Part shown: piece after piece, positions 1 through 64,000 of the stretch | How positions within the stretch are numbered: position 1 is the stretch's first letter | How the letters are laid out: each line of letters starts with the position of its first letter | Source of the DNA: an uncultured Pirellulales bacterium | Lineage (GTDB): Bacteria; Planctomycetota; Phycisphaerae; Sedimentisphaerales; Anaerohalosphaeraceae | Length of the DNA: 64,000 nucleotides | NCBI GenBank assembly: GCA_964635075.1 | Contig: CAZWMN010000009.1 | Span: forward strand, 7,269 to 71,268 | Direction of reading: 5' to 3' | Translations under genes and position numbers: made by a program | The notes under the pieces: model-generated | Database searches by the model: none | Seen by the model: the letters and a program-made list of their open reading frames with translations, nothing else | What the model was told of the DNA's origin: nothing

Positions 1-365
1 GAATAGCCTTGATTTCATCCGTGAACGCTGTCTGCATCGTCTTCTCCAACCAATCCGTTGCCGCTTCGCAAGACTCGCTGCTGCGACCTTCTTTTCACAT
101 CCATGACAGTCAGATGATAGAGCCAAAAAAGGCAGGTTTCAACCGGCATTTTCGGAAATTTTTTCCCACATCCGGCAGATACAAGAACAATCATCACTTG
201 CGCGCGAAAAAATTTTATTGTTCACAGGATTTGCACAACGCAAATGCGGATTGTGGACAACCTGTGGATTGTGTTTATTCCTGACAGGGGTGAACGCAAA
301 AGTAAAAGGGTAAAAGGCAAAAGGGAAGATGAGATTTGAGAGAATGCTTTTTCAATAAATTAACC

Positions 366-1337
366 TTATGCGAAATCCCGCATTACCCTCTTCATTGGCA
401 GGAAGAGATCGCCGGGACCGCCATAACGGCCATTGACAAAGGAATGAAAATCCATCAGGCCTGAGCCAGCGGGTTTGAGTTCGAGGATTTTCAGCCTGCC
501 CTGTCCGCAAATGATATTCAGTTTGTCGTCGAGGATGCCGCAGACCTGGCCGGAATCGGCGGCGGTTTTGATGACGGCGGTTTTGGCGATAATCACCTTC
601 CAGGATTTGCCGGTTTTGGCTGAGACATACACCGCTACGGCGCCGGGCCAGGGCCATAAACCGCGAATCTGATTGGCGATTCGAGCGGCGGGTTTGGACC
701 AGTCGATAAAGCCGTGTTCTTTTTTCAATTTGGGGGCTTTGGAAACCTGTTTTTTATCCTGCGGCTGATAGACGGCTGTGCCGTTTTCAATCGCGGCAAT
801 GGTCTCCATCAGCAGCGGCGCAGAAAGCCCGGCCAGACGGTTGTGCAGCGTTTGAAAATCGTCCTCCGGCTGAATTGCGGTACGGGCCTGAACCAGAATC
901 AGGCCAGCGTCCATACGGTCGGCCAGCGTGATAATACTGACGCCCGTTTCGGATTCGCCGTTAATAATCGCCCAGTTGACGGGTGCTGCGCCGCGATATT
1001 TGGGCAGCAGCGAGCCGTGAACATTAATTGCGCCTTTTGGAAATAGATTGATGACAGACTTTGCCACCTTCTGACCGAAGGCGATAACGACCAGTAAATC
1101 GCCGTTAAGTTTTTTTATCCGTTCGATAAATTCGGGTGTGTTGATATTCCCGGCCTCGATGCAGGGGATATTTTTTTCTTTGCACCACAAGGCGACATCG
1201 GTGGGCTTAGGCTGGCGATGGCGGCCGGCGGGACGTGCCGGCTGCGTAAATACCGCCGCAAGCTCATATCCAGGCGACACAATCGCCTCCAGACAGGGGA
1301 TACCAAATCGTCCCGAACCGAAATACACCATACGCAT
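366..1337 (-). CDS. fmt: methionyl-tRNA formyltransferase
   Basis: 323-aa ORF with formyltransferase motifs (VFTQPARPAGR, NVHGSLLPKYRGAAPVNWAIINGE) and a C-terminal Fmt domain. It lies 4 nt downstream of def, as in the canonical def-fmt pair. Confidence 0.95.
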   Translation of the reverse strand: MRMVYFGSGRFGIPCLEAIVSPGYELAAVFTQPARPAGRHRQPKPTDVALWCKEKNIPCIEAGNINTPEFIERIKKLNGDLLVVIAFGQKVAKSVINLFPKGAINVHGSLLPKYRGAAPVNWAIINGESETGVSIITLADRMDAGLILVQARTAIQPEDDFQTLHNRLAGLSAPLLMETIAAIENGTAVYQPQDKKQVSKAPKLKKEHGFIDWSKPAARIANQIRGLWPWPGAVAVYVSAKTGKSWKVIIAKTAVIKTAADSGQVCGILDDKLNIICGQGRLKILELKPAGSGLMDFHSFVNGRYGGPGDLFLPMKRVMRDFA

Positions 1338-1341
1338 AAGA

Positions 1342-1884
1342 TTATTTTTGCCCTTCGGAGGATTGTTTATTCTGGTATTCGTCCTGCATCCGCTTCAGCA
1401 GTTTGCGGGCGCGGAGTTTAGCCGGCTCACTCATCCGGTCTTTAATCATAATGCCCTGCAAATGGTCATACTCGTGCTGAAAGATTCTTGCCAACAGTCC
1501 TTCGCCGATTTCTGTGAAAGGTTTGCCGTCCAAATCCAGCGCGTGAACGGTGCAGCGGGTGTAACGAGTGATTTCGCCATAGATGCTCGGCAGGGAAAGA
1601 CAGCCTTCCTCGATGGCCTGCTGGGAGCTGGAAGGTTCGATTTTGGGGTTGATATAGACTTTGGCGTTTTCCTTAGTGCCATCCGGCGAGGCAACGAAGA
1701 TTTGCAGATTAACGCCCGCCTGCGGGCCGGCAAGACCGACGCCTTTGTGCTCGACCATAATCTCCTTCATCCGCTCGGCCAGTTGACGGATAGAGCCGTC
1801 AAATTTCTCAATCGGCTGGGCGGGTCTGCTCAGCACCGGCTCCGGAAACCGCGTAATTTCGCAATTGGAAAAATTGTCTGCCAT
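1342..1884 (-). CDS. def: peptide deformylase
   Basis: 180-aa ORF carrying the three deformylase motifs GVGLAGPQ, EGCLSLP and QHEYDHLQG. Confidence 0.95.
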   Translation of the reverse strand: MADNFSNCEITRFPEPVLSRPAQPIEKFDGSIRQLAERMKEIMVEHKGVGLAGPQAGVNLQIFVASPDGTKENAKVYINPKIEPSSSQQAIEEGCLSLPSIYGEITRYTRCTVHALDLDGKPFTEIGEGLLARIFQHEYDHLQGIMIKDRMSEPAKLRARKLLKRMQDEYQNKQSSEGQK

Positions 1885-1890
1885 TTTCTC

Positions 1891-2418
1891 TTATGCGTCT
1901 ATGCCCAGTATTAAAACGGGGATATCGATATTTGAAACGCCGCGATGCTCCAGGTCCCAGACGAACTGCTCGAAATAGGACACGCCTGTGGACATTTCAT
2001 TAGCAAATTGCTTTATAGGAACGATTTCAACGCCTGCGTCAATTAAATTCTGATTTTTGAAGATGACCATCTTCGCGCAGACATCATAAGTCATACAAGC
2101 ATAATCGCTGAATTGAACTTCTACGCCAAGTTTATTTTTAACAAAGCCTATTTCTCGAAAAGCCCTGATTGAGTATTCACAAGGTATTCTGCAACGGCGC
2201 CATCCCACGGAAAAGAATTTCTCCTTAAAAGCCGAATTTAATTCTCGAGGACCATACAATATTTTTCCTGCTCTTGTTTTTTCTTTGCTTTTTTTGGTTT
2301 TGCGTCGGTTTGCATCAACACCTGCAATTACTTTTTCAATTTCTTTGTACAGATTGCTATATTTTTTCTTTACTACGTTTTGACCGTCATTGAAAGAGTA
2401 GATTGCAGCAATATCCAT
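1891..2418 (-). CDS. BglII/BstYI-like restriction-endonuclease-fold protein (solitary, AT-rich)
   Basis: 175-aa ORF, visibly AT-richer than its neighbours. The segment KLGVEVQFSDYACMTYDVCAKM recalls the E-x-Q core of BglII-family nucleases. Family assignment is from memory of the motif, not from a search. Confidence 0.45.
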   Translation of the reverse strand: MDIAAIYSFNDGQNVVKKKYSNLYKEIEKVIAGVDANRRKTKKSKEKTRAGKILYGPRELNSAFKEKFFSVGWRRCRIPCEYSIRAFREIGFVKNKLGVEVQFSDYACMTYDVCAKMVIFKNQNLIDAGVEIVPIKQFANEMSTGVSYFEQFVWDLEHRGVSNIDIPVLILGIDA

Positions 2419-2442
2419 GTTATCACCATGATCTAAAAGCAG

Positions 2443-2552
2443 ACTGGATTCCCGCCTTCGCGGGAATGACAGCTATCATGAATTCTGTTGATTGTTAAGC
2501 TGATAGCAACAATTCTTTTTTCCCTTTACTCTTTGCATTTTTTCCTTAGTTA
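2443..2552. repeat. 110-bp direct repeat, copy 1 (contains ATTCCC-N8-GGGAAT palindrome)
   Basis: The string actggattcccgccttcgcgggaatgacagctatcatgaattctgttgattgttaagctgatagcaacaattc...ccttagtta recurs at 2619-2728. Confidence 0.9.
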
Positions 2553-2618
2553 GTTCCTGTTGCGGAAAAATAAAAACGAAAATATCATACCCACAAAAGC
2601 AGGTATTTGGTACGAATA

Positions 2619-2728
2619 ACTGGATTCCCGCCTTCGCGGGAATGACAGCTATCATGAATTCTGTTGATTGTTAAGCTGATAGCAACAATTCTTTTTTCCC
2701 TTTACTCTTTGCATTTTTTCCTTAGTTA
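2619..2728. repeat. 110-bp direct repeat, copy 2 (overlaps lptB stop codon)
   Basis: Near-identical to 2443-2552. Its last 7 nt are the final codon and stop of lptB. Confidence 0.9.
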
Positions 2729-3459
2729 TCGAATTCGTCGCCTCTGAAGATATTGCCGAGATAGCTTTTCTGCACGGTTTCGTTCTGGATGATTTCCTTT
2801 GGCGCGCCCTCGGCAATGACTCTGCCGTGGTCGATGATATAAGCCTTGTCGGACACTTCCAGCGTCCGCTCGACATTATGGTCGGTAATCAGGATGCTGA
2901 CGCCGCCGGCGACCAGCCTGCGAATCTCGGTCTGCAATTCCTCGACGGTGATAGGGTCCACGCCGCTGAAGGGTTCGTCCAGCAGAATCAGCGACGGATT
3001 GGTCACCATCGCCCGAGCGATTTCGAGTTTCCTGCGTTCACCGCCGGACAAAAATCGCGCCTGGCTGTTGGCCACCTCGGTCAGGCCGAATTGCTCGACC
3101 AGTTCCTCGGCCTTCTGTTTTCGCTGGGCGGCGCTCATCGACATCGTTTCGAGAATCGCGATGAGGTTGTCCTGAACACTGAGCCGCTGAAAGACACTCG
3201 GCTCCTGCGACAGATACCCCATCCCCAGCCGGGCGCGTTTGTACATCGGCAGTTTGGTTACGTCGATGCCTTCAAAGACCACCGTTCCGCCGTCCGGCAC
3301 AATCATTCCCATCACCATTCGAAACGTCGTGGTTTTGCCGGCGCCGTTGCGGCCCAAAAGGCCTACGATACTCCGCTGAGCCACGGAGATGTTGACCTGA
3401 TCGACCACCGTGCGGCCGGTGTATTTTTTGACCAGGCCGTGCGTCTGAAGCAGCGTCAT
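2722..3459 (-). CDS. lptB: LPS export ABC transporter ATP-binding protein
   Basis: Walker A GRNGAGKTTTF, signature LSGGERRKLEIARA, Walker B ILLDEP and an LptB-type N-terminus LQTHGLVKKY. I chose the internal start MTLLQ (3459); the track ORF extends to 3561. Confidence 0.9.
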   Translation of the reverse strand: MTLLQTHGLVKKYTGRTVVDQVNISVAQRSIVGLLGRNGAGKTTTFRMVMGMIVPDGGTVVFEGIDVTKLPMYKRARLGMGYLSQEPSVFQRLSVQDNLIAILETMSMSAAQRKQKAEELVEQFGLTEVANSQARFLSGGERRKLEIARAMVTNPSLILLDEPFSGVDPITVEELQTEIRRLVAGGVSILITDHNVERTLEVSDKAYIIDHGRVIAEGAPKEIIQNETVQKSYLGNIFRGDEFDN

Positions 3460-3716
3460 CTGTACCAAAAACAATCTCCTTTCGAAGTCGTCCAAACCCC
3501 GCTTGGGGGTCGGGGCCAACTCAAAATCACTTTTAGAGCGTATTATATCACCAAAAATCATTATGCCAACGGCCTTTTTCCGTTATCCCGTCGCTGACGC
3601 TCCGGGCTTCTATCAACATTATCCCGTCGCCGGCGCTTGAAATTTTTGTGATAAACCCCGCAATAAATTGCGGGACTAAACCAACATCATTTTTGGGATT
3701 GCCTTATCAATGGCGA

Positions 3717-4712
3717 ATGCATAGACTTGATGTGATGCTGACGGAGATTGAAAAACAAATTCTTCGCATGGTGCAGGAACCTTTGCCGCTGTGCGAACAG
3801 CCATTCGCGGCGATGGCTCATCGGCTGGGCTGTCCGCCGGAACGACTTATTTCCACGATTCGCAACCTGAAGAAGACGGGACTTATTCGCCGATACGGCG
3901 CCATAGTCAACTATGCAGCGCTGAGCCGGACAGCGACGCTGGTCGCGGCGTCTGTGCCGCAGGAAAAGCTCAACGAGCTGATTACGGCGGTCAATTCACT
4001 GGCCGGCGTATCACATCATTATCTGCGAAAACATTTGTTCAATCTCTGGTTCACTTTACAGGGCGCATCGCCGCGGGAAATTGAAAACACGCTATGTCAA
4101 TTGAACAGACAAACAGATGTGCGGTTTTATTCTCTGCCGGCGGTGAGGGTTTTCAAGCTGGATGTGCGATTTTGTCCGGAAGGGCCGTTGCAAGAGGATT
4201 TTGAACGGATGGGATTTTTGCCGCCTGAAAATCCTGCTGCCGTTGTGTCTTTGACCGAAATGGAGAAGAAGTCACTGCGGTTTTTGCAGGAGGATTTTCC
4301 GATTATGGAAAGGCCGTTTGAAGCGATGCGTCAAAAATCCGGCATTGCGAATATAGAGGAGTTTGCCGGAGGTCTTGTCGCCAAAGGAGTCGTCCATCGC
4401 ATAGCCGCCATACTGAACCATTGCAAGCTGGGTTATCAGGCGAATGGGATGGCGTGTTTTGCTCTGCCGCAGGGGGAAATCGAATCGGTCGCGCGTGCGC
4501 TGGCCGAGCGAGCCGCCGTCAGTCATTGTTATCAGCGGGAGACGTTTGCCGGTTGGCCGTATAATCTGTTCGCAATGATTCACGCAGGCCGGATAGAGGA
4601 CGTGGAGCGGTTTGTTTCCAGTCTTGCGGAAGAATACGGGATTTCCGAATGGGTTCTGCTGCCTACCGAAAAGGAACTGAAAAAACAGCCCGTGCTGTAT
4701 GACGGGCGATGA
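3717..4712 (+). CDS. fused siroheme decarboxylase (AhbA/AhbB or NirD/NirL-like, two Lrp/AsnC-type modules)
   Basis: Two tandem modules, each with an HTH-like head (EIEKQILRMVQEPLPLCEQPF and EMEKKSLRFLQEDFPIMERPF) and a VSHHY/VSHCY core, typical of AhbAB/NirDLGH proteins. Start taken at MHRLD. Confidence 0.7.
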   Translation: MHRLDVMLTEIEKQILRMVQEPLPLCEQPFAAMAHRLGCPPERLISTIRNLKKTGLIRRYGAIVNYAALSRTATLVAASVPQEKLNELITAVNSLAGVSHHYLRKHLFNLWFTLQGASPREIENTLCQLNRQTDVRFYSLPAVRVFKLDVRFCPEGPLQEDFERMGFLPPENPAAVVSLTEMEKKSLRFLQEDFPIMERPFEAMRQKSGIANIEEFAGGLVAKGVVHRIAAILNHCKLGYQANGMACFALPQGEIESVARALAERAAVSHCYQRETFAGWPYNLFAMIHAGRIEDVERFVSSLAEEYGISEWVLLPTEKELKKQPVLYDGR

Positions 4713-4777
4713 CAGGCTTTAAACTCGACCCCGGCGCGGCGGGACGGAACAAATTCAAAAAATCCGAGCTGAAGTCA

Positions 4778-5146
4778 TCAGGGATGAGTGCAGATGATGG
4801 TGTGGTCGGACTTGAGGATATACGTTCCGCCCAGAGGACATTTCGGTACGCCGGCAGGAAAGAATTCGCGGTTGTTCGTCACCTCTTCAAGCGTATCGGG
4901 GAATCTGCCCTTTTCCATGCTGTATAACTTCACTGCCGAGTGCAGCAGTTCGATGTTGGAGTTGCATCGCGTTTGTTTGTCGAGGCTGGCGCTGTGCGAT
5001 AACCGGGGGACTGATATGGCGGTCAGAGTTGTTAATATCAATACGACAATTAACAGTTCCGCTGCGGTCATTCGTTTTGTTTTTGTGTCGTACATAATTT
5101 CGTCCTGCCAAAAAAGGGTTCTGTTCCTCTCTTTATTTCGGTTCAT
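4778..5146 (-). CDS. pilin-like protein with prepilin-type N-terminal hydrophobic segment
   Basis: KRMTAAELLIVVLILTTLTAISVP resembles the cleavage/methylation motif with Glu at +5, but Arg replaces the usual Gly at -1. The C-terminal CPLGGTY...C pattern is common in small pseudopilins. Confidence 0.5.
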   Translation of the reverse strand: MNRNKERNRTLFWQDEIMYDTKTKRMTAAELLIVVLILTTLTAISVPRLSHSASLDKQTRCNSNIELLHSAVKLYSMEKGRFPDTLEEVTNNREFFPAGVPKCPLGGTYILKSDHTIICTHP

Positions 5147-5350
5147 TCAGGGCCGGACTTAAGTGGACAGATTTTTGAATCTTTCAGTACCGTGAAATTT
5201 TATCGGACTAACGGCAGGACAAAAAAACCGATACGGACCCTTTTTATCCTTTCGTAAAGTCTCTGATTAAGAAAGCTTACAAAATATTCGATAGCAGAAC
5301 TGGAAAGGTATCGCCAAGACGGGAATATTTCTGGACAGGAACTTTAGGAT

Positions 5351-6091
5351 ATGCCGGAAATCGAACTGCTGGAAAAACAGAGTAACGGGACGGCAGAGGA
5401 GCAAAAAGAGCGTCATTACGCCGAAGCAGGCATGGCCCTGCGGCAGTTATCGCATGCCATCAAGAACATTATGCAAATGGTCGGCGGCGCTGCGGAAGTG
5501 ACCGATTACGCCTTTGGGCTCAATCAGATGGAAAAGGCGGTCAAAAGCTGGGGGATTCTGATTTTCAACTGGAAACGGCTGAGAAAATATCTGCTGGATA
5601 TTCTGGATTACACCAAAATGCAGCCGCTGCAAATTGTGTCCTGCGATGTTCATGAGGAGATCAAGCGGGTGGTCAATTCGCTCAAGTGGATCACGGCGCA
5701 TAAGAAATTCAAACTACAGGTGCAACTGGATACGACTATGCCCCAGGTGGAGGTCGATGCGGAACGCGTCGGACTGATGGCGTTAAATATGCTGCTTAAT
5801 GCCATCGATCAGGCGGAAGAGGGAACAGGAACGGTGCGATTGCAGACCCGCTTTGTCGCTTCGCAGAATCAGTTTGAAATTTGCGTTACCGACAACAGCC
5901 CGGCGTATTCGTCGGAGTTTCAACAGCAATTATTCACGGCACACGAAACCCACAAACAGCGGTTCAGCAATGGAATCGGCCTTATGTTGGTTCAACAGAT
6001 TGCCTGTCAGCACGGGGGACGAATTACGCCGGATTGCCGCGACGGAGCCAATACGCTCACGGCGACCCTGCCGGTGAAAGCCGCTTCATAG
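5351..6091 (+). CDS. soluble histidine kinase (HisKA-like plus HATPase_c, no sensor domain)
   Basis: H-box LRQLSHAIKN, N-box NMLLNAIDQA and G-box GIGLMLVQQIACQHGG. No TM segment or N-terminal sensor domain. Confidence 0.8.
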   Translation: MPEIELLEKQSNGTAEEQKERHYAEAGMALRQLSHAIKNIMQMVGGAAEVTDYAFGLNQMEKAVKSWGILIFNWKRLRKYLLDILDYTKMQPLQIVSCDVHEEIKRVVNSLKWITAHKKFKLQVQLDTTMPQVEVDAERVGLMALNMLLNAIDQAEEGTGTVRLQTRFVASQNQFEICVTDNSPAYSSEFQQQLFTAHETHKQRFSNGIGLMLVQQIACQHGGRITPDCRDGANTLTATLPVKAAS

Positions 6092-6205
6092 AGGCCGTCA
6101 ACGCCGTTGGTATTCTATTTTGCCGGTTCCGGGGAAATTTTGTTGCTGGTTTCTGGTTTTCTGGGTATAATAATTCCGTTCAAAGTATTCATTTTGGAAT
6201 CGGCA

Positions 6206-7471
6206 ATGGCGAAAAATACAAATTCCGGCTTACGACGCGAAACATGCAGCTTCTGCGGCAGAAACAAGAGACAGCATGAAGTTTTTGTCGAAGGGCCCAG
6301 CGGCGTTTATATCTGCCCGGAGTGCGTGGATTTATGTTCCACCATTATCCGCCAGGAACAAAAGCGAAGCCGGGGAAAGGCGATTTCCGGGGAGGTGCCA
6401 AAGCCGCGTCAAATCAAGGAATTTCTCGACCAGTATGTCATCGGTCAGGAGCTGGCCAAGAAAAAAATCTCTGTGGCGGTGCATAATCATTATAAACGGC
6501 TCATCCACATCGAAAGCGATGACAATGACGTTGAAATCGAAAAATCGAATATTCTCCTGATTGGTCCGACCGGTTCGGGCAAGACCCTTTTGGCCCGGAC
6601 GCTGGCGCGGATGCTGAAAGTGCCGTTTGCCATCTGCGACGCCACTACGGTGACCGAAGCCGGTTATGTCGGCGAAGACGTGGAAAACTTTCTGCTGCGT
6701 CTGCTGCAGAACGCCGATTACGACATCGAGGCGGCCCAGCGGGGAATTGTCTATGTCGATGAAATCGACAAAATCGGCAAGACCAACCAGAATGTCTCCA
6801 TCACACGGGACGTTTCCGGCGAAGGCGTACAACAGGCCCTTTTAAAGATGCTCGAAGGCACCATCGCCAACGTGCCTCCGCAGGGCGGACGCAAACATCC
6901 CGAACAGGCCTATATTCAGATTGACACGACGCACATTTTGTTTATCTGCGGCGGAACCTACGTGGGTCTGGAAAACATCATTAAAAAACGTCTGGGCCGG
7001 CGGATGATCGGTTTTGGCAGCGAGCAATCGATGCAGGACGACAAGAAGGCGGATTACAGCGCCGTGATTAAACAGGTGACGCCGGAAGACGTGATTGAAT
7101 TCGGAATGATCCCGGAATTTGTGGGGCGTCTGCCGATTATCACCACGCTGACGGCGCTGGATGAAGAGGCCCTGATGCAGATTCTGACCGAGCCGAAAAA
7201 CGCCGTGGTCCGCCAGTACCAGAGACTCTTTGAGATGGAAAACACCAAGCTGGAGTTCACCGAGCCGGCTCTCAAACTGCTGGCCAAAAAGGCGATGGCC
7301 AGGGACACCGGCGCCCGAGCTTTGCGGGCCATTATGGAGGAACTGATGGTGGACCTGATGTACCGGCTTCCCGAAGAACCCAAGCCGGGACATTATGTCA
7401 TCACTTCCGATATCGTGGAAGGCCGGGCGGATTTATTCGCCCAAGCCCGGAAGATGAAGGAATCCGCCTGA
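6206..7471 (+). CDS. clpX: ATP-dependent Clp protease ATP-binding subunit ClpX
   Basis: Zinc finger CSFCG...CPECV, Walker A GPTGSGKT and ClpX-specific blocks ([14 protein letters not shown] loop region). Start taken at MAKNT. Confidence 0.95.
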
Positions 7472-7506
7472 ATAGGGCATTCCACAGAAGCCAAGTATTC
7501 ACCACA

Positions 7507-7534
7507 GCCGGCCGCTACCGCCGGCGGTTTTTTT
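7507..7534 (+). terminator. intrinsic terminator after clpX
   Basis: GC stem gccggc/gccggc with a 7-nt loop, followed by a run of T. Confidence 0.55.
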
Positions 7535-7720
7535 AAAGGTCTGTATGATAAGCATACAGCCGGGGTCATTTCCGAACGTCTCAATTCCCGGCTCAATCGT
7601 GTATTTTCCACGAAAAACAGGGTTAAAGCGGGGCTGGCATAAAGATTGCATATCTGAGAAGTGATGGCATAGTGCGCTTGCGCGGAAAAGCAGAGAAACT
7701 CTGTGGACTCAGGTTCAGGG

Positions 7721-10309
7721 ATGGGCCAGGAAAAAGAAGATAACCTCACACAACCAACCCAAACGGATGTGCCGGACTCCAATGCGGCAGGGCCGAAGGC
7801 GGAGACGACGTCCCAGACGACCGTCCCGGACTCCGACTTGTCGGACAAGTCCGATTCGGGAGGAGCGAAGGCGGAGACGACGTCGTCTGAACCGGAGTCG
7901 TTTGTCGGCGACCTTTCTTTTTTGAAGGAGCTGACCTCCAAATCGGCGTCGCGGTCGGCTCACAAAGGCGGTATATCCGTTGTAGTTTTCCGTCCTGTAT
8001 ATATGATTCTCGCGGCCAATATCCTGCTGATGCTGATTTTGGTCGGAGCAGTTTGGTTTCAGCCCATAAAAATAGTCGGTTTTGGGCTTGCCGAGGCGTC
8101 CCCGGCAGGGCAAGTCCAGCCGTCTAATCATGCTAATTTGGCGGCTTCGGCGTCTGCGCCGGCATCGACACAAAATTCCCCAGACGTCACATCCGAAGTA
8201 AAGCCGGATGAACTTGCCGGTGTAATCGAAAAAGCCGTTTTAAGTCCGGAGGAACAAGAACGTTTTGGGCAGGGCGTTTCGCTGAAAACCGCCGATGATT
8301 TATTTGCCGCAAAGGAGTATCTCAAGGCCTGTTATGTGTATCATCAGATCAGTTTGAATTGGATTTCTTCCGACCCGGACAGCGAGTACCTGAAGGATTA
8401 CCTGAAACTCCGGATGGCGGTTTGTCTGCATTGCGCGGGCGAGGCGCACACCCAGGAACGGTATTTTTCGCAGGCGCTGCAGAGCCGGTCGGCATACGTC
8501 CGCGGAATGGCCTGCTATTATCTGGCTCGGATACGTTTTCAGAATAAGGAATATCTCCAGGCGAGAAAGAACGCCTATCAGGCGGTGGCGTTGTGGAGGG
8601 CATTTGAGGGGATGGTTTCGACCAACCTCGAGGCGGATTTGTATTTTCTGATTGCCGACTCGCTGACCCGACAGGTGGTAGGGTTTTACAATATGGATCA
8701 AGCGCTTCCGGGCCAAGGCTGGTCGGAGCAATTGACGGACGTCTGGCCGGCGGAATCGGATACGCTGCGGCTGCGAAAGGCGTTTTCGCTTACCGCCGAG
8801 AAGGTCGGCGAAGGAGCGGGCGGCCCCAAACTGACCGTAGATACGCATCTCCCCGTCGGCAGTCAATGGTCGCTGGTTTGTCTGTACAGTCCGCTGGAAG
8901 AAACACTGTGGAAAGCGGTTTCCGAAACCGGCCTCAAGACGGCGTGGAAGACCGATTCGCAGACGATGCGCAGCCGACCGGTGACAGCGTATCTGACGTA
9001 TGTTCCACAGCAGTATATGATGGAAGTACTTTGTGGAAGCGTCGGTTTACTCTGGCGATTTGACGGACAGAGCGCCTCCATTCTGAATCCGGAAGGCTAT
9101 ACGGATTTTGAGGGACATCGCAATGAGCTGATTCAGGAAGCGATTTCACTATGGCAGCGGTTTTTACTGCGGTATCGTGACGAACGCCGCAGCCCCAATG
9201 CGCATTACGCGCTGGGTCGGATGTACACCTTCGCCGGTCAATCCTCGGCGGCGCTGGGCGAATTCAAGTTATTGGAAGCGCGGTTCGCCCAGAATCCCAT
9301 TACCCCCTACGCTTATCTGGAAGCCAGCAAAATCAAAGTAGAAATGAAGGATTACGAAGGCGCCCGCATTGATTTGAATGAAATGCTGCTGCAATATCCG
9401 GATTGTCCCATCGCCGATGAAGCGACACTGTATCTGGCTTGCGCCACGCTCGAAAGCGGGCAACCCGATCGGGCGAAGGATTTGTTTCACAAGGCATTTC
9501 AGATGAATTTAAGTGAAGTGGGGAAATGCGAAGCAGCCCTTGGGCTGGGCCGCTGCGCGTACGCCCAACAGGACTGGGGGCAGTCACAAGTGTGGCTGAG
9601 CCGGGCGATGGAATTGATGGGGGACAAGAATGATTCCCGCGTCGGACCGGCCTGTTTTATGCTCGGCAGGACGTACATTGCGCTGGGACAGTACGTCAAG
9701 GCGTCGGAGGCCCTGCGAATCGCTCTGGGCGGCAGACTTTCGGAGAAGGAATCTGTTCAAATTATTTTGGAACTGGTACAGGCCGAATCGCGGCAGCAGA
9801 ATTATCTGGAAGCGATGAGCATTCTGGAAAGCGTTCCTCAAAATCATCTCGGTCAGCAGGATTCGTGTGAACTGCTGATTGCCAAGGCCGGCATTCTGCG
9901 GGAGATTGACGCGGCGGATTCGGCGGTTTCATTGCTTCGCAGAAAAGTTGAATTTATCGCTGATTCCCGTCTGCGGGCGTGGCTGACGCTGGAACTGGCG
10001 AAGTGCTATCTGGCCACGGGCGATTATGCGCTGGCCCGGCAGGAGATAAACGATATTCTGGCGGATATACAGGACCCTGTTCGCGTCAGACAGGCCCAAC
10101 TGATTCTGGCCCGCGCGGCGGAAAAGCTGGGACAGCCCGACCAGGCAGAGACTTTTTGTATCGCGATTTTGACCAGTCCGCAAACGGAAAGCGAAATCCA
10201 AAACGAGGCGTTTAATGTTCTGGGGCGGGTGTATGCCGGGCAAAAGCGCTATGAGAAGGCGGCTCTGGCCTTTGCAGGGATTCTGCCGGGGGGAGGAAAC
10301 AAACCATGA
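7721..10309 (+). CDS. TPR-repeat membrane-anchored protein
   Basis: Low-complexity D/S/T-rich N-terminus, one TM segment (ILAANILLMLILVGAVWF), then many TPR-like helical repeats. It overlaps the next ORF by 4 nt. Confidence 0.7.
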   Translation: MGQEKEDNLTQPTQTDVPDSNAAGPKAETTSQTTVPDSDLSDKSDSGGAKAETTSSEPESFVGDLSFLKELTSKSASRSAHKGGISVVVFRPVYMILAANILLMLILVGAVWFQPIKIVGFGLAEASPAGQVQPSNHANLAASASAPASTQNSPDVTSEVKPDELAGVIEKAVLSPEEQERFGQGVSLKTADDLFAAKEYLKACYVYHQISLNWISSDPDSEYLKDYLKLRMAVCLHCAGEAHTQERYFSQALQSRSAYVRGMACYYLARIRFQNKEYLQARKNAYQAVALWRAFEGMVSTNLEADLYFLIADSLTRQVVGFYNMDQALPGQGWSEQLTDVWPAESDTLRLRKAFSLTAEKVGEGAGGPKLTVDTHLPVGSQWSLVCLYSPLEETLWKAVSETGLKTAWKTDSQTMRSRPVTAYLTYVPQQYMMEVLCGSVGLLWRFDGQSASILNPEGYTDFEGHRNELIQEAISLWQRFLLRYRDERRSPNAHYALGRMYTFAGQSSAALGEFKLLEARFAQNPITPYAYLEASKIKVEMKDYEGARIDLNEMLLQYPDCPIADEATLYLACATLESGQPDRAKDLFHKAFQMNLSEVGKCEAALGLGRCAYAQQDWGQSQVWLSRAMELMGDKNDSRVGPACFMLGRTYIALGQYVKASEALRIALGGRLSEKESVQIILELVQAESRQQNYLEAMSILESVPQNHLGQQDSCELLIAKAGILREIDAADSAVSLLRRKVEFIADSRLRAWLTLELAKCYLATGDYALARQEINDILADIQDPVRVRQAQLILARAAEKLGQPDQAETFCIAILTSPQTESEIQNEAFNVLGRVYAGQKRYEKAALAFAGILPGGGNKP

Positions 10310-11022
10310 TTTCTGTGGGATTAAAGCTCATCATTTGCCTGGGGTTGGTTTTTTGTCGGGATGTCGCCCTGACCGAACCGAACCAAACGACCGACAGCAT
10401 CGCCCGCGAATCTGAAACGCTTCGTCGGCAGGTAGAGCTGCAACGGATTTCGGCAATGGATTCCAATCAATCGACCCAAACGGACGTTCTCCGACAAATC
10501 GTCGGCCAGCTTCAATCCCTGCAATGGCCAGCGGGCCGTACTGTTTCTGCCGGGCCCAAAACCGCGGAGGAACCGCAGGAAGAAAAAATACAGGCTGCAA
10601 AGATGATACAAGCGTCTGCGGCGGCTGCGCCACTGATTTGGGCGAAGAACAAAGGGTCCGGTACGCCGCCAATTTGCAGTCTGGACGAAGTAAAGAACCC
10701 GGTTAACGTATTAGCTGCGGCGGACGCCCTGTATCGGGCGAAGAATTATGTTCAGGCAACGAGGTTTTATGAAATGGCGGCGGAATCGAAGCGGGAAAGC
10801 GACCCTCTGGGCCGCCAGTGGGCGATGTATCAGGCGGCCAATTGTCTGCGACAGCGGGACCTCGACAAAGCAGTCGAAAGGTATAACCGGTTGATTGCCG
10901 AATATCCCAATTCGCCGTGGGCGTCGGCGGCGCTGGCGCAGCGGAAGAATCTGGACTGGCTTAAACAAAATCAACCTATACTCTCAAAAAGCACAACTAA
11001 CAATGACCCCAATCAACGATGA
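10306..11022 (+). CDS. secreted TPR/YbgF-like protein
   Basis: Signal-like N-terminus and a C-terminal TPR pair (ALYRAKNYVQATRFYE..., AVERYNRLIAEYPNSPWA). Confidence 0.55.
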   Translation: MISVGLKLIICLGLVFCRDVALTEPNQTTDSIARESETLRRQVELQRISAMDSNQSTQTDVLRQIVGQLQSLQWPAGRTVSAGPKTAEEPQEEKIQAAKMIQASAAAAPLIWAKNKGSGTPPICSLDEVKNPVNVLAAADALYRAKNYVQATRFYEMAAESKRESDPLGRQWAMYQAANCLRQRDLDKAVERYNRLIAEYPNSPWASAALAQRKNLDWLKQNQPILSKSTTNNDPNQR

Positions 11023-12427
11023 ACTTACTTTCTATCACGCGCTGATTCTTGAGCCGGATTCGCGACAGGCAGCGGGGCTGCTGGAAGCGCTTGCGCGGCG
11101 AGGCATACGCGGGACCGTCGCAGTCAACGACGGTCAGGCCGACAGTCTGCTGGGGCGGTTCAGCTGGAAGCTGATTTTCGTCAGCGAGGATTTTTTGAGG
11201 ATATTCGAGCGCTGCGCGGACACGACGCTGACATACCTGCGCGTCAATATGCCCGAAATTCCGGTGGTTCTGATCGGAGCAGAGGATTCGTCGCGCAAGG
11301 CATTGCAGTCGGTTCGAGAGGGGTTTGCCGAGTATCTGGTTCGGCCGGTAGAGCAGGACAAAGCGGCGGCGGTCCTCGATCGATTTGTACCCAATCATCC
11401 CATGTCAGTGCTGGAGCAGGTCTGTGCGGCCAGCGGGCCGGGTCATCAGTGGATTATTGGCGCCAGCAGCGTACTGCGGCAGGCGCTTGAACTGGCGAAA
11501 AAAGCGGCTCCCACCTCTGTACCGGTGCTGATTGAAGGCGAAAGCGGTACGGGTAAGGAACTGCTGGCCCAATTGCTGCACGAAAGAAGTCGGCGCTGCG
11601 ACGGGCCGTTTGTCAAGGTCAATTGCGCGGCGTTGAATGAGTCGCTTCTGGAAAGCGAACTGTTCGGGCATGAAAAAGGGGCCTTTACCGGAGCGTTGTT
11701 TTGCCGCAAGGGCCGGTTTGAGCTGGCTCACGGCGGGACGCTGCTGCTGGACGAGATTGCCGAGACGCCGGCGGCCTTTCAGGCCAAACTGCTGCGGGTC
11801 GTTGAGCAAATGAGCTTTGAGCGGGTCGGCGGAGACGATCCGGTACGGGTTAATGTTCGCATTCTCAGTACGACCAATCGGTCGATTGGCGAATGGGTGG
11901 AGCGGGGGCAGTTTCGGGCGGATTTGTATTATCGTCTGAGCACAATTCGGCTTCGGATACCGCCGCTGCGGGAGCGAAGGGAAGACATTCGGCAGTTGAT
12001 TTGGCTGTTTGTCAATGAATTCGCCTGTGAGACGGCTCGGAAAATTGCCGCGATAGACCGGCGAACGCTGGAATTGTGGGAGCGATATGACTGGCCCGGC
12101 AATATCCGGCAGCTTCGTAATATGGTTCGCTCGGCAATGATTCTCGGCAGCGGTCCCATCCTGAACGTTGAGCAGATACCGTGGCTGATGGAAGAGCTGC
12201 ACGAGGGGCTGACCGTCGGCGAAGGCGCCCGGGCGAAGTTTGAGCGGCTGGCCGGCACTTCGCTGGAGGAATTGGAGCGGATGGCGATTCTGGCGACGCT
12301 GCAGCGGGAAAATGGAAATCAGGCGCAGGCGGCGCGAATACTGGGTATCAGCGACCGGACGCTGCGTGAAAAAATAAAACGATATCATCGGCCTGACTTA
12401 CGGCAACCCGTTATGCAGGTCGGATAA
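11003..12427 (+). CDS. sigma-54-dependent transcriptional activator, FleQ/FlrA-like
   Basis: AAA+ Walker A GESGTGKE, the GAFTGA motif (HEKGAFTGA) and a C-terminal Fis-type HTH (AARILGISDRTLREKIKR). The N-terminal receiver-like fold lacks a clear phospho-acceptor Asp. It lies directly upstream of fliL. Confidence 0.85.
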   Translation: MTPINDELTFYHALILEPDSRQAAGLLEALARRGIRGTVAVNDGQADSLLGRFSWKLIFVSEDFLRIFERCADTTLTYLRVNMPEIPVVLIGAEDSSRKALQSVREGFAEYLVRPVEQDKAAAVLDRFVPNHPMSVLEQVCAASGPGHQWIIGASSVLRQALELAKKAAPTSVPVLIEGESGTGKELLAQLLHERSRRCDGPFVKVNCAALNESLLESELFGHEKGAFTGALFCRKGRFELAHGGTLLLDEIAETPAAFQAKLLRVVEQMSFERVGGDDPVRVNVRILSTTNRSIGEWVERGQFRADLYYRLSTIRLRIPPLRERREDIRQLIWLFVNEFACETARKIAAIDRRTLELWERYDWPGNIRQLRNMVRSAMILGSGPILNVEQIPWLMEELHEGLTVGEGARAKFERLAGTSLEELERMAILATLQRENGNQAQAARILGISDRTLREKIKRYHRPDLRQPVMQVG

Positions 12428-12440
12428 CAGGAGAAGCGAT

Positions 12441-13100
12441 ATGGCAGACGAAACAAAACAGGAAAAGAAACAGGAAAAGAAAGCGGAAGCTCAATCGGAG
12501 GCAAAGCCGGAGGCTCAAAAGCCAGCACCGGCGAAAGGGAAAGGTCTGTTTGTGTGGCTGATTCCTGGAGTGGTGATTCTTGCCGGGGCGACGGGCGGAT
12601 TCGCTCTTTCCCAATTGATGGGCGGGACTTCCAAATCCTCCGCCGGCCATTCGGCGCCGACCCAACAGTCGGCTCCTTCGGGTCATTCCGCTGGCTCCGG
12701 ACACGGCGAATCAAGCGAGAAAGCCGTCCCGCAGACGGAAGTAGTGGATCCGGTGACAGGTGAAACTGTTCAAAAGTCGTGGGTGTACGATAAGCTGGAT
12801 ACCATCATCGCCAATCTGGATGAACCGGGGGTGGCCCGATATATCCGCATCACGGTGATTCTTGAGCTGAACCCCCAGTTGGATCCGGTCAAAGGACAGG
12901 TGTTTCTCGACGGGAAAAAAGCACAGTTGCAGGACTGGCTGACAACGTATCTGGCCGGACTGAATCTGGAAAATGTCCGCGGTTCCCGCAACCTCAACCG
13001 CATCAAAATGGAGATGCAGGAACAGTTCAATCAACTGCTGTTCGGGCAGGATAAGGCGTATGTAACGAAAGTGTTGTTCAAGGAGTTCGCGGTACAATGA
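12441..13100 (+). CDS. fliL: flagellar basal-body-associated protein FliL
   Basis: Lys/Glu-rich head, a single TM segment and a FliL-type C-terminal domain ending VLFKEFAVQ. Position upstream of fliM. Confidence 0.75.
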   Translation: MADETKQEKKQEKKAEAQSEAKPEAQKPAPAKGKGLFVWLIPGVVILAGATGGFALSQLMGGTSKSSAGHSAPTQQSAPSGHSAGSGHGESSEKAVPQTEVVDPVTGETVQKSWVYDKLDTIIANLDEPGVARYIRITVILELNPQLDPVKGQVFLDGKKAQLQDWLTTYLAGLNLENVRGSRNLNRIKMEMQEQFNQLLFGQDKAYVTKVLFKEFAVQ

Positions 13101-14071
13101 GCCAACAGGCCGTACAGGACAGAACGATTTCCCGACAACGACTGATGCAGATACTGCGTCGTCGTCAACCTGAGACTTCCGCCCAGGCGACTGCGGCGTC
13201 CAGCGCGCCGCTGTTTGACTGGACGTGTCCGCATCATTTTGATCCGCAGGAATGGTCACAGATGCAAAATCTGGGCAAAAGGATTGCCGCTGCCATCGAA
13301 AACACTCTGGGTCCGATGTGCTTGGAGGAGCCGAAGGTAACGATGAAGAAAGCGATGCAGGACTTTGCGTATGTGCTGGCCGAACAGACGATTCGTCAGG
13401 AAAAGCCGCAGTATTTTCTGCCGTTCTCAGCACAGGATAAGCGAGCTGAAGGATTCCTCGGTATTCAGCTGGAGGCGGCCAAGATACTGATTACCCAGTT
13501 GTTGCGGGATTCGGAAGCGTCGGTGGGGCAAAGCGGACCGCTTTCGACGCTCGAAGAATTTATTCTGCAGGATGCGGCGACAGGGATTACGGAGGCCATT
13601 CTCGCAGTTTTCCAGGGATACGGCCAGGTGATGTTGAAACAGGCCGATTCGACTATTCGGGGGGACTGGCCGCTGGAGGCCAGACAACTGCAGGATTTGT
13701 GCGGATTCACGTTTACGGTGACATTTCCCAAACAGACGATTGAACTTACGATGTTAGTTGTGGGAGAGGTGTTTGATGCGGTGTTGGGAACCGAGAGGCA
13801 TACCCGCCAAAAACCTCTCAACCCGGCGGAGTTGAGCAGGAAAATTCTTCGGCAGCTTTACGATGCGCCGGTGGAAGTTGCCGTACGGCTGTGTCATTCT
13901 TCGGTTCGAATGGAAGATTTAATGTCCCTGGAGACAGGAGACGTGTTGATACTGGGTAAAAAGACGACGGAGCCGATGGAAACACTCTTAAACGGTCGTT
14001 TTTGTTTTCACGCCTGGCCGGTGATGTGCGAGGGGAAATTGTCGTTGGCGGTATCCCAAATCAGAAAATAG
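13097..14071 (+). CDS. fliM: flagellar motor switch protein FliM
   Basis: Size is typical for FliM (324 aa). It has a C-terminal SpoA-like segment (LETGDVLILGKKTTEPMETLLNGR) and lies between fliL and fliN with overlapping stop/start. Confidence 0.7.
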   Translation: MSQQAVQDRTISRQRLMQILRRRQPETSAQATAASSAPLFDWTCPHHFDPQEWSQMQNLGKRIAAAIENTLGPMCLEEPKVTMKKAMQDFAYVLAEQTIRQEKPQYFLPFSAQDKRAEGFLGIQLEAAKILITQLLRDSEASVGQSGPLSTLEEFILQDAATGITEAILAVFQGYGQVMLKQADSTIRGDWPLEARQLQDLCGFTFTVTFPKQTIELTMLVVGEVFDAVLGTERHTRQKPLNPAELSRKILRQLYDAPVEVAVRLCHSSVRMEDLMSLETGDVLILGKKTTEPMETLLNGRFCFHAWPVMCEGKLSLAVSQIRK

Positions 14072-14086
14072 AAAAGGAAATCCGAT

Positions 14087-14527
14087 ATGGCAGAAACACA
14101 AACTGTTCAGAGTGAACCGCAGCAGGCGACAGGAGCGGAAACACCGCCGGCAGCCGGAACGGAAACACCGCCGGCAGCCGGAACGGAAACACCGCAGACA
14201 ACAGGTACGGAAGTGAAGCAGATGGAACTGGAGCAGGTCGCGCCGACCCAGCCGTCGGGACAGGAAAACCTGGATTTGCTGCTGGACATTCAAATGCCGA
14301 TTACAGTGACGCTCGGCAAAGCGCAGATTCCGCTCAAAAAACTTCTGCAATTAGCCCCCGGTGCGGTGCTGAACTTAGATAAAAGCGTGGGTCAGCCGGC
14401 GGAATTGTTTGTCCAGGATATTCCGTTTGCCACAGCGGACGTAGTTGTGGTCGATAACAATTTCGCGGTGCGGATTCGGGAGCTGCTCGGCACAGAGGAA
14501 TCCAAGACGCCCGCCCCGACAAAATAA
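14087..14527 (+). CDS. fliN: flagellar motor switch protein FliN
   Basis: C-terminal SpoA domain (MPITVTLGKAQIPLKKLLQLAPGAVLNLDK...FAVRIRELL). Confidence 0.85.
   Translation: MAETQTVQSEPQQATGAETPPAAGTETPPAAGTETPQTTGTEVKQMELEQVAPTQPSGQENLDLLLDIQMPITVTLGKAQIPLKKLLQLAPGAVLNLDKSVGQPAELFVQDIPFATADVVVVDNNFAVRIRELLGTEESKTPAPTK
14137..14208 (+). repeat. 24-bp in-frame tandem repeat inside fliN (ETPPAAGT x2 plus a diverged copy)
   Basis: ggaaacaccgccggcagccggaac occurs twice in tandem, then a diverged third unit. Confidence 0.85.
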
Positions 14528-14548
14528 CGCTGATGCGCGGATAAAATA

Positions 14549-16666
14549 ATGCCGGAAACGCTCAAGACAAAATCAACTTTAAATGGCATAGTCTCAAAAC
14601 TTGCCATCAACAGCAACTTTGTGTTCGCGGCGATGCTGGTGGCGATTCTGACCACGCTGCTGATTCCGCTGCCGACGCCGATTCTGGACATTGGGCTGGC
14701 GTGCAGTATTTCGCTGGCGGTCGCCGTGCTGATTATCGTGCTTTCAACCGGGGAACCGCTGGAACTTTCGACGTTTCCTTCATTGCTGCTGATTACGACG
14801 CTGTTTCGTCTGGCGCTCAACGTCGCCTCGACGCGGCTGATTCTGCTGCACGGCTACGCGGGAACGATTATTAACACGTTCGGCAACTTTGTCGCCGGCG
14901 GAAATCTCATCGTCGGGCTGGTGATGTTTTTGATTCTGGTGGTGATTCAGTTTATCGTCGTCACCAAAGGCGCCGGGCGCATCAGTGAAGTCAGCGCACG
15001 GTTTGTGCTGGATGCGATGCCCGGAAAGCAGATGGCCATTGACGCCGACCTGAACGCCGGCGTTATCACCGACAAGGAAGCCAAGGCCCGCCGCGACGTG
15101 ATTGTCAAGGAAAGCGAATTTTACGGTGCGATGGACGGCGCCAGCAAATTCATTTCCGGCGACGCCAAGGCAGGGCTGATTATCACCGCGGTCAATCTGG
15201 TCGGCGGCATTCTGCTGGGCTGGTCGCGTGGAATGGATATCGCCTCGGCGATGCGACAGTACTCAGTCTTGTCCATCGGCGACGGCTTAGTCAGTCAGAT
15301 TCCCTCGATTATCGTCGCCGTCAGCAGCGGCTTTCTGGTCAGCAAGATTCGTTCCGAAAACACCATCAGTTTTGATATGACCCGCCAGATGATTCGGCAT
15401 GCCCAGCCGATGATGATTATCGCGGTGGTGATTGGGGCCTTTGCACTGGTGCCGGGGTTTCCAAAAACACCGTTTTTGGGTATTGCCGCAATCTGCGGCG
15501 GTCTGGCTTATGTGTTGCGGCTGGAGGGGAAAAAGGAGTCTCGCACGCCGGCGGAAGCTGCGGCGGAAACGACCGCTCAGGAGATGGTACGGCCGGAGGA
15601 AATGCTGCACGCCGATATCCTGTCGATTCTGGTGGGAGTGCGGCTGATTCCGATGGTGGATCCGAAGCGCAAAAGCGGGGTTTTTGAGCGGATTGGAGCC
15701 CTGCGGAAGAAAATCGCACAAAAATATGGTTTTATTATGCCGCTGGTTCACCTGCGTGACAATCTGAATCTGGAACCCACGGCATACGAGATTCGGCTGT
15801 ATGACCATATTATTGCGTCGGGCCGGATTGAGCCGGACAAGTTTCTGGCGATGGACGCCGGCGCCGTGCAGAAACCGGTCAAGGGAATTGCGACCAAAGA
15901 ACCGGTGTATGGGCTTTCGGCGTTGTGGATTAACGAATCGGACAAGGAAGCCGCCGAACTCAACGGCTATACGGTCATTGATCCGGAGTCGGTGCTGATT
16001 ACGCATTTGTCCGAGACGATCGCCCGCCACGCCCACGAACTGCTGACGCGGGAGGATGTACAGCAGCTTTTGGAACGGCTGCGTAAAAATCAGCCGTCGC
16101 TGGTGGGCGAAGTGGTGCCGGAGATGATTTCGGTCGGATTACTGCAGCGAGTATTGCAGAATCTGCTGAAGGAAAACGTTCCCGTTCGCGATTTGCCGCT
16201 GATTCTCGAATCGCTGGGCGAACACGGCGGCAAGACCAAAAGCGCCGTTCTGCTTACAGAATTCGTCCGCAAGGCGGTTTGCCGAAGTATTACCGAACAG
16301 TTTTCCAGCGTAAAAGGCATCGAAGTGATTACGCTCGATGCGGCGCTGGAGCATTTTCTGGTGAACCGTGTCAGCCAGACGCCGGATTCCATTTCGCTTT
16401 CCGTCGGGCCGGACATGGCGAATCAACTGGTCCAAATGATTGCTCAGGCCTGGAAAACGGCAATGGAGAAGGGACTTGACGGGGTCGTGGTGCTGTGCGA
16501 CGCCCGTATTCGTCCGGGCTTATATAACCTGCTGAGTCGCTCCGTCCGGCGCCTGCCTGTTCTGGCTTATGACGAGATTGTTCCCGGGACCATTCTGGAC
16601 GTGATTGAAACCGTTTCCGTTGCGGTCAGTGAAATTGAAGCCGGTACGGCTCTGGTGACGGTGTAA
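14549..16666 (+). CDS. flhA: flagellar type III export apparatus protein FlhA
   Basis: 705 aa with an FHIPEP signature region (GAGRISEVSARFVLDAMPGKQMAIDADLNAG), N-terminal TM bundle and a cytoplasmic C-domain. Confidence 0.95.
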   Translation: MPETLKTKSTLNGIVSKLAINSNFVFAAMLVAILTTLLIPLPTPILDIGLACSISLAVAVLIIVLSTGEPLELSTFPSLLLITTLFRLALNVASTRLILLHGYAGTIINTFGNFVAGGNLIVGLVMFLILVVIQFIVVTKGAGRISEVSARFVLDAMPGKQMAIDADLNAGVITDKEAKARRDVIVKESEFYGAMDGASKFISGDAKAGLIITAVNLVGGILLGWSRGMDIASAMRQYSVLSIGDGLVSQIPSIIVAVSSGFLVSKIRSENTISFDMTRQMIRHAQPMMIIAVVIGAFALVPGFPKTPFLGIAAICGGLAYVLRLEGKKESRTPAEAAAETTAQEMVRPEEMLHADILSILVGVRLIPMVDPKRKSGVFERIGALRKKIAQKYGFIMPLVHLRDNLNLEPTAYEIRLYDHIIASGRIEPDKFLAMDAGAVQKPVKGIATKEPVYGLSALWINESDKEAAELNGYTVIDPESVLITHLSETIARHAHELLTREDVQQLLERLRKNQPSLVGEVVPEMISVGLLQRVLQNLLKENVPVRDLPLILESLGEHGGKTKSAVLLTEFVRKAVCRSITEQFSSVKGIEVITLDAALEHFLVNRVSQTPDSISLSVGPDMANQLVQMIAQAWKTAMEKGLDGVVVLCDARIRPGLYNLLSRSVRRLPVLAYDEIVPGTILDVIETVSVAVSEIEAGTALVTV

Positions 16667-16686
16667 GCGGCGGAGAATAAAACCGT

Positions 16687-16923
16687 ATGGACAGAACGCT
16701 CCAACATATCGCTCGACGATGCGCCATTGCCGTGTTTTTTCTGATGGCGCTGACAGGGTGGCTTTGCGGTCAGGAACCTGCGGTCTGCGCCTGGCGCGGA
16801 ATATTAGGCGCCGCGGCGATGTATCTTGTCGTCCGTACGGCTGCGGCAATTACAATTCACGTATTGATTGACGCGATGGCGCAAAGCGAAGCGCGAAAAA
16901 CTCAACTGAAGGATAAGTCGTAG
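16687..16923 (+). CDS. small two-TM membrane protein, unknown function
   Basis: 78-aa ORF with two hydrophobic helices. Its stop overlaps the GTG start of fliA (taGTG), suggesting translational coupling. Confidence 0.4.
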   Translation: MDRTLQHIARRCAIAVFFLMALTGWLCGQEPAVCAWRGILGAAAMYLVVRTAAAITIHVLIDAMAQSEARKTQLKDKS

Positions 16924-17762
16924 TGGAACCGCTGACGAAACAGCCCAAGACGCTGGTTGAACAGACAGATACGCAGACGGCGGCGCCTGCGGCGATGGCG
17001 GCGGAATTTCTGGAGCCACAGCCTTCCGTTGGACAGGCGGTTCGCGCTTATACCGATCATACCCGCAAGCAGCGGGAAGACGAAATGATTGTCCGGTATC
17101 TTCCGCTGGTCCATAAAATCGTCAGCAAAGTCGTTACGTATCTTCGACCGCCGCTGTCGCGGGAAGACCTGGTTTCAGCCGGGACGATTGGCCTGGTCAA
17201 GGCGGCGAGGGATTACGACTCGACGCGGGACGCGGAATTCAAAACCTACGCCTTTATTCGTGTCCGCGGCGCGGTGATTGACGAGTTGCGAAGCTGGTCG
17301 TTTGCGCCGCCTAACATCAAACGTCAGTTCGACCAGGCGCAGGAGATTTCCAGCCGAATGATGGAGCGGAACGGCCGGTTGCCGGCCGATGAGGAGCTGG
17401 CCGAACATCTGGGAATCAGCACTGAAAAGATGTACCGGATTTTTGAGACGGCCCGCGCCAGGCATTTTCTGTCCATTCACGGCGATACGGGAGAATCGCC
17501 GATGCTGGGCCAGATTCTGGCCTGCAGCAGTACGATGGAGCCGGATCAGCAGATAGAGCGAGAGGAATTACTGGAAGCGCTGACGCGTGCGATTCAACAG
17601 CTTCCGGAAAAACAGCGACGGATCATCGTGATGTATTACCAGAAGGAACTGACGATGAAACAGATTGCCGCGGTGCTGGAGATCACCGAGTCCCGCGTCA
17701 GTCAGCTTCACGCCACGGCGCTGTTTAAACTTTCGGTCCGCCTGGGCCAGGAGAATGAATAA
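16923..17762 (+). CDS. fliA: flagellar RNA polymerase sigma factor (sigma-28)
   Basis: Region 2 (YLPLVHKIV, DLVSAGTIGLVKAARDYD, FKTYAFIRVRGAVIDELR) and region 4 HTH (LTMKQIAAVLEITESRVSQLH). Follows flhA. Confidence 0.85.
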   Translation: MEPLTKQPKTLVEQTDTQTAAPAAMAAEFLEPQPSVGQAVRAYTDHTRKQREDEMIVRYLPLVHKIVSKVVTYLRPPLSREDLVSAGTIGLVKAARDYDSTRDAEFKTYAFIRVRGAVIDELRSWSFAPPNIKRQFDQAQEISSRMMERNGRLPADEELAEHLGISTEKMYRIFETARARHFLSIHGDTGESPMLGQILACSSTMEPDQQIEREELLEALTRAIQQLPEKQRRIIVMYYQKELTMKQIAAVLEITESRVSQLHATALFKLSVRLGQENE

Positions 17763-17786
17763 ACCGTCCAAAGGAAAGACCGAAAT

Positions 17787-17996
17787 ATGGTGGATGAGAA
17801 CAGTCCTAAAATTCAGCCGTCGCTGGAGCATGTTGAGCAACTCGTGGCGGTGGATCAGTCGCGGCAGGACGGTCACAAGCCTGCGCAGCGTCATTCGAAG
17901 CGGCCAAAACGTCGGGGCGAGATTGAACAGACGCTCGAAGAAGAACAACAACCCCATCATTCGCGGGACGACGGACATATTGATTATCGCGCATAG
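17787..17996 (+). CDS. hypothetical small charged protein
   Basis: 69-aa ORF directly downstream of fliA. No recognisable motif. Confidence 0.3.
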   Translation: MVDENSPKIQPSLEHVEQLVAVDQSRQDGHKPAQRHSKRPKRRGEIEQTLEEEQQPHHSRDDGHIDYRA

Positions 17997-18014
17997 AGTA
18001 TGCAGGAATGAAGT

Positions 18015-18263
18015 ATGATTCGAAAGCCTATTGAAATTGTAAAGAAGCATCGGGTTCGGGTCGGCGGAACCGTTCGCATCGGCGCCGGAGAAAAAAGCGT
18101 CCCTGTCAGGCCTTTGACTCCTTCCGGGACGGTTCCGCACGAGCCGATGCAGGCGCGGGTCGTGGAAAGCAACACGGATTACACGGTTATCGAAGTTGTC
18201 TGTTCCTGCGGCCAGAAAACCCATATTCAGTGCAATTACGCTGGCACGGCAAAATCACAATGA
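18015..18263 (+). CDS. hypothetical small protein
   Basis: 82-aa ORF in the same orientation within the flagellar block. It carries a C-x-C...C cluster and has no family call. Confidence 0.35.
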   Translation: MIRKPIEIVKKHRVRVGGTVRIGAGEKSVPVRPLTPSGTVPHEPMQARVVESNTDYTVIEVVCSCGQKTHIQCNYAGTAKSQ

Positions 18264-18291
18264 AAGGTGTTTTCAGACAGGAGATGCTGAA

Positions 18292-18828
18292 ATGAATAAA
18301 ATCAGTTTACTTTTACTGTTTCCGGTATTGGCAGGGTGTCATTGGGGCGGCGAACAGATTATCCCGGTTTCGACGGGAGCGCCAATGACGGTCGGACAGG
18401 ACGCCGTCAGTCTCGAGCGGCGATTTTCGGATTCGCAGAAAGTTGATCCGGTACAGACGATCGCGATGTGGGCTCAGCGTTATGAGGAACTGTCCAAACA
18501 GGCCGAGCAACTGCGGAAAGAAAATGTGCAATTACTTGAGCAGAACAACCGGATGCAACAGGACATTGGCAAGGTAAAACTGGAACTGGAGCAAAGCCGA
18601 AAAGAAATGGAACAGTCCAATAGTCTGCTGCAGGAAGCGCATGTGGAATTGAGCAAATGGAAGGCCGACGTGCTGGGTTTCCGAGAAGAAATACGTCAGG
18701 CTCAGGCGGCGCAACTGTCGGCGCTGAGTAAGATTCTGCGGCTTCTGGGCGCCGAATCGGTGGGGTCACAAAATGAACAACCCCCACCTCAGCCGCAATC
18801 TTCGCCGCAGCGGGAGGGCGGACAATGA
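18292..18828 (+). CDS. coiled-coil lipoprotein
   Basis: Start taken at MNKISLLLLFPVLAGC (lipobox LAGC). A long heptad-like region follows (LRKENVQLLEQNNRMQQDIGKVKLELEQSRKEMEQ). Confidence 0.55.
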   Translation: MNKISLLLLFPVLAGCHWGGEQIIPVSTGAPMTVGQDAVSLERRFSDSQKVDPVQTIAMWAQRYEELSKQAEQLRKENVQLLEQNNRMQQDIGKVKLELEQSRKEMEQSNSLLQEAHVELSKWKADVLGFREEIRQAQAAQLSALSKILRLLGAESVGSQNEQPPPQPQSSPQREGGQ

Positions 18829-19469
18829 GACTCGCAATTGGGCTTATGGGATTTCTCGGAGCCGTTCTGCTGATGGGCTGTTCCGTTCTGGAATCGGCGG
18901 TTCGTCCGGACGGGCATTTTTATCTGGACAAGACCGCGGATTTCGCTTCCGTGGGAAAGATTGCCGTTCTGGAACTGAAAAACGAGAGCATCTCCGCACC
19001 CGAACTGGGGAAAATCCTGACACAGACCCTGGCCGACAATCTGGGCAAGAAACATCTGTTCAGCATCCGAACGATCTATCGAACAGATCCGGAGTGGAAC
19101 GGGTTGAATCTGGATGAGGTTCAAACGTTTTCCGTGCCGAATATGGCCGAGATGCACAAGCAGTTGAAAGTCGATGCGATCCTTGTCGGAACGATTACCC
19201 GTTATCGTTCCTATCCTCAATTATTGACGGCATTGCGATTAAAACTGCTGGATTTACGCGACGGCAGATTGTTGTGGGCGGTGGAAGACGTCTGGGACAG
19301 TACCGATAAAAACACCGAGCTTCGCGTCAAGCGATTTTTCGATGCGCGAATGCGAACCGGCTATCAGCCAATGAACTGGCAATTTGTGATTAACAGTCCC
19401 GGTACGTTTCATAAGTTTGTGATGTATGAGGTTGTCAGCACGCTTCCGGAAAGCCGGATGAAGCGATGA
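18825..19469 (+). CDS. lipoprotein, possibly LpoB/FlgO/LPP20-like fold
   Basis: Lipobox LLMGC. The IAVLELKNES pattern resembles the lipoprotein family with a TolB-N-like fold. The start overlaps the previous ORF by 4 nt. Confidence 0.5.
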   Translation: MRLAIGLMGFLGAVLLMGCSVLESAVRPDGHFYLDKTADFASVGKIAVLELKNESISAPELGKILTQTLADNLGKKHLFSIRTIYRTDPEWNGLNLDEVQTFSVPNMAEMHKQLKVDAILVGTITRYRSYPQLLTALRLKLLDLRDGRLLWAVEDVWDSTDKNTELRVKRFFDARMRTGYQPMNWQFVINSPGTFHKFVMYEVVSTLPESRMKR

Positions 19470-19619
19470 AGAGTGCGTCCGAGAACAGATTTTCAGGTGT
19501 GATAACAAGGATTTTTCGGAAAAAAGAAAGTTTTCACTTTAGTGAACGAATCACACTGCGACAATGAAAGCGAAAAGTTTTTTTTAAGGCTGTGAAAAAT
19601 TCCAGGAAAGGCGAGGGGA

Positions 19620-19895
19620 ATGACATTCATAAATCCGAACATAGCTATTGTTGCCGGCGCAGCGGTCCGATCCGCAACGTCTGAGACCCGACAGAATCGG
19701 CGGAAAGGCGCCTCGGAGCAGACGGTTCAGCTCGGACGGGAGTATGTTGAAATTGTACAGCGGGCGCAGAAAGAAAATCCCGAAGATCGTCCGGAAATAA
19801 TTCAGTGGGTGAAAGAACTGCTTTTGAAGGGGCATTTTGATAGTCGTCAGGCCGCTCGCGAAGCAGCGCAGAAAATTGTAGAGTATGGAATATAA
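19620..19895 (+). CDS. possible anti-sigma-28 factor FlgM
   Basis: 91-aa ORF with a good SD (ggcgagggg). Its C-terminal helix pattern (RPEIIQWVKELLLKGHFDSRQAAREAAQKIV) resembles the FlgM C-terminus. It lies in the flagellar neighbourhood. Confidence 0.45.
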   Translation: MTFINPNIAIVAGAAVRSATSETRQNRRKGASEQTVQLGREYVEIVQRAQKENPEDRPEIIQWVKELLLKGHFDSRQAAREAAQKIVEYGI

Positions 19896-19959
19896 AGGCA
19901 ATTCCGGGTCAGGGACGGTCCGGTGACAGGAACAAGGGAGTGTGGGATATTCTTTCCCC

Positions 19960-19987
19960 GAGCCGCCGTGATTGCGGCTCTTTTTTT
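19960..19987 (+). terminator. intrinsic terminator after the FlgM-like ORF
   Basis: gagccgc-cgtgatt-gcggctc followed by ttttttt. Confidence 0.65.
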
Positions 19988-20490
19988 GTGTGCGATCGTT
20001 TTGAAGAACTAAGCGGTGACGTCAATGAACAAGCCGAGAGGATATATTTTTGTGGTTTTGAAAAGTTTCTGCCATTCGTTTGCGACGAAATCTGTTTCGA
20101 TGGTCTGGATTTTTGCCCGGAAGATTGGGCGCGGCGGTTTTGACAAGTAATCCCGCCGGTGATTATCGGGCTGTCGCTGAGACATTGCCCGACACGGCTC
20201 CAGCAGCCGTGAATCCACAATTCTGCATTCAATGTGCTTTGACATTTTTCATCCCCTCGATTTCCAATGCCGGGTAAAGCGTATCTTCTCGTTGTTTGCC
20301 CCTGACTTTCTATTTGCAACCTCCGGCTGTTGTACATTATAAACACAATGGGGTTTTGGTTCAACTTTGTGTGGTTTGTTTTGGAATAGGGGCTGATAAC
20401 ATCGGTTCTTTTCATTGCTGAAAACGCGGGAATCCGGATTAAACTTGCAAAAAATTTTGGTTCTATTCATAATCCGGTTTGTGGAGAGAA

Positions 20491-20697
20491 ATGAGTATGC
20501 GGATTTTGGCCAAATGTCCCGGTTGCGGTGGACGGATTGAACTTGGAATACAGTATTTGGATCGTCGTCAGCGATGCCGAAGCTGCGGTCGGCTGTTCAA
20601 AGTGCCCGATGCGCAACAGATAGAGAAGGCTTTGCAGGTCGCCCGGCAGGCGGGAAAGGCGGTTTTTATTGACGAGGACGGGCGCGTATATGGGTAA
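20491..20697 (+). CDS. small zinc-ribbon protein (MJ0042-like)
   Basis: CPGCGG...(17 aa)...CRSCGRLFKVP. Confidence 0.5.
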   Translation: MSMRILAKCPGCGGRIELGIQYLDRRQRCRSCGRLFKVPDAQQIEKALQVARQAGKAVFIDEDGRVYG

Positions 20698-20786
20698 GCA
20701 TATCGACCGTCAGTGGTAAATCCCCGCAATAGGAATCAGCGGCACGGACAGCGTTTACCACGCAGGGCAACTTAAAAATCGAGATT

Positions 20787-22310
20787 TCAAGACGGGTCTA
20801 AAAAAAGGACAACCGTATCATCAATAATGAATACTGAAGAAGGATGCGGCCAGGGCCGGCAGCCATGTACCTGTATAAATTGTCGTGCGGTTTTTTCTGC
20901 TTCTGCGCTTCCTAAAGTAAGCGGTAATTGTAAATAATTAATGAAAATTTCGTACTTACTCCATGGTTTTTCAAAACTCCCCTCTAACGTGTATCTTTTT
21001 TGGCTGTAATAGAGAAAAAGATCTTTAATTGCCTGGATTGTGAATTTCCCCTTCCACCAACTTACCGGTATGGGCGAGGTATCACCCACTACGACAAGTT
21101 TCATTCCCGGAGTATATCCCTGCAGCGATTGTATTCGACAGGCAATTCGATTGGCCATTGCCATATCTCTTTGGTTCCGGATATATTGCTCAAACATTCG
21201 GGCATTGTCAACGATAATGAATGAAACAATCAGAAATAGTCCAAGCCATAGACCTGTTTTGTGCATTTTTTTGTGTTGAAGTATCATTGCGAAAAGCCCC
21301 GTGACTAAGACAATCAGTCCAAATGAGACTCGCCACGGAACGTATGTATATGCAAGCGGTAGCACATGGGCAATGGCGGCAAATGGGAGGATTACGATTA
21401 TCAACACGACCCACCATCGCAGTTTTGATTCGACCAGTATGATTCCAGTTCCGAGAACCACACAGAGAAATACGCCGATTTTCGGCACCAGAGGGATTAC
21501 GTATTCCGGAATAAATGAAAGACAAACAAACAGGATAGAAAGATACTTCAGATAACTTAGAGCGTCCAAACTAAAAAATCCGGCTGAAATATTAGAATTC
21601 ATCTGGCCCTCTACAAGGGTCATTTTCAGAATCAGAAAATAACCGATTAATCCCAAAATTATCCAGCCCCAGCCTTTGAAATGCCAGCGGAGCAGTGTTT
21701 TGTTGAATCGATATCCGTTCGCGTGCAGTCGAAACAACAGCGCCATCAGCCAGGCACAGACCGCAAAGCCAAGAGCGGTTTGATATACCCCCAGAGAAAT
21801 ACAAAACAAAATGGCTGCTATCCAACCTTTTCGCTGATTCAGAGCGAGCAGAGCTAAATAATAAGCCCATGGGTAAACGGCTGTAATGGTTCGAAAATTA
21901 TACATTTCCAGGACATAAGGATAGAGCGAGAAAAAAGCCATGATTAAGACGCGATTTATAAAATTCCGAATGCACCAAAGGCGCGTCAGCTCAAAACCAG
22001 TCAGTACCATTGCTGTTATCCCGACCAACTGTGAAAGAACCGGAAGGTAGTTTTGCATACAGAGATAATTGTAAATGATATGAGATACCCAGCGACCCCA
22101 GGAAACCATATCACAGCCTTTGAGCAAATGAATGTAATCATCAGTGCCGTATGTCATATTGAATACACAAATGCCCAATGCCAGGATATTTAACCCCAGG
22201 ACAATGGATACCTCCCGATAACGCCGCAAAAACCATAATTTGAGAAAAATGGGGATGTCTTGACTGCCGATTTTTCTCCTGCCGCGTTGCTGAATGTTGC
22301 AATAGTTCAT
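20787..22310 (-). CDS. polytopic membrane glycosyltransferase, GtrII-type (Glucos_trans_II-like), paralog 1
   Basis: Many TM helices and a TDDYIHLLKG...WGRW motif near the N-terminus. It aligns colinearly, end to end, with the next ORF. Start taken at MNYCN by analogy with the paralog. Confidence 0.65.
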   Translation of the reverse strand: MNYCNIQQRGRRKIGSQDIPIFLKLWFLRRYREVSIVLGLNILALGICVFNMTYGTDDYIHLLKGCDMVSWGRWVSHIIYNYLCMQNYLPVLSQLVGITAMVLTGFELTRLWCIRNFINRVLIMAFFSLYPYVLEMYNFRTITAVYPWAYYLALLALNQRKGWIAAILFCISLGVYQTALGFAVCAWLMALLFRLHANGYRFNKTLLRWHFKGWGWIILGLIGYFLILKMTLVEGQMNSNISAGFFSLDALSYLKYLSILFVCLSFIPEYVIPLVPKIGVFLCVVLGTGIILVESKLRWWVVLIIVILPFAAIAHVLPLAYTYVPWRVSFGLIVLVTGLFAMILQHKKMHKTGLWLGLFLIVSFIIVDNARMFEQYIRNQRDMAMANRIACRIQSLQGYTPGMKLVVVGDTSPIPVSWWKGKFTIQAIKDLFLYYSQKRYTLEGSFEKPWSKYEIFINYLQLPLTLGSAEAEKTARQFIQVHGCRPWPHPSSVFIIDDTVVLFLDPS

Positions 22311-22386
22311 TTTAAATAATTCTTTCCCGGCTATCAGACTTTCTTTCCAATTTGCAAATTTTATTATTCTTTGATTTCTTATCAAA

Positions 22387-23910
22387 TCAAGATGGGGCCA
22401 AAAAAAGAACGACAGTGTCGTCCACAATAAACACCGAAGAAGGATGCGGCCATGGCCGGCACCCATGTGTTTCTATGAATTGTTGTGCTGATTGTGCCGC
22501 TTTCCCTCCGCCCGCAGTAAGCGGTAATTGTAAAAAATTCAGGAAAATCTCATACTTGCTCCATGACCTTTCAAAACATCCCTCTATTCCATATTTTATT
22601 CGACTGTAATAACGAATAAAATCTTTGGTTGCCTGGAGCGTGAATTTGCCGTTCCAAGTTAACAGTGCGGGTGCGGTGTCACCCATCACGATAAATTTCA
22701 TTCCCGGAGTATATCCCGGCAGTGACTCTATTCGGCAGGCAATCCGATTGGCCATGGCAATGTCTCTGCGATTTTGAATATATTGTTCAAACATCCGGGC
22801 ATTATCAACGATAATAAATGAAACGACCAAAGACAATCCAAGCGCCAGCCCTGCTTTATGCAATTTTTTGTGTTGCATTATCATTGTGAAAAAGCCGGTG
22901 ACCAGGACAATCAGTCCAAATGATATTCGCCACGGAACGTATGGGTCTGCAAGCGGCAGCATGTGAGCAATGGCGGCAAATGGAAGTATGATAATTACCA
23001 GCACGACCCACCACCGCAGCTTCGATTCAACCAATATGATTCCCGCCCCTGTGACAACACAAAGAAATACGCCGATTTTCGGTACCAGAGGAATTACATA
23101 TTCGGGGATAAATGAAAGGCGAATAAAGAGAATAAAAATGTACTTTAGATAATTTCTTAAAGGGTCCGCACCAAAGAGTCCCGCTGAAATACGAGGATTG
23201 ATATGTCCCCTCATAAGAGTTATTTTCATAATCAACAGATAACCGATGATTCCCAGAAGTATCCAGCCCCAGCCCTTAAAATGCCAGCGGAGCAATGCTT
23301 TATTGAGCTGGTATCCCTTTGTACGCAAGCGAAACAACAATGCCATCAGCCATGCACAAGCTGCGACACCGAGAACGGCTTGGTAAATTCCCAGAGAAAT
23401 ACAAAACAAAAGGGAACCTATCCATCCTTTTCGTTGGTTCAATGCAAGGAGAGCTAAATAATAAGCCCAGGGAAAAGCAACGGTAACGATTCGAAAATTA
23501 TACATTTCCAAGACATAAGGATAGAGCGAGAAAAAAGCCATGATTAAGACGCGATTCGTAAAATTCCGGATGCGCCAAAGGCGCGTCAGCTCAAAGCCGG
23601 CCAGGGCCATCGCCGTTATTCCGAGCAGCGGCGAAAGGACCGGAAGGTAGTTTTGCATGCATATATAATTATAAATAAAATGATAGGCCCATCGGCCTGA
23701 AGCAATCATGTCGCAATCTCTAAGCAGAAAGAGGTAGTCGTCAGAACTGTATGTCATATCGAACACATAAATACCCAGCGCCAGGATGCTCAACCCCACG
23801 ACAATAGATACTTCCCGGTAGCGGCGTAAAAACCATAATTTCAAAAACACGGGAATATCATCATTGCCGATCGCTCTGCCGCTGTTTTGCAAAATGCCGC
23901 GATAGCTCAT
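22387..23910 (-). CDS. polytopic membrane glycosyltransferase, GtrII-type, paralog 2
   Basis: Same architecture (SDDYLFLLRD...SGRW). It shares long identical peptide runs with paralog 1 (IPVFLKLWFLRRYREVSIV, MAFFSLYPYVLEMYNFR, SSVFI.DDTVVLFL). Confidence 0.65.
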   Translation of the reverse strand: MSYRGILQNSGRAIGNDDIPVFLKLWFLRRYREVSIVVGLSILALGIYVFDMTYSSDDYLFLLRDCDMIASGRWAYHFIYNYICMQNYLPVLSPLLGITAMALAGFELTRLWRIRNFTNRVLIMAFFSLYPYVLEMYNFRIVTVAFPWAYYLALLALNQRKGWIGSLLFCISLGIYQAVLGVAACAWLMALLFRLRTKGYQLNKALLRWHFKGWGWILLGIIGYLLIMKITLMRGHINPRISAGLFGADPLRNYLKYIFILFIRLSFIPEYVIPLVPKIGVFLCVVTGAGIILVESKLRWWVVLVIIILPFAAIAHMLPLADPYVPWRISFGLIVLVTGFFTMIMQHKKLHKAGLALGLSLVVSFIIVDNARMFEQYIQNRRDIAMANRIACRIESLPGYTPGMKFIVMGDTAPALLTWNGKFTLQATKDFIRYYSRIKYGIEGCFERSWSKYEIFLNFLQLPLTAGGGKAAQSAQQFIETHGCRPWPHPSSVFIVDDTVVLFLAPS

Positions 23911-23941
23911 TTTTAACAGTTCCTTTTCCACGCCTGCTTTT

Positions 23942-24859
23942 TTATGAAGAGATTCCGTGTTGAATATGGTTAATTATTTTGGTTTGTTTCCGTGCGATGA
24001 TATACAGAATATCAAAAGTGTTTAAATAACAGTAAAACTGCGTGAGTTTCCATTTTCGCAGCCAATCATAGAGTTTTTGATTTTGATGGCGTAATACGAA
24101 GATGTTGTAAGCGATATTGTCTATGCTTCGATAAAAACCGCAGTAACGGCAATAAAAGACATCAAAGTTGTATTTTTTGAGTAATTTCCCGATGGTCTCA
24201 ATGGAAAAATAATGCAGATGTGTGGGAGGATGAATTAGTCTCCAATTTTGCTTTCGTATTCTGGCCGGCACACTCAGGATGTCGCCGGTGGTCAGAGCCA
24301 GAAGAGCGCCATCTTCGGTATGTTCAGCTATTTTTTGAATATAACGATGAGGTTCCCGCAAATGTTCGATGGTATCCCACATACATACCACGTCATAAGT
24401 TTCATTCTTCAGGTCGCAATCCGGGAAATGCCCCATCATTACGTTGAGTCCGAGACTGTTTTTAGCGTGGTTTATCCCATCTTCCGTGATATCGATGCCC
24501 AGCGAATGACTGAAAAACGGTTTCGACTGCTCAAGAAAAAATCCATAAGCGCAGCCGATTTCCAGAAGTCGTTTATGCCGTTGGGAGTCCAGAAAGCGTT
24601 TCAGTACTTTCCATCGCAGTGTGAAATTTTTTTGCAAAACCGTTTTGTCGTTGAGATAATTGGAGTATTCCCGGCCGAAAAAATAGTTCTTTTTATACAA
24701 GGCGGCTAAATCGCTGTCTGAAAGCTGAGTATCGGCGAAGACATGACCGCAGGAACTACATTTTAATATTCCGGGATATAACACACTATGGGAGCCGGCG
24801 CCACAAATAATACAGTTGCCATCGGCTGTTAAGCGGTCTTGTGAAATCGGGTTGCCCAT
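23942..24859 (-). CDS. class I SAM-dependent methyltransferase with N-terminal zinc ribbon
   Basis: CIICG...CSSCGH ribbon and SAM motif I LLEIGCAYGFF. Confidence 0.75.
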   Translation of the reverse strand: MGNPISQDRLTADGNCIICGAGSHSVLYPGILKCSSCGHVFADTQLSDSDLAALYKKNYFFGREYSNYLNDKTVLQKNFTLRWKVLKRFLDSQRHKRLLEIGCAYGFFLEQSKPFFSHSLGIDITEDGINHAKNSLGLNVMMGHFPDCDLKNETYDVVCMWDTIEHLREPHRYIQKIAEHTEDGALLALTTGDILSVPARIRKQNWRLIHPPTHLHYFSIETIGKLLKKYNFDVFYCRYCGFYRSIDNIAYNIFVLRHQNQKLYDWLRKWKLTQFYCYLNTFDILYIIARKQTKIINHIQHGISS

Positions 24860-24862
24860 CGG

Positions 24863-25840
24863 TCATTTTAACAAATTTGATTTTTTGATAATATAAGCCG
24901 GTCTGTGTTTGGACTCGATGAATAATTTGCCCAGGTATTCACCTACAATTCCCAGCATCAGAAGCTGGATGCCTCCTAAAAACAGAACACTGAGAATCAT
25001 CGAAGTCCACCCGGATATAACCTTGTTGCTGAATAGGGCTGCGCTGATGGCAAACAGCCCATAAAGAAAACTGCTCAGGGAAACGATTCCGCCAAACAAC
25101 GTAGTTAAGTGCAACGGACGAACGCTGAAAGAGGTGATGCCGTCCAGCGCCAGCAAAACCATCTTTTTAAGAGAATACTTGGAATCGCCGCGAAGTCGTT
25201 TCTCCTGCTGATAAGGGATAAAACACTGCCTGAACCCCATCCAGGAAATCATTCCCCGCAAAAAAAGATGTTCTTCTTTGATTTGTTTAAAAACATCCAG
25301 CACCGCCCGGTCGATCAGGCGAAAATCCGCCGCCCCTGGGCGAACCTCTACTGAAGACAAATAATTAAGAAGTTTGTAAAAATACTCTGATGTTTTCCTT
25401 TTGAATAAAGACAAATCGGAACTATTCTCGCGGAACGCACTGACTGCCTCATAACCCTGTTTCCAGAGTTCGATCATTTTGGGAATGAGTTCAGGGGGGT
25501 GCTGAAGGTCGGCATCCAACGTAATCGCACATTGTCCAACGGCGTGATCTAAACCGGCCCTAAGGGCTTTTTGATGGCCGAAATTTCGTGAAAAAGAGAT
25601 GTATTTTACTTTTGGATCTGTTTGGGCCAATTTTTCGATTTTCTGTAATGTCGTATCGCTGCTGCCATCATCCACAAACAGAATTTCGTAGTCACCATAC
25701 GTATCCAGCACCGCCGCCAGTCTTTGTCGCATCACAACGATATTGCTTTCCTCGTTATGAGCAGGGATCACAATCGAAATCATAGGAACGTTATTAGGTT
25801 GTGTCTTGATTTCCATATTCTGCCGTTTATTTGACGTCAA
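24863..25840 (-). CDS. GT2 polyprenyl-phosphate glycosyltransferase, GtrB/ArnC-like
   Basis: ISIVIPAHNEE, LFVDDGSSDTT and TLDADLQHPPE motifs, plus two C-terminal TM helices as in GtrB. Confidence 0.8.
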   Translation of the reverse strand: MTSNKRQNMEIKTQPNNVPMISIVIPAHNEESNIVVMRQRLAAVLDTYGDYEILFVDDGSSDTTLQKIEKLAQTDPKVKYISFSRNFGHQKALRAGLDHAVGQCAITLDADLQHPPELIPKMIELWKQGYEAVSAFRENSSDLSLFKRKTSEYFYKLLNYLSSVEVRPGAADFRLIDRAVLDVFKQIKEEHLFLRGMISWMGFRQCFIPYQQEKRLRGDSKYSLKKMVLLALDGITSFSVRPLHLTTLFGGIVSLSSFLYGLFAISAALFSNKVISGWTSMILSVLFLGGIQLLMLGIVGEYLGKLFIESKHRPAYIIKKSNLLK

Positions 25841-26102
25841 ATCTCTTATTTAAGTCCGAGACATTTTTTCTGAAAGTTTTCATTTTGACGGGGTCGTGAT
25901 TGTTATCAATAAAAGTATATCCTGCTTGTCCTAAAAATCCATATTTTTTACAAGTTTTGTAAAAATCTGTTTTCTCAAATACGTCTATTTCGATCTTTGC
26001 ATAAGAATAAATCCTGTTGACACTGTATATGGTATTTGGTAAAGACGTAGCAGGGACAAAAATACAACAGATTGATTTTGAGGTTAAAATCTGAGAATAG
26101 AG

Positions 26103-27308
26103 ATGAAAAGGACTCCTTTTTACCATAAGCATTTAGAATATGGGGGCAAGTTGGTGGAATTTGCCGGCTGGGAGATGCCGGTTCAGTATCCCGCCGGCAT
26201 TATTCAGGAACACCTGACGACACGCAAGACGGCGGGGCTGTTTGATGTATCCCACATGGGGCGATTTTTCATTCGCGGCGCAAAGGCCGCGGTATTTCTC
26301 GATTACGCATTAACCAACTCTGCCGGCGGACTGGAGATGGGGAACAGTCATTATACGATTCTTGCTCAACCCGACGGCGGGGCGGTGGATGATGCCTGGC
26401 TGTACCGATTCGACGACGAAGGTTTTGTTCTGGTGGTCAACGCCTCTAATCAAGAGAAGGACTTAAAACATCTCCGGGGACTGGCCGGACGATTCGCAAA
26501 TACTGAGATAGAGGACTTGAGTGAAACATTGGCGATGCTGGCTTTACAGGGGCCGAAATCCGAAGATATTCTCAATACACTTCTGACAGGGGGAACTCTG
26601 CCTGCGCCGAAACGCAACGCCGCCGGTGTCGCGTTTTTTGCGGGGCGCCAAGTCCGTATCGGCAGAACGGGCTACACCGGTGAGCCGGTGTGTTTTGAAA
26701 TGATGATGGAGGTTGCCGACGCGGAATATCTGTGGGATATGCTGATTAAAAACGGTGCAGCTCCTGTCGGGCTTGGGGCGAGGGATACGCTGCGGCTGGA
26801 GGCGTCGCTGCCATTGTACGGCCACGAGATGGGACTTGACGGCGAAGGTAAGACCATTCCGATTTTGGCCTGTCCGGCGGCAAGGTTTGCCGTGACGGAA
26901 ACGAAAAAAACGGATTTTGTCGGCAGGGCCGCGATTCAGCGACAACTGGCCGCACTGGAACGATATAAGAAAGGCGATTTTTCGGGTTGTTCGGACTTGC
27001 CCAAACGCATCGTTTCCCTGAGAATACTGGATAAAGGCGTCGTCCGGCAGGGAGCGAAAGTTTTTTATCAGGGACAATGCGTCGGCGATGTTACCAGCGG
27101 CACAATGATTCCGTACTGGAAGCCCGATGAATCAATGCGACCGACAGATCAGACCGACCAGCGGGCGATTGCGATGGCGTATGTGGATTGCCGGATGACT
27201 GTTGGCGCGGAAGTGGAAGTCGATGTGCGAGGCCGGATGTTGAAAGCAAAAATCGTACGTAAGAATTTACAGTCAGCGGGAAGATATGCCGTTGCTGTAT
27301 TTGAATAA
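26103..27308 (+). CDS. gcvT: glycine cleavage system aminomethyltransferase T
   Basis: N-terminus TPFYHKHLEYGGKLVEFAGWEMPVQY...GLFDVSHMGRF and full GcvT length. Confidence 0.95.
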   Translation: MKRTPFYHKHLEYGGKLVEFAGWEMPVQYPAGIIQEHLTTRKTAGLFDVSHMGRFFIRGAKAAVFLDYALTNSAGGLEMGNSHYTILAQPDGGAVDDAWLYRFDDEGFVLVVNASNQEKDLKHLRGLAGRFANTEIEDLSETLAMLALQGPKSEDILNTLLTGGTLPAPKRNAAGVAFFAGRQVRIGRTGYTGEPVCFEMMMEVADAEYLWDMLIKNGAAPVGLGARDTLRLEASLPLYGHEMGLDGEGKTIPILACPAARFAVTETKKTDFVGRAAIQRQLAALERYKKGDFSGCSDLPKRIVSLRILDKGVVRQGAKVFYQGQCVGDVTSGTMIPYWKPDESMRPTDQTDQRAIAMAYVDCRMTVGAEVEVDVRGRMLKAKIVRKNLQSAGRYAVAVFE

Positions 27309-27326
27309 AGCAAAAGGGGAACGCAA

Positions 27327-27719
27327 ATGATGGTGGATAAACAGGCGCGTTATTTACAAACGCACGAATGGGTCAAAAAAGGACCGGGCAAACTAATGAC
27401 CATCGGCCTGACCGCGTATGCCATTGAGCAGCTCGGAGACATTGTTTATATGGAATTGCCGCAGGCGGGAAAGACATTAAACAAAGGCGACATCTTTGGC
27501 GTTGTTGAATCCGTCAAGACCGCCTCGGATATGTATTCTCCCGTCGGCGGCAAAGTCGTCGAGGTCAACAGCGCCGTGCCGGACAATCCCGAGATGCTCA
27601 AGACGCAGGCTTATGGCGATGCGTGGCTGATTCGCGTGGAGCCGTCCATTCCGGCCGAGTTTAATTTGCTGATGGGCGCCGACGCCTACGAAAAGTTCTT
27701 GCAGACAGAAGCCCATTAA
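27327..27719 (+). CDS. gcvH: glycine cleavage system protein H
   Basis: Lipoyl-lysine motif VESVKTASD within a 130-aa H-protein. Confidence 0.95.
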   Translation: MMVDKQARYLQTHEWVKKGPGKLMTIGLTAYAIEQLGDIVYMELPQAGKTLNKGDIFGVVESVKTASDMYSPVGGKVVEVNSAVPDNPEMLKTQAYGDAWLIRVEPSIPAEFNLLMGADAYEKFLQTEAH

Positions 27720-27720
27720 A

Positions 27721-27835
27721 AAATCCGAAACAAATTTGAATGACAGAAATTCAAGTTTTTAAAACGGATTTTTGTTTTGGACATTCAGATTTTGATTTGT
27801 TTCGAATTTCGTGCTTCGAACTTCGAATTTAACCA
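27721..27835. repeat. imperfect palindromic intergenic element (aaatccgaaacaaat ... atttgtttcgaattt, cgtgcttcg motif)
   Basis: Inverted halves lie between gcvH and gcvPA. Related cgaaattcgtgcttcgg / ccgaagcacgaaatccg motifs occur near 46611-46627 and 54753-54778. Confidence 0.7.
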
Positions 27836-27870
27836 ATTAGATGTGAATATCATTTAAGCAAGGTTTCCTT

Positions 27871-29202
27871 ATGCCATTTATTGCCAATACCGGCCAGCAG
27901 CGAAAACAGATGCTGGAGGAAATCGGTCTTCGGGCCGAGGATTTATTCGGCGAAATCCCAAAACAGCTTTTTTGTGAAGACCTGAAACTCCCCCCAGGCC
28001 TGTCCGAGCAGGAGGTTCGCAATCGCCTGGCCGAACTGGCCGGCAAAAACTATATCAACCTGACGCTGTTTCTGGGCGGCGGATTTTATGACCACTTCAT
28101 TCCCGCCGCCGTTCACGCCCTGGCCGGCCGCGCGGAATTTTACACCGCCTATACGCCGTATCAGCCGGAAGTGTCGCAGGGCACCTTGCAGGCGATTTAC
28201 GAATACCAGTCGATGATGTGCCGATTGACGCAGATGGAAGTCTCTAACGCCTCGATGTACGACGGCGGCACGGCCCTGTACGAGGCGATGATGATGGCCC
28301 TTCGCATCACCGGCAGAAACAAAATCATCATCGACGATTCGGTCAACCCGATTTACCGCGTGATGATTCATTCTTATACGCGAAATCTGCATATCGAGTT
28401 GATTGAGACGGCCAACGCCGGCGGCCTTGCCAATCGCAGCGCGATAGGAAAGGCCCTCGACGACAAAACCGCCGCGGTGATGGTGCAGAACCCCAATTTC
28501 TTCGGCTGCATCGACGATTTTACTGATTTGGCGCAAAAAGCCCACGCCAAAGGCGCCCTGTTGATCGTGTCGTGTTATCCGATTTCACTGGGCATACTCA
28601 AAACGCCCGGCGCGATGGGAGCCGATATCGCCACCGGCGAAGGCCAGTCGCTGGGACTGACGATGTCGTTTGGCGGGCCGTATCTCGGATTTATTACGAC
28701 GAAAAAACAATATGTCCGTGCGATGCCCGGACGCATCGTGGGTAAAGCCTTCGACGCGCAAGGCCGACAGGGTTTTGTATTGACGCTGCAGGCGCGCGAG
28801 CAGCATATCCGCCGGGATAAGGCCACATCCAATATCTGCTCAAACGAGGCGCTATGTGCGATGACGGCGCTGATTTACCTGAGCCTGTTGGGCAAAGAAG
28901 GCCTGCGCGAAACGGCGCAGTTATGCGCCGATAAGGCCAGTTATGCGTATGAGCGATTGACGGCGATTCCCGGCGTCAAGCCCCATTTCCCCGCCAAGTG
29001 GTTTTTTAATGAGATGGTGATTGATGTTCCGATGGACGCAGCGGAAGTCGTGGGCAAACTGATTGAAAAAGGCTTTGCCGCCGGTTTTCCTCTGAGCCGG
29101 TATTACAAGGGAATGGAAAATTCGCTGCTGATTGCCGTAACGGAAAAACGCACCAAACAGCAAATCGGCAAACTGGCCGAAGAACTCGAAGCGATACTTT
29201 AG
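27871..29202 (+). CDS. gcvPA: glycine dehydrogenase (decarboxylating) subunit 1
   Basis: 443-aa ORF with a typical GcvPA N-terminus (FIANTGQQRKQMLEEIG) and conserved YTPYQPEVSQGTLQ. Confidence 0.95.
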   Translation: MPFIANTGQQRKQMLEEIGLRAEDLFGEIPKQLFCEDLKLPPGLSEQEVRNRLAELAGKNYINLTLFLGGGFYDHFIPAAVHALAGRAEFYTAYTPYQPEVSQGTLQAIYEYQSMMCRLTQMEVSNASMYDGGTALYEAMMMALRITGRNKIIIDDSVNPIYRVMIHSYTRNLHIELIETANAGGLANRSAIGKALDDKTAAVMVQNPNFFGCIDDFTDLAQKAHAKGALLIVSCYPISLGILKTPGAMGADIATGEGQSLGLTMSFGGPYLGFITTKKQYVRAMPGRIVGKAFDAQGRQGFVLTLQAREQHIRRDKATSNICSNEALCAMTALIYLSLLGKEGLRETAQLCADKASYAYERLTAIPGVKPHFPAKWFFNEMVIDVPMDAAEVVGKLIEKGFAAGFPLSRYYKGMENSLLIAVTEKRTKQQIGKLAEELEAIL

Positions 29203-29221
29203 AAACAAGGAACCACAGATT

Positions 29222-29814
29222 TCACAGATTACACAGAGAAATAAAAAGTGAAATACCGAACCATTAAAGAGCTTGTTTTTGATTTTGTGAATACAAACAA
29301 TGGGATTGTGGAACCAGAGAAGCTGGAGAAACTTGTTTTGACGCATTTCCCAAATAGCGCTTGGAAAAATACACACTGGGCTTGGTATAAGAATCAAATC
29401 TGCAAAGGTAAATATGCAAACGAGTTTTCTGGAGAGATCAAAGAAAAATTATCAGGCGGGTCAAGAAGAAACACAACGAGACGTGATGTGGTAAAAGATT
29501 GTGGAGATAAAATTCTTCGCCAAACTCGAATTTCTATTACAGAAGCAGCAAATGGCAATGCTGATTTACGATTTAAAATTAACCGATGGGTTTATGCGCG
29601 TTTAATGCAAGATGAGATACAGACAAAAAAGCCATTCAAACAGGCATTGTGGGATTTGGGTATTCGTGCCTGTCAAATTTGCGGAAAACCTTTTTCTTCT
29701 TTAAAAGGTGTTCATTTACATAGAGTAGATGCCTCGAAAGATTATGGTATTGATAATTGTCAATTGCTTTGCAGTCTCTGTCATAAATCATAAAATTCTC
29801 TGTGTGCTCTGTGA
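29222..29814 (+). mobile_element. HNH gene cassette bounded by a 19-bp imperfect inverted repeat
   Basis: tcacagattacacagagaa (29222-29240) versus ttctctgtgtgctctgtga (29796-29814), 16 of 19 complementary. The pair brackets the HNH ORF almost exactly. Confidence 0.35.
29248..29793 (+). CDS. HNH endonuclease-domain protein
   Basis: The C-terminus CQICGKPF...HLHRVD...NCQLLCSLCH fits an HNH/zinc-finger nuclease. AT-rich ORF with a GTG start. Confidence 0.65.
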   Translation: MKYRTIKELVFDFVNTNNGIVEPEKLEKLVLTHFPNSAWKNTHWAWYKNQICKGKYANEFSGEIKEKLSGGSRRNTTRRDVVKDCGDKILRQTRISITEAANGNADLRFKINRWVYARLMQDEIQTKKPFKQALWDLGIRACQICGKPFSSLKGVHLHRVDASKDYGIDNCQLLCSLCHKS

Positions 29815-29830
29815 TAAAATAGATAAAAAC

Positions 29831-30470
29831 GTCCCGAAGGGACGGTGAGTTTCATAGCCGGAGGCGTGAGCCTCCGGACTAGGGAACAAAAAAAATATTA
29901 GCCCCGAAGGGGCGAAAGAAAAACGGCGCTTAAAAAATGTCTTACGCGAGTATTTATTATCATATTATCTTTTCGATCAAGGATCGAACCGCCGGTTTGT
30001 CCGAAGAGCAGGTAAAACGAACCTGTGAATATATTGCTGGAATCATACGAAATATGAAAGCTAAACTTTATATTTTGAACGGAACCTCTGATCATTTTCA
30101 TATGCTGGCTTCTCTGCATCCGGAATTGTCTGTTTCTGATTTTCTTCGTACAGTGAAAACCAACTCATCCCGCTGGTTTCGAGATACCTTTCAAAGTAAT
30201 TTTGCGTGGCAGGAAGGCTACTCGGTGTTTTCTGTTTCTTATTCGGGTATCAGACAGGTGACGGAGTATATTAAAAATCAACAGGAACATCATCGCACTC
30301 GTTCTTTTGAGGAAGAATTGAAATTGTTTTTGAAAAAACATCATATTGTGTATGAGGAACAGTATATATAGAAACCATTCTCTTTCGCCCCTTCGGGGCT
30401 TGTGGATTAGGGTGAGTCTTCTACCGGAGGCTTACGCCTCCGGCTATTAAACTTGTTGTCCCTTCGGGAC
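29831..30470 (+). mobile_element. RAYT/REP unit (IS200-like Y1 transposase flanked by mirrored hairpins)
   Basis: A left 47-nt block (gtcccgaagggac...ccggaggcgtgagcctccgg) is the inverted match of the right block (ccggaggcttacgcctccgg...gtcccttcgggac). Inner hairpins gccccgaaggggc and gccccttcggggc also mirror each other. Confidence 0.75.
29937..30371 (+). CDS. IS200/IS605-like Y1 (HUH) transposase, REP-associated (RAYT-like)
   Basis: 144 aa with HUH motif DHFHML and a catalytic-Tyr region WQEGYSVFSV. The size and motif order match COG1943-type proteins. Confidence 0.75.
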   Translation: MSYASIYYHIIFSIKDRTAGLSEEQVKRTCEYIAGIIRNMKAKLYILNGTSDHFHMLASLHPELSVSDFLRTVKTNSSRWFRDTFQSNFAWQEGYSVFSVSYSGIRQVTEYIKNQQEHHRTRSFEEELKLFLKKHHIVYEEQYI

Positions 30471-30513
30471 AAAAATGAATGGAAGAGAAAGTTGCAAGAA
30501 TTTGGGAAATGTT

Positions 30514-31956
30514 ATGAAGCTCGTATTTGAAAAAAGTACAATCGGACGCAGAGGCTTGCGTATCGCTCAAAGCGATGTGCCGGCAGGTGTCCATATCAAG
30601 AAAGACCTGCTGCGGGGCAATCTGCCGCTGCCGGAACTGAGCGAGCTGGACGTCGTGCGGCATTTTACGGAACTGTCCCGCCGGAATTTCAGCGTCGATA
30701 CGGTGTTTTATCCGCTCGGCTCCTGCACGATGAAATACAACCCCAAGGTCTGCGAGCGCATCGCCGCCTATCCGGGTTTTGCCCATCTGCATCCGCTCCT
30801 GCCGCAGCTTCGTTTGGGCGGAATGCTCACACAGGGCGCGTTGCAGGTCTTATATGAGACGGAATTGTGGCTGCGGGAAATTTGCGGGATGGCCGTATTC
30901 ACAATGCAGCCGATGGCAGGCGCACACGGCGAACTGACCGGCATTATGATGATGGCCGCCTATCACCGCGACAAAGGCAATAAAAAGAAGGTCGTCTTGA
31001 TTCCCGACAGCGCCCACGGCACCAATCCCGCCAGCGCGGCAATCGCCGGCTATACCGTCAAGGCTGTGCCCAGCGATAAAGACGGCCTGATGAGCGTCGC
31101 GGCCTTAAAGCAATTTCTTAATGACGAGGTCGCGGGCATTATGCTGACCTGTCCGGATACAGTGGGGCTGTTTAATCCGCACGTCAAAGAAATCTGCGAC
31201 CTGATTCACAGTGTTGACGGCCTGGCCTATTATGACGGTGCCAATCTCAACGCCATTGTCGGCCGTGTCCGTCCGGGTGATATTGGTTTTGATATCGTAC
31301 ATATTAACCTGCACAAGACTTTCGGCACGCCTCACGGCGGCGGCGGTCCCGGCGCCGGCCCGGTTGGCGTCTGCGGCAAGCTGGCGGAGTTTTTGCCGAT
31401 TTCGCTGGTGGTTAAACGGCAGGATGGGACATTCGCGCTGGAATACGACCGGCCCAAATCCATTGGTTATATCGCGCCGTTTTACGGCAACTTCGGCGTC
31501 ATCCTCAAGGCATACGTCTATATGCTGATGCTGGGCAGGGAAGGACTGCTTCGCGTCAGCGAAAATGCCGTGCTCAACGCCAATTATGTCAAAGAAAAAC
31601 TCAAAGATTATTACGATATTCCGTTTTCGCAAGTCTGCAAGCACGAATGTGTCCTCAGTGCTACCCGCCAGGCCGCCAATGGCATTCACGCCCTCGACAT
31701 CGCTAAGGCCCTGATTGATATGGGCATTCATCCGCCGACGATATATTTTCCGATGATTGTCAAGGAAGCGCTGATGATTGAGCCGACCGAGTGCGAAAGC
31801 AAAGAAACGCTCGACGCTTTTATTGAGGCGATGATTGAGATTGCCAAAAAGGCCGAATCCGACCCGGCTTCTATCAAGGCCGCTCCGATTACTACGCCGG
31901 TGGGGCGTCTCGACGAGACTGCCGCCGCACGAAACCTCGACATCGCCAGTGTGTAA
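30514..31956 (+). CDS. gcvPB: glycine dehydrogenase (decarboxylating) subunit 2
   Basis: PLP-lysine region HINLHKTF and conserved GSCTMKYNP. Start taken at MKLVFEKS, because the upstream ATG lies inside the REP hairpin. Confidence 0.95.
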   Translation: MKLVFEKSTIGRRGLRIAQSDVPAGVHIKKDLLRGNLPLPELSELDVVRHFTELSRRNFSVDTVFYPLGSCTMKYNPKVCERIAAYPGFAHLHPLLPQLRLGGMLTQGALQVLYETELWLREICGMAVFTMQPMAGAHGELTGIMMMAAYHRDKGNKKKVVLIPDSAHGTNPASAAIAGYTVKAVPSDKDGLMSVAALKQFLNDEVAGIMLTCPDTVGLFNPHVKEICDLIHSVDGLAYYDGANLNAIVGRVRPGDIGFDIVHINLHKTFGTPHGGGGPGAGPVGVCGKLAEFLPISLVVKRQDGTFALEYDRPKSIGYIAPFYGNFGVILKAYVYMLMLGREGLLRVSENAVLNANYVKEKLKDYYDIPFSQVCKHECVLSATRQAANGIHALDIAKALIDMGIHPPTIYFPMIVKEALMIEPTECESKETLDAFIEAMIEIAKKAESDPASIKAAPITTPVGRLDETAAARNLDIASV

Positions 31957-31957
31957 A

Positions 31958-33043
31958 TCATTTCTTTTCTAGTTTTGTTTTTTCTCGAGGGCTTGCAGCA
32001 GGGCCGGAACCCAGCAGAATCGCGAGCCAGCGGGTGTCGTCGTTGCTTTGCAGGACGATTTTGACCGCCATCGTCAGCGGCACGGACAGCAGCATTCCCA
32101 CCGGCCCCAACACCCAGCCCCAGAAAATCAACGACAAAAACACCACCAGCGTCGAAAGCCCCAGTTTTTGCCCCATCATCCGGGGTTCGAGAAAATTGCC
32201 GAGAATGACGTTAATGATAACGCAGCCGACCGCAACGATAACCGCGGTACGAAAACCCTGCTGCATCAGTGCCAGCAAAATCGGCGGGACAGCCGCCAGA
32301 AAAGCCCCGATACTGGGTACGAAATTCAGTACGAATGTTAAAAGCCCCCACAAAATTGCGTATTGAACGCCGCAGGCCAGAAACAGAGTCGCACATAAAA
32401 CTCCGGTCAGCAGACTGGTAAAGGTCTTAATCCCCATATACTGCTGGACCTGGGCGATGATTTTGTTGAGTTTCTCGATGGAAGCGGTGTTACCCGAAAA
32501 GGCGGTGCGAAGTTTGTTATGAAACAGCGACGCTTCCAGCAGGATAAAAACGGTGGTCAGGAAGATCAAGAAACTGTTGGCCAGAATAGAGGTGGTCTGA
32601 CTCACAAGACCGCCAAGGATTTCCACGGCGGTTCCTGGATTCAGATAGCGCTCTATCGAGAGATTGTCAACCGGAATGTTCCGCTCCTGAAGTTTCGCCT
32701 GGAGACTCTGCATAAGTTGTTGCAGGTGGGTTTCATATTCAGGCAGCGACTGAGCCAGATTGGGCAGCGTCTGGGCCAGAATCGTTACCAGTACCGTACC
32801 GACGGCCAGAATCAGCAGGGTCACAATGGACATCGCTGCAATCGGCGGAATCCCTTTGGTTTGCAGAAAATATAAAACCGGCGCAGCGATAATCGCCAGA
32901 AACAACGCCAGCAAAAACGGCACGAGAATTGCTGCCGAAGCCTTCATTCCCGCCACGATAATTACGAACGCCGCCAGACCCAGCAGAACCCTGAGCCATA
33001 CGGGTAGTATCGTCTGATTTTGTTTATTGTCGGGATGGTTCAT
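31958..33043 (-). CDS. AI-2E family transporter (PerM/UPF0118)
   Basis: Eight or so TM helices and the family motif LNFVPSIGAFLAAVPPILLAL. Confidence 0.85.
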   Translation of the reverse strand: MNHPDNKQNQTILPVWLRVLLGLAAFVIIVAGMKASAAILVPFLLALFLAIIAAPVLYFLQTKGIPPIAAMSIVTLLILAVGTVLVTILAQTLPNLAQSLPEYETHLQQLMQSLQAKLQERNIPVDNLSIERYLNPGTAVEILGGLVSQTTSILANSFLIFLTTVFILLEASLFHNKLRTAFSGNTASIEKLNKIIAQVQQYMGIKTFTSLLTGVLCATLFLACGVQYAILWGLLTFVLNFVPSIGAFLAAVPPILLALMQQGFRTAVIVAVGCVIINVILGNFLEPRMMGQKLGLSTLVVFLSLIFWGWVLGPVGMLLSVPLTMAVKIVLQSNDDTRWLAILLGSGPAASPREKTKLEKK

Positions 33044-33057
33044 ATTACCATAGGCCT

Positions 33058-34299
33058 TTATTGGGGTTCGACTGTGATTTTGGCTTGTTGGTCAATCGAA
33101 ATCGTCCGCAGCGACATATCCGGCATCCGCAGTTGTACACCGGCACGAAACGAATCCGGGCCGGTCTGAATCTGAATCGGCTTGGTAGCGAACATCGGCG
33201 GCGTTTTGTCCAGACCCAGCAAATCCGGCGAGTCGGCATAACCGCCGAAATTCAGGTAATACCATTTCTCGGCGTACAGCACGCGGTGCAGGGCGTACCT
33301 GGCCCATTCGGTCGGGTCGGGCTGGAAGTCCGCCGGCGAACCGGCAGGCTGCGCATAAAACTGGATATAACCCCACGTCTCCGGGCGGTGCATATTGATG
33401 ACGCCCTGCGGCGTCCAGCAGCAGCGGATGAGTTTTTCCGTCGCCGCCAGCTCTTCGGGTTTATAATTTCCCCGATCCGTGGACAGAACCAGTTGGCTTC
33501 GCCATTCCACCCGTGCAAAGTTGACCCGCCAGATATCGCCGTTAGCGGGGGTTTTGGACACGCCGCCAAGCAAGGCCGGCATCGCCAGGGGGATGGCCAT
33601 TTCCACCTGCCAGTATTTATCTGTGTCATTGGAATCGTTGAGGGTTCCCTCGAAGAAGACGGCGTGTTTGAGTCCCTGAATCGGCCAGGCCCTGGCCGCA
33701 CCGCCGTCTTTAGGGGGTCTGTCATAGACCAGGCTTTGCAATGCGTTGCAGGCGTTGATTTTCAGCAGGCTATATTGCTGATTGTCCGCGTTGGCGTCGA
33801 TGTACATTTCCAAATCAAAGTCGATAGACTCCGGGTTGTCGCGTTTCATTTCTTTGGCCCGGATGTTGTATTCACTCAAATACGCCGCGACGTAGAGATA
33901 TTCGTCGTCCCAGAGCATCTTGAATTTGGTTGGTGGCGCTGGCTGCGAGGCGCCGTAAGGGGCGCGAATGTCGGTAAAAACTTCGCTCCATAGAGTTTTC
34001 TGCCAATCCGCCTCGTTGAAGTGTCCGTCGATGACAATCGGCCCCTCGGCTTTTAAACAAAGATAATGCCGCGGCGGGGTGAACGGTCTGGGGTCCGGGC
34101 CGTCCTGCGGTTCAAGACTGGCAACGGTTTGCTCCTGCTGTCGAGAGACAGGTCGAAGAGCGGTCTGTTTAGAAGCGGCAACCCATCCGAACCCCGGCGG
34201 GGGGGAAACTTTCTTTAACACCGGTTCTGACGCCCCAACGGACAAACCCAGGTAAAGTCCGAGAAAAACGCCCCACGAAAGAATCTGCAGAGATTTCAT
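33058..34299 (-). CDS. secreted carbohydrate-binding family 9 (CBM9-like) protein
   Basis: Signal peptide, plus EADWQKTLWSEVFTDI...KFKMLWDDEYLYVAAYL, characteristic of CBM9/DOMON-like modules. Confidence 0.65.
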   Translation of the reverse strand: MKSLQILSWGVFLGLYLGLSVGASEPVLKKVSPPPGFGWVAASKQTALRPVSRQQEQTVASLEPQDGPDPRPFTPPRHYLCLKAEGPIVIDGHFNEADWQKTLWSEVFTDIRAPYGASQPAPPTKFKMLWDDEYLYVAAYLSEYNIRAKEMKRDNPESIDFDLEMYIDANADNQQYSLLKINACNALQSLVYDRPPKDGGAARAWPIQGLKHAVFFEGTLNDSNDTDKYWQVEMAIPLAMPALLGGVSKTPANGDIWRVNFARVEWRSQLVLSTDRGNYKPEELAATEKLIRCCWTPQGVINMHRPETWGYIQFYAQPAGSPADFQPDPTEWARYALHRVLYAEKWYYLNFGGYADSPDLLGLDKTPPMFATKPIQIQTGPDSFRAGVQLRMPDMSLRTISIDQQAKITVEPQ

Positions 34300-34423
34300 A
34301 AGTTTCTTCCTGAATCAGACAAAATCCATTACGACACAGCATACCTTCGCCGGCGACTTTGTCAAGAAAGTGAAACGGGGCGTCGAGATATTCATGAAAT
34401 TTCCGGGAAGGACAAGAAGGCGC

Positions 34424-34468
34424 GCAAAAAAATACCGGGCCTGAGACGTTACGAACGTCTCAGGCCCG
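34424..34468 (-). terminator. strong intrinsic terminator (minus strand)
   Basis: On the minus strand: ccgggcctgagacgt-tcgta-acgtctcaggcccgg followed by tattttttt. There is no T-run on the plus strand. Confidence 0.65.
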
Positions 34469-34469
34469 G

Positions 34470-34682
34470 CTGGAGGAGGAGGAAAGAGTTTATCGATTCG
34501 CGGATGGTCGTCCGCGGTTCTTTTTATAGTCGGGCCGATTGTCCGTAAGGACGTATTGACCCGACTGGAGGAGGAGGAAAGAGTTTATCGATTCGCGGAT
34601 GGTCGTCCGCGTTTCTTTTTATGTCGGGCCGATTGTCCGTAAGGACGCATTGACCCGACTGGAGGAGGAGGAAAGAGTTTTA
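34470..34682. repeat. tandem repeat, 95/94-bp unit, about 2.25 copies
   Basis: Units start at about 34470, 34565 and 34659 (ctggaggaggaggaaagagttt...). Each unit carries the hairpins cgcgga-N6-tccgcg and gtcggg...cccgac. Confidence 0.9.
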
Positions 34683-34779
34683 TGCGGTCCTATCCTCAAA
34701 GACCGTTCTTTTCATCACCCAGACTCACCACCCAGCTCTCATCACCCTGGAGCTTTCATCACCCAAGTTTGAGCTTTCC

Positions 34780-35190
34780 TCAGATTTCCTTGACAGCGTA
34801 CAGTTCAGTAATTGACTCGACCTTTTCCAGTCCCAGCACTGCACAGACCACCTGACGGAAATGGTCGTCCGAGCAGTCTTCGGTAATCACGGCCGAGACC
34901 CCAAGGCTTCGCGCCTCGATTTCCTGAGTCGGGTTATTCGACTCGATGACCGCAATGGTCGGCATATCCGGACGAATCCCTCGCAGATTCCGCAGGAAAG
35001 CGCCCGGCTGCAGATCGACCAGATGCCAATGACTGATAACGCTGTCGAATGATTCAGTTTTGAAAGAGCGTGCTGCTTCGCTTCCGTGTTGCAGATTAAT
35101 CAGGCGTATCGGTAATTCCTTTAATACCTCTGCTTTTTCTTTTAGACCTACTGTCAGAACATTTGCCTTTGCAATTACGTACATGCCCAT
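34780..35190 (-). CDS. receiver-like single-domain protein lacking the phospho-acceptor Asp
   Basis: CheY-like alternation of strands and helices. Where receivers carry D (DLVI.D), this protein reads SVISHWHL. Confidence 0.45.
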   Translation of the reverse strand: MGMYVIAKANVLTVGLKEKAEVLKELPIRLINLQHGSEAARSFKTESFDSVISHWHLVDLQPGAFLRNLRGIRPDMPTIAVIESNNPTQEIEARSLGVSAVITEDCSDDHFRQVVCAVLGLEKVESITELYAVKEI

Positions 35191-35234
35191 ATCAGCCTTT
35201 TGTTGTTTCTCCTCATCGTATTGCTATAACTATT

Positions 35235-35251
35235 AACAACCGCCGTGCCAG
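35235..35251 (-). promoter_or_regulatory. sigma-54-type promoter candidate (-24/-12)
   Basis: The minus strand reads CTGGCACGGCGGTTGTT against consensus YTGGCACG-N4-TTGCW. The GG spacing is correct and the -12 element is GT instead of GC. It lies about 45 nt upstream of the receiver-like ORF and next to a sigma-54 activator gene. Confidence 0.45.
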
Positions 35252-35565
35252 CATCGGGGGAAAATCTTGAAAAAATTGCAACTTACGAATTTTGCTGAAG
35301 TTATGAACGAAAGAAGAAATCCGTCAAACCGTCCCGGGGAAAGCAACGAATGAGCCATTTTGGACCGGGAAGACGAAATGAAATGGCGATAAGCAGCGCA
35401 AAGTGACACAGTTATCATTGCAGTGTACCATTTTGACAAGAGGGGCCAAAATGGTACGTTGCAAAGTTAAAAGGCAAAAAGCAAAAATAAGAGACTTGAA
35501 TCGACAAACCGAAAACGGATGCCAAAACATTGCGGAACGAGGCCGTCCTTCCAAAAAGATTCACT

Positions 35566-36633
35566 CTAATCTTTGCGGATTTGGGCGATTTCGATATGGA
35601 GTTTATCGATGAGCCGGTTGAGCCGACGACGGTCAATGCCGAGGATTTTGGCCGCGGTGTTTTTCTGCCCTTTGGTACGGCGAAGCGCTTCGGTGACCAG
35701 CCGTTCCTTGGCGGCCTCGAGAGTCAGCAGCGCACTTTGTCCGGCGGCGGTGCGTTTCTCAATCAGAATTTCAGGCGGAAGCGCCTCGGTCTGAATTACA
35801 GCACCTTCTGTTAATACGCAGGCCCGCTCTATCGCATTGGCCAACTGACGGGCGTTGCCGGGCCAGGGATATTCGAGGAGAATTTTCTCCACCTGCGGCG
35901 ATAAGGTCTTGAGCGGCTCATCGTAAAACCGGCTGAGATTTTCGAGAAAATGTTCCGCCATCGGCAGGATGTCTTCGGGTCTTTGCCGCAGCGGCGGTAC
36001 ATGCAGGGTAACGACATTGAGCCGATAGTACAAATCCGCCCGAAAATCCTGCTCAGCCACCATTTGACGCAGGTCGCGGTTGGTTGCACAGATCACCCGC
36101 ACGTTGATCGGATGCGAATGTGTGGAGCCCAGCGGCGCGACGATTCCATGCTGCAGAACGCGAAGCAGTTTAGCCTGAAGCTCAAGGGGGATTTCGCTGA
36201 TTTCGTCGAGAAAAATAGTCCCGCCGTCTGCAGCCCTGAAAAATCCTATCGTGTTATCCACCGCGCCGGTAAAAGCGCCTTTGACATGACCGAACAACTG
36301 GCTTTCGAATAACGAACCGGTCAAAGTGGTACAATCCACCGGAATGAAAACTTTATTTTTGCGGTCGCTGGAGAGATGAATTTTGCGAGCCAGCATCTCT
36401 TTGCCCGTACCGGTCTCACCGACCAGCGTAATGCAACACTGGCGGGAAGCGATCGAACGAATGGTATCCAGCAATGATACGAACGATTCAGAACATCCGA
36501 TAATGGTATCTTCCAGATTGCCCTGAGAATGCTGAGCCGCGCCAAGGGGCGCACCCCATCCCCTTTCGCTTTGCACCGGTCCTTCTCTGCGCGCAGTCCT
36601 TTGCGGATAATTTTCTGCATTGGCACCGGACAT
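35566..36633 (-). CDS. sigma-54-dependent transcriptional activator (AAA+ plus Fis HTH, no receiver domain)
   Basis: Walker A GETGTGKE, GAFTGA (HVKGAFTGA) and a C-terminal HTH AAKILGIDRRRLNRLIDK. The start is uncertain; the track ORF runs to 36681. Confidence 0.85.
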   Translation of the reverse strand: MSGANAENYPQRTARREGPVQSERGWGAPLGAAQHSQGNLEDTIIGCSESFVSLLDTIRSIASRQCCITLVGETGTGKEMLARKIHLSSDRKNKVFIPVDCTTLTGSLFESQLFGHVKGAFTGAVDNTIGFFRAADGGTIFLDEISEIPLELQAKLLRVLQHGIVAPLGSTHSHPINVRVICATNRDLRQMVAEQDFRADLYYRLNVVTLHVPPLRQRPEDILPMAEHFLENLSRFYDEPLKTLSPQVEKILLEYPWPGNARQLANAIERACVLTEGAVIQTEALPPEILIEKRTAAGQSALLTLEAAKERLVTEALRRTKGQKNTAAKILGIDRRRLNRLIDKLHIEIAQIRKD

Positions 36634-37017
36634 AATCAGTCCCGTCCCCCCGTTTCTTTGCGTCTTCCTACACGGACGCAAAAAACACTCGAATTTTATT
36701 ATCCCAATGATACCTTTATTGGCTCAATGGCGGGAAAACCGGATATGACCCCCGAGTTTTCCTCATACCTCCAAGTACAAACCACTATACCAAAAGAGGT
36801 TGGGAAATCAAGAAAAAACAGGAAAAGTTTTAGACAACTTTTTATATACAGGAACCTATCTATTTTCCAATCAAGGACTTATAATGATTGTGCACGATTT
36901 TTTGCAGGATTTTTTTTATCCTGGCGGGTCAAAAACATTGACACCATAAAAGATTATGAGTACCGTGTTTGCATTATTCGTGAATACAAAAACCTCAGGG
37001 AAGGATTTGACTGCCGT

Positions 37018-39048
37018 ATGAAAATATCGCTCAACTGGCTGCGGGATTATGTGGATACGTCGGGTTATACGGCCCAACAAATTGCCGAGACCCTCAGCGA
37101 CCGTGGGTTGCCCATCGAATCCGTCAAGCCGTTTGAGGACGATGTAGTCATCGATGTGGAAATCACCAGCAACCGCGGCGATTGTCTGGGGCATATTGGT
37201 ATCGCCAGAGAATTAGCCGCGGCCTTGGGCAGACCGCTGATCCTGCCGCGGGTTGAGAATCTGTCCGAATCCGACCGCGACGTCAGTCAGCTCGTGGATG
37301 TCAAAATTGAAGAGCCGACGCTGTGTGGACGATACGCTGCGCGCGTGATTGAGGGTGTCAAGGTCGGCTCATCGCCCGGATGGGTTTGCAGACGTCTGGA
37401 AGCGGTGGGACTTCGCAGCGTCAATAATGCGGTGGACGCGACCAATTACGCAATGATGGAACACGGCCAGCCGCCGCACGCCTTTGATTATGACACCATT
37501 CAGGGCAAAAAAATTATCGTTCGCAAAGCCCGCGATGGCGAACAGATTATCAGTATCGACGGTACAACGTGCGCGTTAAGCGATTCGATGCTGGTTATTG
37601 CCGACGCCACACATCCCGTCGCTCTGGCCGGTGTGATGGGGGGGCTGGAAACGGAGGTTTCCGACAACACAGCAACCATTCTTTTGGAAGAGGCGCATTT
37701 TAATCCGGTCTGCATTCGGCGAACCTCTCGACGACTTGGGCTGCCGTCAGAGGCGTCATACCGGTTTGAGCGGCAGGTGGACGCCGAACAGATTGACTGG
37801 GCTTCCCGCCGCTGCGCCCAATTGATTATTCAGTTTGCCGGCGGGAAAGCGGCGAAGGGTGCGGTCGATGTCTATCCGGGAAAGGTTGAAGAAATCACCG
37901 CCGGGATGCGCTTTTCCAGACTCAATGCTCTGCTGGGAATTGAAGTTCCCAAAGAGAAAGTTCTGACGATTTTCAAATCGCTGGGTTTTGAGCCGGCATT
38001 GAAAAACGATGATTTGGTTGTCTGTACTGTACCGAGCTGGAGGCACGATATTTACCGCGAGGCGGATTTAATTGAAGAAGCGGCCCGATGCTGGGGATAC
38101 GACAAGATTGGCGTGGGACGAAAAATTTCAATCGAGGTTGCGCCGAAAGATAAGCGACAAACGCTGGCTAATCGGATTCGTTCTGTGCTGAATGGATATG
38201 GTTTCTTTGAAACGGTTTCGGTTTCGTTTGTGGAGCCGGAAATGGCGGCAGTTTTTGGCAGCGTCGGGCCGGAGCGGCATTTGGCGGTGCAGGATGTCAA
38301 TCAAAAATCCACGCGTATCCTGCGTTCGAATTTAGTCGGCTCGCTGGTTGGCGTTCTGCGTTCCAATTACCGTGCCGGCAATATGCCGTGCCGCGTGTAT
38401 GAACTGGCCGATACCTATCTGCCGGCGCAACGGGCCGAGCAGAAACTTCCTGTGGAGCGGACCTGCCTGGGACTGGCTACTGACGGCGATTTTCGTGAAT
38501 TGCGGGCCGCGATGGAAGGAGTGGCTGAAGCAGTCAATCCGGCGGTGACGTTGGAGTTTAAGCCCGCGTCGGTATCGTGGGCTCAGGCCGGGGCGGATAT
38601 TTATATGAATGGCATGCGCATCGGGAACGCCGGTGTGATGAAGACGGACTTGGCAAAACGTTTTGATCTGGACAGGGCTCAGCAAATCTGTGCGGGGCAA
38701 CTGGATTTTGACCTGCTCTTTGAACACCTCGGCGAGACCTTAACCGTAAAACCAATCCCCCAATTCCCGGCGATTCGCAGGGATTTATCGTTGATTCTGG
38801 AAGAAAAAATTCAATGGGCGCAGATTGCCGAAGTAATTAATGCAGCTTCTCCACAGGAGCTTGAGCAAGCCGAATTCGTCGCGCTATATCGCGGCAAGCC
38901 CATCCCCGCCGGTCAAAAAAGCGTGACGGTTTCATTGTGTTTTCGCGATGACGACGGCACACTGCGGCACGACCAGGTGGATGAATTTGAGAAAACCATT
39001 TTCACGTCGCTGCAGGAAAAACTCAGCGCGCAAATCCGCACGGTTTGA
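37018..39048 (+). CDS. pheT: phenylalanine--tRNA ligase beta subunit
   Basis: Canonical N-terminus MKISLNWLRDYVD, B3/4 and B5 regions and a C-terminal FDX-ACB-like domain. The track ORF starts at 36529, but the upstream part has no PheT similarity. No pheS is adjacent. Confidence 0.9.
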   Translation: MKISLNWLRDYVDTSGYTAQQIAETLSDRGLPIESVKPFEDDVVIDVEITSNRGDCLGHIGIARELAAALGRPLILPRVENLSESDRDVSQLVDVKIEEPTLCGRYAARVIEGVKVGSSPGWVCRRLEAVGLRSVNNAVDATNYAMMEHGQPPHAFDYDTIQGKKIIVRKARDGEQIISIDGTTCALSDSMLVIADATHPVALAGVMGGLETEVSDNTATILLEEAHFNPVCIRRTSRRLGLPSEASYRFERQVDAEQIDWASRRCAQLIIQFAGGKAAKGAVDVYPGKVEEITAGMRFSRLNALLGIEVPKEKVLTIFKSLGFEPALKNDDLVVCTVPSWRHDIYREADLIEEAARCWGYDKIGVGRKISIEVAPKDKRQTLANRIRSVLNGYGFFETVSVSFVEPEMAAVFGSVGPERHLAVQDVNQKSTRILRSNLVGSLVGVLRSNYRAGNMPCRVYELADTYLPAQRAEQKLPVERTCLGLATDGDFRELRAAMEGVAEAVNPAVTLEFKPASVSWAQAGADIYMNGMRIGNAGVMKTDLAKRFDLDRAQQICAGQLDFDLLFEHLGETLTVKPIPQFPAIRRDLSLILEEKIQWAQIAEVINAASPQELEQAEFVALYRGKPIPAGQKSVTVSLCFRDDDGTLRHDQVDEFEKTIFTSLQEKLSAQIRTV

Positions 39049-39214
39049 CTATAAATAGCTCTGCCGTAAACGATTGCTTTTGCAACGGTTTAAAAAGAAC
39101 ACCTCGTGAGATATTCTTTTTATCGGTATCTGCGGCAATATAAGGTCCGGCAATGGGGGTGATTTATTCAATAAAAACTTGCGTCGGAGACGATAATTTG
39201 ATATAGTACAATTG

Positions 39215-39447
39215 CGGGTTAGCCCCTGGGATGTGCGTGTAAGAGTCCAATTTGAAAGAACCGATGAAATCACCCCGGGAAGCCAGGTCGTTGGAACCAG
39301 ACAAGCCTGCTTGACAGGATTTTTGGAAAAACGCAACGGCTGCCCACCTCAAATTAAGGGGTTACTTTCAATACGGCTCAAACGGCATCATCGGAGGTCA
39401 GCCTACAAAATGAGAGGCTCGTCGAGTACGAGCCTTTTTTGTTTTTT
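39215..39447 (+). ncRNA. candidate structured RNA or leader ending in an intrinsic terminator (class unknown)
   Basis: A 550-bp gap between pheT and the next gene has no credible ORF. A long-range complement exists (uagcccc with gggguua), with a terminator at the 3' end. Confidence 0.25.
39415..39447 (+). terminator. intrinsic terminator
   Basis: aggctcgt-cgagt-acgagcct followed by tttttt g tttttt. Confidence 0.65.
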
Positions 39448-39596
39448 CCAGTCATACCGACTTTTCCCCAAGAAAAGAGACAATCTCTCTGCCTTGTTGG
39501 AAACTTATTGACAATTGCGATTTTTGGCACTAAAAGCGGCAATTTTGGGCGAGAAAATTAATATAAAGTTCGCAGCGTTTCCGGGCATGCTTTTTT

Positions 39597-40445
39597 ATGG
39601 GGAAAAAGGTCATTATTAACGCTGACGATTTTGGGCTGTGTGAAGGCGTCAATGAGGGCATACTCAAAGCCCACCTGGAAGGCGTGGTGACCAGCGCTAC
39701 CCTGATGGTCAATATGGCCGGCGCAGAGGATGCGGTCCGAATGGCCTACAGCCACCCATCCCTTGGCGTCGGCGTTCATCTGAGCCTGACAGAAGGTAAA
39801 GCCCTGACCCCGGTCAATCAAATCCCGGCGCTGGTGAATGCGGAAGGCGCATTTCTGTATTCTCCTGAGAAACTGGCATTTTTGTCTTTGGTTCATTCTG
39901 ATGTCAGAAAAGCCGTCTATACAGAATTACAGGCCCAGGTACAGTGGGTCATCGATCGTGGAATCAAGCCCACCCATCTGGATTCGCATAAACATTTTCA
40001 CTGTTTTCCGCCCCTGTATTCTATGGTGTGTCGGATAGCCGAACAATTTCAGATTCGCGCCATCCGCTGGCCCTTTGAGCCCAAAGCGGTCTCCTTTCAT
40101 CCCTGGCCAACAGCAGATAAGGCTGGTCAAAGACGAGCAAGGGTTCTTCGCGTATTGACACGAATCAATCGACTTCAGAACTCCCTGTATATCCGGACAC
40201 AGGCTCTGTTCGGGGTCGCTCATACCGGCAATATAGATTTTTCTTTTCTCGGTGCGGTCTGTCTGTATAATATAAAAGGCGTCGTCGAAATTATGACCCA
40301 CCCGGGATTTTCTGCGGGTTTGAATCATAGCAGGACACGTTTGATTGAGCAGAGAGAAAAAGAATTACAGGCACTTTGCGATATTCGAACCATTAATTTA
40401 TTTAGAGATAAAGGTATTCAGTTGACACATTATGGCTCAATCTGA
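39597..40445 (+). CDS. YdjC/ChbG/HpnK-family carbohydrate deacetylase
   Basis: N-terminus VIINADDFGLCEGVNEGI and the metal-site motif HLDSHKHFH. Confidence 0.8.
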   Translation: MGKKVIINADDFGLCEGVNEGILKAHLEGVVTSATLMVNMAGAEDAVRMAYSHPSLGVGVHLSLTEGKALTPVNQIPALVNAEGAFLYSPEKLAFLSLVHSDVRKAVYTELQAQVQWVIDRGIKPTHLDSHKHFHCFPPLYSMVCRIAEQFQIRAIRWPFEPKAVSFHPWPTADKAGQRRARVLRVLTRINRLQNSLYIRTQALFGVAHTGNIDFSFLGAVCLYNIKGVVEIMTHPGFSAGLNHSRTRLIEQREKELQALCDIRTINLFRDKGIQLTHYGSI

Positions 40446-40587
40446 AAAAAAGGCGCTGAACTGTTCCGTTGTTGTTCCGCTCTATAATGAAGGACTGGTT
40501 GTTGACGAGCTTTATCAGCGAATTGCAGCGGTCATGAAACAAATCAGTTTGTGTACTTTCGCACTTTTTAAAATTGGCGTGATATAA
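40432..40587 (+). pseudogene. N-terminal stub of a GT2 glycosyltransferase
   Basis: A 51-codon ORF overlaps the deacetylase stop. CSVVVPLYNEGLVVDELYQRI is a classic GT2 start, but the reading frame ends before the DxD region. Confidence 0.45.
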
Positions 40588-40680
40588 GTCCTTTATTACT
40601 CCGATTTTAATACCACCCGTGAGACTGGTGGATGGAAACAACCGCCAACGGCGGACAGGCAAATCCTGAACACGGCAATG

Positions 40681-40710
40681 CCACCAGTTTTAACTGGTGG
40701 TTATTTATTC
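40681..40710 (+). terminator. hairpin plus T-rich tail
   Basis: ccaccagtt-tt-aactggtgg followed by ttatttattc. Confidence 0.4.
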
Positions 40711-40997
40711 TCTCCTGCTTCATACTATTCATTTTATTCTGTCGGTTGATGTTCGTCATCTGCTGAAAATCTCTCATGCCTTCCACTGTCCTCAGACAAT
40801 CGAGCGTACCGAGATTTGTATCAGGATATCAGAGGTAAATCAAGCTTGATTTTGTCTGGCGCCATCCGGTGTACAGAGTGAAGACCGTTGAGAACCTTTT
40901 GCAGTCGCAAAAGATCGAAAGGCGAGAAATCACAGCAGATATCCATATTCTGCGTTATTTTCCTGCGTTTTGTCCACCGGGATTATGTGTTTGGAAT

Positions 40998-42869
40998 TTA
41001 TTCCACGGTGACGCTTTTGGCGAGGTTGCGGGGTTTGTCCACGTCGTAGCCTTTGAGCACTGCGGCGTGATAAGCCATCAGTTGCAGCGGAACGACCGTC
41101 AACATCGGCTGCAAGGGTTCGCAGATATCCGGCACATAAATCAAATGGTCGGCGTGCTGGCGAATGTTATCGTCGCCTTCGGTGGCGACGACGATGGTTT
41201 TGCCGCCGCGGGCGCGAACCTCCTGGATATTGCCGATGATTTTTTCATACTGTGAGCAGCGGGTGGCAATGAACACCGCCGGCATCTGGTCGGAAATCAA
41301 AGCGATGGGGCCGTGTTTCATTTCCGCTGCGGGCATTCCTTCGGCGTGGATATAGCTGATTTCCTTGAGTTTCAGCGCGCCTTCCAGCGCGACGGGATAA
41401 TTAAACCCACGGCCGAGGAACAGCCAATTAGGCTTATCGAGATTGGCTTGAGCGATTTGCTTGATATAATCGGACTGGTTGAGTATCCGCCTGATTTTTT
41501 CGGGGACCTGGACAAGTTCGCTGAGCAGTTGTGAGGCGGCGTCGAAGCTGAGATGTCTGCGGCGCCCCAGTTCAATAGCCAGCATCGCCAGTACGGCCAC
41601 CTGCGCGGTGAAGGCCTTGGTGCTTGCGACGCCGATTTCGGGCCCGACGCGGAGATAAACGCCTGCGTCGGTGGTGCGGGCGATGGTGGAGCCGACGACA
41701 TTGACGATGCCCAGCACCAGCGCGCCGCGTTCCTTGGCCAGTTCCACCGCGGCCAGCGTATCGGCGGTTTCTCCGGACTGGCTGATGGCGATAACGACGG
41801 TGCCTTCTTCGAGAATGGGATTGCGATAGCGAAATTCGCTGGCGTATTCGACCTCGGCGGGAATACGGGCCAGTTGTTCGAACAAAAATTCGCCGACGAT
41901 GCCGGCGTGCCAGGCCGTGCCGCAGGCGGTCAGGATGATCCGTTTGGCGCGAGTCAGTTGGCGGAAGTGATTCTGAAGCCCGCCCAGAATCACGCGGCCA
42001 TTTTTCAAGTCGATGCGTCCGCCAAGACAGGTCTCCACGACCTTGGGCTGCTCGGCGATTTCTTTTTGCATATAGTGCTGGAAACCTTCCAGCTCGATCT
42101 GGTCCAGCGAGATTTCAATGGCCGTCAGTTCCTTCTGCACGTCCTGGTTGCTGATGGTTTTGGTGTGGAAACCTTCGCTGCCGACGGTGACCATTTCGCC
42201 GTCGGACAGATAAATTGCCTGCGTGGTGTGTGCGACAACGGCCGCGGCGTCGGAGGCGATGATGTATTCGTTTTCGCCGACGCCCAGAATCAGGGGGCTG
42301 CCTTTCTTGACGCCAATCATCATATCGGGACAGTCAACGCACAAAATCGCCAGGCCGTAGGTGCCATAGACTTCGTTTAACGCCTGCTGGACGGCCCATT
42401 CAAAACGATGACAATCCTTCGGGGCTTCTTTGCCGTCCTTTGTCCGATTGTTGGCATAGAAGTAGCCAATCAGATTGGTCAATACTTCCGTATCGGTTTC
42501 GGTTTTGAATGTGCAGCCTTCTTTTTGCAGCCATTTTTTCAGCGTCGCGTAGTTTTCGATAATACCGTTGTGAACGACGCAGATTTTCCCTGTGTAGTCG
42601 ATATGTGGGTGCGCATTAACGGTATTGGGTTTGCCGTGCGTGGCCCAGCGGGTATGGCCGACGCCGACGGTGGCTGGATTGGCGGGGCTGGGCAATAATT
42701 CTTCCAGTGCGCTGATGCGGCCGCTGGTTTTATAGACATTGAAATTTCTCTTGTCGTCAAGCAGCGCAATACCCGCGGAGTCATAGCCGCGATACTCGAG
42801 GCGTTTAAGTCCCTCGACCAGAATGGGCTGGGCTGTTTTTTGGCCAAAATACGCGACAATTCCACACAT
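40998..42869 (-). CDS. glmS: glutamine--fructose-6-phosphate aminotransferase
   Basis: MCGIVAY catalytic Cys start, two SIS domains and the C-terminal KSVTVE. Confidence 0.95.
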   Translation of the reverse strand: MCGIVAYFGQKTAQPILVEGLKRLEYRGYDSAGIALLDDKRNFNVYKTSGRISALEELLPSPANPATVGVGHTRWATHGKPNTVNAHPHIDYTGKICVVHNGIIENYATLKKWLQKEGCTFKTETDTEVLTNLIGYFYANNRTKDGKEAPKDCHRFEWAVQQALNEVYGTYGLAILCVDCPDMMIGVKKGSPLILGVGENEYIIASDAAAVVAHTTQAIYLSDGEMVTVGSEGFHTKTISNQDVQKELTAIEISLDQIELEGFQHYMQKEIAEQPKVVETCLGGRIDLKNGRVILGGLQNHFRQLTRAKRIILTACGTAWHAGIVGEFLFEQLARIPAEVEYASEFRYRNPILEEGTVVIAISQSGETADTLAAVELAKERGALVLGIVNVVGSTIARTTDAGVYLRVGPEIGVASTKAFTAQVAVLAMLAIELGRRRHLSFDAASQLLSELVQVPEKIRRILNQSDYIKQIAQANLDKPNWLFLGRGFNYPVALEGALKLKEISYIHAEGMPAAEMKHGPIALISDQMPAVFIATRCSQYEKIIGNIQEVRARGGKTIVVATEGDDNIRQHADHLIYVPDICEPLQPMLTVVPLQLMAYHAAVLKGYDVDKPRNLAKSVTVE

Positions 42870-43024
42870 ACGGTATTCCTTTCACGGAGTTGTGGACCCT
42901 CTCTTCATGCAGTTGTAGTATTATCGGCAAAAGGGCTGTCTCTGTAAAGACAAAACCTTCTTTCTTTAAGTTGGGATAGCCGAAAAGGCCGGTCCCCCTC
43001 AAAATATATGGAAAACGGTTTGTC

Positions 43025-43061
43025 AACAAAGCAGGCAATGAGCCTATCGCCCATTGCCTGC
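43025..43061 (-). terminator. intrinsic terminator after rho
   Basis: gcaggcaatg...cattgcctgc stem followed on the minus strand by tttgtt. Confidence 0.5.
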
Positions 43062-43096
43062 GAAATATCTTGTTCTGGAAGAGTATCGGTGAACGT

Positions 43097-44674
43097 TTAG
43101 TCGAGGTTCAGAGTCATCAGGAATTCCGCGTTGGTCTTATATTTGGCCAGGCGGGTTTTCAACAGCTCGACGGCCTCGACGAGGTTCATTTCGCTCAGGA
43201 CTTTACGCAGCCGATAGACCAGTTCCAGTTCCTTGGGGTCCAGCAGGAGTTCTTCGCGCCGCGTGCCGCTCTTGCTGATGTCAATAGCCGGGAAGATGCG
43301 TCTCTCAACCAGCTTTCGGTCGAGGTGCAGCTCCATATTGCCGGTGGCCTTGAATTCTTCAAAAATCACTTCGTCCATTTTTGAACCGGTATCGATTAGC
43401 GCTGTGGCGATAATCGTCAATGAGCCGCCATATTCGATGTTACGGGCTGCGCCGAAGAATCGCTTGGGCATCTGCATTGCGTTGGCATCGACGCCGCCGG
43501 TCAGGATTTTACCTGAATGCGGCATTTCCGTGTTATAGGCGCGGGCCAGACGGGTAATCGAGTCCAGCAGAATAACCACGTCTTCGCCGTATTCGACCAT
43601 ACGCTTGGCTTTTTCGATGACCATTTCCGATACTTGGCAGTGCCGTGCCGACGGCTCGTCAAACGTTGAGCTGATGACTTCGACATTCTTGGCCACTTTG
43701 CGTTTGAAGTCGGTCACTTCTTCCGGACGCTCGTCAATCAGCAGCACAATCATTTTGACGTCCGGGCTGTTGGTGCTGACGGCGTTGGCGATTTTTTGCA
43801 GCAGAATGGTTTTGCCGGTTCGGGGCGAAGCGACAATCAGCGCCCGCTGTCCCTTGCCGATGGGTACGACCAGGTCCATAATCCGCATGCTCATCTCGTC
43901 CGAGGCTGTTTCCAGCATCAGCCGCTCCTCGGCGTGCAGCGGAGTCAGGTCGCGGAAGACCACCTTTTCCGTCAGTTTTTCCGGTTCCTCATAGTTGATC
44001 GCCTCGACGCGCAGCAGCGCGAAGTACTTTTCATTTTCCTTGGGCGGACGAATCTGGCCGGAGACGATATTGCCCGTGCGCAGGCCGAAGCGGCGAATCT
44101 GCGACGGCGATACATAGACGTCATCCGGGCTGGACAAATAGCTGTAATTGGGACTGCGCAAAAATCCGTATCCGTCCGGCAGCACTTCCAGCACCCCTTC
44201 GCCGTACATCAGGCCGTTCTGACGGATACGCTCTTTGAGGATTCTGAAGATGAGGTCCTGCTTGGCCATCGCCATATAATCCGTAATGCCTTCGGTTTTG
44301 GCGATGCGGTGCAGTTCCATCACATCCAGATTCTGCAATTCAGTCAGGTGCAGATTGCCTCGTTTGATCCGCTCATACTTTTCGTGGATGGATTCTTCCC
44401 CAGAGACGCCCCCGGAGGTTTCCGCAGGCGTCTTAGGCTGGGCCTGCCCCTGCTGCCGTGCGGACGCGTCGTCTTTTTCTTTTTCGGACACCGCGGCTTC
44501 CGGCTGCAGATCCTGCACCGCCGGCTCAGGTCCGCGCACATTGCCGGGCAGTCCTTCCACTTGGCTCTGTTCGGGCATCGTTGCGGGTTGTTCCTGTTGA
44601 GCTTCAGAAGATTCGAGTTTTTTTCTCCGCGTATAAGGACGCTTCTTGCGTATTGTTTCCCGTTCGTCGTTCAT
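43097..44674 (-). CDS. rho: transcription termination factor Rho with N-terminal low-complexity extension
   Basis: Rho N-terminal helix bundle ([23 protein letters not shown]), RNA-binding CSD and Walker A SPRTGKT. It is preceded by about 100 aa rich in E/Q/P/K. Confidence 0.95.
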
Positions 44675-44991
44675 TTTAGTCCTCGGTATAGTGACTCCTT
44701 GATTTTATTTGCTGAGCTGATTTTGCGATGTCCTCCAACACCTTGTTTTTTGACGATAGCTTATTGTTTTTCCCAAAGAATGTCGCCGCTTTCCGTGTTC
44801 TTTCCAAAACAATCTCATTTTTGGTATTGCATTTTTCATAGCCTGGCGCATTGGCCGCTTTATCGCTTGATTCCGCCGATATGCGATACGGTTGCTTTGC
44901 GTGAAGTTATGCTTGATCCGTCCTTATGGAAACTGGAAAACAGGCCTGAACCACACGCCTTTGCTGGAACAAAATTTGAACCGAATGACCC

Positions 44992-45597
44992 CTACATCTT
45001 CACTACGGCTGAATATATTTGAGCGACTTGCTCCGCTAAATCCGATACATCAGAATTGTTCTTTACATTATATTGAGCGATATTTCTTTTTTTGTCCAGA
45101 GAAATCTGAAATTTTTCTCTTTTTTTTATCTGTGCCGTTGAAAGGTGTTTTTGGGCTGCTGCCCGGCGAAACCGGACGGTTTGGGGGCAATCCACAAAAA
45201 CCAGTACATCGCATCGTCCATCCCAGCCGGTTTCCACCAGCAGCGGCATATCCAGCACCACCCCCGGAACCGACGCATCCTTCAGGAATTGAGCCAATAA
45301 CTGTTCGCATCGCTCTAACACCGGCGGATGAACAATTGCATTGAGTTTTTTCGCTTTTTCAGTACTTTCAAAGGCCTTTTGGGCCAGCTTCAGCCGGTTA
45401 ATGGTCCCGTCCGCCAAGACAACATCGGCCCCAAATTCGGCAGATATTGTATTTATAATATCTTTATTGTCAAGGATTTCACGGGCGATTTTGTCTGCGT
45501 CGATGACAGCGCAGCCCAGTTTGGCGAATTGTGTGGCGACTGTGCTTTTGCCGGAGCCGATACCGCCGAGAATCCCGATAACAGGTTTGCAGTTCAT
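44992..45597 (-). CDS. coaE: dephospho-CoA kinase
   Basis: P-loop GILGGIGSGKST and DADKIAREIL. Start taken at MNCKP. Confidence 0.85.
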   Translation of the reverse strand: MNCKPVIGILGGIGSGKSTVATQFAKLGCAVIDADKIAREILDNKDIINTISAEFGADVVLADGTINRLKLAQKAFESTEKAKKLNAIVHPPVLERCEQLLAQFLKDASVPGVVLDMPLLVETGWDGRCDVLVFVDCPQTVRFRRAAAQKHLSTAQIKKREKFQISLDKKRNIAQYNVKNNSDVSDLAEQVAQIYSAVVKM

Positions 45598-45789
45598 CTC
45601 AACGATTATAAAAGGATAGTTTAAATCGTCAAGTTGAGTCTCGGCATACAATGATGAGCGGAAAACCCTGTGTTTTGTTCATTTTCTTCGTCAATCTTTT
45701 GTCCTTGACAGTCGGGGTATAGCTTATATTATGGTTCCTTCAGGTAGAGTTTTACGGTACGCGAAGCGCATAGAATTCCGGCAAAAGAG

Positions 45790-46578
45790 ATGGGAACGGG
45801 TATGATAGTCGATTGCCATACACATTTATCTCTGGACGGTTCGAAGATATCTTCCGGGGAACACAAAAACACCTGTCGGGATGTGGATGTCTGTTTTGTA
45901 TTGGCGGGTTGCCAGGCCGACCGACACATTGCCAATGAGGATTTGGCCGACTACATACGGCGAAATTCCAAAGCGATTGGTTTTGCCGCGGTGAACCCTG
46001 CCCAAGATGCAGTGGATGTCAAGTCAGTGAAAAAGACCGTACTGGAAAAAGGGCTTCGCGGTCTTGTGCTCTATTGTGCGGAGGATGGGTTTCACCCCGG
46101 CCACAGCCGGGCGATGCAATTATATGAAGTCGCCGAGGAGCTTCGTCTGCCGGTGTTTTTTCACAACTGTCCGCCGTTCAGTCCGCAGGCGGTGATGGAA
46201 TTTAGCCGGCCATTTCAATTGGATGAAGTTGCGAGGGCATTTCCACGACTGAAAATCATTGTCGGACGGATGGGCTTTCCTTTTATTGAGCAGACCTGGT
46301 GTCTGCTGACTAAGCACGAAAACGTCTTCGCGGATTTGACGATAATCCCGCAGAAGGTCTGGGAGGTTTATAATGTGGTGCTCTCGGCGTATGAAGCCGG
46401 CGTGATGGACAAGCTATTGTTCGGCAGCGGCTACCCCTTTGCAACGCCGCAGGCCTGCATTGAGACGCTGCTGGGGTTTAACAAAATGCTTTCGGATACG
46501 TATTTGCCGCAGGTGCCGCGGGAAAAACTTCGCAGCATTGTCGAACGCGACAGCCTGGCGGCATTGGGCCTAACGTAA
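45790..46578 (+). CDS. metal-dependent amidohydrolase (TIM-barrel, Amidohydro_2-like)
   Basis: IVDCHTHL metal-binding start and typical length. Confidence 0.65.
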   Translation: MGTGMIVDCHTHLSLDGSKISSGEHKNTCRDVDVCFVLAGCQADRHIANEDLADYIRRNSKAIGFAAVNPAQDAVDVKSVKKTVLEKGLRGLVLYCAEDGFHPGHSRAMQLYEVAEELRLPVFFHNCPPFSPQAVMEFSRPFQLDEVARAFPRLKIIVGRMGFPFIEQTWCLLTKHENVFADLTIIPQKVWEVYNVVLSAYEAGVMDKLLFGSGYPFATPQACIETLLGFNKMLSDTYLPQVPREKLRSIVERDSLAALGLT

Positions 46579-46638
46579 AATCGGCCTCGTTTTCTTGCCA
46601 GGGGCAAATACGAAATTCGTGCTTCGGATTTTTTAATA

Positions 46639-48192
46639 ATGTCTCGTGAGCGGTGGGGCAGCAAGCTGGGGGTGATATTGGCCGTGGCCGGCAGCGCCAT
46701 CGGCCTGGGCAATTTCCTGCGGTTTCCCGTTCAGGCGGCCAACAACGGCGGCGGGGCGTTTATGATTCCCTATTTCATCTCGTTTTTCCTGCTGGGCCTG
46801 CCGCTGATGTGGATTGAATGGACCATCGGCCGTTTTGGAGGGGGCTTCGAACACAGCACCGCTCCGGGAATGTTTCATACGCTCTGGCAAAAGAACCGGT
46901 TTATCAAATACTTTGGCGTCATCGGTATTTTCGGCCCGACGGTGATTTTTATCTATTATACCTACGTCGAATCCTGGCTTCTGGGCTACAGCGTTTTTGC
47001 GCTGACGGGCAAATATGCCGCGTGCAGCGATTCGGTCAGTATGCAGAATTTTCTGCAGGCCTATCAAGGGCTGGTTCACAATGAGCATTTTTCCGGCATC
47101 GGTACGGCGTATCTGTTTTTCTTGATTACCTTTGTTCTGAATATCCTGGTGATGTGCATGGGGCTTAGCGCAGGTATTGAAAAGGTCTGCAAATGGGGGC
47201 TGCTGGTACTGTTTATTTTTGCAACCGCCATTGTTATTCGTGTTTTGACGCTCGGCGCGCCGGACACGACCCGGCCGAACTGGAACGTCGTCAATGGTCT
47301 GGGCTTTATGTGGAATCCGCGGTGGCATGAACTGACCCAGGCCAAAGTCTGGCTGGCCGCCGCGGGGCAAATCTTTTTTACCCTCAGTTGTGGCATCGGC
47401 GTAATCCTTACCTACGCCAGCTACCTGACCCGACAGGACGACGTGGCGTTGTCGGGGCTGACGGCGGCGGCGACCAATGAAGTGGCCGAGGTGATACTGG
47501 GCGGCAGTATTGTGATTCCGGCGGCGTTTATTTTTTTGGGGCCGATTGGAACTCAAGAGGTTGCCAAAACGGGGGCGTTTAATCTCGGCTTTGTAACCAT
47601 GCCTCTGGTACTGCAGAAAGTCGCTTATGGGCAGTTTTTTGGTTTTATGTGGTTCTTTTTGTTGTTTATCGCAGGGGTCACCAGTTCGATTTCGCTGGCC
47701 CTGCCGGCCATTGCATTTTTGCAGGATGAGTTTAATTTAGACCGCAAAACAGCCGGCATTATTTTCGCTGTGGTGACGTTTAATCTCTGTCAGGTTGTGA
47801 TTTTCGGCAACAGCCGGGGCGTGCTGGGCGAGATGGATTTCTGGGGAGGGACCTTCTGCCTGGTTTTGTTTGCGACGGTGGAGGCGATCCTGTTTGCCTG
47901 GGTGTTCGGGATGGATAAGGCCTGGGATGAATTACACACCGGCTCCGACATCCACATCCCCCGCATTTATCGATATATTATCAAGTACATTACCCCGGCG
48001 TTTCTGTTTTTCATTCTCGGATTCTGGTTTGTGCAGGAAGGGCTGCCGACGCTGCTGATGAAAAATGTTCCCGCCGAAAGAATGCCGTTTATTATCGGGA
48101 CGCGGGTCTTGCTGATTGATTTGTTTGCGGCGCTGGCCTTTGGTGTCTGGTTTGTCTGGCGAAGGCAAAGGGAAAGGAGGAGAAGCGAATGA
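46639..48192 (+). CDS. sodium-dependent transporter, NSS/SNF family
   Basis: RERWGSKLGVILAVAGSAIGLGNFLRFP...GGGAFMIPY signature, with about 12 TM helices. Confidence 0.9.
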   Translation: MSRERWGSKLGVILAVAGSAIGLGNFLRFPVQAANNGGGAFMIPYFISFFLLGLPLMWIEWTIGRFGGGFEHSTAPGMFHTLWQKNRFIKYFGVIGIFGPTVIFIYYTYVESWLLGYSVFALTGKYAACSDSVSMQNFLQAYQGLVHNEHFSGIGTAYLFFLITFVLNILVMCMGLSAGIEKVCKWGLLVLFIFATAIVIRVLTLGAPDTTRPNWNVVNGLGFMWNPRWHELTQAKVWLAAAGQIFFTLSCGIGVILTYASYLTRQDDVALSGLTAAATNEVAEVILGGSIVIPAAFIFLGPIGTQEVAKTGAFNLGFVTMPLVLQKVAYGQFFGFMWFFLLFIAGVTSSISLALPAIAFLQDEFNLDRKTAGIIFAVVTFNLCQVVIFGNSRGVLGEMDFWGGTFCLVLFATVEAILFAWVFGMDKAWDELHTGSDIHIPRIYRYIIKYITPAFLFFILGFWFVQEGLPTLLMKNVPAERMPFIIGTRVLLIDLFAALAFGVWFVWRRQRERRRSE

Positions 48193-48290
48193 CTCCCGGC
48201 GGCTGGATTTTTATGCTCACAAGCTGGGCCGTCATCCTCGGCCTGTTTAGCTATTGTATGTATCGCACCCTCCGCGGCAGAAAAAAATAA
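48189..48290 (+). CDS. possible NSS transporter small subunit (MetS-like), 33 aa
   Basis: The ATG overlaps the transporter stop (aATGa). It has a single TM helix and a basic tail (MTPGGWIFMLTSWAVILGLFSYCMYRTLRGRKK). Not in the ORF track because it is shorter than 60 aa. Confidence 0.45.
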   Translation: MTPGGWIFMLTSWAVILGLFSYCMYRTLRGRKK

Positions 48291-48337
48291 AATTAAAACC
48301 CCGTGCCTGCCTGTGGTGAGCCTGCCGAACCATCCGT

Positions 48338-48365
48338 GTCATTCCGGATTTAATCCGGAATCCAG
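48338..48365. repeat. short palindromic repeat, ATTCC-N-GGAAT family
   Basis: gtcattccggatttaatccggaatccag, the reverse orientation of the copies at 2444 and 2620. Confidence 0.8.
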
Positions 48366-48427
48366 CCCGTAGGGTAGGCCGTGCCCACGCAGTTTTTGTA
48401 GGGGCAACCGGCGGTTGCCCTTGTGTT

Positions 48428-48850
48428 CTACGCCAGCTTATACGCAATTTGCTCGTCTAAAATATCTTTGACCGTCAGCGCGATAATACTCTTGCCCGTC
48501 TTCTTGAAAAACGCCCCTATCTCGCTCATCGCGTCCGACGAAAAATCAAACGACACAAAAAATCCCTTCGTCCGGTCTTCACGCATCATCGCCGCCTCGA
48601 ATGCGTCAATATCCGGCCGCCCCACCTTCTCCTTCTGCTTGACCTGGATCGGATACCACACGTCCATAAACTCCAATTCCCCCTCTTTCCGCTTCGGCGC
48701 CGCCGACACCGGGTAAATCCGCCCATCGATCCCCATATCCCCCACCTGCGCCTTATTCGGTATTCCCCCAATCGCAATCACCGCCCAGTTCTCAAACTCG
48801 AACGGCGGAAGCTCACGCAGCTTGTCCATTGACCACGGCAAATCACGCAC
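48428..48850 (-). CDS. Mrr-cat/PD-(D/E)xK restriction-endonuclease-domain protein, possibly the C-terminal remnant of a methyltransferase-nuclease fusion
   Basis: The FEFENWAV...GDMGIDG...IQVKQ pattern matches the nuclease module found at the C-terminus of some N6/N4 DNA methyltransferases. Confidence 0.55.
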   Translation of the reverse strand: MRDLPWSMDKLRELPPFEFENWAVIAIGGIPNKAQVGDMGIDGRIYPVSAAPKRKEGELEFMDVWYPIQVKQKEKVGRPDIDAFEAAMMREDRTKGFFVSFDFSSDAMSEIGAFFKKTGKSIIALTVKDILDEQIAYKLA

Positions 48851-48856
48851 CCCATA

Positions 48857-48962
48857 AGCTCTCCCCCTGTAAAGGGGGAGTACCGCGAATAAGCCAACCC
48901 AAGCTCTCCCCCTGCAAAGGGGGAGTACCGCGAAGCGGGGAGGGGGTATTATTCATCCCGCC
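48857..48962. repeat. agctctccccctgcaaagggggagtaccgcgaa... repeats (one partial and one full copy)
   Basis: Partial copy at 48857-48889 and full 62-bp copy at 48901-48962. The same 62-bp unit recurs at 49364-49424. Confidence 0.85.
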
Positions 48963-49348
48963 TAAGGCGTTCCTCTTTTCTCCTGCCATCCAAAATGTTT
49001 TCGTATCTGATTCAGCACTTCTTGGGGATTATCGAATACCCAGTGATTCACAAACCGCAGCACCAAAACACCATATTGTTTTAGAAACAAATCCCGTTCC
49101 CGGTCATATTCAATCGCCTCGGCATTAAAATGCGGAGCGCCATCCAGTTCTATTGCCAGCCGTTCCGCCGGACAGTAAAAATCAAGAATATAGCCGCCAA
49201 AGCTGTGCTGTCGTTTAAACCGCCTGCCGTCAAGCTGTTTACTTTTCAAATAGCTCCACATCTTCGCTTCAGCCGGTGTCAACGCGTTTCGCAATTCTCG
49301 TCGAAACGTTTTCATCTCTGGATGATTATTCAAACATTGCTTGTCCAT
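48962..49348 (-). CDS. DUF559 (Vsr-like) endonuclease-domain protein
   Basis: LTPAEAKMWSYLK...RFKRQHSFGGYILDFYCPAERLAIELDG...D..RD..L...G..VLRF, the diagnostic DUF559 pattern. Start taken at MDKQC. Confidence 0.8.
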   Translation of the reverse strand: MDKQCLNNHPEMKTFRRELRNALTPAEAKMWSYLKSKQLDGRRFKRQHSFGGYILDFYCPAERLAIELDGAPHFNAEAIEYDRERDLFLKQYGVLVLRFVNHWVFDNPQEVLNQIRKHFGWQEKRGTP

Positions 49349-49363
49349 AATCTCTCTCAAATT

Positions 49364-49424
49364 AGCTCTCCCCCTGCAAAGGGGGAGTACGGCGAAGCCG
49401 GGAGGGGGTGTCATTCATCCCGCC
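49364..49424. repeat. 62-bp direct repeat partner flanking the DUF559 gene
   Basis: agctctccccctgcaaagggggagtacggcgaagccgggagggggtgtcattcatcccgcc matches 48901-48962. Confidence 0.85.
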
Positions 49425-49483
49425 AAAAGTGAACCTCACTTTCTAGATCCATCCAAAACAATATCATATTCTTTCGAAATTGC

Positions 49484-50257
49484 TTACAATCCCTCGAAGC
49501 CACATCGCAGACGATGTCGTTGCAAAAACTCTGGTTTTGGTAAATGTTCAATGGGTTTCCTAAACTGTTTGGTATTGTTTAATAAAACTATAATAAACTG
49601 ACTTGCGCGAGGATATTTCTTCAAAATCGTAAGATCATCTGAAAGAGATAAATATCCCTTTTCAAATAACGCATCATGAAATTTACAAAGGCACATGATA
49701 TTCGACAAGAAACCCCGACACTCCGCATCCTCTGCCCAACCTACAACGTGACTGGTCACCAATAAGGAAACATCATTCACATCACATAAGGCGCATGTTG
49801 AAGAATAATTTATTAGTGTTAACTCCCTGAGCCTATCCTGCCCTCGTCGTCTACGTGATATGGCAAGTTCATCTCCAGTGTCGATGCATCCAATTCGCAG
49901 ACGGTTTGCTTTTACTAAAGAATCAATCCCTTCATCAGTTCCTTCGAAAGTCTCAATATCTACAATATCTACGGATGTTCGTATCTTCTCCCTGCCCTTA
50001 GACGTAATGTGCCATACACGGCGAGCCTTCTCGACATATCCTAATTTTACCATATATCTATTTACCACTTCACGCAAACTTGCGCGTCCTTGTTCAGAAA
50101 GTTGTTGACCTATACGCTTCTCCATGGCTTGATAAATGTCAGCCATTTTCGCGTCTCCCCCATTGTTTTCGATTGCATGAAGAACTACAGGAACTTGATC
50201 TTGCCGGGAAAACCCGGCTTCCGATGCAGTTACTCCATATTGTTGTGTTGGGCTCAT
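49484..50257 (-). CDS. HNH_2-type endonuclease with N-terminal winged-helix (Mrr_N-like) domain
   Basis: CALCDV...LLVTSHVVGW...NIMCLCKFHDALFEKGYL fits the PF13391-type HNH. The N-terminal region resembles Mrr N-terminal wHTH. Confidence 0.65.
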   Translation of the reverse strand: MSPTQQYGVTASEAGFSRQDQVPVVLHAIENNGGDAKMADIYQAMEKRIGQQLSEQGRASLREVVNRYMVKLGYVEKARRVWHITSKGREKIRTSVDIVDIETFEGTDEGIDSLVKANRLRIGCIDTGDELAISRRRRGQDRLRELTLINYSSTCALCDVNDVSLLVTSHVVGWAEDAECRGFLSNIMCLCKFHDALFEKGYLSLSDDLTILKKYPRASQFIIVLLNNTKQFRKPIEHLPKPEFLQRHRLRCGFEGL

Positions 50258-50274
50258 GTTTCAACCTTTTTGTG

Positions 50275-50403
50275 TTAAGTTTTTGCACGATTGCGGTTGC
50301 TGTTAAACGGCGGGTCAATATAAATCAAATCCACGCACTCGCCCGGCAGCTTCTTCAATTGTTCCAGATTATCCCCGCAATACACCACCCGCGTATCAAC
50401 CAC
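50275..50403 (-). pseudogene. N-terminal stub of a beta-class N6/N4 DNA methyltransferase
   Basis: VYCGDNLEQLKKLPGECVDLIYIDPPFNS carries motif IV (DPPF). It is followed by a stop after 9 more codons, so the rest of the methyltransferase is missing. Confidence 0.55.
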
Positions 50404-50590
50404 CGCCGACGGCTTGCCCGTATGTAGCACAGTCTCCTGTAGCACAGCCGCCCCCGGCTGTGATATTTCCGATGAAATAGGAGCCGTCTGATGTAGGGGC
50501 AGACCCCCGTGTCTGCCCGAATGGGCCTTTTGCCCTTTAACTTTTGCCTTTTTTTCTACTGCCTTCTTCTTCGCCATTTTGTATTCCCTT

Positions 50591-50614
50591 GTCATTCTGG
50601 ATTTAATCCAGAAC
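50591..50614. repeat. short palindromic repeat, ATTC-N-GAAT family variant
   Basis: gtcattctggatttaatccagaac. Confidence 0.7.
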
Positions 50615-50660
50615 CCAAACTATACTGCCTGCTGGCTACTGCCTTCTCCCCTTTTCTTTC

Positions 50661-50699
50661 AATCATCAATCGAAAATCGTCAATCGTCAATCGTCAATT
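50661..50699. repeat. heptamer tandem repeat (aatcRtc)n
   Basis: aatcatc aatcgaa aatcgtc aatcgtc aatcgtc aatt. This is the reverse complement of the (attgacg)n tract at 62264-62298. Confidence 0.85.
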
Positions 50700-50899
50700 C
50701 TACCCCTTCAGTCTAAACCATTCAGCCCAATTTGCAAGTGCCCATCGTCAAAAAACTGTCGTTTTGGACTTGATCTCAAATCAAGAATTAAATTCCGTAG
50801 GAACAAACTGTAGTAATCTATGGTGTTATTCTCTGGAAACCCATTCTTTCTCACTTAAATAAATCCTTATGTTTCCAATCATGCAGTCATTTGATATCA

Positions 50900-53125
50900 T
50901 TAAGCGTTTTCTTGAGGGCGATAATGTACACTTAAAATACTATATGGATATTCATTTCTATCAATATTGACACCTATTATCAAACAACTATGTACATGGC
51001 TCTTAGAGAATATATTATCTGCAAGATTATTCATGTAATTATATCGGTTCTCTTTATTTGCCTCTCGGTATGCTACTAATGCTACCGCCTCATCCCTCCA
51101 ATTAGCTGGCAAGCAAACCGCTGAGTTTATATGCTCAGGTGTCTGCCAATTCTTCTTGACATGTTTCTTTATTGACTTGAAATTTTTAGTTATATTTAGT
51201 TGGTCATCAGGGCTTATATTGAGAAGCATAACAGATGCTTCCAACCAGCTATGGGGTGCTACTTGCTCAATTCTTCTTCGTATATCAGACCACCACTTAG
51301 TTATTCTCAAGCTTGGCTTCTTAATGTGTTCGTCCCGCGCTAATGCGATATAATAATCATCGATATCTTTCGATATTCCTGTAAGCATCAACCTAGTCTT
51401 GCCAATTTCAACGTCTCCAATATTCAATCCTGTCTCGAGATATAGTCCAAGTAAATCTAATTCGTCCCCATGATATATGGCTTTCCCTTCAAGTTCAGTC
51501 CGACGCATTAGATAGTGAATTATTTCACTGCTGGTAAGCAAATCAAATATAACTTGTAAATCTGCCAATAATATCGTTGGTGCAACCGGTAAACAGTCAA
51601 TTAGCCACCCTGTTTTTTTGATTTGCATGATATTGGTTTGTATTGTTGCAAACTGTTCCAATGTGACAGAAAGTCGAATATATTTATGAATGTTATTAAT
51701 GTTAAAGGGCAATTGTTTGCCAAGAGCATCTTCGCTATGGATAGTTTTAAACTTCTTAATCCTTTCAAATAGACGATACGATTGATTTGAAGGTTCAATT
51801 ACAAGCTCTTCAATATGTTGCTTTACTCTTTTTGGCGCACCTCTTAAAGCAGGCTTAGAGATTCTTCCAGATTTTGCTTCGATGAATATAAGATAAGAAT
51901 CTATTTGGACTATAAGATCGTTTTCATATTGTATTCCCGACTCAACCCATTTGAAATTCTTTATTATTTTGCTCTTTGGAAAGGTTTTCTGGAAAAGCTC
52001 ATATATTTCTTCTTCTAAGAACTGTGCCCTGCGAGTATTGATTTTCTTTCTAGCCTCTTCGTTATCAACTATCAAACCGTCCATTATCTCAAAAATATAA
52101 CTAAAAAATACTTGGGGTATAGAACTGAAGTATTTACTGTCTGAAAGTTTCACAAAAGGCCTTGTCCAGACCGGATTGTCCATGAAAACATGTTCTCTGT
52201 CTGCATTTTTTAAGTCGCCAGGTTGAATGCTTAACTTCGTCAATATTCCATCAAGAATTCTTTTGTCTAATTTACATCTTAATGCAAGCTCTTTTGTCGA
52301 ATATGTGAAAAAGTCGGGAAGCCGAAGGTCAGAGTAACTCAAAATGAGTTGAAGAACACCTTCTAAGGGCATTTTCTTTACTTTAATAAATTCAATAAGT
52401 CTTTGTGGGGAATCTTTCATGCTTGGAAATATTTCATAATACTTTTTTACAACATTTTCAATTTCTTTCTCCTTGAATACTAAATGTAAACGATTCCGAT
52501 ATTCATTTACTTTGATTTCCATATCAGAAATCAACGTTTTAATTAATTCAATGATATTTGTTGCAGTTATACCATGTTGTTTTTCATATAGAGAGTCAAG
52601 CGGGGCATACATTTTTGTTGCGGTATCTATCACTTGTCTATAATGTCCCCAATTACGTACATATTGTGTATTCTGTCTTATATTTTCTTGTAAAGATAAA
52701 ACGGCTTTTTCTTGTTTCGTATTCGCTTGTTGTATTTGAACTAATCTTTTTTGAGAAAAAGAGGTTGATACTTTAATTAAAGAATCCCATATATCTTGGA
52801 TAAACTGTGGTTGTGCTGGAGTATATGATATTTTATCTTTTGGAAGACCTAATAAAAGTGCCTGTGCTATTTCTACATGTGCTTGAGTAAGCGGTTGAGC
52901 ATCGCCTTTCTTCCTTTTTTCTTCTTCGTTTACACCCCTAAATAGACCATATAAAGATAATACTGATAATAAATGTAACGGATCATAAGAGCTAAATAAA
53001 TTCAATAAGTGACCTAAAGTATCTGCGAATTCTTTTTCATAATCAAGGCCTGATTTTATCAAACTGTCCCTAAAGACTTCTTTCGGTACATCTTTAAATG
53101 GATTATCGTATTTATAAAACTTCAA
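50900..53125 (-). CDS. 741-aa uncharacterised protein with central PD-(D/E)xK/NERD-like motif
   Basis: Long, strongly AT-rich ORF with a TTG start and aaggtg SD. The core YENDLIVQIDSYLIFIEAKSGRI fits D...(D/E)xK. No P-loop and no TM segment. Confidence 0.75.
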   Translation of the reverse strand: MKFYKYDNPFKDVPKEVFRDSLIKSGLDYEKEFADTLGHLLNLFSSYDPLHLLSVLSLYGLFRGVNEEEKRKKGDAQPLTQAHVEIAQALLLGLPKDKISYTPAQPQFIQDIWDSLIKVSTSFSQKRLVQIQQANTKQEKAVLSLQENIRQNTQYVRNWGHYRQVIDTATKMYAPLDSLYEKQHGITATNIIELIKTLISDMEIKVNEYRNRLHLVFKEKEIENVVKKYYEIFPSMKDSPQRLIEFIKVKKMPLEGVLQLILSYSDLRLPDFFTYSTKELALRCKLDKRILDGILTKLSIQPGDLKNADREHVFMDNPVWTRPFVKLSDSKYFSSIPQVFFSYIFEIMDGLIVDNEEARKKINTRRAQFLEEEIYELFQKTFPKSKIIKNFKWVESGIQYENDLIVQIDSYLIFIEAKSGRISKPALRGAPKRVKQHIEELVIEPSNQSYRLFERIKKFKTIHSEDALGKQLPFNINNIHKYIRLSVTLEQFATIQTNIMQIKKTGWLIDCLPVAPTILLADLQVIFDLLTSSEIIHYLMRRTELEGKAIYHGDELDLLGLYLETGLNIGDVEIGKTRLMLTGISKDIDDYYIALARDEHIKKPSLRITKWWSDIRRRIEQVAPHSWLEASVMLLNISPDDQLNITKNFKSIKKHVKKNWQTPEHINSAVCLPANWRDEAVALVAYREANKENRYNYMNNLADNIFSKSHVHSCLIIGVNIDRNEYPYSILSVHYRPQENA

Positions 53126-53259
53126 ATTGACACCTTCGAATCTTTAATTTTACATAAGGAAGGGAAATTTCCCGCACCCAATTTTCTCTGTTTTTTCTTG
53201 TCTCACCATAGCTTCAGCGACGGCGGACTTGTCCTTCGTAGCCTTGTGCGAAGAAGGAT

Positions 53260-54380
53260 CGCCCAATTTTTCTTTTTATTTTTCTTGTCCGACTCGTCCC
53301 ACATGTCCGACCTGTCCGAAAAGTCCGACTTTTACTTTTTTCCCTTGCGCCACCGACGATGATTTTCCCGCACACCTTTCGCCCATATTATACCCTATTT
53401 CTCTCTTTTTCAAACCCCCTTTTTCCCACTTTTGCCGTCTCGCTCGGACCGGCGGGCGGATGATTTCTCGCAGCATAACTATGGCTTAGCCACTTTTGGG
53501 CGGCTGATAAGCCGCAAGGAGGGAGATCGGTCTATTTTCAGCTTTCCGCTGCCGCGATAGCGGTATGGAACAATTTCTGCGGACAGCATAGAAGCTCGCT
53601 TCGAGAATGGCCGCGGGAATTGGGCTAAAGACGATTCGCAGAATCGCTGCGGAAAGCTCTCTGTGCCGCCCTGAGTCCTCTGAGGCAAAAAAATCCGTGA
53701 AAATCCGTGTTAATCCGTGGTTTATGTTATTTCGACACAAGTGCGATTGCACAATCTTGCTATCTCTAAAAATTCCATAAATTTTCTTCTCATTGTCTCA
53801 CAAGCACTTACGTTTCGCGTTAGCGTCCCGGCGCGCCGGGGTTCGACACGAACACGCAACTCCGCCCTATATAGGAGGCGCCTCTTTTGCGCCCCAGAAA
53901 GGAGCATGACATGTCACAGTGATTTCATCAACCGCGGCTTGTCCGCTCAATGCGATTGAATAATCATTAATCATTTATCACTAATCATTTGATAGCGCAG
54001 CGATGCCGCGCGCACCCACTACAAAACAGGTTTTAAAATGCTGTCAAAAGTGAGTCAAAATATGACAAAAAAAGCCAATTCAAACCGACTTGTCGCGACA
54101 AGTCGTCCCGAATCCCCTTTATGGGGTGAGGGACCTGATGATCTCAGTCGTCGGCTCTGCCGACTCCATACTTTCTTGTCCCGCCATAGCCTTGGCGACG
54201 GCGGATGCCATTTTCTTTTTCCCTTTTTACTTATCTCTGTGCAATCTGTGGAATCTGTGGTTCCGTCTGTTTTTACCAAACAAACCCAATTTTTTCACGA
54301 CCAAATATGCGTTATCAATATCAAAAACGCAGAAATGAAGGCCAAAAACCGACCCAAAAAAACGAAACGAACCCAATTAT
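53260..54380. repeat. left arm of about 1.1-kb imperfect inverted repeat (noncoding, modular)
   Basis: Blocks in the order a-f mirror blocks at 57615-58660. Examples are gatgccgcgcgcacccactacaaaacaggttttaaaatgctgtcaaaagtgagtcaaaatatgacaaaaaaagccaattcaaacc and ...ttccgcagcgattctgcgaatc.... Confidence 0.8.
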
Positions 54381-54388
54381 GGATAACT

Positions 54389-54652
54389 TTACTTGTATCC
54401 TTCGACGTGATTTTGGGTATATTTTTCTATCGCTTTTTCCAGGTCCACATCGTTGACATTGGCTAATGTACACAGCCAAGCCAAGACATCGGCGAATTCT
54501 TCTTCTTTGTTTTTGTGGTCGTCACCGGTCAATGCCGTCGCCAACTCGCCGACTTCTTCGACAAACCACATAAACGTCGCCGCGGTACCGCGCTCGCGGT
54601 CACGCTTGCCGTATTTTTTATCGATAAAATTTTGAAATTCGCGCAGTTCCAT
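54389..54652 (-). CDS. MazG-like nucleotide pyrophosphohydrolase (small, single domain)
   Basis: EEVGELATAL and EEFADVLAWLCTLA metal-binding helices. Start taken at MELREFQ. Confidence 0.7.
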   Translation of the reverse strand: MELREFQNFIDKKYGKRDRERGTAATFMWFVEEVGELATALTGDDHKNKEEEFADVLAWLCTLANVNDVDLEKAIEKYTQNHVEGYK

Positions 54653-54809
54653 AATTGTTTTTCCCACGGCCAAGCTTATCCTGCCCACGCAAGTCCTTCG
54701 ACAGGCTCAGCGACTGTCTTAAAAATCAAGCGATTTTTATTAAATTCGGAATCCGAAGCACGAAATCCGAAACAAATTCAAAATCTGAAATAACCCAAAT
54801 TCAAAACAT

Positions 54810-54837
54810 CTGGATTCCGGGTCAAGCCCGGAATGAC
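54810..54837. repeat. short palindromic repeat, ATTCC-N-GGAAT family
   Basis: ctggattccgggtcaagcccggaatgac. Confidence 0.8.
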
Positions 54838-54953
54838 AATGAGGAAACACAGATTCTTTGTTTGAAAGTAAAAACGAAAAAACAGGTGGGCTAAATGCCC
54901 ACCCGACATTAGTCAAAACAGTTGTGATGCCGCGATACGAATGGCCCGGGTAC

Positions 54954-55355
54954 TTATTCCCAGCCGAGCATCTTGCTGAGTTTTGCTCTTTCGTAAATCG
55001 CTTTCACCTCGTCGGTGGCCCTGCGGCAGACTTCTTCCATCTTCATACTGAACGGAGCATTGTTAGTCTGCTCGGCCAGGTGCAGATGACTGTGCAGCGG
55101 GCCATCGACCGCTTCAATGATTTCCAGCAGCGTGATGCTTTCAGCCGGGCGGGCCAGGAAAAATCCGCCTCGCGGGCCGCGCTTGCTGCGAAGCACATTG
55201 GCCCGAACCAGTTGTTGCAGAATCTTGAGCAGGTATTCAAGCGGAATGGTGTATTCCTTGGAAACCCGGGCCGCCAAAACCGCACCTTCTTTGTAGTTCA
55301 TTGCGATGTAGCCGACCGCCACGAGAGCATAACCAGTGGATCTGCTGATTTTCAT
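54954..55355 (-). CDS. Rrf2-family transcriptional regulator
   Basis: MKISRSTGYALVAVGYIA... wHTH start typical of Rrf2/IscR/CymR. It is divergent from metX. Confidence 0.85.
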   Translation of the reverse strand: MKISRSTGYALVAVGYIAMNYKEGAVLAARVSKEYTIPLEYLLKILQQLVRANVLRSKRGPRGGFFLARPAESITLLEIIEAVDGPLHSHLHLAEQTNNAPFSMKMEEVCRRATDEVKAIYERAKLSKMLGWE

Positions 55356-55799
55356 ATTCAGACCTCCTGAATATATTGAAAGTTATGTGGTTCGTTTCGC
55401 CGATTGTTTTTCTACTATCGGACCTTGTATTCTATCTATTCTATGCCATTTTCCACGACAGAGATTCTACACATTCTGTCTTACCTGCCTCTGTATAGTA
55501 CAATTATCAGAAAAAAGTTCAAGAGTAGCAAGGGAAATTTTATCGAAAAACAAAAATTTTGATTAAAAAGACTATGTATATCTCGTATGGTAAAATGAGT
55601 CATATAAGATGTAAGGCGAATTTCACTGCAATTTTTGAAGCCAAAACCATCATTTTTTCATTAAAAAACGAGGTTTATGAGAAAACAAGCAAATTTGAGC
55701 TACACTTTCATTTGGGCATATAGGAGGGGTCGAGAGGCATCCTTGTTCTCTTTCATTAAGCCCTTTACAAGATGTTATAGAGCATTTACAATTTCCCGG

Positions 55800-57611
55800 A
55801 TGGAAAAAGACCTGAAAAACTCTGTTGGCGTTGTTGAAAGCTACAAGGTTCGCGTGGTGGAGCAGAACAGTCCGCTCGTTCTGCAAAGCGGTAAGACACT
55901 GGGCCCCATCGATGTAGTTTATGAAACCTACGGACAGCTAAGCCCTGACAAAGATAATGCGGTTTTGATTTGCCATGCGTTGTCCGGCGATGCCCATGTC
56001 GCCGGCTATCACAGTCCCGGCGACCGCAAAGCCGGCTGGTGGGATATTATGATTGGGCCGGGCAAACCCATTGATACCAACAAGTACTTTGTCATCTGCT
56101 CCAATTTTCTGGGCGGATGCAGCGGCACGACGGGACCGTCGGATATCAACCCGGCAACGGGAAAACCTTATGGTCTGGACTTTCCGATTATCACCATCGA
56201 AGACATTGTAAAAGTTCAGAAACTTCTATTGGACAAACTCGGCATCTCGCGTCTGCTTTCCGTCATCGGCGGTTCGATGGGCGGAATGCAGGTGCTGCAA
56301 TGGGCGATTGCGTATCCGGAGTTTGTGGATTCGGCGATGTGCATCGCGGGCACGACACGGCTGAACACGCAGTCCATCGCGTTTGACGCGGTGGGGCGAA
56401 ACGCCATTCTGGCCGACCCGAATTTCAATAATGGCCAATACCACGGCAGCGAAGCTCCCGCCCGCGGCTTAGGCATCGCCCGGATGATCGGGCATATTAC
56501 GTATTTGTCCGAACAGTCCATGCGCGAAAAATTCGGACGCCAGCTCTACGACGCGGAAAAGTACAAATATGATTTTGATTCCGAATTCGCCGTGGAGACT
56601 TATCTGGATTATCAGGGACAGAGTTTTGTCGAACGGTTTGACGCTAACAGCTATCTATATATCACCAAGGCGATGGACTATTTTGACCTGAACCGTGAGT
56701 ATGGCTCGGTTCGCAGCGCCTTTGCCGGGACGCGCAGCCGGTTTCTGGTCATCAGTTTTTCGAGCGACTGGCTGTTTCCGTCGGCGCAGTCCGAGGAAAT
56801 TGTCGAGGCGCTGAGCGCCGAAGGCAAGGACGTGACCTACTGCAATATCCACTCTCCTTACGGACACGACGCCTTTCTGCTGGAGTGTCCGTTGCAGGAC
56901 AAGCTCATCGCGGGATTTCTTGAATTGACGCTGCATCGCATCCGCACGGGACAGAAATGTCTTTGTGAAAAAGCCCCGTCCAAGCGGCTTAAAGCCATCG
57001 AACGCTCCAAACGGGCGAGGGTGGATTATGAATTGATTGACGCGGTGATTGCATCAAACAGCCGGGTGCTGGATTTAGGCTGCGGCGACGGCGAACTGCT
57101 GGCCCGCCTCGTGACGGATAAAAATGTCGATGGGCTGGGCATTGAGCTGGACGAAGACCTTGTGGTGCATTGCGTCGGACGAGGCTTGTCGGTGCTGCAT
57201 CGGGATATCGAGCGGGGATTATCGCAGTTTGCCACCGACAGTTTTGATTACGTGATTCTGTCGCAGACTTTGCAGACGCTGCGCGACCCGGAAAAGGTCA
57301 TCAGGGAACTGCTTCGCGTCGGCAAGAAGGTGATTGTAAGCTTTCCCAATTTCGCCCACTGGGCGTGTCGGTTGCAGATGTTCTTTGGCGGTCGTGCGCC
57401 GCAGACGCGGCAGTTGCCGTTCCGCTGGCACAATTCGCCTAATATACATTTTCTGTCGCTCAAGGATTTTGACCGTTTTTGCGCCGAGTTGAATATTCAT
57501 ATCGAAAAGAAGATCCCACTGGGCCGATTCAGTACTGTAGCGGTCAGACTGCTGCCCAATCTGCTGGCTTCACAAGCCGTCTATATCACCAGCAAATACC
57601 AAAACGGGTAG
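55800..57611 (+). CDS. metX: homoserine O-acetyltransferase fused to MetW
   Basis: MetX alpha/beta-hydrolase part (GGSMGGMQVLQW nucleophile elbow, SDWLFP). It continues without a stop into a MetW-type methyltransferase-fold domain (VLDLGCGDGELLARL). Start taken at MEKDL. Confidence 0.9.
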   Translation: MEKDLKNSVGVVESYKVRVVEQNSPLVLQSGKTLGPIDVVYETYGQLSPDKDNAVLICHALSGDAHVAGYHSPGDRKAGWWDIMIGPGKPIDTNKYFVICSNFLGGCSGTTGPSDINPATGKPYGLDFPIITIEDIVKVQKLLLDKLGISRLLSVIGGSMGGMQVLQWAIAYPEFVDSAMCIAGTTRLNTQSIAFDAVGRNAILADPNFNNGQYHGSEAPARGLGIARMIGHITYLSEQSMREKFGRQLYDAEKYKYDFDSEFAVETYLDYQGQSFVERFDANSYLYITKAMDYFDLNREYGSVRSAFAGTRSRFLVISFSSDWLFPSAQSEEIVEALSAEGKDVTYCNIHSPYGHDAFLLECPLQDKLIAGFLELTLHRIRTGQKCLCEKAPSKRLKAIERSKRARVDYELIDAVIASNSRVLDLGCGDGELLARLVTDKNVDGLGIELDEDLVVHCVGRGLSVLHRDIERGLSQFATDSFDYVILSQTLQTLRDPEKVIRELLRVGKKVIVSFPNFAHWACRLQMFFGGRAPQTRQLPFRWHNSPNIHFLSLKDFDRFCAELNIHIEKKIPLGRFSTVAVRLLPNLLASQAVYITSKYQNG

Positions 57612-57614
57612 ATT

Positions 57615-58660
57615 TTCCTTTGGGCAAAATTGGGTTCGTTTCGTTTTTTTGGGTCGGTTTTTGGCCTCCATTTCCGCGTTTTTGATATTGATAACGCATA
57701 TTTGGTCGTGAAAAAATTGGGTTCGTTTTTTTTGAATAAACGAGAGACCAGAGATAAGAGATCAAGACCACGGTCAAACAATCCTTCGGCATTGCTCAGG
57801 ACAAGGTTTGGCCGTGCCACCCACCCCTTCAGGTCGTTGGGTTCGATTGGGTTTGAATTGGCTTTTTTTGTCATATTTTGACTCACTTTTGACACGTTTT
57901 TAAAATCTGTTTTGCAGTGGGTGCGCGCGGCATCTATGAGATGCTCTGCGAGAAGCCAGAAGCCAGTAGTCTGAAGTCAGAATATGGTCGGCCTGCGGCC
58001 GGGCTGATCTTACACAGTACTATGACACGTCAAACTCCTTCAAAATAGTTTTTAGTTTTGAGTTTCTGGATTCCCGCCTGTGCGGGAATGACAGCACCAC
58101 AAGACGCAACCTATGCGTCTCCTATATGGGGCGGACTTGCACGGCGGTGTCGAAAATTCGTGATTTTTCGGGGGCAGAAAAGCCGTAAGTCGTTATCGGA
58201 TAGAGAGTTAAAAATTTTTAGAATTTTCAGGAATAGCAGGATAGTGCAATCGCTATTAGAACCGAGCGAATAGTTGATAGTGAATAGAAAAAGAGGATTT
58301 TAGACGGGATTTACAGGATAAACAAGATTTTTTGCCACCGAGGGCGCAGAGCGGCACAGAGAGCTTTCCGCAGCGATTCTGCGAATCTTCTTTGGCTCCA
58401 TTTCCGCGGCTTTACTCCAAACGAGTTTGTCTGTCAGCCCCAAAAACGGTTCCATCCCGCTGTCGGATTCGGCAGGCTCACCACAGGCGCGGCAGCGGAA
58501 AGCGGAAAATTGTATATTGATAATCCCTTGGGGATAAATTGTAGATTGTAAAATGTAGAGGAAGATTGTATAATTTAGGGGAAATCGGTTTTTGGCATAT
58601 TTAAGAATCATCTTTGATCAGCAGGGCGAAAGAAAAAAGTTAAAAGAAAATTGGGCGAGA
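57615..58660. repeat. right arm of about 1.1-kb imperfect inverted repeat
   Basis: Reverse-complement blocks of 53260-54380 in mirrored order. It also contains one ATTCCC-N8-GGGAAT palindrome (58066-58092) that is absent from the left arm. Confidence 0.8.
58546..58574 (+). promoter_or_regulatory. sigma-70-type promoter candidate with extended -10
   Basis: TTGTAA, a 17-nt spacer ending in TG, then TATAAT. It lies about 175 nt upstream of the 58751 ORF. A homologous gtataat lies in the left arm (53387-53392, minus strand) facing the 741-aa gene. Confidence 0.45.
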
Positions 58661-58750
58661 AAGTATTTGGTATCTTAAATTGATTTGAGTCTCTCTGATT
58701 AAATATGTCGGGGAATTTCAATCAGGAGCAATATAGAAGGATAATCATAA

Positions 58751-59860
58751 ATGGGTCCAGCAATCCTTGTTGATAAAAGTACACTTCAATTACTTTCTGT
58801 CAGAGAAGTTTTTTATTTACGCCAATATTATAATGTAGTCTTATGTTCAACTCTATATTATGAAATTCTTGGAGATATAACAAAACATAAAGATTATGAA
58901 GCATCTAAAAAGGAAGTACTAAAGGTATCAAGGAAAATATATGGGCATTCCACCTGCTTTACAACAAAATATCAAGAAATGTTGGAAGCAGAATTAATTG
59001 GGTATGAAATTCCTATGGATAGAAGACCATTATTATCAGGTGGAAAGGAAGTTGTAGATGGTAATGGAGAAAGAGTCGTGTTGTTTGATGAACCACATGA
59101 ATATGAGGCACTCAGAAAATGGACTAGTGGGGAATTTAGCAAAGAAGAAATGTCTTGGGCTGAGGATTATAGAAAATCAATTCAGCAAATCAAATTAGAT
59201 ATTGCCAAGCTAAATTCTGAATATATGGATGCTCGCGATGCAAGCGAGCTAAAAAAATATATAGATAAATTAATAGATGACTCTGATAATCAGTTAGAGT
59301 ATTTACAATTTATATTAAAAAAAACAGGGAAAGACCAACCATTTAGAGATAAGATATGCAACATCTGGCTTAATAGGGGGATGCCTAGAATAAAAGATTT
59401 TGCTCCATATTCTTATTATTTCTTAACAGTTTCATTTGCCTTTTATTGTGGAGTAGCAAAAGATATATTTGGCACTAAAAATACAAATATTATTGACTTG
59501 GAATATATATACTATTTACCATTTTGTAGTGTATTTACTTCTAATGATAAGTTTTTAAAGACAATATCAAATATATTTCTATCTGATGATCAGGATTTTA
59601 TATGGGGAGAGGAGCTTAAAAATGATTTAAAGGCTTTCTGTGATTATTGGAATGAAAAAGGGGAAAAAGCAAGATTTAGTTATCAAGAAGAGTATGGAGG
59701 TTATCCGCCTGATATTCCAAATTCTATAACATGTAAAATATGGGGTAAATGGGCTGGAGAAAGAAGAAAAAAAGAAAAAATGACATCTGAAAGAAACCAG
59801 GAAATTATGAAAGAAATTGAACCTCTACTGGATCAATTTAAAAAGAAAGAGAAGGGGTGA
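58751..59860 (+). CDS. 369-aa uncharacterised protein, PIN-like ends with a large helical insert
   Basis: Strongly AT-rich. The N-terminus ILVDKSTLQLL...LYYEILGD and the C-proximal IIDLEYIYYLPFCSVFTSNDKF resemble the first and last acidic-residue strands of PIN nucleases. The assignment is tentative. Confidence 0.7.
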   Translation: MGPAILVDKSTLQLLSVREVFYLRQYYNVVLCSTLYYEILGDITKHKDYEASKKEVLKVSRKIYGHSTCFTTKYQEMLEAELIGYEIPMDRRPLLSGGKEVVDGNGERVVLFDEPHEYEALRKWTSGEFSKEEMSWAEDYRKSIQQIKLDIAKLNSEYMDARDASELKKYIDKLIDDSDNQLEYLQFILKKTGKDQPFRDKICNIWLNRGMPRIKDFAPYSYYFLTVSFAFYCGVAKDIFGTKNTNIIDLEYIYYLPFCSVFTSNDKFLKTISNIFLSDDQDFIWGEELKNDLKAFCDYWNEKGEKARFSYQEEYGGYPPDIPNSITCKIWGKWAGERRKKEKMTSERNQEIMKEIEPLLDQFKKKEKG

Positions 59861-59873
59861 GAGGGAGTTTTTT

Positions 59874-60461
59874 ATGAAAGAAAACATTTTATTTACCAAA
59901 TGTAAAAATAGTGCAAAACTAAAAAGTAAAATAGTATTTCCAAAAGAAATATATGATACAAAGCAGCAGCTTACTTTTTTTGATTTCAATTACGCAGATA
60001 AATACAAGCAGTTTTTGTGTGAGACATTCTATCTAAACAAAGAGGTATTTAACCATACAATGGCAGGAGTAATCATTGGTTTCGGACCAGATAATATTAA
60101 AAAGATAAGCAGTTCAGTCAAAAAGATATTGAATGAACTTAAGCGAAAGTACATATTTATTGAAGCCGGAGGGAAAACATTTATACAATGCGTTAAATAT
60201 CATACAGGTAAATATTGTGCAACAAATTCCGATGCACTCTCTATCTTAAAAAACATTATGTTAAATACAAATACTGTCGTTGTTTTCAATGAATTTTCAA
60301 AATGTAAAACAAAAGGCGACAAAAAATCTCTTATGAGATGTATTATTAAAATAGGAGACCGTAAAGAAAATCCTGTTCCTGACTTGATATTTATTGACTA
60401 TGCCAAGTTTTATTACGAATCAAAAAGTCTATTATTGCCTTATATAAGGTGCATTGTATAG
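59874..60461 (+). CDS. 195-aa uncharacterised protein, partner of the PIN-like ORF
   Basis: SD gagggag 7 nt upstream of the ATG and a 13-nt gap after the previous stop. It shares the AT-rich composition and has no recognisable motif. Confidence 0.65.
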   Translation: MKENILFTKCKNSAKLKSKIVFPKEIYDTKQQLTFFDFNYADKYKQFLCETFYLNKEVFNHTMAGVIIGFGPDNIKKISSSVKKILNELKRKYIFIEAGGKTFIQCVKYHTGKYCATNSDALSILKNIMLNTNTVVVFNEFSKCKTKGDKKSLMRCIIKIGDRKENPVPDLIFIDYAKFYYESKSLLLPYIRCIV

Positions 60462-60509
60462 ACAGGTAAGATGTACTACTAAGTTTCTCTCTTGACGAAA
60501 GGAAAAACG

Positions 60510-60860
60510 ATGCCGCCAAAATTTGTAAAGACCGTTCGAGAAGAGTTGTATTACGAGTATGCGGTAATAAAATCAAAAATCAAAGTGCAAATATCAAAAT
60601 TAAGGAAGCCTTCGGCGACTGTTTAAGCAGACCCCTCACCCGCAAGGGGATTCGGGGTGACGGGATGGGTTGACGTGAGGATTTGTCGCGATATACAAGG
60701 TTGGTGGCGGGTAAGTATCTCAAGGAATTGTTTGACCTGCATGACAGCCGGGGGACGCTGGATGTGAGCGTTGACAATCTGACGACGCTATGCCCGGCGT
60801 GCAAGAATCCGCCGGTCTGCCGGCAGTGGGAGAAGGTCAGAGAATCCCTATGGGACAAGT
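60510..60860 (+). pseudogene. fragments of an HNH endonuclease gene
   Basis: A 38-codon head (MPPKFVKTVREELYYEYAVIK) resembles the start of a common HNH family. A later frame gives LHDSRGTLDVSVDNLTTLCPACKN, a decayed HNH C-terminus. The two pieces are out of frame. Confidence 0.35.
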
Positions 60861-60920
60861 CCCTGGGGGATAAATCCCTGGGGGATAAATCCCTGGGGGA
60901 TAAATCCCTGGGGGATAAAT
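60846..60920. repeat. 15-bp tandem repeat ccctgggggataaat, four perfect copies plus one diverged
   Basis: Seen directly. Each unit contains the small palindrome ggga-taaa-tccc. A single related copy lies at about 58529-58548. Confidence 0.9.
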
Positions 60921-61016
60921 TGACGTGTTTTTGTCTTGAGAGCGTGTTTTAGAAAATGTGTCGGCCCTTCGATTAAAAACCTGCTTGTCGGCGACAAGGC
61001 ACCCAGCAGTAATTTC

Positions 61017-61301
61017 CTATGCTGCCATCAGGGGGGCCAGGTCGGAGCGTTTTAACGGATGGAGGCCAAGCTCACGAAGCAGGCGATTAAAGGCTGTCAA
61101 AGTCAGTTTATCCGGCGCTACAATCTCAATGCCGATAGGTCTGCCATCGCGGGTAAAATCAATCACAAACCCCGGTTCCACTCTTTTGGTTCGGCAGCTT
61201 TTGTCTTTTGGTTTGCGCGGTAAATAATAATACGCAGCCAGCGGACGACCGTGCCGAAACGTGACTTCCAAATAAGACTCATTCATTTTAAGATACCCCA
61301 C
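61017..61301 (-). CDS. DUF2283-family protein (putative antitoxin)
   Basis: YLEVTFRHG...VIDFTRDGRPIGIEI pattern typical of DUF2283. An alternative start is MNESY at 61286. Confidence 0.7.
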   Translation of the reverse strand: MGYLKMNESYLEVTFRHGRPLAAYYYLPRKPKDKSCRTKRVEPGFVIDFTRDGRPIGIEIVAPDKLTLTAFNRLLRELGLHPLKRSDLAPLMAA

Positions 61302-61554
61302 AGGGATAGGCGGTTATTATGACCAAGTGTTTCGTACTAAAATCCGGCTCTACGATAATTTCCCACATCCGTCTGCGATGCGAGGCAATGACGACCCACC
61401 GTCCTTCAACGATATCGGGCTTATAATTTTTGGGGTGTTCGAGCATTGTTCGCAAGTCCAATTCCGAAAAGCCGCGATCAAGCATTCGCTTGAATACATG
61501 CGGGCTAAGTTCCAGTTCCCAATCCCACCATTGCGGCCAACGACGGCGTATCAT
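61288..61554 (-). CDS. DUF4258-family protein (putative toxin)
   Basis: HVFKRMLDRGFSELDLRTMLE...IIVEPD...LVIITAY pattern typical of DUF4258. It overlaps the downstream DUF2283 gene. Confidence 0.7.
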   Translation of the reverse strand: MIRRRWPQWWDWELELSPHVFKRMLDRGFSELDLRTMLEHPKNYKPDIVEGRWVVIASHRRRMWEIIVEPDFSTKHLVIITAYPCGVS

Positions 61555-61798
61555 AACCTCGCAAACATTCTATCACAAAACTTACACTGTTTCAATCTCC
61601 CACACACTTTACCCGATTCTATGCTATATGTGGCCACCAGTTCCAGCAAGGTAATTTTCCTGAAAAATTGGAGACAGCGGGGAGTCTCACGAAGAAACCG
61701 AAGAAGCCTCTTGACCGAAAGGGTATTGTCTTAACTGCATTAAGAATAAAGGGTTATGGTTTTTAGGTAATTTTTGATAAAATTTTCATAAAAAGTGC

Positions 61799-61826
61799 TT
61801 GACGGGTGGTCGAATTTAGATAGACT
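61799..61826 (+). promoter_or_regulatory. candidate rRNA promoter with A/T-rich UP-like element
   Basis: TTGACG, a 16-nt spacer, then TAGACT. It is preceded by aatttttgataaaattttcataaaaagtgc. Confidence 0.4.
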
Positions 61827-62087
61827 GGAGTAGTTCAACAGGAGTTGTAAAAACAGGTAGTCAGGGTGTGGAAAGAACGGAAACGTCCTGCGATAGGCCG
61901 TGTAGTAAGTGAGTAGGCCTTCGCAAGCCCGGCCAAAACCGTCGGGAATGTAAAAAAGGGACGAATAAAGGGTTGAGAAAAATCCTGAGAAAACTGAAGT
62001 TTTTTAATTTGACTGCTCGGCGGTGAGTGAATAACTCCCGAACATTCAGCAATGTCGCTGATATCGCAAGAGCAGCGACATTTTTTT

Positions 62088-62098
62088 TGCTCTTTGAA
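62088..62098 (+). promoter_or_regulatory. boxA-like antitermination element in the leader
   Basis: tgctctttgaa against boxA TGCTCTTTAACAA. It is preceded by a boxB-like hairpin tgtcgctg...cagcgaca. Confidence 0.5.
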
Positions 62099-62183
62099 TG
62101 ATGTATAAGTAAGATAGTTGAGTCTTGAGAGCCGACTGGCCGGCAAGGACAGCGGTGTTCGAGTCGAAGACGGCTGAATAGTC

Positions 62184-62258
<75 letters not shown>

Positions 62259-62263
62259 TTGAA

Positions 62264-62298
62264 ATTGACGATTGACGATTGACGATTGACGATTGAAT
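62264..62298. repeat. heptamer tandem repeat (attgacg)x4 plus attgaat
   Basis: Seen directly between the two tRNAs. Confidence 0.9.
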
Positions 62299-62395
62299 CC
62301 AATGGGTGAGTATCAGGCGATAACCGGGCTTGATGCGATTGATGATACGGATAAATAGTCAATAATCATTTATCAATAATCAATTGCAAGGGCCC

Positions 62396-62468
62396 GGGGA
62401 CGTAGCTCAGTTGGGAGAGCGCCGGCTTTGCAAGCCAGAGGTCGTGGGTTCGACTCCCATCGTCTCCA
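62396..62468 (+). tRNA. tRNA-Ala (anticodon UGC)
   Basis: Acceptor ggggacg/cgtctcc with the G3:U70 pair, anticodon loop ttTGCaa and T loop ttcgact. There is one C-A mismatch in the anticodon stem. Confidence 0.9.
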
Positions 62469-62536
62469 CTGCGGCGTTAGAACAAAATAAAGGCTTATGC
62501 GGTTTTGCGGCGGTATGAGCAGAACCGAGGCAATAA

Positions 62537-62549
62537 CGCTCTTTTACAA
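62537..62549 (+). promoter_or_regulatory. second boxA-like element in the tRNA-23S spacer
   Basis: cgctcttttacaa. Confidence 0.4.
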
Positions 62550-62725
62550 GTACATAGCGGATGCGATATTTTAGATTGTAAGATGGACAATCTCTCATTT
62601 TGTTTTTGAATTACCGGGTTGTTTATCTTCGCAATCTGCAATTAGCGCTTAATTATGTGCCAAACCTGTGCACGACAGATTCATCTGAATCTGTCAGCGG
62701 CGGCCAGTCAATCTTCGATTGATAT

Positions 62726-64000
62726 GGTCAAGTTACTAAGGGTGTATGGGGAATGTCTTGGTATCGAGAGGCGATGAAGGACGTGGTGGACTGCGATAAG
62801 CCCGGGGCAGGTGTCTAACAACCGTTAATCCCGGGATGTCCGAATGGGGAAACCCGTCGGGAACGGGCAACCGATTCCCGTCATCCACAGATGAATTCAT
62901 AGTCTGTGTGAAGCGAACGCAGGGAACTGAAACATCTCAGTACCTGCAGGAAAAGAAATCAACCGAGACTCCGTCAGTAGCGGCGAGCGAACGCGGACCA
63001 GCCCAAACCAAGCTTCGGCTTGGGGTTGCGGGCGCCACATCAGCAAAAGAAGAGCCAGTTGAACAGTCTGGAAAGTCTGACCACAGAAGGTGATAGTCCT
63101 GTAGGCCAAAGCCCGACTTTTGCGTGGCGTACCAGAGTAGCATGGAGCTCGTGAAACTCCGTGTGAAGCCGGGGAGCCCACTCTCCAAGGCTAAGTACTA
63201 CTCGATATCCGATAGTGAACCAGTAAGGCGACTGAACGATGAAAAGAACCCCTACTAGGGGAGTGAAAAGGACCTGAAACCATACACTTACAAGCTGTAG
63301 GAGGCCTATGTTCCGACTTGTCGGAAAATGGCTGACTGCGTGCCTTTTGCATAATGAGCCGGCGAGTTATCTTTTACGGCAAGGTTAAGCACCTCAGGTG
63401 CGGAGCCGCAGCGAAAGCGAGTCTGAACAGGGCGAACAGTCGTAGGGGATAGACGCGAAACCACGTGATCAACCCATGGCCAGGTGGAAGGGGATGTAAA
63501 AGTCCCTGGACGACCGAACCCAGGAACGTTGAAAAGTTACGGGATGAGCTGTGGGGAGGAGTAAAAGTCTAATCAAACGTGGAGATATCTCGTTCTCTCC
63601 GAAATAACTTTAGGGTTAGCCTCGAGTCATTGTCTTGCGGGGGTAGAGCTACTGATTGGAGACAGGGGTCCACCAGACTACCTACTCTTACCAAACTCCG
63701 AATACCGCAGGATGTATCTCGGGAGTCAGTCTACGGGCGATAACGTTCGTGGTCGAAAGGGAAAGAACCCGGACCGCCAGCTAAGGTCCCGGATTTTCGC
63801 CAAGTTTAGTATAAGGAAGTCCTATTGCTGTAACAATCAGGATGTTGGCTTAGAAGCAGCCACCATTTAAAAAGTGCGTAATAGCTTACTGATCGAGCAG
63901 TGGGGTGCCGATAATGAACGGGGATAAGCGAAAAACCGAAGCTGCGGGTGTTCTGGGTACTGGGTTCAATGTCTTACGAGACATTGAATCTGGTATCCGA
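62726..64000 (+). rRNA. rrl: 23S ribosomal RNA, 5' part (continues beyond window)
   Basis: Starts ggtcaagttactaagggtgtatgg...gaggcgatgaaggacgtgg. It contains gggaaccgaaacatctcagtacc-type and agtagcggcgagcgaa blocks that are colinear with bacterial 23S domain I/II. Confidence 0.95.

Follow-up and report, generated by a model that had tools for sequence, protein, structure and literature searches.

Upx is reportedly the single-gene defence of Gao et al. 2020. Experimental work has established it as a single-protein PD-(D/E)xK defence (PDB 9wuf; PMC13099982, PMC13601566). It comprises 1,272 aa arranged as NTD-MD-CTD, with a canonical nuclease core located at the extreme C-terminus (residues 1121-1272; PMC13099982), and its NTD harbors a second, atypical nuclease site (PMC13099982, PMC13601566). 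The protein is reported to be triggered by the phage large terminase and to act as an ssDNA exonuclease (PMC13099982, PMC13601566). On the genomic side, guilt-by-embedding in type I restriction-modification (R-M) loci is an accepted and validated predictor of defence function (bioRxiv 10.1101/2024.01.29.577857; PMC12255303).

Here we analyze a 741-aa protein encoded in a 64,000-nucleotide stretch (hereafter, the window) of contig CAZWMN010000009.1, from an uncultured Pirellulales bacterium. An initial annotation, made from the sequence alone, had described it as an AT-rich orphan with a PD-(D/E)xK/NERD-like core and as a candidate single-gene defence factor. In this protein the nuclease core is central (residues 356-566), whereas in the 1,272-aa Upx it is C-terminal.

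Results

An intact, AT-rich gene next to an array of restriction-type genes

The ORF list contains a complete 741-codon reading frame, stop codon included and unbroken throughout (Table 1), and its description as AT-rich was borne out by a GC content of 34.0% (GC3 28%), versus 49.4% for the window and 55% for rho (GC3 69%). The start codon is a TTG, preceded by an AAGGTG that may function as a Shine-Dalgarno sequence, and an identical 741-aa product has been annotated by NCBI on the 71.7-kb MAG contig. Full-length relatives of the protein present 37-65% identity. A family alignment (A1) outlined 45 invariant columns, all of which are present in the window protein by definition, as a member of that alignment; about 20 additional N-terminal residues found in most homologs are missing from it. 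The gene is real and intact. Directly downstream, restriction-type genes and gene remnants form an array in the same orientation.

The initial annotation had also placed an outward-facing TATAAT in the left arm of a repeat, pointing at the gene. The hexamer is indeed present upstream of the start, but falls outside the well-aligned inverted-repeat arm, at a distance of about 140 nt. The promoter argument built on it did not hold, with 13 promoter-like matches in the region versus a shuffled expectation of 10.1 +/- 3.3. An Rfam scan of 47-62 kb of the window identified no RNA families.

Table 1. The 741-aa gene, its predicted product domains and its surroundings, in window coordinates.
Feature	Position	Strand	Basis and remarks
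Inverted-repeat arm, well aligned	53534-54385
TATAAT hexamer	53387-53392	-	262 nt upstream of start
Shine-Dalgarno-like AAGGTG	53131-53136	-	Sequence inspection; 5 nt upstream of TTG; putative function
TTG start codon	53125-53123	-
741-aa ORF	50900-53125	-	ORF list
N-terminal all-helical region, ~residues 1-270	52316-53125	-	AF2 secondary structure, pLDDT, conservation counts
Small mixed alpha/beta linker with short strands, ~residues 271-352	52070-52315	-	AF2 model, conservation
PD-(D/E)xK (restriction-endonuclease-like) nuclease domain, ~residues 356-566	51428-52060	-	AF2 pLDDT ~90, Foldseek, conservation
Motif YENDLIVQIDSYLIFIEAKSGRI, residues 400-422	51860-51928	-	Holds D403 and E416-x-K418
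C-terminal alpha/beta region, ~residues 567-741	50903-51427	-	AF2 model, conservation
Array of restriction-type genes and remnants	48428-50595	-	Pfam, PADLOC; directly downstream of the 741-aa gene
Truncated DNA methyltransferase N-terminus	50275-50595	-	Pfam/PADLOC; array member
Mrr_N and HNH endonuclease	49484-50257	-	Pfam/PADLOC; array member
DUF559/Vsr-like endonuclease	48962-49414	-	Pfam/PADLOC; array member
Mrr_cat fragment	48428-48850	-	Pfam/PADLOC; array member

A large and scattered protein family

The designation of the protein as an orphan was contradicted by homology searches. One search returned 504 homologs, and a profile search identified 3,651 representatives of 50%-identity clusters at E <= 1e-3 (1,202 at E <= 1e-30). 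Nearly all of these representatives are full length and 730-790 aa long; members of ~740 aa also exist. The family is present in 267 of 185,579 species genomes (~0.14%), scattered over more than 10 phyla, and its carriers include cultured strains of Pseudomonas, Halomonas, Alcanivorax and Bradyrhizobium. No match was obtained in 50,697 phage records. Five plasmid records were matched, one of them at full length, and the defence-rich plasmid pSJ25 carries one copy.

Nothing in Pfam, NCBIfam or PADLOC matched the 741-aa protein, the family has no name, and the Pfam matches obtained for the 49 aligned members were all at chance level. For PADLOC 2.0.0, none of the 5,027 models matched the protein at E <= 1, in agreement with the early impression that it does not fit Shedu, HamA, Cap4, GajA or Kiwa. 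We take this release to cover Shedu, Hachiman HamA, Cap4, Gabija GajA and Kiwa, as well as Upx and the PDC candidates. Sequence searches against the PDB yielded no meaningful match, whether the query was the protein, the full profile or a profile limited to the core (residues 352-566), and a viral structure library gave nothing at E <= 1e-3, with weak generic PD-(D/E)xK matches only. The unusually long members (P0182, with 1,136 aa, P0104, P0009 and P0164) contain no Pfam domain and no informative fusion. The 741-aa protein belongs to a large, unnamed and horizontally mobile family of single-gene proteins of ~750 aa.

A PD-(D/E)xK nuclease core between helical and alpha/beta flanks

The AF2 model of the 741-aa protein is confident from end to end (pLDDT 88.2, pTM 0.88). 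Its core follows the alpha-beta-beta-beta-alpha-beta order that defines the PD-(D/E)xK superfamily fold, with alpha1 at residues 356-381 (containing E371), beta1 at 386-395, beta2 at 398-408 (E401, D403), beta3 at 411-418 (E416, K418), alpha2 at 431-462 (Q448) and beta4 at 481-488. The hallmark of the superfamily, an Asp on beta2 and a (D/E)xK on beta3, is present as D403 and E416-x-K418. These residues and Q448 are conserved in 251 of 251 members, and E371 in 250 of 251. The complete E371/D403/E416/K418/Q448 set is also kept in four distant relatives, one of them archaeal, from Salimicrobium, Rhizobium, Streptomyces and Halobaculum. Additional invariant residues are R428, G429, Y538, R542 and E555. 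This domain is the best-conserved stretch of the protein.

The Foldseek search of the predicted structure suggested in the initial annotation returned a nuclease fold, with the core matching VC1899, Cdn1, Can2 and R.BspD6I (prob 0.97-0.99) and further PD-(D/E)xK matches to the R2 RLE and McrC. Together with the invariant residues, these fold matches substantiate the PD-(D/E)xK core. The motif on which the core had been recognized, YENDLIVQIDSYLIFIEAKSGRI, was likewise confirmed, beginning at residue 400. Within it, D403, which is the D of YEND and is present in all 251 members, is the putative catalytic Asp; D409 (the D of QID) was considered for this role and rejected, as it is found in 241 of the 251 members and is lost in the distant relatives. 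The nuclease core would probably cut DNA in a Mg2+-dependent manner.

The NERD-like character attributed to the core was not supported: the Pfam NERD model misses the 741-aa protein at E <= 1 and matched only one of the 49 aligned members (E = 0.033). The absence of a P-loop was upheld, because the GK[ST] part of GDVEIGKT (residues 570-577), which resembles a Walker A motif, is not conserved in the family, and this candidate was discarded. A HEPN-like RxxxxH reading of VRNWGH (residues 156-161) was also rejected, since its His is not conserved and the consensus at this position is Y/F. No transmembrane segment was detected, as had been reported initially: the top hydrophobic 19-mer (KD 1.7, residues 508-526) corresponds to a buried strand and helix in the model.

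Invariant polar residues are also present in both flanks of the core. In the N-terminal helical region, Q81, E85, Q88, R127, E147, R150, T153, R157, N158 and W159 are nearly invariant, and we propose this region as a candidate regulatory or sensor module; loose similarity to Upx aside, it presented no convincing fold match in the PDB or among viral structures. Residue N317, in the linker, is found in 251 of 251 members and in distant relatives too, and the helix-helix-strand-strand order of this segment may correspond to a winged-helix-like domain. The C-terminal region is family-specific and poorly kept in distant relatives, and alignments with distant plasmid-borne relatives stop at about residue 546.

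Genomic context of family members

Clustering of 610 neighbours and 895 small ORFs from 86 loci revealed no partner gene, which agrees with what had been noted for the window copy. The commonest neighbour cluster is present at no more than 5 of the 86 loci, no small ORF is held in common, and one recurring gene at position +1 (~345 aa, no Pfam domain) is limited to a single clade. As regards a cognate methyltransferase of the kind expected for a type II system, there is no conserved neighbour of any kind across the 86 loci, and the methylases found near family genes are those of type I or type IIG systems with their own nucleases. The GC content of the family gene is lower than that of its flanks in 86% of 76 loci, with a mean difference of -7.5 points, and some loci present integrase, primase or IS neighbours.

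In loci L047, L085 and L029, the family gene occupies the hsdS/hsdR interval of a type I R-M operon, with a 4-nt overlap between hsdS and the start of the family gene in L029. Of the six loci with type I embedding, five come from one clade, and there have been at least two independent embedding events, as the clades involved share only ~30% identity. A type IIG R-M gene lies directly upstream of some family genes, as does ZorD (Zorya) at some loci, and toxin-antitoxin modules adjoin the gene in several others. By raw counts, the most frequent neighbour families are Eco57I, RVT_1, SIR2_2, SLFN_AlbA_2, Methylase_S and Mrr_cat. From a guilt-by-embedding or defence-island standpoint, family genes are found nested in type I R-M systems and adjoining type IIG R-M, ZorD and SIR2_2. 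The 1,272-aa neighbours at two Pseudomonas loci, whose length matches Upx, were considered as Upx candidates and discarded on returning no PADLOC match.

The association of homologs with defence genes, which the initial annotation had suggested surveying, is partial. Defence-type context is found in the window and in many homolog loci, but several loci (L005, L092 and L094) have purely housekeeping neighbours, and the core genes present at some loci include pheS, surE, dnaA-dnaN-gyrB and purine biosynthesis genes. The genomic placement of the family suggests an anti-phage or anti-plasmid role.

Discussion

Proposed function and alternative explanations

We give about an even chance to the explanation that the 741-aa protein is a DNA nuclease of a new family that acts, under regulation, as a single-gene defence against phages or plasmids; within this explanation, a Upx-like mode appears likeliest. 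In the central PD-(D/E)xK core, the metal-binding and catalytic set (E371, D403, E416-x-K418 and Q448) is complete and invariant. The flanks, with ~350 mostly helical residues before the core and ~175-300 alpha/beta residues after it, would restrain or direct the nuclease, and the gene would therefore be tolerable without a methylase or an antitoxin. In the Upx-like mode, the non-catalytic domains would sense an infection cue, upon which the nuclease would be unleashed. The initial proposal of a single-gene defence factor is consistent with the solitary nature of the gene and its defence-type context, but several loci are housekeeping in nature and the defence role is deduced from context. The lack of any match among the PADLOC 2.0.0 models, the partial association with defence genes, the origin of five of the six type I-embedded loci in one clade, the weak similarity to Upx, the absence from the phage records and the rarity on plasmids count against a defence function, and the well-conserved non-catalytic domains are less typical of fast-evolving sensors of phage proteins. 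A bolder interpretation, which we regard as unlikely, is that of a "mini-Upx": a new and widespread class of single-protein immune sensor-nucleases, structurally distant relatives of Upx. Here the conserved helical N-terminal and alpha/beta C-terminal domains would recognize either a conserved component of phages or the failure of neighbouring restriction systems, and the central PD-(D/E)xK DNase would then be released.

The main alternative to a Upx-like mode is constitutive restriction of the type IV kind, with a nuclease that is always active but only on a feature of foreign DNA, such as modified bases, and with flanks that serve as the DNA reader. The protein is a solitary nuclease without a cognate methylase, and type I and type IIG R-M genes often adjoin it, much as Mrr and McrBC adjoin R-M genes in E. 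coli. The invariant polar residues of its well-conserved non-catalytic domains are what a surface that binds nucleic acids would be expected to show, and the window copy adjoins an Mrr_N-HNH enzyme and an Mrr_cat fragment. However, neither Pfam nor Foldseek identified an SRA, EVE/PUA, YTH or DUF3427-type reader or a clear DNA-binding domain, and the protein lacks an NTPase module. We consider this explanation unlikely. The patchy taxonomic spread, the low GC relative to the flanks, the insertion of a lone gene between housekeeping genes and the occasional integrase, primase or IS neighbours would also suit a selfish or mobile-element role, be it homing-like, in addiction, in the exclusion of competitors or in island integration and excision. 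We deem this distinctly unlikely: the loci present no terminal repeats, conserved flanking sequence or conserved recombinase partner, the ~750-aa protein with its three conserved regions is far larger than homing endonucleases, and the family is absent from the phage records and rare on plasmids.

Many PD-(D/E)xK proteins are repair enzymes, and the loci with core-gene neighbours could point to a niche housekeeping nuclease acting in cellular DNA repair, recombination or RNA processing. Such a role is very unlikely for a gene restricted to ~0.14% of species genomes in unrelated phyla, with no conserved synteny, foreign composition at most loci and repeated embedding in, or adjacency to, immune systems. 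As for the window copy itself, its location in an island of gene fragments, its TTG start and its shorter N-terminus might be taken as signs of decay into a non-functional remnant, as with the neighbouring Mrr fragment and truncated methylase. This is hardly credible for an uninterrupted frame of 741 codons that retains all family-invariant residues, is modelled with confidence throughout, has a Shine-Dalgarno-like site before its start and shares its length with other members.

Significance

Should the defence explanation prove true, the family would constitute an unnamed defence family of 3,651 cluster representatives in 267 species for which Pfam, NCBIfam and PADLOC 2.0.0 hold no model. The known immune repertoire would gain a compact nuclease encoded by one gene, whose two conserved domains are unexplained, and a second, smaller case would become available for comparison with the unusual mechanism of Upx. 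The family is directly testable because homologs occur in cultured, genetically tractable bacteria, and if the "mini-Upx" interpretation were correct, a defence family amenable to experiments would be added in more than 10 phyla. If the defence inference fails, this would still be a large uncharacterized nuclease family worth a database entry.

Comparison with known systems

Mrr-type type IV enzymes are also solitary PD-(D/E)xK nucleases that have no methylase and adjoin type I R-M systems. The 741-aa protein differs from them in size and flanks, is missed by the Mrr_cat and Mrr_N Pfam models and has no recognized winged-helix reader. Its likeness to NERD (PF08378) lies in the succession of a hydrophobic strand, an Asp, ~12 residues and an ExK, and in the frequency of stress or defence contexts; NERD proteins, however, are in most cases far shorter than the 741-aa protein or joined to a helicase or kinase module. 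The nuclease domains of Can2/Card1, VC1899 and Cdn1 present the same alpha-beta-beta-beta-alpha-beta core and E / D / ExK arrangement. Foldseek aligned the CARF-effector nucleases Can2, VC1899 and Cdn1 over ~170-230 columns at 10-15% identity, and sequence searches returned no match to CARF effectors. In contrast to these effectors, the 741-aa protein lacks a CARF or Rossmann sensor domain and is not associated with CRISPR or CBASS.

The hsdS-hsdR niche is also occupied by PrrC, RloC, DarTG2, PARIS and the PDC candidates (Payne et al. 2024). PrrC and the others are unrelated proteins (among them an anticodon nuclease with an ABC ATPase and an ADP-ribosyltransferase toxin-antitoxin pair), and most members of the family described here are not embedded. 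In structural terms, Upx was the top Foldseek match both for the full model (E = 7e-4, prob 1.0, 612 columns), with a loose TM of 0.26/0.18, and for a model of residues 1-470 (E = 0.05, prob 0.95), with a similarly loose TM of 0.33/0.17; 9wuf was absent at E <= 10 from the PDB sequence and profile searches. Upx and the 741-aa protein each consist of one polypeptide, lack both an NTPase and a partner gene, are broadly and patchily distributed, and join a PD-(D/E)xK nuclease with a D...ExK core to large domains that carry no sequence-based annotation.

A predicted PD-(D/E)xK nuclease core with conserved flanks

The initial annotation had placed an AT-rich 741-aa ORF in the window, and this gene model holds, the identical product being called by NCBI annotators on a 71.7-kb MAG contig whose rho gene groups with Planctomycetota/Anaerohalosphaeraceae sequences (Table). 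An AAGGTG sequence lies 5 nt upstream of its TTG start, and its GC content is 34.0% (GC3 28%) versus 49.4% for the window; the rho gene, used for comparison, has 55% GC and a GC3 of 69%. The annotation had also reported a TATAAT hexamer in the left arm of a large inverted repeat. The hexamer exists (53387-53392, minus strand, 262 nt upstream of the gene's start), but it lies ~140 nt past the well-aligned end of the arm, and promoter-like matches near the gene are not in excess of shuffles (13 against 10.1 +/- 3.3 expected).

An AlphaFold2 model built from a 49-sequence alignment (pLDDT 88.2, pTM 0.88) presents a canonical alpha-beta-beta-beta-alpha-beta core. Foldseek searches of this model against the PDB returned the restriction-endonuclease-fold proteins VC1899, Cdn1, Can2 and R.BspD6I (probabilities 0.97-0.99), with further matches to R2 RLE, McrC, AF1548 and Bax1; sequence searches, including one with a core-only profile, detected no solved structure. 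The motif YENDLIVQIDSYLIFIEAKSGRI begins at residue 400, and residues D403, E416, K418 and Q448 are each present in 251/251 family members, with E371 in 250, and four distant relatives retain the whole set. D409 is found in only 241 of the 251 and is lost in distant relatives, so the catalytic aspartate is assigned to D403. The nuclease core proposed initially is hence supported by the fold, confidently predicted to be restriction-endonuclease-like, and by the PD-(D/E)xK catalytic set within it, which is complete and invariant. Its description as NERD-like is not: Pfam scans of all 49 aligned members yielded chance-level matches alone, including NERD in one of them (E = 0.033).

The most conserved stretches are residues 300-330 and 390-570, and further invariant residues (N317, R428, G429, Y538, R542, E555 and P604) widen the conserved surface past the minimal core. 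The helical N-terminus also carries nearly invariant polar residues (Q81, E85, Q88, R127, E147, R150, T153, R157, N158 and W159), and would therefore more probably hold a specific site for binding or regulation than act as a mere scaffold.

A Walker-A-like string, GDVEIGKT, occurs at residues 570-577, but the 251 relatives do not conserve its Gly-Lys-Thr, and it was rejected as a P-loop. No credible TM segment was found in the protein, and both absences agree with the initial annotation.

Features of the window, of homolog loci (L numbers, locus coordinates) and of the predicted protein structure
Feature	Position	Strand	Remarks
741-aa protein gene	50900..53125	-	TTG start; ORF list
Truncated methylase ORF	50275-50595	-	106 aa; matches only first ~40 residues of type II/III DNA methyltransferases, incl. 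DPPF motif
GC-rich direct repeats	48856-48975, 49363-49437		74 nt at 88% identity, plus third 34-nt copy
Large imperfect inverted repeat	53534-54385, 57620-58510		arms ~850-890 nt; blocks 80-96% complementary; internal indels
MazG-like gene	54389-54688	-	inside inverted repeat
Rrf2 regulator	54954-55355	-	inside inverted repeat
Fused MetX-MetW gene	55677-57611	+	inside inverted repeat
Second AT-rich pair	58751-59860, 59817-60461	+	369 and 214 aa; 30-39% GC; past right repeat arm
Tandem array	60843-60920		15-nt unit AATCCCTGGGGGATA, at least 5 copies
tRNA-Ile(GAT) + tRNA-Ala(TGC)	62184-62469
Gene after nuclease gene	L047 10235-11272; L050 10313-11302; L085 10241-11314		329-357 aa
All-helical region	residues 1-270		AlphaFold2 model
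Small mixed region	residues 271-352		short strands; AlphaFold2 model
Alpha-beta-beta-beta-alpha-beta core	residues 356-488		AlphaFold2: H356-381, E386-395, E398-408, E411-418, H431-462, E481-488
Alpha/beta region	after 488 to C-terminus		AlphaFold2 model

A widespread family of full-length relatives

The protein had been described as an orphan, a view overturned by the 504 homologs (E <= 1e-3) returned by a word-indexed search. Nearly all of the best 120 are full length (730-820 aa, 37-65% identity); all 120 lack Pfam domains and, where named, are called 'hypothetical protein'. When 1.84 billion cluster representatives were searched exhaustively with a profile, 3,651 matched at E <= 1e-3, 1,202 of them at E <= 1e-30, and among the matches listed almost all have 730-790 aa and align end to end.

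In a survey of 185,579 species, each represented by a single genome, 267 were found to encode a relative. Hosts span the Cyanobacteria, Alpha-, Beta-, Gamma- and Deltaproteobacteria, Planctomycetota, Latescibacterota, Gemmatimonadota, Nitrospirota, Bacillota, Chloroflexota, Ignavibacteria and Campylobacterales, with cultured strains of Pseudomonas, Halomonas, Alcanivorax, Bradyrhizobium, Sphingomonas and Maridesulfovibrio among them. Distant relatives reside on plasmids or megaplasmids of Salimicrobium, Rhizobium, Streptomyces and the archaeon Halobaculum; three of five plasmid relatives match in part only (residues ~29-546 or ~290-546). Searches of phage records gave no match.

Genomic context of the homologs

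Clustering of 610 neighbour proteins from 86 loci revealed no conserved partner, the biggest cluster covering 5 loci and reflecting synteny within one lineage, and no small ORF is common to the loci, as expected from the initial claim that the gene has no partner. The family gene has a lower GC content than its flanks in 86% of 76 loci (mean difference -7.5 points). The commonest Pfam domains among 139 immediate neighbours were Methylase_S (5), NTP_transf_2 (3), Mrr_cat, TaqI_C and ResIII (2 each), and among 139 neighbours two to three genes away Eco57I (4), RVT_1 (3), GGDEF (3), N6_Mtase, SLFN_AlbA_2 and SIR2_2 (2 each).

In Latescibacterota (L047), Gemmatimonadota (L085) and Ignavibacteriaceae (L029), hsdS and a verified hsdR flank the family gene, whose start overlaps hsdS by 4 nt in L029. 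Copies from the Latescibacterota and Gemmatimonadota group in a single clade (58-82% identity), whereas L029 is only ~30% identical to it; the family gene has therefore entered type I R-M operons independently at least twice. Location within an immune operon has been validated as a predictor of defence function (bioRxiv 10.1101/2024.01.29.577857; PMC12255303). Type IIG enzymes (L039, L096) and ZorD (L017) are encoded directly upstream in other loci, L097 combines Eco57I/ResIII genes with an integrase remnant and an EVE protein, and L004 contains an integrase-primase island. Toxin-antitoxin genes adjoin the family gene in L002/L003 and L091 and lie within ~2.5 kb in L095, and the defence-rich plasmid pSJ25 has a copy. 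Against a defence context, L005, L092 and L094 present housekeeping neighbours only.

Next to the family gene, every locus of the type I R-M-embedded clade has a downstream gene of ~345 aa with no Pfam match, 71-74% identical between phyla, which may be a clade-specific partner; the L085 operon also encodes a PIN_4 protein (505 aa) and an uncharacterised 517-aa protein. Directly downstream in two Pseudomonas loci (L071 10394-14215; L083 10413-14231) are genes for 1,272-1,273-aa proteins of Upx length, which were not detected as Upx and had no PADLOC match; they may be another uncharacterised large accessory protein. On Rhizobium tumorigenes pRt932 (L088 10085-13512), a DNA adenine methylase and a protein with a DGQHR domain (DndB/Dpd-like) are encoded ~2 kb from a 748-aa distant relative, which suggests that a DNA-modification-based defence cluster lies close by.

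Surroundings in the window

The 741-aa gene heads a co-directional array comprising a truncated DNA methyltransferase, an Mrr_N-HNH endonuclease, a DUF559 endonuclease and an Mrr_cat fragment. The methylase ORF ends just before the Mrr_N-HNH gene and, given its truncation, leaves the HNH enzyme lacking an intact cognate methylase at this site. The DUF559/Vsr-like gene (48962-49414) is flanked by GC-rich direct repeats containing the hairpin CTCCCCCTGCAAAGGGGGAG and may represent a small cassette that arose by insertion or duplication.

Each inverted-repeat arm carries a short ORF, with near-identical starts (MLSKVSQNMTKKANSN and MSKVSQNMTKKANSN); no Rfam match was found in the repeat. AT-rich uncharacterised genes lie just outside both arms. 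Neither protein of the second AT-rich pair matches Pfam or PADLOC, and the 369-aa one is the sole member of its cluster in a 15-billion-protein collection, hence a better orphan candidate than the 741-aa protein. The tandem array has a degenerate copy at 58507-58539, close to where the right arm ends. The AT-rich islands are a few kb upstream of the tRNA-Ile/tRNA-Ala pair, the usual rRNA-spacer pair; Rfam detected no 16S rRNA in 47-62 kb of the window, consistent with an unlinked rRNA operon.

Proposed function and comparison with known systems

The gene is intact, and the family is solitary, mobile and frequently found beside immune systems; its interpretation as a selfish element, a housekeeping gene or a pseudogene is less likely. 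We give an even chance to its product being a regulated single-gene defence nuclease, which would act as a Mg2+-dependent DNA nuclease. If the cell tolerates it with neither methylase nor antitoxin, the enzyme would have to be kept in check (gated) by the conserved domains at its N- and C-termini, or else act only on a feature that host DNA lacks. The latter, type IV-like mode seems improbable, and no DNA-modification reader is recognisable in the protein. Gating, with release of the nuclease by an infection cue, is tentatively favoured within the regulated-defence reading, given this lack of a reader and the structural match to Upx, a single-protein PD-(D/E)xK defence nuclease.

Stand-alone nucleases of this kind are already known. 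The family and its architecture (a central core with conserved, unexplained flanks) are absent from Pfam, NCBIfam and PADLOC 2.0.0, none of which holds a model for the 741-aa protein, in line with the initial view that it fits no known defence family; no description was found in the literature. The family is a good, testable lead, not a surprise.

Upx (PDB 9wuf) was the top PDB match to the whole model (E = 7e-4, probability 1.0, 612 columns), with a TM-score of only 0.26/0.18. When residues 1-470 were predicted anew (pLDDT 85.8) and searched again, Upx was again the top match (E = 0.05, TMq 0.33) and the sole long alignment with high probability, so the modelled resemblance appears to take in the helical region before the core, yet is loose. 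Experiments have shown Upx to act as a single-protein defence (PMC13099982, PMC13601566), with NTD, MD and CTD domains and ssDNA 3'-5' exonuclease activity (PMC13099982), activated by phage large terminases (PMC13601566). It has 1,272 aa and a canonical core (D1161/E1176/K1178) at its C-terminal end (PMC13099982), whereas the core is central in the 741-aa protein. Given these differences in size and core position, and no sequence signal, the protein is not classed as Upx, which would nonetheless provide its closest functional analogy.

Follow-up and report, generated by a model that had tools for sequence, protein, structure and literature searches.

NIMEs of Neisseria, which are arrays of dRS3 and RS repeats, are long noncoding stretches built from many 50–150-bp repeat families (PMC1797815). 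They adjoin strain-variable genes and vary in repeat number and content, and it has been proposed that incoming DNA recombines with them (PMC1797815). Neisseria also has Minimal Mobile Elements, in which one pair of conserved flanks can enclose different small sets of genes, often for restriction-modification (PMC1797815). The Correia elements (CREE) of Neisseria are dispersed short noncoding repeats beside genes, which can donate promoter elements (PMC1797815). BIMEs, or REP clusters, are described in two reports (PMC2817692, PMC3733652) as extragenic, high-copy mosaics of a few motifs, often located past the 3′ ends of genes.

The window studied here, that is, the whole stretch of 64,000 nucleotides that was analyzed, belongs to a Phycisphaerae planctomycete from sediment, which is Sedimentisphaerales/Anaerohalosphaeraceae-like. 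The locus contains a mazG-family gene (54389–54688, minus strand; Pfam PF03819), which is also present in the relatives L088 and L090, a gene for an Rrf2-family regulator (54954–55355, minus strand; Pfam and NCBIfam) and a fused metX-metW gene (55677–57611, plus strand). The Pfam matches to MazG, Rrf2 and MetX-MetW confirm the gene calls of the first-pass annotation. The metX-metW homologue P0121 is 99% identical and 622 aa long, and the true start of the gene is probably located about 22 codons downstream of the called start. The mazG-rrf2 spacer (54689–54953) is dense with short repeats of very high copy number, and a hairpin lies at 54810–54838. In the close relative L088 this spacer is only 33 nt long.

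Each side of this gene group is bordered by a noncoding mosaic array. Read outward, the left arm (53126–54388, minus strand) fills the space between the mazG stop and the beginning of a 741-aa gene, and the right arm (57612–58750, plus strand) that between the metXW stop and the beginning of a 369-aa gene. The first-pass annotation had described the arms as imperfect, noncoding mirror images, and this holds. The two regions are inverted and colinear, with a similarity far above chance for the 64-kb window, and the conserved blocks alternate with unalignable spacers, which consist largely of 7–10-nt tandem repeats and differ from arm to arm. Perfect identity extends over at most about 47 nt (block A) and about 43 nt (block B). 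Smaller colinear matches are found between 53743–53891 and 58105–58253, between 53534–53556 and 58488–58510, and at the outer ends. The ORFs in the arms are short, none of them is conserved, and the two longest inward ORFs do not share a reading frame across block A. On the outward strand, the G>C skew agrees with that of the co-oriented genes. The inner ends do lie close to stop codons: block A begins 10 nt past the mazG stop (54389–54391) and about 14–17 nt past the metXW stop (57609–57611). The outer ends were said to carry GTATAAT followed by GGGCGAAAG. The first motif is present on both arms (53387–53393, minus strand; 58568–58574, plus strand), but GGGCGAAAG immediately follows the −10 box only on the left (53376–53384, minus strand). 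On the right it is found about 50 nt further downstream (58624–58632, plus strand), so its register differs between the arms.

The innermost and most abundant module is block A (54278–54381, minus strand; 57625–57728, plus strand), in which two AAATTGGGTTCGTTT direct repeats 87 nt apart flank GCGTTTTTGATATTGATAACGC. Its two copies are 96% identical over 104 nt (E 1e-42), and the right copy has sharp edges at 57628–57730 in metagenome contigs. In the left arm it is followed by a module of GGAACCACAGATT / TCTGTGGAA short repeats (54215–54264, minus strand). Block B (54002–54086, minus strand; 57850–57934, plus strand) is 94% identical between the arms over 85 nt (E 1e-30). It contains TTGACT-17-TAAAAC on the left and the promoter-like TTGACT-17-TAAAAT on the right (57878–57906). 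Block C′D (53730–53898, minus strand; 58105–58253, plus strand) shows in its left copy a GC hairpin and then, in this order and at intervals, CTCCTATATrGGGCGGAGTTGC, GTGTCGAA, CGTAAGT, AAAATTTATGGAATTTTT and ATAGCA..ATAGTGCAATCGC. Only the right arm carries the REP-type hairpin GTCATTCCCGCACAGGCGGGAATCCAG (58066–58092, minus strand), which reaches a depth of about 1000–3800 in sediment runs. Block E (53534–53692, minus strand; 58328–58510, plus strand) includes a conserved CGCAGCGATTCTGCG hairpin and is 80% identical over 138 nt (53555–53692 versus 58328–58465; E 2e-28). The outermost P module (53385–53413, minus strand; 58546–58574, plus strand) consists on the left of TTGAAA and TATAAT, with the −10 box at 53387–53392, after which come ATGGGCGAAAGG and a leader about 260 nt long. 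On the right, TTGTAA-17-TATAAT emerges from ATTGTAG heptad repeats and precedes a leader of about 175 nt. In five aligned P modules TATAAT is invariant, with a TTGnAA box 15–17 nt upstream. Judging from this consensus and its conservation, the promoter-like P module may drive the low-GC gene that it faces.

Each of the conserved blocks is a dispersed repeat. In sediment metagenomes block A is covered at 8–60 times the depth of single-copy flanks, a figure that pools the copies per genome with those of related species in a way that does not separate the two. The excess is about 8-fold in run X4 and 20–35-fold in X2. In X3 the depth of block A is 370–680 and changes abruptly at 57628 and 57730 to 9.4 and 11.5 in the flanks; block B reaches 70–129 and block E 133–187. 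All conserved blocks of the left arm lie at 5–60 times the baseline, with the spacers at or below it. Several runs also contain colinear joints that skip modules (A–P, A–E and B–A), covered at single-copy depth.

The sequences of seven arm copies were obtained. The first-pass annotation had proposed aligning the arms and searching for further copies; the arms align, and copies were found in other sediment contigs (L082, L083 and L084) and in L088. In L083 the arm follows queC and leads to an HTH-M78 gene and a DUF4411/PIN gene (GC 0.35–0.40), and in L082 it follows a glycosyltransferase gene. In L084 it follows a HAD hydrolase gene and ends at a convergent gene with neither cargo nor P module, which shows that the link to cargo is not obligatory. 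The GGAACCACAGATT / TCTGTGGAA module recurs in L082, L088 and L090, and also within the window at 29209–29253, immediately past the stop of a housekeeping gene and ahead of a low-GC HNH gene; the minimal array at this place was delimited at 29203–29247. Module order and polarity are the same at unrelated loci, where the arm is always co-oriented with the upstream gene and lies shortly past its stop, and polarity toward the neighboring genes is strict in all seven copies. Block C′D was found in both arms, L083, L084 and L088, and block E is missing from the arms of L083, L084 and L088. Five copies of block A are 89–97% identical, and the right copy of block B is 97.8% identical to L088 4623–4712. 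Block C′D shares only 61% identity between the two arms versus 69–73% with the copies in L083 and L084. The arms are thus no closer to each other than to copies at unrelated loci, and a local duplication was rejected. The high identity of block A across loci suggests selection on its primary sequence, for example as a protein-binding site, or a recent active spread. Passive recombination alone explains neither of these.

The genes beyond the outer ends are low in GC content. The left cargo (50900–53125, minus strand; GC 0.34) encodes a 741-aa putative PD-(D/E)xK nuclease, whose family is widespread but uncharacterised. This family also occurs without arms in Nostoc, Desulfobacteraceae and other taxa, and the arms are therefore a property of the host lineage rather than of the cargo. 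The right cargo (58751–60461, plus strand) comprises a 369-aa and a 214-aa gene (GC 0.31 and 0.29). Their earlier description as PIN-like gained little: the pair has no Pfam match, and Foldseek matches VapC at E ~1 over the N-terminal 90 residues. Both cargoes are absent from related strains. Their depth (51103–52803 and 58474–60174) is about 0 in runs in which the core is covered 10–25x. L088 is 97.7% identical to the window over 54954–57730 (rrf2, metXW and block A) and also shares 60791–62661. Between these flanks it contains a reshuffled arm, composed of an A variant, block B at 98%, a C′D of the left-arm type, no block E and a P module, followed by a 391-aa and a 199-aa gene (GC 0.34) without similarity to the cargo of the window. 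Among the array-adjacent variable genes that could be annotated, several are of nuclease or defense types.

We consider it probable that the arms are independent polar arrays of lineage-specific dispersed intergenic repeat modules, which lie at junctions of conserved and variable genes, support cassette turnover by homologous recombination and offer their outermost module as a promoter. The canonical order would lead from the stop of a housekeeping gene to block A, then through optional modules (the CACAGATT repeat, B, C′D, E and short tandem repeats) to the P module, whose TTGnAA-17-TATAAT and leader would point toward the next co-oriented gene. Such arrays appear to be placed where conserved genes meet small, low-GC, strain-variable, foreign-looking genes. 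Since the modules are common to many loci and strains, they would provide portable homology, through which recombination could add, remove or replace cassettes and reshuffle the array itself. Captured genes would find a ready promoter in the outermost module, and the arrays would mark hot spots of cassette turnover. We infer this recombination by comparing the window with a single contig that covers the orthologous locus in full (L088), with short metagenome contigs and with the more distant L090. The mirror symmetry would simply reflect the divergent arrangement of the mazG-rrf2 and metXW units, which point away from a shared origin and have one array each behind them.

One of the two readings in the first-pass annotation was a single noncoding element type with varying cargo. 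It stands insofar as the modules recur in the same order and polarity after other genes and the cargo at L088 is unrelated; the element, however, is not one unit but a mosaic of separately dispersed modules, some of them optional. The annotation had also allowed that the similarity might dissolve into unrelated genome-wide repeats. The blocks are genome-wide repeats, but their conserved order ties them together. An unlikely reading that keeps the element as a unit is a family of non-autonomous mobile elements that would insert preferentially just past genes, with block A as one terminus, the P module and cargo as the body and a transposase or site-specific recombinase encoded elsewhere. The sharp boundaries and high copy number of block A are in line with it, as are its constant position relative to stop codons and the existence of a tandem form, A-32 nt-A. 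The 11-nt direct repeat AATTGGGTTCG around the 87-nt core of block A could be counted here too, but it is the same in every copy and is therefore not a target duplication. A AAATTGGG motif occurs again beyond the left cargo (50726–50733) and after the L083 cargo, whereas beyond the right cargo no motif of this type is found. Terminal inverted repeats and end hairpins are absent, block A folds like shuffled sequence (z +1.2), and the modules do not vary together as one fixed set; their content differs through colinear deletions. The window does encode an IS200-like Y1 transposase with 92-nt inverted flanks (29831–30470), but these flanks are unrelated to the arm modules, and no recombinase was found among the cargo ORFs screened, several of which have no family match. 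It is similarly unlikely that the modules are selfish or neutral repeats without host function, tolerated in long intergenic DNA beside recently acquired genes, with incidental promoter-like boxes. The unstable 7–10-nt tandem repeats of the spacers, the free insertion of REP-like hairpins, the differences in module presence between close strains and the cargo-free array of L084 would suit such repeats. Against neutrality speak the retention of block A at 89–97% across loci while C′D drifts to 61–73%, the strict polarity toward neighboring genes and the invariant TATAAT with its upstream box.

A long RNA encoded by each arm, structured or regulatory and acting on the cargo operon (for example a processive antitermination leader, sRNA or antitoxin RNA), would fit the conserved position upstream of foreign low-GC genes, the leader motifs GAAAATTGGGCG kept downstream of the −10 box in several copies, and one small C′D hairpin that retains pairing with a different sequence in the right arm. 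This is nonetheless very improbable: Rfam gave no match up to E 10, the blocks, all folded as the outward strand, have z-scores between −1.6 and +1.2, RNAalifold finds covariation terms near 0 and 1–2 compensatory pairs out of 26–38, and the modules are optional and reshuffled. The other reading of the first-pass annotation, an invertible or recombinogenic 3.2-kb mazG-rrf2-metXW core that would exchange its cargo neighbors, found no support and is hardly credible. The inverted copies of block A (104 nt, 96% identity) and block B (85 nt, 94%) could permit an occasional RecA-mediated inversion. However, each arm differs from the other as much as from copies at other loci, L088 and contigs of several runs have the same arrangement, and the short contigs compared showed no orientation variant. 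Screening of the neighboring ORFs (roughly 48.4–61.7 kb) against Pfam, NCBIfam and PADLOC, in which a few small ORFs had no match, identified no recombinase. Since both arms face outward symmetrically, an inversion would alter nothing functionally.

As polar arrays of dispersed modules, the arms resemble NIMEs and Minimal Mobile Elements in being long, noncoding, multi-family arrays that lie beside strain-variable genes and are themselves variable, in the exchange of small gene sets within constant flanks and in their proposed part in recombination. The right arm and other places in the window contain a hairpin that fits the dRS3 consensus ATTCCC-N8-GGGAAT (PMC1797815, PMC11893778) and is two mismatches from the 28-nt NTS consensus (PMC11893778). 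Unlike in NIMEs, the modules are not punctuated by dRS3-type inverted repeats, of which the right arm has one and the left none. The arms are also polar, with a module order conserved from gene stop to promoter and a conserved promoter-like terminal module, and their host is a planctomycete. A simple motif scan of the window revealed no ssnA-type GIY-YIG ORF. With enterobacterial and pseudomonad BIMEs the arms share an extragenic, high-copy, mosaic organization after gene 3′ ends. BIMEs are composed of regularly alternating 20–40-bp REP palindromes, whereas the arm modules measure 45–170 nt, are mostly non-palindromic, fold like shuffled sequence and form arrays of up to 1.1 kb. As in integron cassette arrays and CALINs, a conserved noncoding platform and an outward promoter, here predicted, precede variable, often promoterless, foreign genes. 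The arms differ in that no integrase was found and no attC-like imperfect palindromes were apparent after the cargo ORFs, and their conserved part is multi-modular and located upstream of the cargo. Like Correia elements and promoter-carrying MITEs, the modules are short, dispersed, noncoding and gene-adjacent, but block A and the P module have neither the terminal inverted repeats nor the target duplications of MITEs. The arms at mazG-rrf2-metXW are two separate arrays of short noncoding many-copy repeats in a sediment planctomycete, and they represent a recognizable type of genome architecture in bacteria, in a lineage and form that are new for it.

The two noncoding arms, which extend over 53126-54388 on the reverse strand and 57612-58750 on the forward strand, had been described in the first-pass annotation as mirror images. 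A repeat search and BLAST confirmed a genuine inverted colinear match. In inverted orientation, block A (54278-54381 versus 57625-57728) matches over 104 nt with 96% identity, block B (54002-54086 versus 57850-57934) over 85 nt with 94%, and block E (53555-53692 versus 58328-58465) over 138 nt with 80%. Weaker colinear matches are found for the inverted block C'D (53743-53891 versus 58105-58253), at 53534-53556 versus 58488-58510 and at the outer ends. Comparison of the whole 64-kb window with itself revealed no third copy of the matching blocks. The spacers between the blocks are unalignable and consist mostly of short tandem repeats, which differ in either arm (for example TGTCCGACA, AAAATCCGTG, TAATCAT and TCTGTGGAA in the left arm, and AGAAGCC, TAGTTTT and ATTGTAG in the right arm). 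The enclosed genes are, as annotated before, mazG (54389-54688, reverse strand), rrf2 (54954-55355, reverse strand) and a fused metX-metW gene, metXW (55677-57611, forward strand), all supported by Pfam. Block A starts 10 nt past the mazG stop codon and approximately 14-17 nt past that of metXW. The mirror symmetry of the arms is a consequence of this gene arrangement, because mazG-rrf2 and metXW diverge and each is trailed by its own array. The genes flanking the arms have a GC content of 0.29-0.34, against 0.49 for the genome.

The same modules occur elsewhere. A 22-mer of block A led to three JGI sediment contigs, L082, L083 and L084. In L083, the queC gene (forward strand) is followed after approximately 80 nt by block A, a TTGACGATTGAAAGA module, C'D and a promoter-like P module with GTATAATATGGACAAAAGG; beyond P lie a 405-aa gene encoding an HTH domain and an M78 peptidase and then a DUF4411/PIN gene, with a GC content of 0.35-0.40. 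The GT1 glycosyltransferase gene of L082 lies 33 nt ahead of block A, where the contig stops. L084 carries a HAD hydrolase gene, then A and C'D, and a convergent gene closes the array. In the window, a solitary CACAGATT module occupies the interval from the stop of a core gene (29202) to a low-GC HNH gene (29248). In all these cases the array and the upstream gene are co-oriented; the arrays are mosaic and polar.

The MetXW protein is 78-81% identical to proteins of metagenome-assembled genomes of Phycisphaerae, Sedimentisphaerales, Anaerohalosphaeraceae, and the window therefore originates from a sediment planctomycete. In 80 related genomes, no arm sequence was found near metXW, where synteny is not conserved. 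Exact-protein look-ups of MetXW and Rrf2 led to no source contig, and the 369-aa gene beyond the right arm was found only on a 1.8-kb Logan contig. Of the 31-mers of the arms, 10-30% are present in many sediment, peat and groundwater metagenomes, and no RNA-seq run was found to contain the arm.

The orthologous locus of a close relative is found on contig L088. Its MetXW is 99% identical to that of the window, the DNA identity over window 54954-57730 is 97.7%, and it also contains the segments corresponding to 60791-60951 and 61721-62661 (tRNA-Ile, tRNA-Ala, 23S). The arm on the metXW side comprises a variant block A, block B at 98%, a C'D of the left-arm type and a P module with TTGTAA-17-TATAAT, and it has no block E. 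This arm is followed by genes of 391, 199 and 197 aa with a GC content of 0.34, 0.34 and 0.46, none of which is similar to the 369-aa and 214-aa genes of the window. As in replacements of the minimal-mobile-element type, metXW-A-B and 60791-62661 bracket unrelated gene sets in the window and in L088, and a presumed recombination breakpoint in L088 lies after block B, inside the array. On the mazG side, block A of L088 is reduced to its inner 59 nt, followed by different modules and a P module reading TTGTAA-17-TATAAT-ATGGGGCG. Read depth agrees with L088: the cargo regions 51103-52803 and 58474-60174 have a depth of approximately 0 in four runs in which the core is covered 10-25x. Cargo replacement is accompanied by array reshuffling, and the arrays are associated with variable low-GC genes. 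In the more distant relative L090 (MetXW identity 85%), block A is missing, and small shared modules behind mazG are followed by a TIR-domain gene. The spacer between mazG and rrf2 also differs, measuring 33 nt in L088 (1649-1682) and 265 nt in the window (54689-54953), where it is crowded with very high-copy short repeats. This difference has the look of a recently inserted stretch of repeats separating two genes that seem to be co-transcribed.

Placing metagenome contigs on the window provided the depth and the joints of the individual blocks. The edges of block A are sharp (57628-57730), and its depth is 370-680 in the sediment metagenome run X3 against 9.4 for the adjoining metXW end and 11.5 for the downstream spacer. 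Its excess over the flanks is about 8-fold in run X4 and 20-35-fold in run X2, and a tandem form, A-32 nt-A, was also found. All conserved blocks of the left arm reach 5-60 times the baseline in X3 (E 133-187, C'D 93-203, B 70-129, A 587-657), and the spacers 53474-53516 and 53904-53989 have a depth of 0-6 in that run. The blocks are therefore dispersed multi-copy repeats. The alternative module joins in the contigs are nearly always colinear; the joints P-A (53463 to 54243), A-E (57727 to 58298) and B-A (54072 to 54278) appear at single-copy depth in several runs. Block A, AATTGGGTTCG...GCGTTTTTGATATTGATAACGC, is 89-97% identical in every pair compared. This unusually strong conservation points to a putative DNA-binding factor.

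Several other origins of the arms were considered. A coding origin was rejected: the arms contain short ORFs, and block A is read in different frames by the two longest of those pointing inward. A six-frame chimeric block query against 5.8 billion proteins gave no match and retrieved no further copies. A known structured RNA family was likewise rejected, the arms having neither a covariance-model match nor covarying structure. No credible Rfam family was obtained with cmscan at the gathering threshold or at E up to 10, the outward-strand RNA folds of blocks A, B, C'D and E gave z-scores of -1.6 to +1.2, and the RNAalifold covariation terms were approximately 0 in alignments of four or five copies. 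The right arm had no match in plasmid and phage collections, three block patterns were absent from IMG/VR, and an exact 27-mer from block A was absent from the GTDB species representatives. An invertible core, one of the two earlier readings, would need inverted repeats, which are present, together with a cognate recombinase and both orientations in one population. Screening with Pfam, NCBIfam or PADLOC detected no recombinase among the ORFs at about 48.4-61.7 kb, and no orientation variant was seen on the short contigs available; this reading is unsupported. A recent local duplication of the arms is ruled out by the pairwise identities, because C'D is 61% identical between the two window arms but 69-73% identical to L083 and L084. 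The other earlier reading, a single noncoding element type with variable cargo, is partly supported; it agrees with the occurrence of the same modules elsewhere and with the replaced cargo of L088, but the array is a mosaic and is reshuffled in L088. The arms are two members of a polar, modular intergenic repeat-array family, and the arrays occupy the borders between conserved genes and foreign ones that vary from strain to strain.

The outermost P module resembles a promoter. A promoter consensus scan detected TTGTAA-17-TATAAT at 58546-58574 (forward strand), TTGAAA-17-TAATAT at 53413-53385 (reverse strand) and TTGACT-17-TAAAAT in block B. In an alignment of five P modules, two from the window arms, one from L083 and two from L088 (one on each side), TATAAT is invariant and a TTGnAA box lies 15-17 nt upstream of it. 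The GTATAAT noted previously is indeed located near both outer ends (53387-53393, reverse strand; 58568-58574, forward strand); the GGGCGAAAG said to follow it does so directly on the left, but only approximately 50 nt later on the right. The motif GAAAATTGGGCG is recurrent in the P-module leaders, and of the nine AAATTGGG sites in the window, six fall inside the arms, all of them oriented outward. These features are suggestive of a real promoter.

The 741-aa protein encoded beyond the left arm belongs to a widespread family of approximately 760 aa, with members in Nostoc, Microcoleus, Desulfobacteraceae and Sedimentisphaerales; no Pfam domain was found in the family, and no arms accompany its homologues in other taxa. 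It probably carries a PD-(D/E)xK nuclease domain, since the residues E401, D403, D409, E416 and K418 are invariant in the motif 'VDSYLLLVEAKSG' and the confident structural model (pLDDT 86) has weak Foldseek matches to Nt.BspD6I, the R2 endonuclease domain, Can2 and McrC. Representative relatives of the 369-aa protein number 1216; its confident model (pLDDT 93) gave no significant structural match, VapC/PIN matches being at E about 1. An att-like direct repeat is present at the far end of the left cargo (50726-50733), and none was found at that of the right cargo. Left of the 741-aa gene lies a defence-type island (48338-50664) with Mrr-cat (48428-48850), DUF559/Vsr-like (48962-49414), HNH/Mrr_N endonuclease (49484-50257) and truncated N6-methyltransferase (50275-50595) genes. 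In the metagenomes, a joint of single-copy depth connects 48338 with 50664, suggesting that this island is absent from related strains.

Other repeats and genes were observed in the window. An IS200-like Y1 transposase gene (29937-30371) has 92-nt inverted repeats on either side (29831-29922 / 30378-30470), and the region 29831-30470 looks like a RAYT/REPIN arrangement. This flank repeat is also carried by L082. Upstream of the transposase gene, the low-GC HNH gene (29248-29793) is inserted directly behind a core gene. A low-GC BglII-like restriction endonuclease gene (1891-2418) adjoins a perfect 110-nt direct repeat (2443-2552 / 2619-2728), both copies of which start with a dRS3-like hairpin. 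Short tandem repeats are common in the noncoding DNA (62264-62296, 62354-62384, 50659-50698, 60843-60920). The spacer separating tRNA-Ile from tRNA-Ala contains ATTGACG x4.7, high-copy in the metagenomes, and AATAATC x4.4; TCAATCG x5.7 is located beyond the left cargo, and AATCCCTGGGGGATA x5.2, common to the window and L088, beyond the right cargo. The intergenic region 34465-34680 contains a 95-nt unit x2.3 with 96% identity. A tandem pair of genes of approximately 1.5 kb (20787-22325 and 22387-23925) is 78% identical, with a GC content of about 0.42; the second copy is not called as a single long ORF. The segment 62184-64000 encodes tRNA-Ile(GAT), tRNA-Ala(TGC) and 23S rRNA. The rRNA genes may be unlinked, because no 16S rRNA gene lies upstream of them within the window.

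Among known systems, the mobile unit of REPIN/RAYT consists of two inverted REP hairpins, and the Y1 (RAYT) transposase is flanked by matching repeats. The 92-nt inverted flanks of the Y1_Tnp gene in the window bear no relation to the arm modules. Integrons and CALINs have an attC site after each cassette, and a complete integron encodes the IntI integrase; the cargo and neighbouring genes revealed no integrase domain. MITEs need terminal inverted repeats and variable target-site duplications, whereas the block A repeats are direct, not inverted, and identical at every copy. Enterobacterial BIMEs are also close to the arms (PMC2817692, PMC3733652). BIME/REP clusters have evenly spaced REP palindromes of alternating orientation, whereas neither an inverted-repeat scan nor the folds of the arms (block z-scores -1.6 to +1.2) revealed alternating palindromes. 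The NIMEs of Neisseria are arrays in which numerous 50-150-bp repeat families are combined beside variable genes; they differ between strains, and a role in fostering recombination with incoming DNA has been suggested for them (PMC1797815). The arms resemble them in their multi-copy modules of 45-170 nt, in an array content that differs between the window and L088, and in strain-specific cargo. However, the definition of NIMEs requires 20-bp dRS3 inverted repeats (ATTCCCN8GGGAAT) around each RS unit (PMC1797815), whereas the right arm has a lone dRS3-like hairpin (58070-58089), the left arm has none, and the blocks are not bounded by a hairpin. The arms are a variant of the NIME/BIME/MITE kind and a member of none of these families, because they are without dRS3 punctuation, alternating REPs and terminal inverted repeats. 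New relative to those systems are the fixed module order and polarity and the predicted terminal promoter module.

The REP-type hairpin GTCATTCCCGCACAGGCGGGAATCCAG is found at 58066-58092 (reverse strand), 2444-2473 and 2620-2649, as a variant at 54810-54838, and in L083 at 6403-6431 and 7482-7510. It fits the Neisseria dRS3 consensus ATTCCC-N8-GGGAAT and has two mismatches to the 28-nt NTS consensus, the sequence recognised by the ssDNA nuclease SsnA (PMC11893778). In sediment metagenomes, the depth at its sites reaches 1000-4000. No GIY-YIG (ssnA-like) ORF was detected in the window by a simple scan for motifs.

We propose that cassette turnover would take place through recombination across the shared modules and that the P module would drive cargo expression. 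It is conceivable, if rather unlikely, that the arrays are a dedicated lineage-specific platform for the capture and expression of cassettes, in which a protein would recognise block A, conserved in its primary sequence and regularly placed just past a stop codon, as a docking or insulator site and P would serve as a portable promoter and leader, so that foreign low-GC defence genes could be integrated, exchanged and expressed at many chromosomal sites with no recombinase encoded by the element. Such a platform would provide an integron-like function by a different, so far undescribed mechanism. As a polar, modular repeat-array family, the locus is a clear, well-bounded example of a known genome-architecture style in a new phylum. 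If this reading holds, the NIME and minimal-mobile-element idea, in which noncoding repeat arrays are substrates of recombination and thereby drive the turnover of small accessory or defence genes, is no longer confined to a few Proteobacteria but takes in an uncultured planctomycete lineage. The repeat modules account for the breaks of short-read assemblies at these loci in these sediment bacteria. For variable gene cassettes in these genomes, block A offers a marker; among the cassettes seen here, several code for proteins of nuclease or defence type.

What the first reader, a model, noticed from the sequence alone, without database searches (positions are those of the whole stretch)
58546..60461. 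AT-rich two-gene cassette: PIN-like 369-aa protein plus 195-aa unknown partner (candidate novel toxin/defence pair)
The two ORFs are separated by 13 nt, the second has a strong SD, and both share a very AT-rich composition unlike the host. They are preceded by a near-consensus extended -10 promoter in the right arm.

The first protein begins (ILVDKSTLQLL, YYEILGD) and ends (IIDLEYIYYLPFCSVFTSNDKF) like a PIN nuclease, but holds an insert of about 190 aa. The second has no motif I recognise. The layout mirrors the 741-aa gene at the other arm. It does not fit a classic VapBC pair in size or gene order.
Basis: inference. Interest (0 to 1): 0.7.

Follow-up and report, generated by a model that had tools for sequence, protein, structure and literature searches.

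The report
Insert-bearing PIN-like nuclease plus stray partner
An AT-rich, horizontally acquired gene encodes a member of a large unannotated protein family that looks like a VapC-type PIN nuclease split by a 160-residue insert. The gene behind it is a rare, separately mobile add-on, not a conserved toxin–antitoxin partner.

Summary
There are two real, co-oriented ORFs: 369 aa at 58751-59860 and 195 aa at 59874-60461. They are 13 nt apart, with a GAGGGAG Shine-Dalgarno. Their GC is 0.31 and 0.29 against 0.49 for the window. A 10/12 sigma-70-like promoter lies upstream in the right arm of an inverted repeat.

Gene 1 belongs to a large, phylogenetically scattered family: 2248 clusters at 50% identity and 255 loci in species genomes. 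It has no Pfam, NCBIfam, PADLOC or PHROGs model. Conserved D8, E38, D249 and D266, together with the predicted order of strands and helices, reproduce the VapC-type PIN layout with a roughly 160-aa insert. However, no sequence, profile or Foldseek comparison to PIN domains is significant.

The pair is not conserved. None of 80 gene-1-family loci has gene 2, and their neighbours are heterogeneous. Gene 2 is very rare (8 clusters). It usually follows a different 374-aa family that carries the same four-acid pattern. In a related genome it sits, at 93.5% nucleotide identity, behind an unrelated gene. Its model resembles a P-loop ATPase core without a Walker A motif.

Verdict: this is a probable solitary PIN-like conflict nuclease joined to a swappable accessory module. 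It is not a classic toxin–antitoxin pair. Interest is moderate.

The parts
58546..58574 (+). Promoter-like site, TTGTAA-17-TATAAT
   Evidence: It matches 10 of 12 consensus positions and is not scored as an extended -10. A related 40-nt element occurs in the arm of L014 (85% identity). A 2-mismatch copy of its upstream half lies before the 23S rRNA gene.
58575..58750 (+). Putative 5' leader of gene 1, not conserved in other loci
   Evidence: Nucleotide homology to gene-1 homologues (L002-L007, L017) begins only at 58736.
58751..59860 (+). Gene 1 (369 aa), a member of a large unannotated family (family A)
   Evidence: Supported. The AlphaFold model has pLDDT 87.5 and pTM 0.83. GC is 0.311.
58751..58996 (+). 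Residues 1-82: proposed N-terminal half of the PIN-like core (b1 with D8, b2, helix with E38, b3, a5)
   Evidence: Secondary structure comes and conservation. hhalign pairs E38 with VapC E42, but without significance.
58997..59479 (+). Residues 83-243: inserted beta-hairpin plus helical bundle, with invariant E117, W124, W206 and Y220
   Evidence: Supported. No similarity to any library was found.
59480..59620 (+). Residues 244-290: proposed C-terminal half of the PIN-like core (helix starting at D249, b4 VFTS, D266, a7, b5)
   Evidence: Supported. This is the only stretch that hhalign aligns with family B: E = 0.16 for the full profiles and E = 0.0067 for the C-terminal halves alone.
59621..59857 (+). 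Residues 291-369: C-terminal helical extension, with conserved L289-K290, PP319-320 and W331
   Evidence: Supported.
59861..59867 (+). Shine-Dalgarno GAGGGAG of gene 2, 6 nt before the ATG
   Evidence: Read directly from the sequence.
59874..60461 (+). Gene 2 (195 aa), a rare alpha/beta protein with a P-loop-like fold and no Walker A motif
   Evidence: Supported. The model has pLDDT 79.7. Foldseek against PDB gives E = 1e-4 to 1e-3 to RecA, ORC/Cdc6, TnsC and MuB. GC is 0.286.
59851..60545 (+). Gene-2 module, shared at 93.5% nucleotide identity with L014, where a different gene lies upstream
   Evidence: blastn and alignments. The 5' junction falls in the last three codons of gene 1.
57620..58660 (.). 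Right inverted-repeat arm: a mosaic of repeated intergenic blocks that carries the promoter region
   Evidence: Supported.
53259..54400 (.). Left inverted-repeat arm; the AT-rich 741-aa gene (50900-53125, minus strand) lies just outside it
   Evidence: Supported.

Best explanation
**Gene 1.** It encodes a solitary, horizontally mobile nuclease-like protein. I infer that its catalytic core is a VapC-type PIN fold, with metal-binding D8, E38, D249 and D266. A roughly 160-residue beta-hairpin and helical module is inserted between helices a5 and a6, and a helical tail follows the core.

Family members occur almost always without any conserved neighbour. The protein therefore most likely controls its own activity, with the insert and tail acting as sensor or autoinhibitor. 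It would act as a single-protein conflict effector, in abortive infection/defence or in addiction, and would most probably cleave RNA as VapC-like PINs do.

**Gene 2.** It is a separate, rare, AT-rich module. Its fold is alpha/beta and resembles a P-loop ATPase core, but it has no nucleotide-binding loop. Recombination placed it directly behind gene 1. It is probably co-transcribed and translationally coupled to gene 1. It may modulate PIN-like partners, but the family does not need it.

**Shown versus inferred.**
- Shown: gene structure, composition, family sizes, lack of co-occurrence and module boundaries.
- Inferred: PIN fold, nuclease activity, RNA target, defence role and any gene 1-gene 2 interaction.
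For: **Conservation and predicted structure of gene 1**
- D8 is conserved in at least 90% of 22 divergent sequences, and E38, D249 and D266 in all of them.
- The AlphaFold model is confident (pLDDT 87.5, pTM 0.83). Its element order is b1(4-7), a, a, b2(28-31), a(33-44), a, b3(69-71), a(74-82), insert, a(245-253), b4(261-264), a, b5(282-285).
- From my own knowledge of PDB 3TND, this is the VapC order, with the acids in the VapC positions. The VapC sequence was verified, and the mutant entries for D7 and D98 confirm those as active-site residues.
- Matelska et al. 2017 (PMC5499597) describe the catalytic Glu on the helix after S2 as the VapC-group hallmark.

**Foldseek**
- PIN domains make up 7 of the top 50 PDB hits: VapC 6nkl, 3zvk, 9h6a, 5ecd and 5ecw, plus SMG5 and SMG6.
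- These are short matches (77-91 columns, rmsd 4.3-6.7 A) and include the lowest-rmsd hits in the list.
- In the viral library the lowest-rmsd match is a PIN-domain protein (rank 6, rmsd 4.2 A).

**Family size and spread**
- 2248 clusters at E <= 1e-3.
- 255 loci across many phyla.

**No conserved partner**
- 126 of 152 immediate neighbours are singletons.
- The most frequent Pfam families among 121 neighbours reach only 3-4 hits each: RtcB, Methylase_S, Phage_integrase and DUF3800.
- Gene 2 is absent from all 80 loci.

**Conflict and mobile context (hand-picked examples)**
- Neighbours include HsdS, a fused type I RM enzyme, Abi_alpha next to the closest homologue, AAA_15/21, E2+ThiF and NOV_C.
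- The window itself carries Mrr_cat, DUF559, HNH_2 and a DUF4258/DUF2283 pair.

**Foreign composition**
- Gene GC is below flank GC by more than 0.03 in 39 of 74 loci, and above it by that margin in 4.

**Modularity**
- Gene-1 nucleotide homology spans 58736-59853.
- Gene-2 homology spans 59851-60545.
Against: - No statistically significant similarity to any PIN family or structure was found.
- The defence-type neighbours were partly hand-picked, and many neighbours are housekeeping genes. No enrichment statistic against a background was computed.
- The tight 13-nt spacing and strong Shine-Dalgarno suggest that gene 2 is functionally coupled here.
- In 5 of 6 informative contexts gene 2 follows a protein with the four-acid pattern. 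It may therefore be more than a passenger.
Confidence: 0.5

Rival explanations
1. **A genuine two-component system.** Gene 2 would be a dedicated regulator or neutraliser (antitoxin-like) or a co-factor of insert-bearing PIN-like proteins, able to work with either family A or family B. The window would then carry a functional toxin/defence pair.
For: - The 13-nt gap and strong Shine-Dalgarno point to coupling.
- Gene 2 homologues lie 22-52 nt behind, or overlap, a 374-aa family B gene in L008-L013, L015/L016, L097 and L098.
- Family B shows the same D...E...[~220-aa insert]...D...T-x-E/D pattern.
- Gene 2 has a conserved but poorly modelled (low-pLDDT) N-terminal peptide, MKxNIxFxKxK, which could dock on a partner.
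- Gene 2 has the same low GC (0.29-0.31) in every host.
Against: - 0 of 80 family A loci have gene 2.
- Family B has at least 171 clusters at 90% identity, against 8 for gene 2.
- Three other family B contexts lack gene 2.
- In L014 the 90%-identical gene 2 follows an unrelated 206-aa helical protein, with a 155-nt gap.
- dN/dS between the window and L014 is 0.74, so constraint is weak.
- The partner is downstream and has no DNA-binding domain, unlike type II antitoxins.
Confidence: 0.25
2. **Gene 1 is not a PIN nuclease.** The acidic residues would serve another purpose, such as a different Rossmann-like hydrolase or phosphatase, or a purely structural role. The resemblance to VapC would be convergent or illusory.
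For: - Every sequence and profile test is negative.
- The best whole-chain Foldseek hits are unrelated folds with E near 1.
- Rossmann-like dehydrogenases also appear among the short hits.
Against: - The four acids fall exactly on the VapC secondary-structure positions, and the S-x-D motif follows b4.
- PIN domains are the recurrent low-rmsd local hits in two libraries.
- hhalign's only local alignment to VapC pairs E38 with the catalytic E42.
Confidence: 0.2
3. **An RM-linked guard nuclease, PrrC-like.** Family A and B proteins would be latent ribonucleases, or restriction components, that function with DNA methyltransferases or type I RM enzymes and fire when those are inhibited.
For: - HsdS or a fused type I RM enzyme lies directly upstream in L027, L042 and L086.
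- An N6_N4 methyltransferase lies directly downstream of family B in L099/L100.
- By eye, a truncated methyltransferase-like N-terminus follows gene 2 in L015 (sequence; not scanned against Pfam).
- PIN-like genes coupled to type I RM operons are described in PMC5499597.
- RtcB RNA ligase lies next to four Acidobacteriota homologues.
Against: - Only 3 of 121 immediate neighbours are Methylase_S, and 1 is N6_N4_Mtase.
- In the window no intact RM gene adjoins the cassette. The nearest RM-type genes are fragments 8-10 kb away.
Confidence: 0.1

Closest known systems
VapC-type PIN-domain ribonucleases (e.g. Shigella VapC, PDB 3TND; VapC-like group of Matelska et al. 2017, PMC5499597)
   Same: - The order of five strands and seven helices is the same.
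- There is an Asp at the end of b1, a Glu on the helix after b2, an Asp at the start of the helix before b4, and an (S/T)-x-D after b4.
- Weak local Foldseek matches to PIN domains recur.
   Different: - Gene 1 is 369 aa against about 130 aa.
- It has a roughly 160-aa insert between a5 and a6 and an 80-aa C-terminal extension.
- It has no upstream DNA-binding antitoxin and no conserved partner at all.
- It has no significant sequence or profile similarity.
PIN-like toxins transcriptionally coupled to type I RM operons, sometimes without an antitoxin (PMC5499597, section read)
   Same: - Some family A members sit directly after HsdS or a fused type I RM gene.
- No antitoxin is recognisable.
- Arrangements are not conserved between relatives.
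   Different: - Those cases involve recognised Pfam PIN families, whereas this family matches none.
- The window copy is not inside an RM operon.
FEN-like and other PIN-like nucleases with large helical insertions (helical arch)
   Same: A PIN-type core is interrupted by a large, mainly helical module that could handle the substrate (concept from PMC5499597).
   Different: - The FEN arch sits after S2/S3 and is accompanied by an H3TH element.
- Here the catalytic Glu helix is VapC-like and the insert lies later, before a6.
- No similarity to FEN structures was found.
P-loop (ASCE) NTPase cores: RecA, ORC/Cdc6, TnsC, MuB (compared with gene 2)
   Same: The predicted alpha/beta sandwich superposes on these cores with Foldseek E = 1e-4 to 1e-3, probability about 1.0 and TM 0.4-0.56.
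   Different: - There is no Walker A motif. The b1-a1 loop reads GFGPDNIKK, and its glycine is not conserved.
- There are no lid or oligomerisation domains.
- The protein is only 195 aa.
- Only 3 of 5 models agree, and the alignment holds just 8 sequences.

Membership tests
PIN domain-like superfamily (VapC-like group) | Three-layer alpha/beta/alpha fold with five parallel strands in the VapC element order | tested here: inconclusive
   The secondary-structure order of the AlphaFold model fits. Foldseek gives only weak local PIN hits: E = 1.3-4.1, TM on target 0.32-0.38, and E = 2 in the viral library.
PIN domain-like superfamily (VapC-like group) | Conserved acidic residues at the C-terminal ends of the core strands, including a Glu on the helix after S2 | tested here: met
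   D8 is conserved in at least 90% of 22 sequences. E38, D249 and D266 are invariant, and S264 is near-invariant. Their positions relative to the predicted strands and helices fit. Spatial clustering could not be measured.
PIN domain-like superfamily (VapC-like group) | Significant sequence or profile similarity to a recognised PIN family or structure | tested here: not met
   - Pfam, NCBIfam, PADLOC and PHROGs: none.
- Insert-excised sequences against Pfam: none.
- Profiles against PDB sequences: none.
- hhalign against VapC: E = 0.76.
PIN domain-like superfamily (VapC-like group) | Divalent-metal-dependent nuclease activity | not testable with these tools
   This needs biochemistry.
Type II VapBC toxin-antitoxin module | Small PIN toxin preceded by an antitoxin gene with a DNA-binding domain | tested here: not met
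   Gene 1 is 369 aa. The only coupled gene is downstream and has an alpha/beta P-loop-like model with no DNA-binding domain.
Type II VapBC toxin-antitoxin module | Conserved co-occurrence of the two genes across genomes | tested here: not met
   0 of 80 family A loci contain a gene 2 homologue. Gene 2 elsewhere follows other genes.
P-loop NTPase (gene 2) | Walker A motif GxxxxGK[ST] between b1 and a1 | tested here: not met
   The loop reads G-F-G-P-D-N-I-K-K, and the second glycine is replaced in homologues.
P-loop NTPase (gene 2) | ASCE-type alpha/beta core fold | tested here: inconclusive
   Foldseek probability is about 1.0 and E = 1e-4 to 1e-3, but TM is only 0.4-0.56. The model rests on 8 sequences, and 2 of the 5 models failed.
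Known anti-phage defence systems (PADLOC-DB v2.0.0) | Match to a component model | tested here: not met
   No hit at E <= 1 for gene 1, gene 2 or the 741-aa protein.
PrrC-like RM-embedded latent nuclease | Gene embedded in a type I hsd operon | tested here: not met
   This is not the case in the window. It is true for a minority of family members: 3 Methylase_S among 121 neighbours.

The most novel reading that the evidence does not exclude
Families A (at least 2248 clusters) and B (at least 171 clusters at 90% identity) would be two branches of an unrecognised class of large PIN nucleases. In this class a 160-220-aa sensor module is inserted into a VapC-type core, making single-protein sensor-effector immunity or addiction genes. 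Gene 2 would be an exchangeable, degenerate P-loop-like regulator that can plug into either branch.
Probability: 0.2. Interest if true: 0.65.

Novelty: new variant of a known kind. Interest (0 to 1): 0.45.

Why it matters
**If the PIN reading is right.** A family present in thousands of sequence clusters across bacterial phyla and at least one archaeon, with no model in Pfam, NCBIfam, PADLOC or PHROGs, would be a new architectural type of PIN nuclease. It would be a VapC-like core regulated in cis by an inserted domain, not in trans by an antitoxin. That would add a candidate single-gene conflict or defence effector. It would also offer a natural system for studying how insertions gate PIN active sites.

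**The partner swap.** Gene 2 moves between two families that share only the catalytic pattern. This gives a rare handle for testing whether the two families are functionally equivalent.

**If the PIN reading is wrong.** The finding reduces to two foreign hypothetical genes in a nuclease-rich island.

Tried and rejected
**Searches that found nothing useful**
- Pfam, NCBIfam, PADLOC and PHROGs scans of gene 1, gene 2 and the 741-aa protein gave nothing above noise. The weak KH_2 (E = 0.011) and BID (E = 0.025) hits were dismissed.
- Scanning all 22 family members individually against Pfam gave only scattered noise.
- I excised the insert (residues 1-66 + linker + 243-300) for 18 members. Neither a PDB-sequence search with the resulting profile nor a Pfam scan of the 18 excised sequences one by one gave any hit, even at E <= 10.
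- The full-length profile against PDB sequences gave only a spurious METTL3 helix match.
- Foldseek of the gene 1 model against PDB and BFVD gave nothing significant.
- tblastn against plasmids gave one partial hit, to a hypothetical protein on a Granulicella plasmid.
- A metagenome scan for gene 2 added no new locus.
- The literature search found no description of this family.

**Profile comparisons that stayed marginal**
- hhalign of family A against family B gave E = 0.16 for the full profiles, 0.049 with inserts removed and 0.0067 for the C-terminal halves. This is suggestive, but not proof of homology.
- hhalign against Shigella VapC was not significant.

**Approaches abandoned**
- A regex hunt for canonical PIN proteins in the fetched loci, meant to build a PIN profile, yielded too few sequences.

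**Readings rejected**
- A classic VapBC module, on size, gene order and lack of co-occurrence.
- A prophage gene: no PHROGs or viral signal.
- A chance ORF: both have full-length homologues.
Full report
**1. Observation**

The two ORFs are as described. Gene 1 is 58751-59860 (+, 369 aa). Gene 2 is 59874-60461 (+, 195 aa from its ATG). They are 13 nt apart, with GAGGGAG at 59861-59867, 6 nt before the ATG. Their GC is 0.311 and 0.286, against 0.494 for the window.

A sigma-70-like site, TTGTAA-17-TATAAT (10 of 12), lies at 58546-58574. The scan does not class it as an extended -10. Promoter-like sites are only mildly over-represented in this AT-rich stretch: 16 against 10.2 ± 3.5 in shuffles.

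The 'arms' are real. Mosaic inverted repeats at about 53259-54400 and 57620-58660 are 80-96% complementary. They flank a MazG-like gene, an Rrf2 regulator and a MetX-MetW fusion. An AT-rich 741-aa gene (50900-53125, minus strand, GC 0.34) lies just outside the left arm.

**2. Gene 1 belongs to a large, unannotated family**

The word-indexed search found only 31 clusters. An exhaustive profile search found 2248 clusters at 50% identity with E <= 1e-3, and 954 with E <= 1e-30. A scan of one genome per species found 255 loci. These span Acidobacteriota, Bacteroidota, Patescibacteria, Planctomycetota, Omnitrophota, Poribacteria, Spirochaetota, Proteobacteria and one Asgard archaeon.

Sources call the members 'hypothetical protein'. 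No Pfam, NCBIfam, PADLOC or PHROGs model matches. One longer member (P0249) carries a C-terminal DUF5677 domain. A 2025 preprint lists DUF5677 among domains enriched near defence-linked recombinases (PMC12632615).

**3. Is gene 1 a PIN nuclease?**

Evidence for:
- Across 22 sequences down to 25% identity, E38, D249 and D266 are invariant. D8, K9, S10 and S264 are conserved in at least 90%.
- The AlphaFold model is confident (pLDDT 87.5, pTM 0.83). Its element order is b1 (4-7), two helices, b2 (28-31), helix 33-44 (carrying E38), helix 49-63, b3 (69-71), helix 74-82, then a beta-hairpin and helical bundle (83-243), helix 245-253 (starting at D249), b4 (261-264, VFTS), D266, a helix, and b5 (282-285).
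- From my knowledge of the Shigella VapC structure, this is the VapC order of five strands and seven helices, with the acids at the VapC positions D7/E42/D98/E119. The VapC sequence I used is identical to PDB 3TND, and the deposited D7 and D98 mutants mark the active site.
- Matelska et al. describe the Glu on the helix after S2 as the VapC-group feature (PMC5499597).
- Foldseek gives no significant hit. However, 7 of the top 50 PDB hits are PIN domains (five VapC entries plus SMG5 and SMG6). All are short matches (77-91 columns), and they include the lowest-rmsd hits in the list. The lowest-rmsd hit in the viral library (rank 6) is also a PIN protein.

Evidence against:
- Profiles of the full family and of an insert-excised version find nothing in the PDB sequences, and the excised sequences find nothing in Pfam.
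- hhalign against VapC gives E = 0.76. Its only local alignment does pair E38 with VapC E42.

I therefore rate the PIN-like core as probable (about 0.65-0.7), not shown.

**4. The pair is not conserved**

A gene 2 profile finds no hit in any of the 80 fetched family A loci. Immediate neighbours are heterogeneous:
- 126 of 152 are singletons by BLAST clustering.
- Among 121 neighbours scanned against Pfam, the commonest families occur only 3-4 times. They are RtcB (one acidobacterial lineage), Methylase_S, Phage_integrase and DUF3800. Many others are housekeeping enzymes.
- Hand-picked neighbours include HsdS, a fused type I RM enzyme, Abi_alpha (next to the closest genome homologue, L017), an AAA_15/21 ATPase, E2+ThiF and NOV_C.

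The context is often mobile or defence-like, but I computed no enrichment statistic. Family genes tend to be lower in GC than their flanks: 39 of 74 are lower by more than 0.03, and 4 are higher by that margin. A family this widespread with no conserved neighbour argues for a self-contained protein.

**5. Gene 2**

Gene 2 is very rare. There are 8 clusters, and the metagenome scan added none. Its upstream genes are:
- A different 374-aa family (family B, at least 171 clusters at 90% identity) in L008-L013, L015/L016, L097 and L098, with gaps of 22-52 nt or overlapping.
- Family A, only in this window.
- An unrelated 206-aa helical protein in L014.

Family B has no Pfam hit. It shows the same pattern: YLD42T, E89, an insert of about 220 aa, D319, then T335 followed by E or D.

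Profile comparison of families A and B is marginal: E = 0.16 for full profiles, 0.049 with inserts removed, and 0.0067 for the C-terminal halves. The alignment always runs through the D...P...(T/S)-x-(D/E) motif. Other family B loci lack gene 2 and instead adjoin a DNA methyltransferase, an integrase plus Tn3 transposase, or unrelated genes.

The gene 2 model (pLDDT 79.7; 3 of 5 models agree) is an alpha/beta sandwich. Its nearest structures are P-loop ASCE cores (RecA, ORC/Cdc6, TnsC, MuB, NB-ARC) at E = 1e-4 to 1e-3 and TM 0.4-0.56. The loop where Walker A should be reads GFGPDNIKK and is not conserved. The N-terminal peptide MKxNIxFxKxK is conserved but modelled with low confidence (pLDDT about 45-50).

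**6. The cassette is a composite of two modules**

- Nucleotide homology to gene 1 relatives spans 58736-59853.
- Homology to L014 is 93.5% over 59851-60545. It begins in the last three codons of gene 1 and ends 12 codons into a small downstream ORF.
- L014 carries the same arm blocks upstream, at 74-84% identity, but a different first gene.
- Gene 2 therefore travels as its own unit and has been placed behind at least three kinds of gene.
- dN/dS between the window and L014 is 0.74, from 7 synonymous and 22 non-synonymous changes.
- Gene 2 has GC 0.29-0.31 in every host.

**7. Interpretation**

Best explanation (0.5): gene 1 is a solitary, horizontally acquired, VapC-type PIN-fold nuclease. 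Its inserted domain and tail provide regulation or target recognition in cis. It most likely acts as an RNA-cleaving conflict effector. Gene 2 is a rare accessory module that is co-expressed here.

Rivals:
- A real two-component system with partner swapping between families A and B (0.25).
- Gene 1 is not a PIN nuclease at all (0.2).
- An RM-linked, PrrC-like guard nuclease (0.1). This overlaps with the best explanation.

The classic VapBC reading fails on size, gene order, partner type and co-occurrence.

**8. Novelty**

The family has no curated model, and I found no description of it. If the PIN assignment holds, it is a new architectural variant of a known superfamily.

Interest is moderate (0.45). 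The family is large, uncharacterised and testable, but its function is inferred only from motif and topology.

Noticed in passing
window 53259-54400 and 57620-58660: Mosaic inverted-repeat arms of about 1.1 kb (80-96% complementary, most similar next to the core) flank MazG-like, Rrf2 and MetX-MetW genes. AT-rich foreign genes sit immediately outside both arms. The same arm blocks precede the gene 2 module in L014, and one block occurs in L017. What the arms are is unexplained: a recombination hotspot, a repeated promoter region or an invertible segment are all possible.
   Followed up: partly
window 50900-53125 (minus strand): The 741-aa AT-rich protein (GC 0.34) has no hit in Pfam, PADLOC, NCBIfam, PHROGs or PDB sequences. 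By eye it contains a PD-(D/E)xK-like motif (IDSYLIFIEAKSG), which I did not test.
   Followed up: partly
window 48428-50595: A cluster of nuclease and RM-type genes and fragments: Mrr_cat (48428-48850), DUF559 (48962-49414), HNH_2 + Mrr_N (49484-50257), and a 106-aa ORF that looks like a truncated DNA methyltransferase N-terminus (50275-50595).
   Followed up: partly
window 61017-61554 (minus strand): An overlapping pair of small genes, DUF4258 (61288-61554) and DUF2283 (61017-61301), resembles a toxin-antitoxin-like pair.
   Followed up: no
window 62184-64000: tRNA-Ile(GAT), tRNA-Ala(TGC) and the 5' 1.2 kb of 23S rRNA are present with no 16S gene upstream, so this is an unlinked rRNA operon. 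The cassette lies about 1.7 kb from these tRNA genes.
   Followed up: partly
window 60843-60920 and 58507-58539: Five overlapping 33-nt matches at 15-nt spacing, i.e. a short tandem run of the 15-nt unit AATCCCTGGGGGATA, lie downstream of the cassette. A degenerate copy lies just upstream of the promoter-like site.
   Followed up: no
window 60511-60627 and 60683-60810: A 38-aa ORF (MPPKFVKTVREE...) shares its first 12 codons with L014. It is followed by a GC-rich palindromic element and, by eye, an HNH-like C-terminal remnant (DNLTTLCPAC). This is probably a disrupted gene. Pfam gives no hit.
   Followed up: partly
L062, L070, L074, L080 (Acidobacteriota): RtcB RNA ligase lies directly upstream, on the same strand, of the gene 1 homologue. 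This hints at an RNA damage and repair pairing, but it is confined to one lineage.
   Followed up: no
L008:3731-4816 and L010:260-1345: A 361-aa protein with a weak, sub-threshold RiboL-PSP HEPN match (E = 6e-4), and by eye several CxxC-type zinc-ribbon motifs, overlaps the start of the family B gene. It forms a possible three-gene operon (HEPN-like, family B, gene 2) beside a HepT/MNT pair.
   Followed up: no
L099:5272-6750 and L015:8709-8915: Family B is followed by a full N6_N4 DNA methyltransferase in L099/L100. In L015, after gene 2, comes a 68-aa ORF that by eye resembles the methyltransferase-like N-terminal fragment at window 50275-50595 (sequence; not scanned against Pfam).
   Followed up: no
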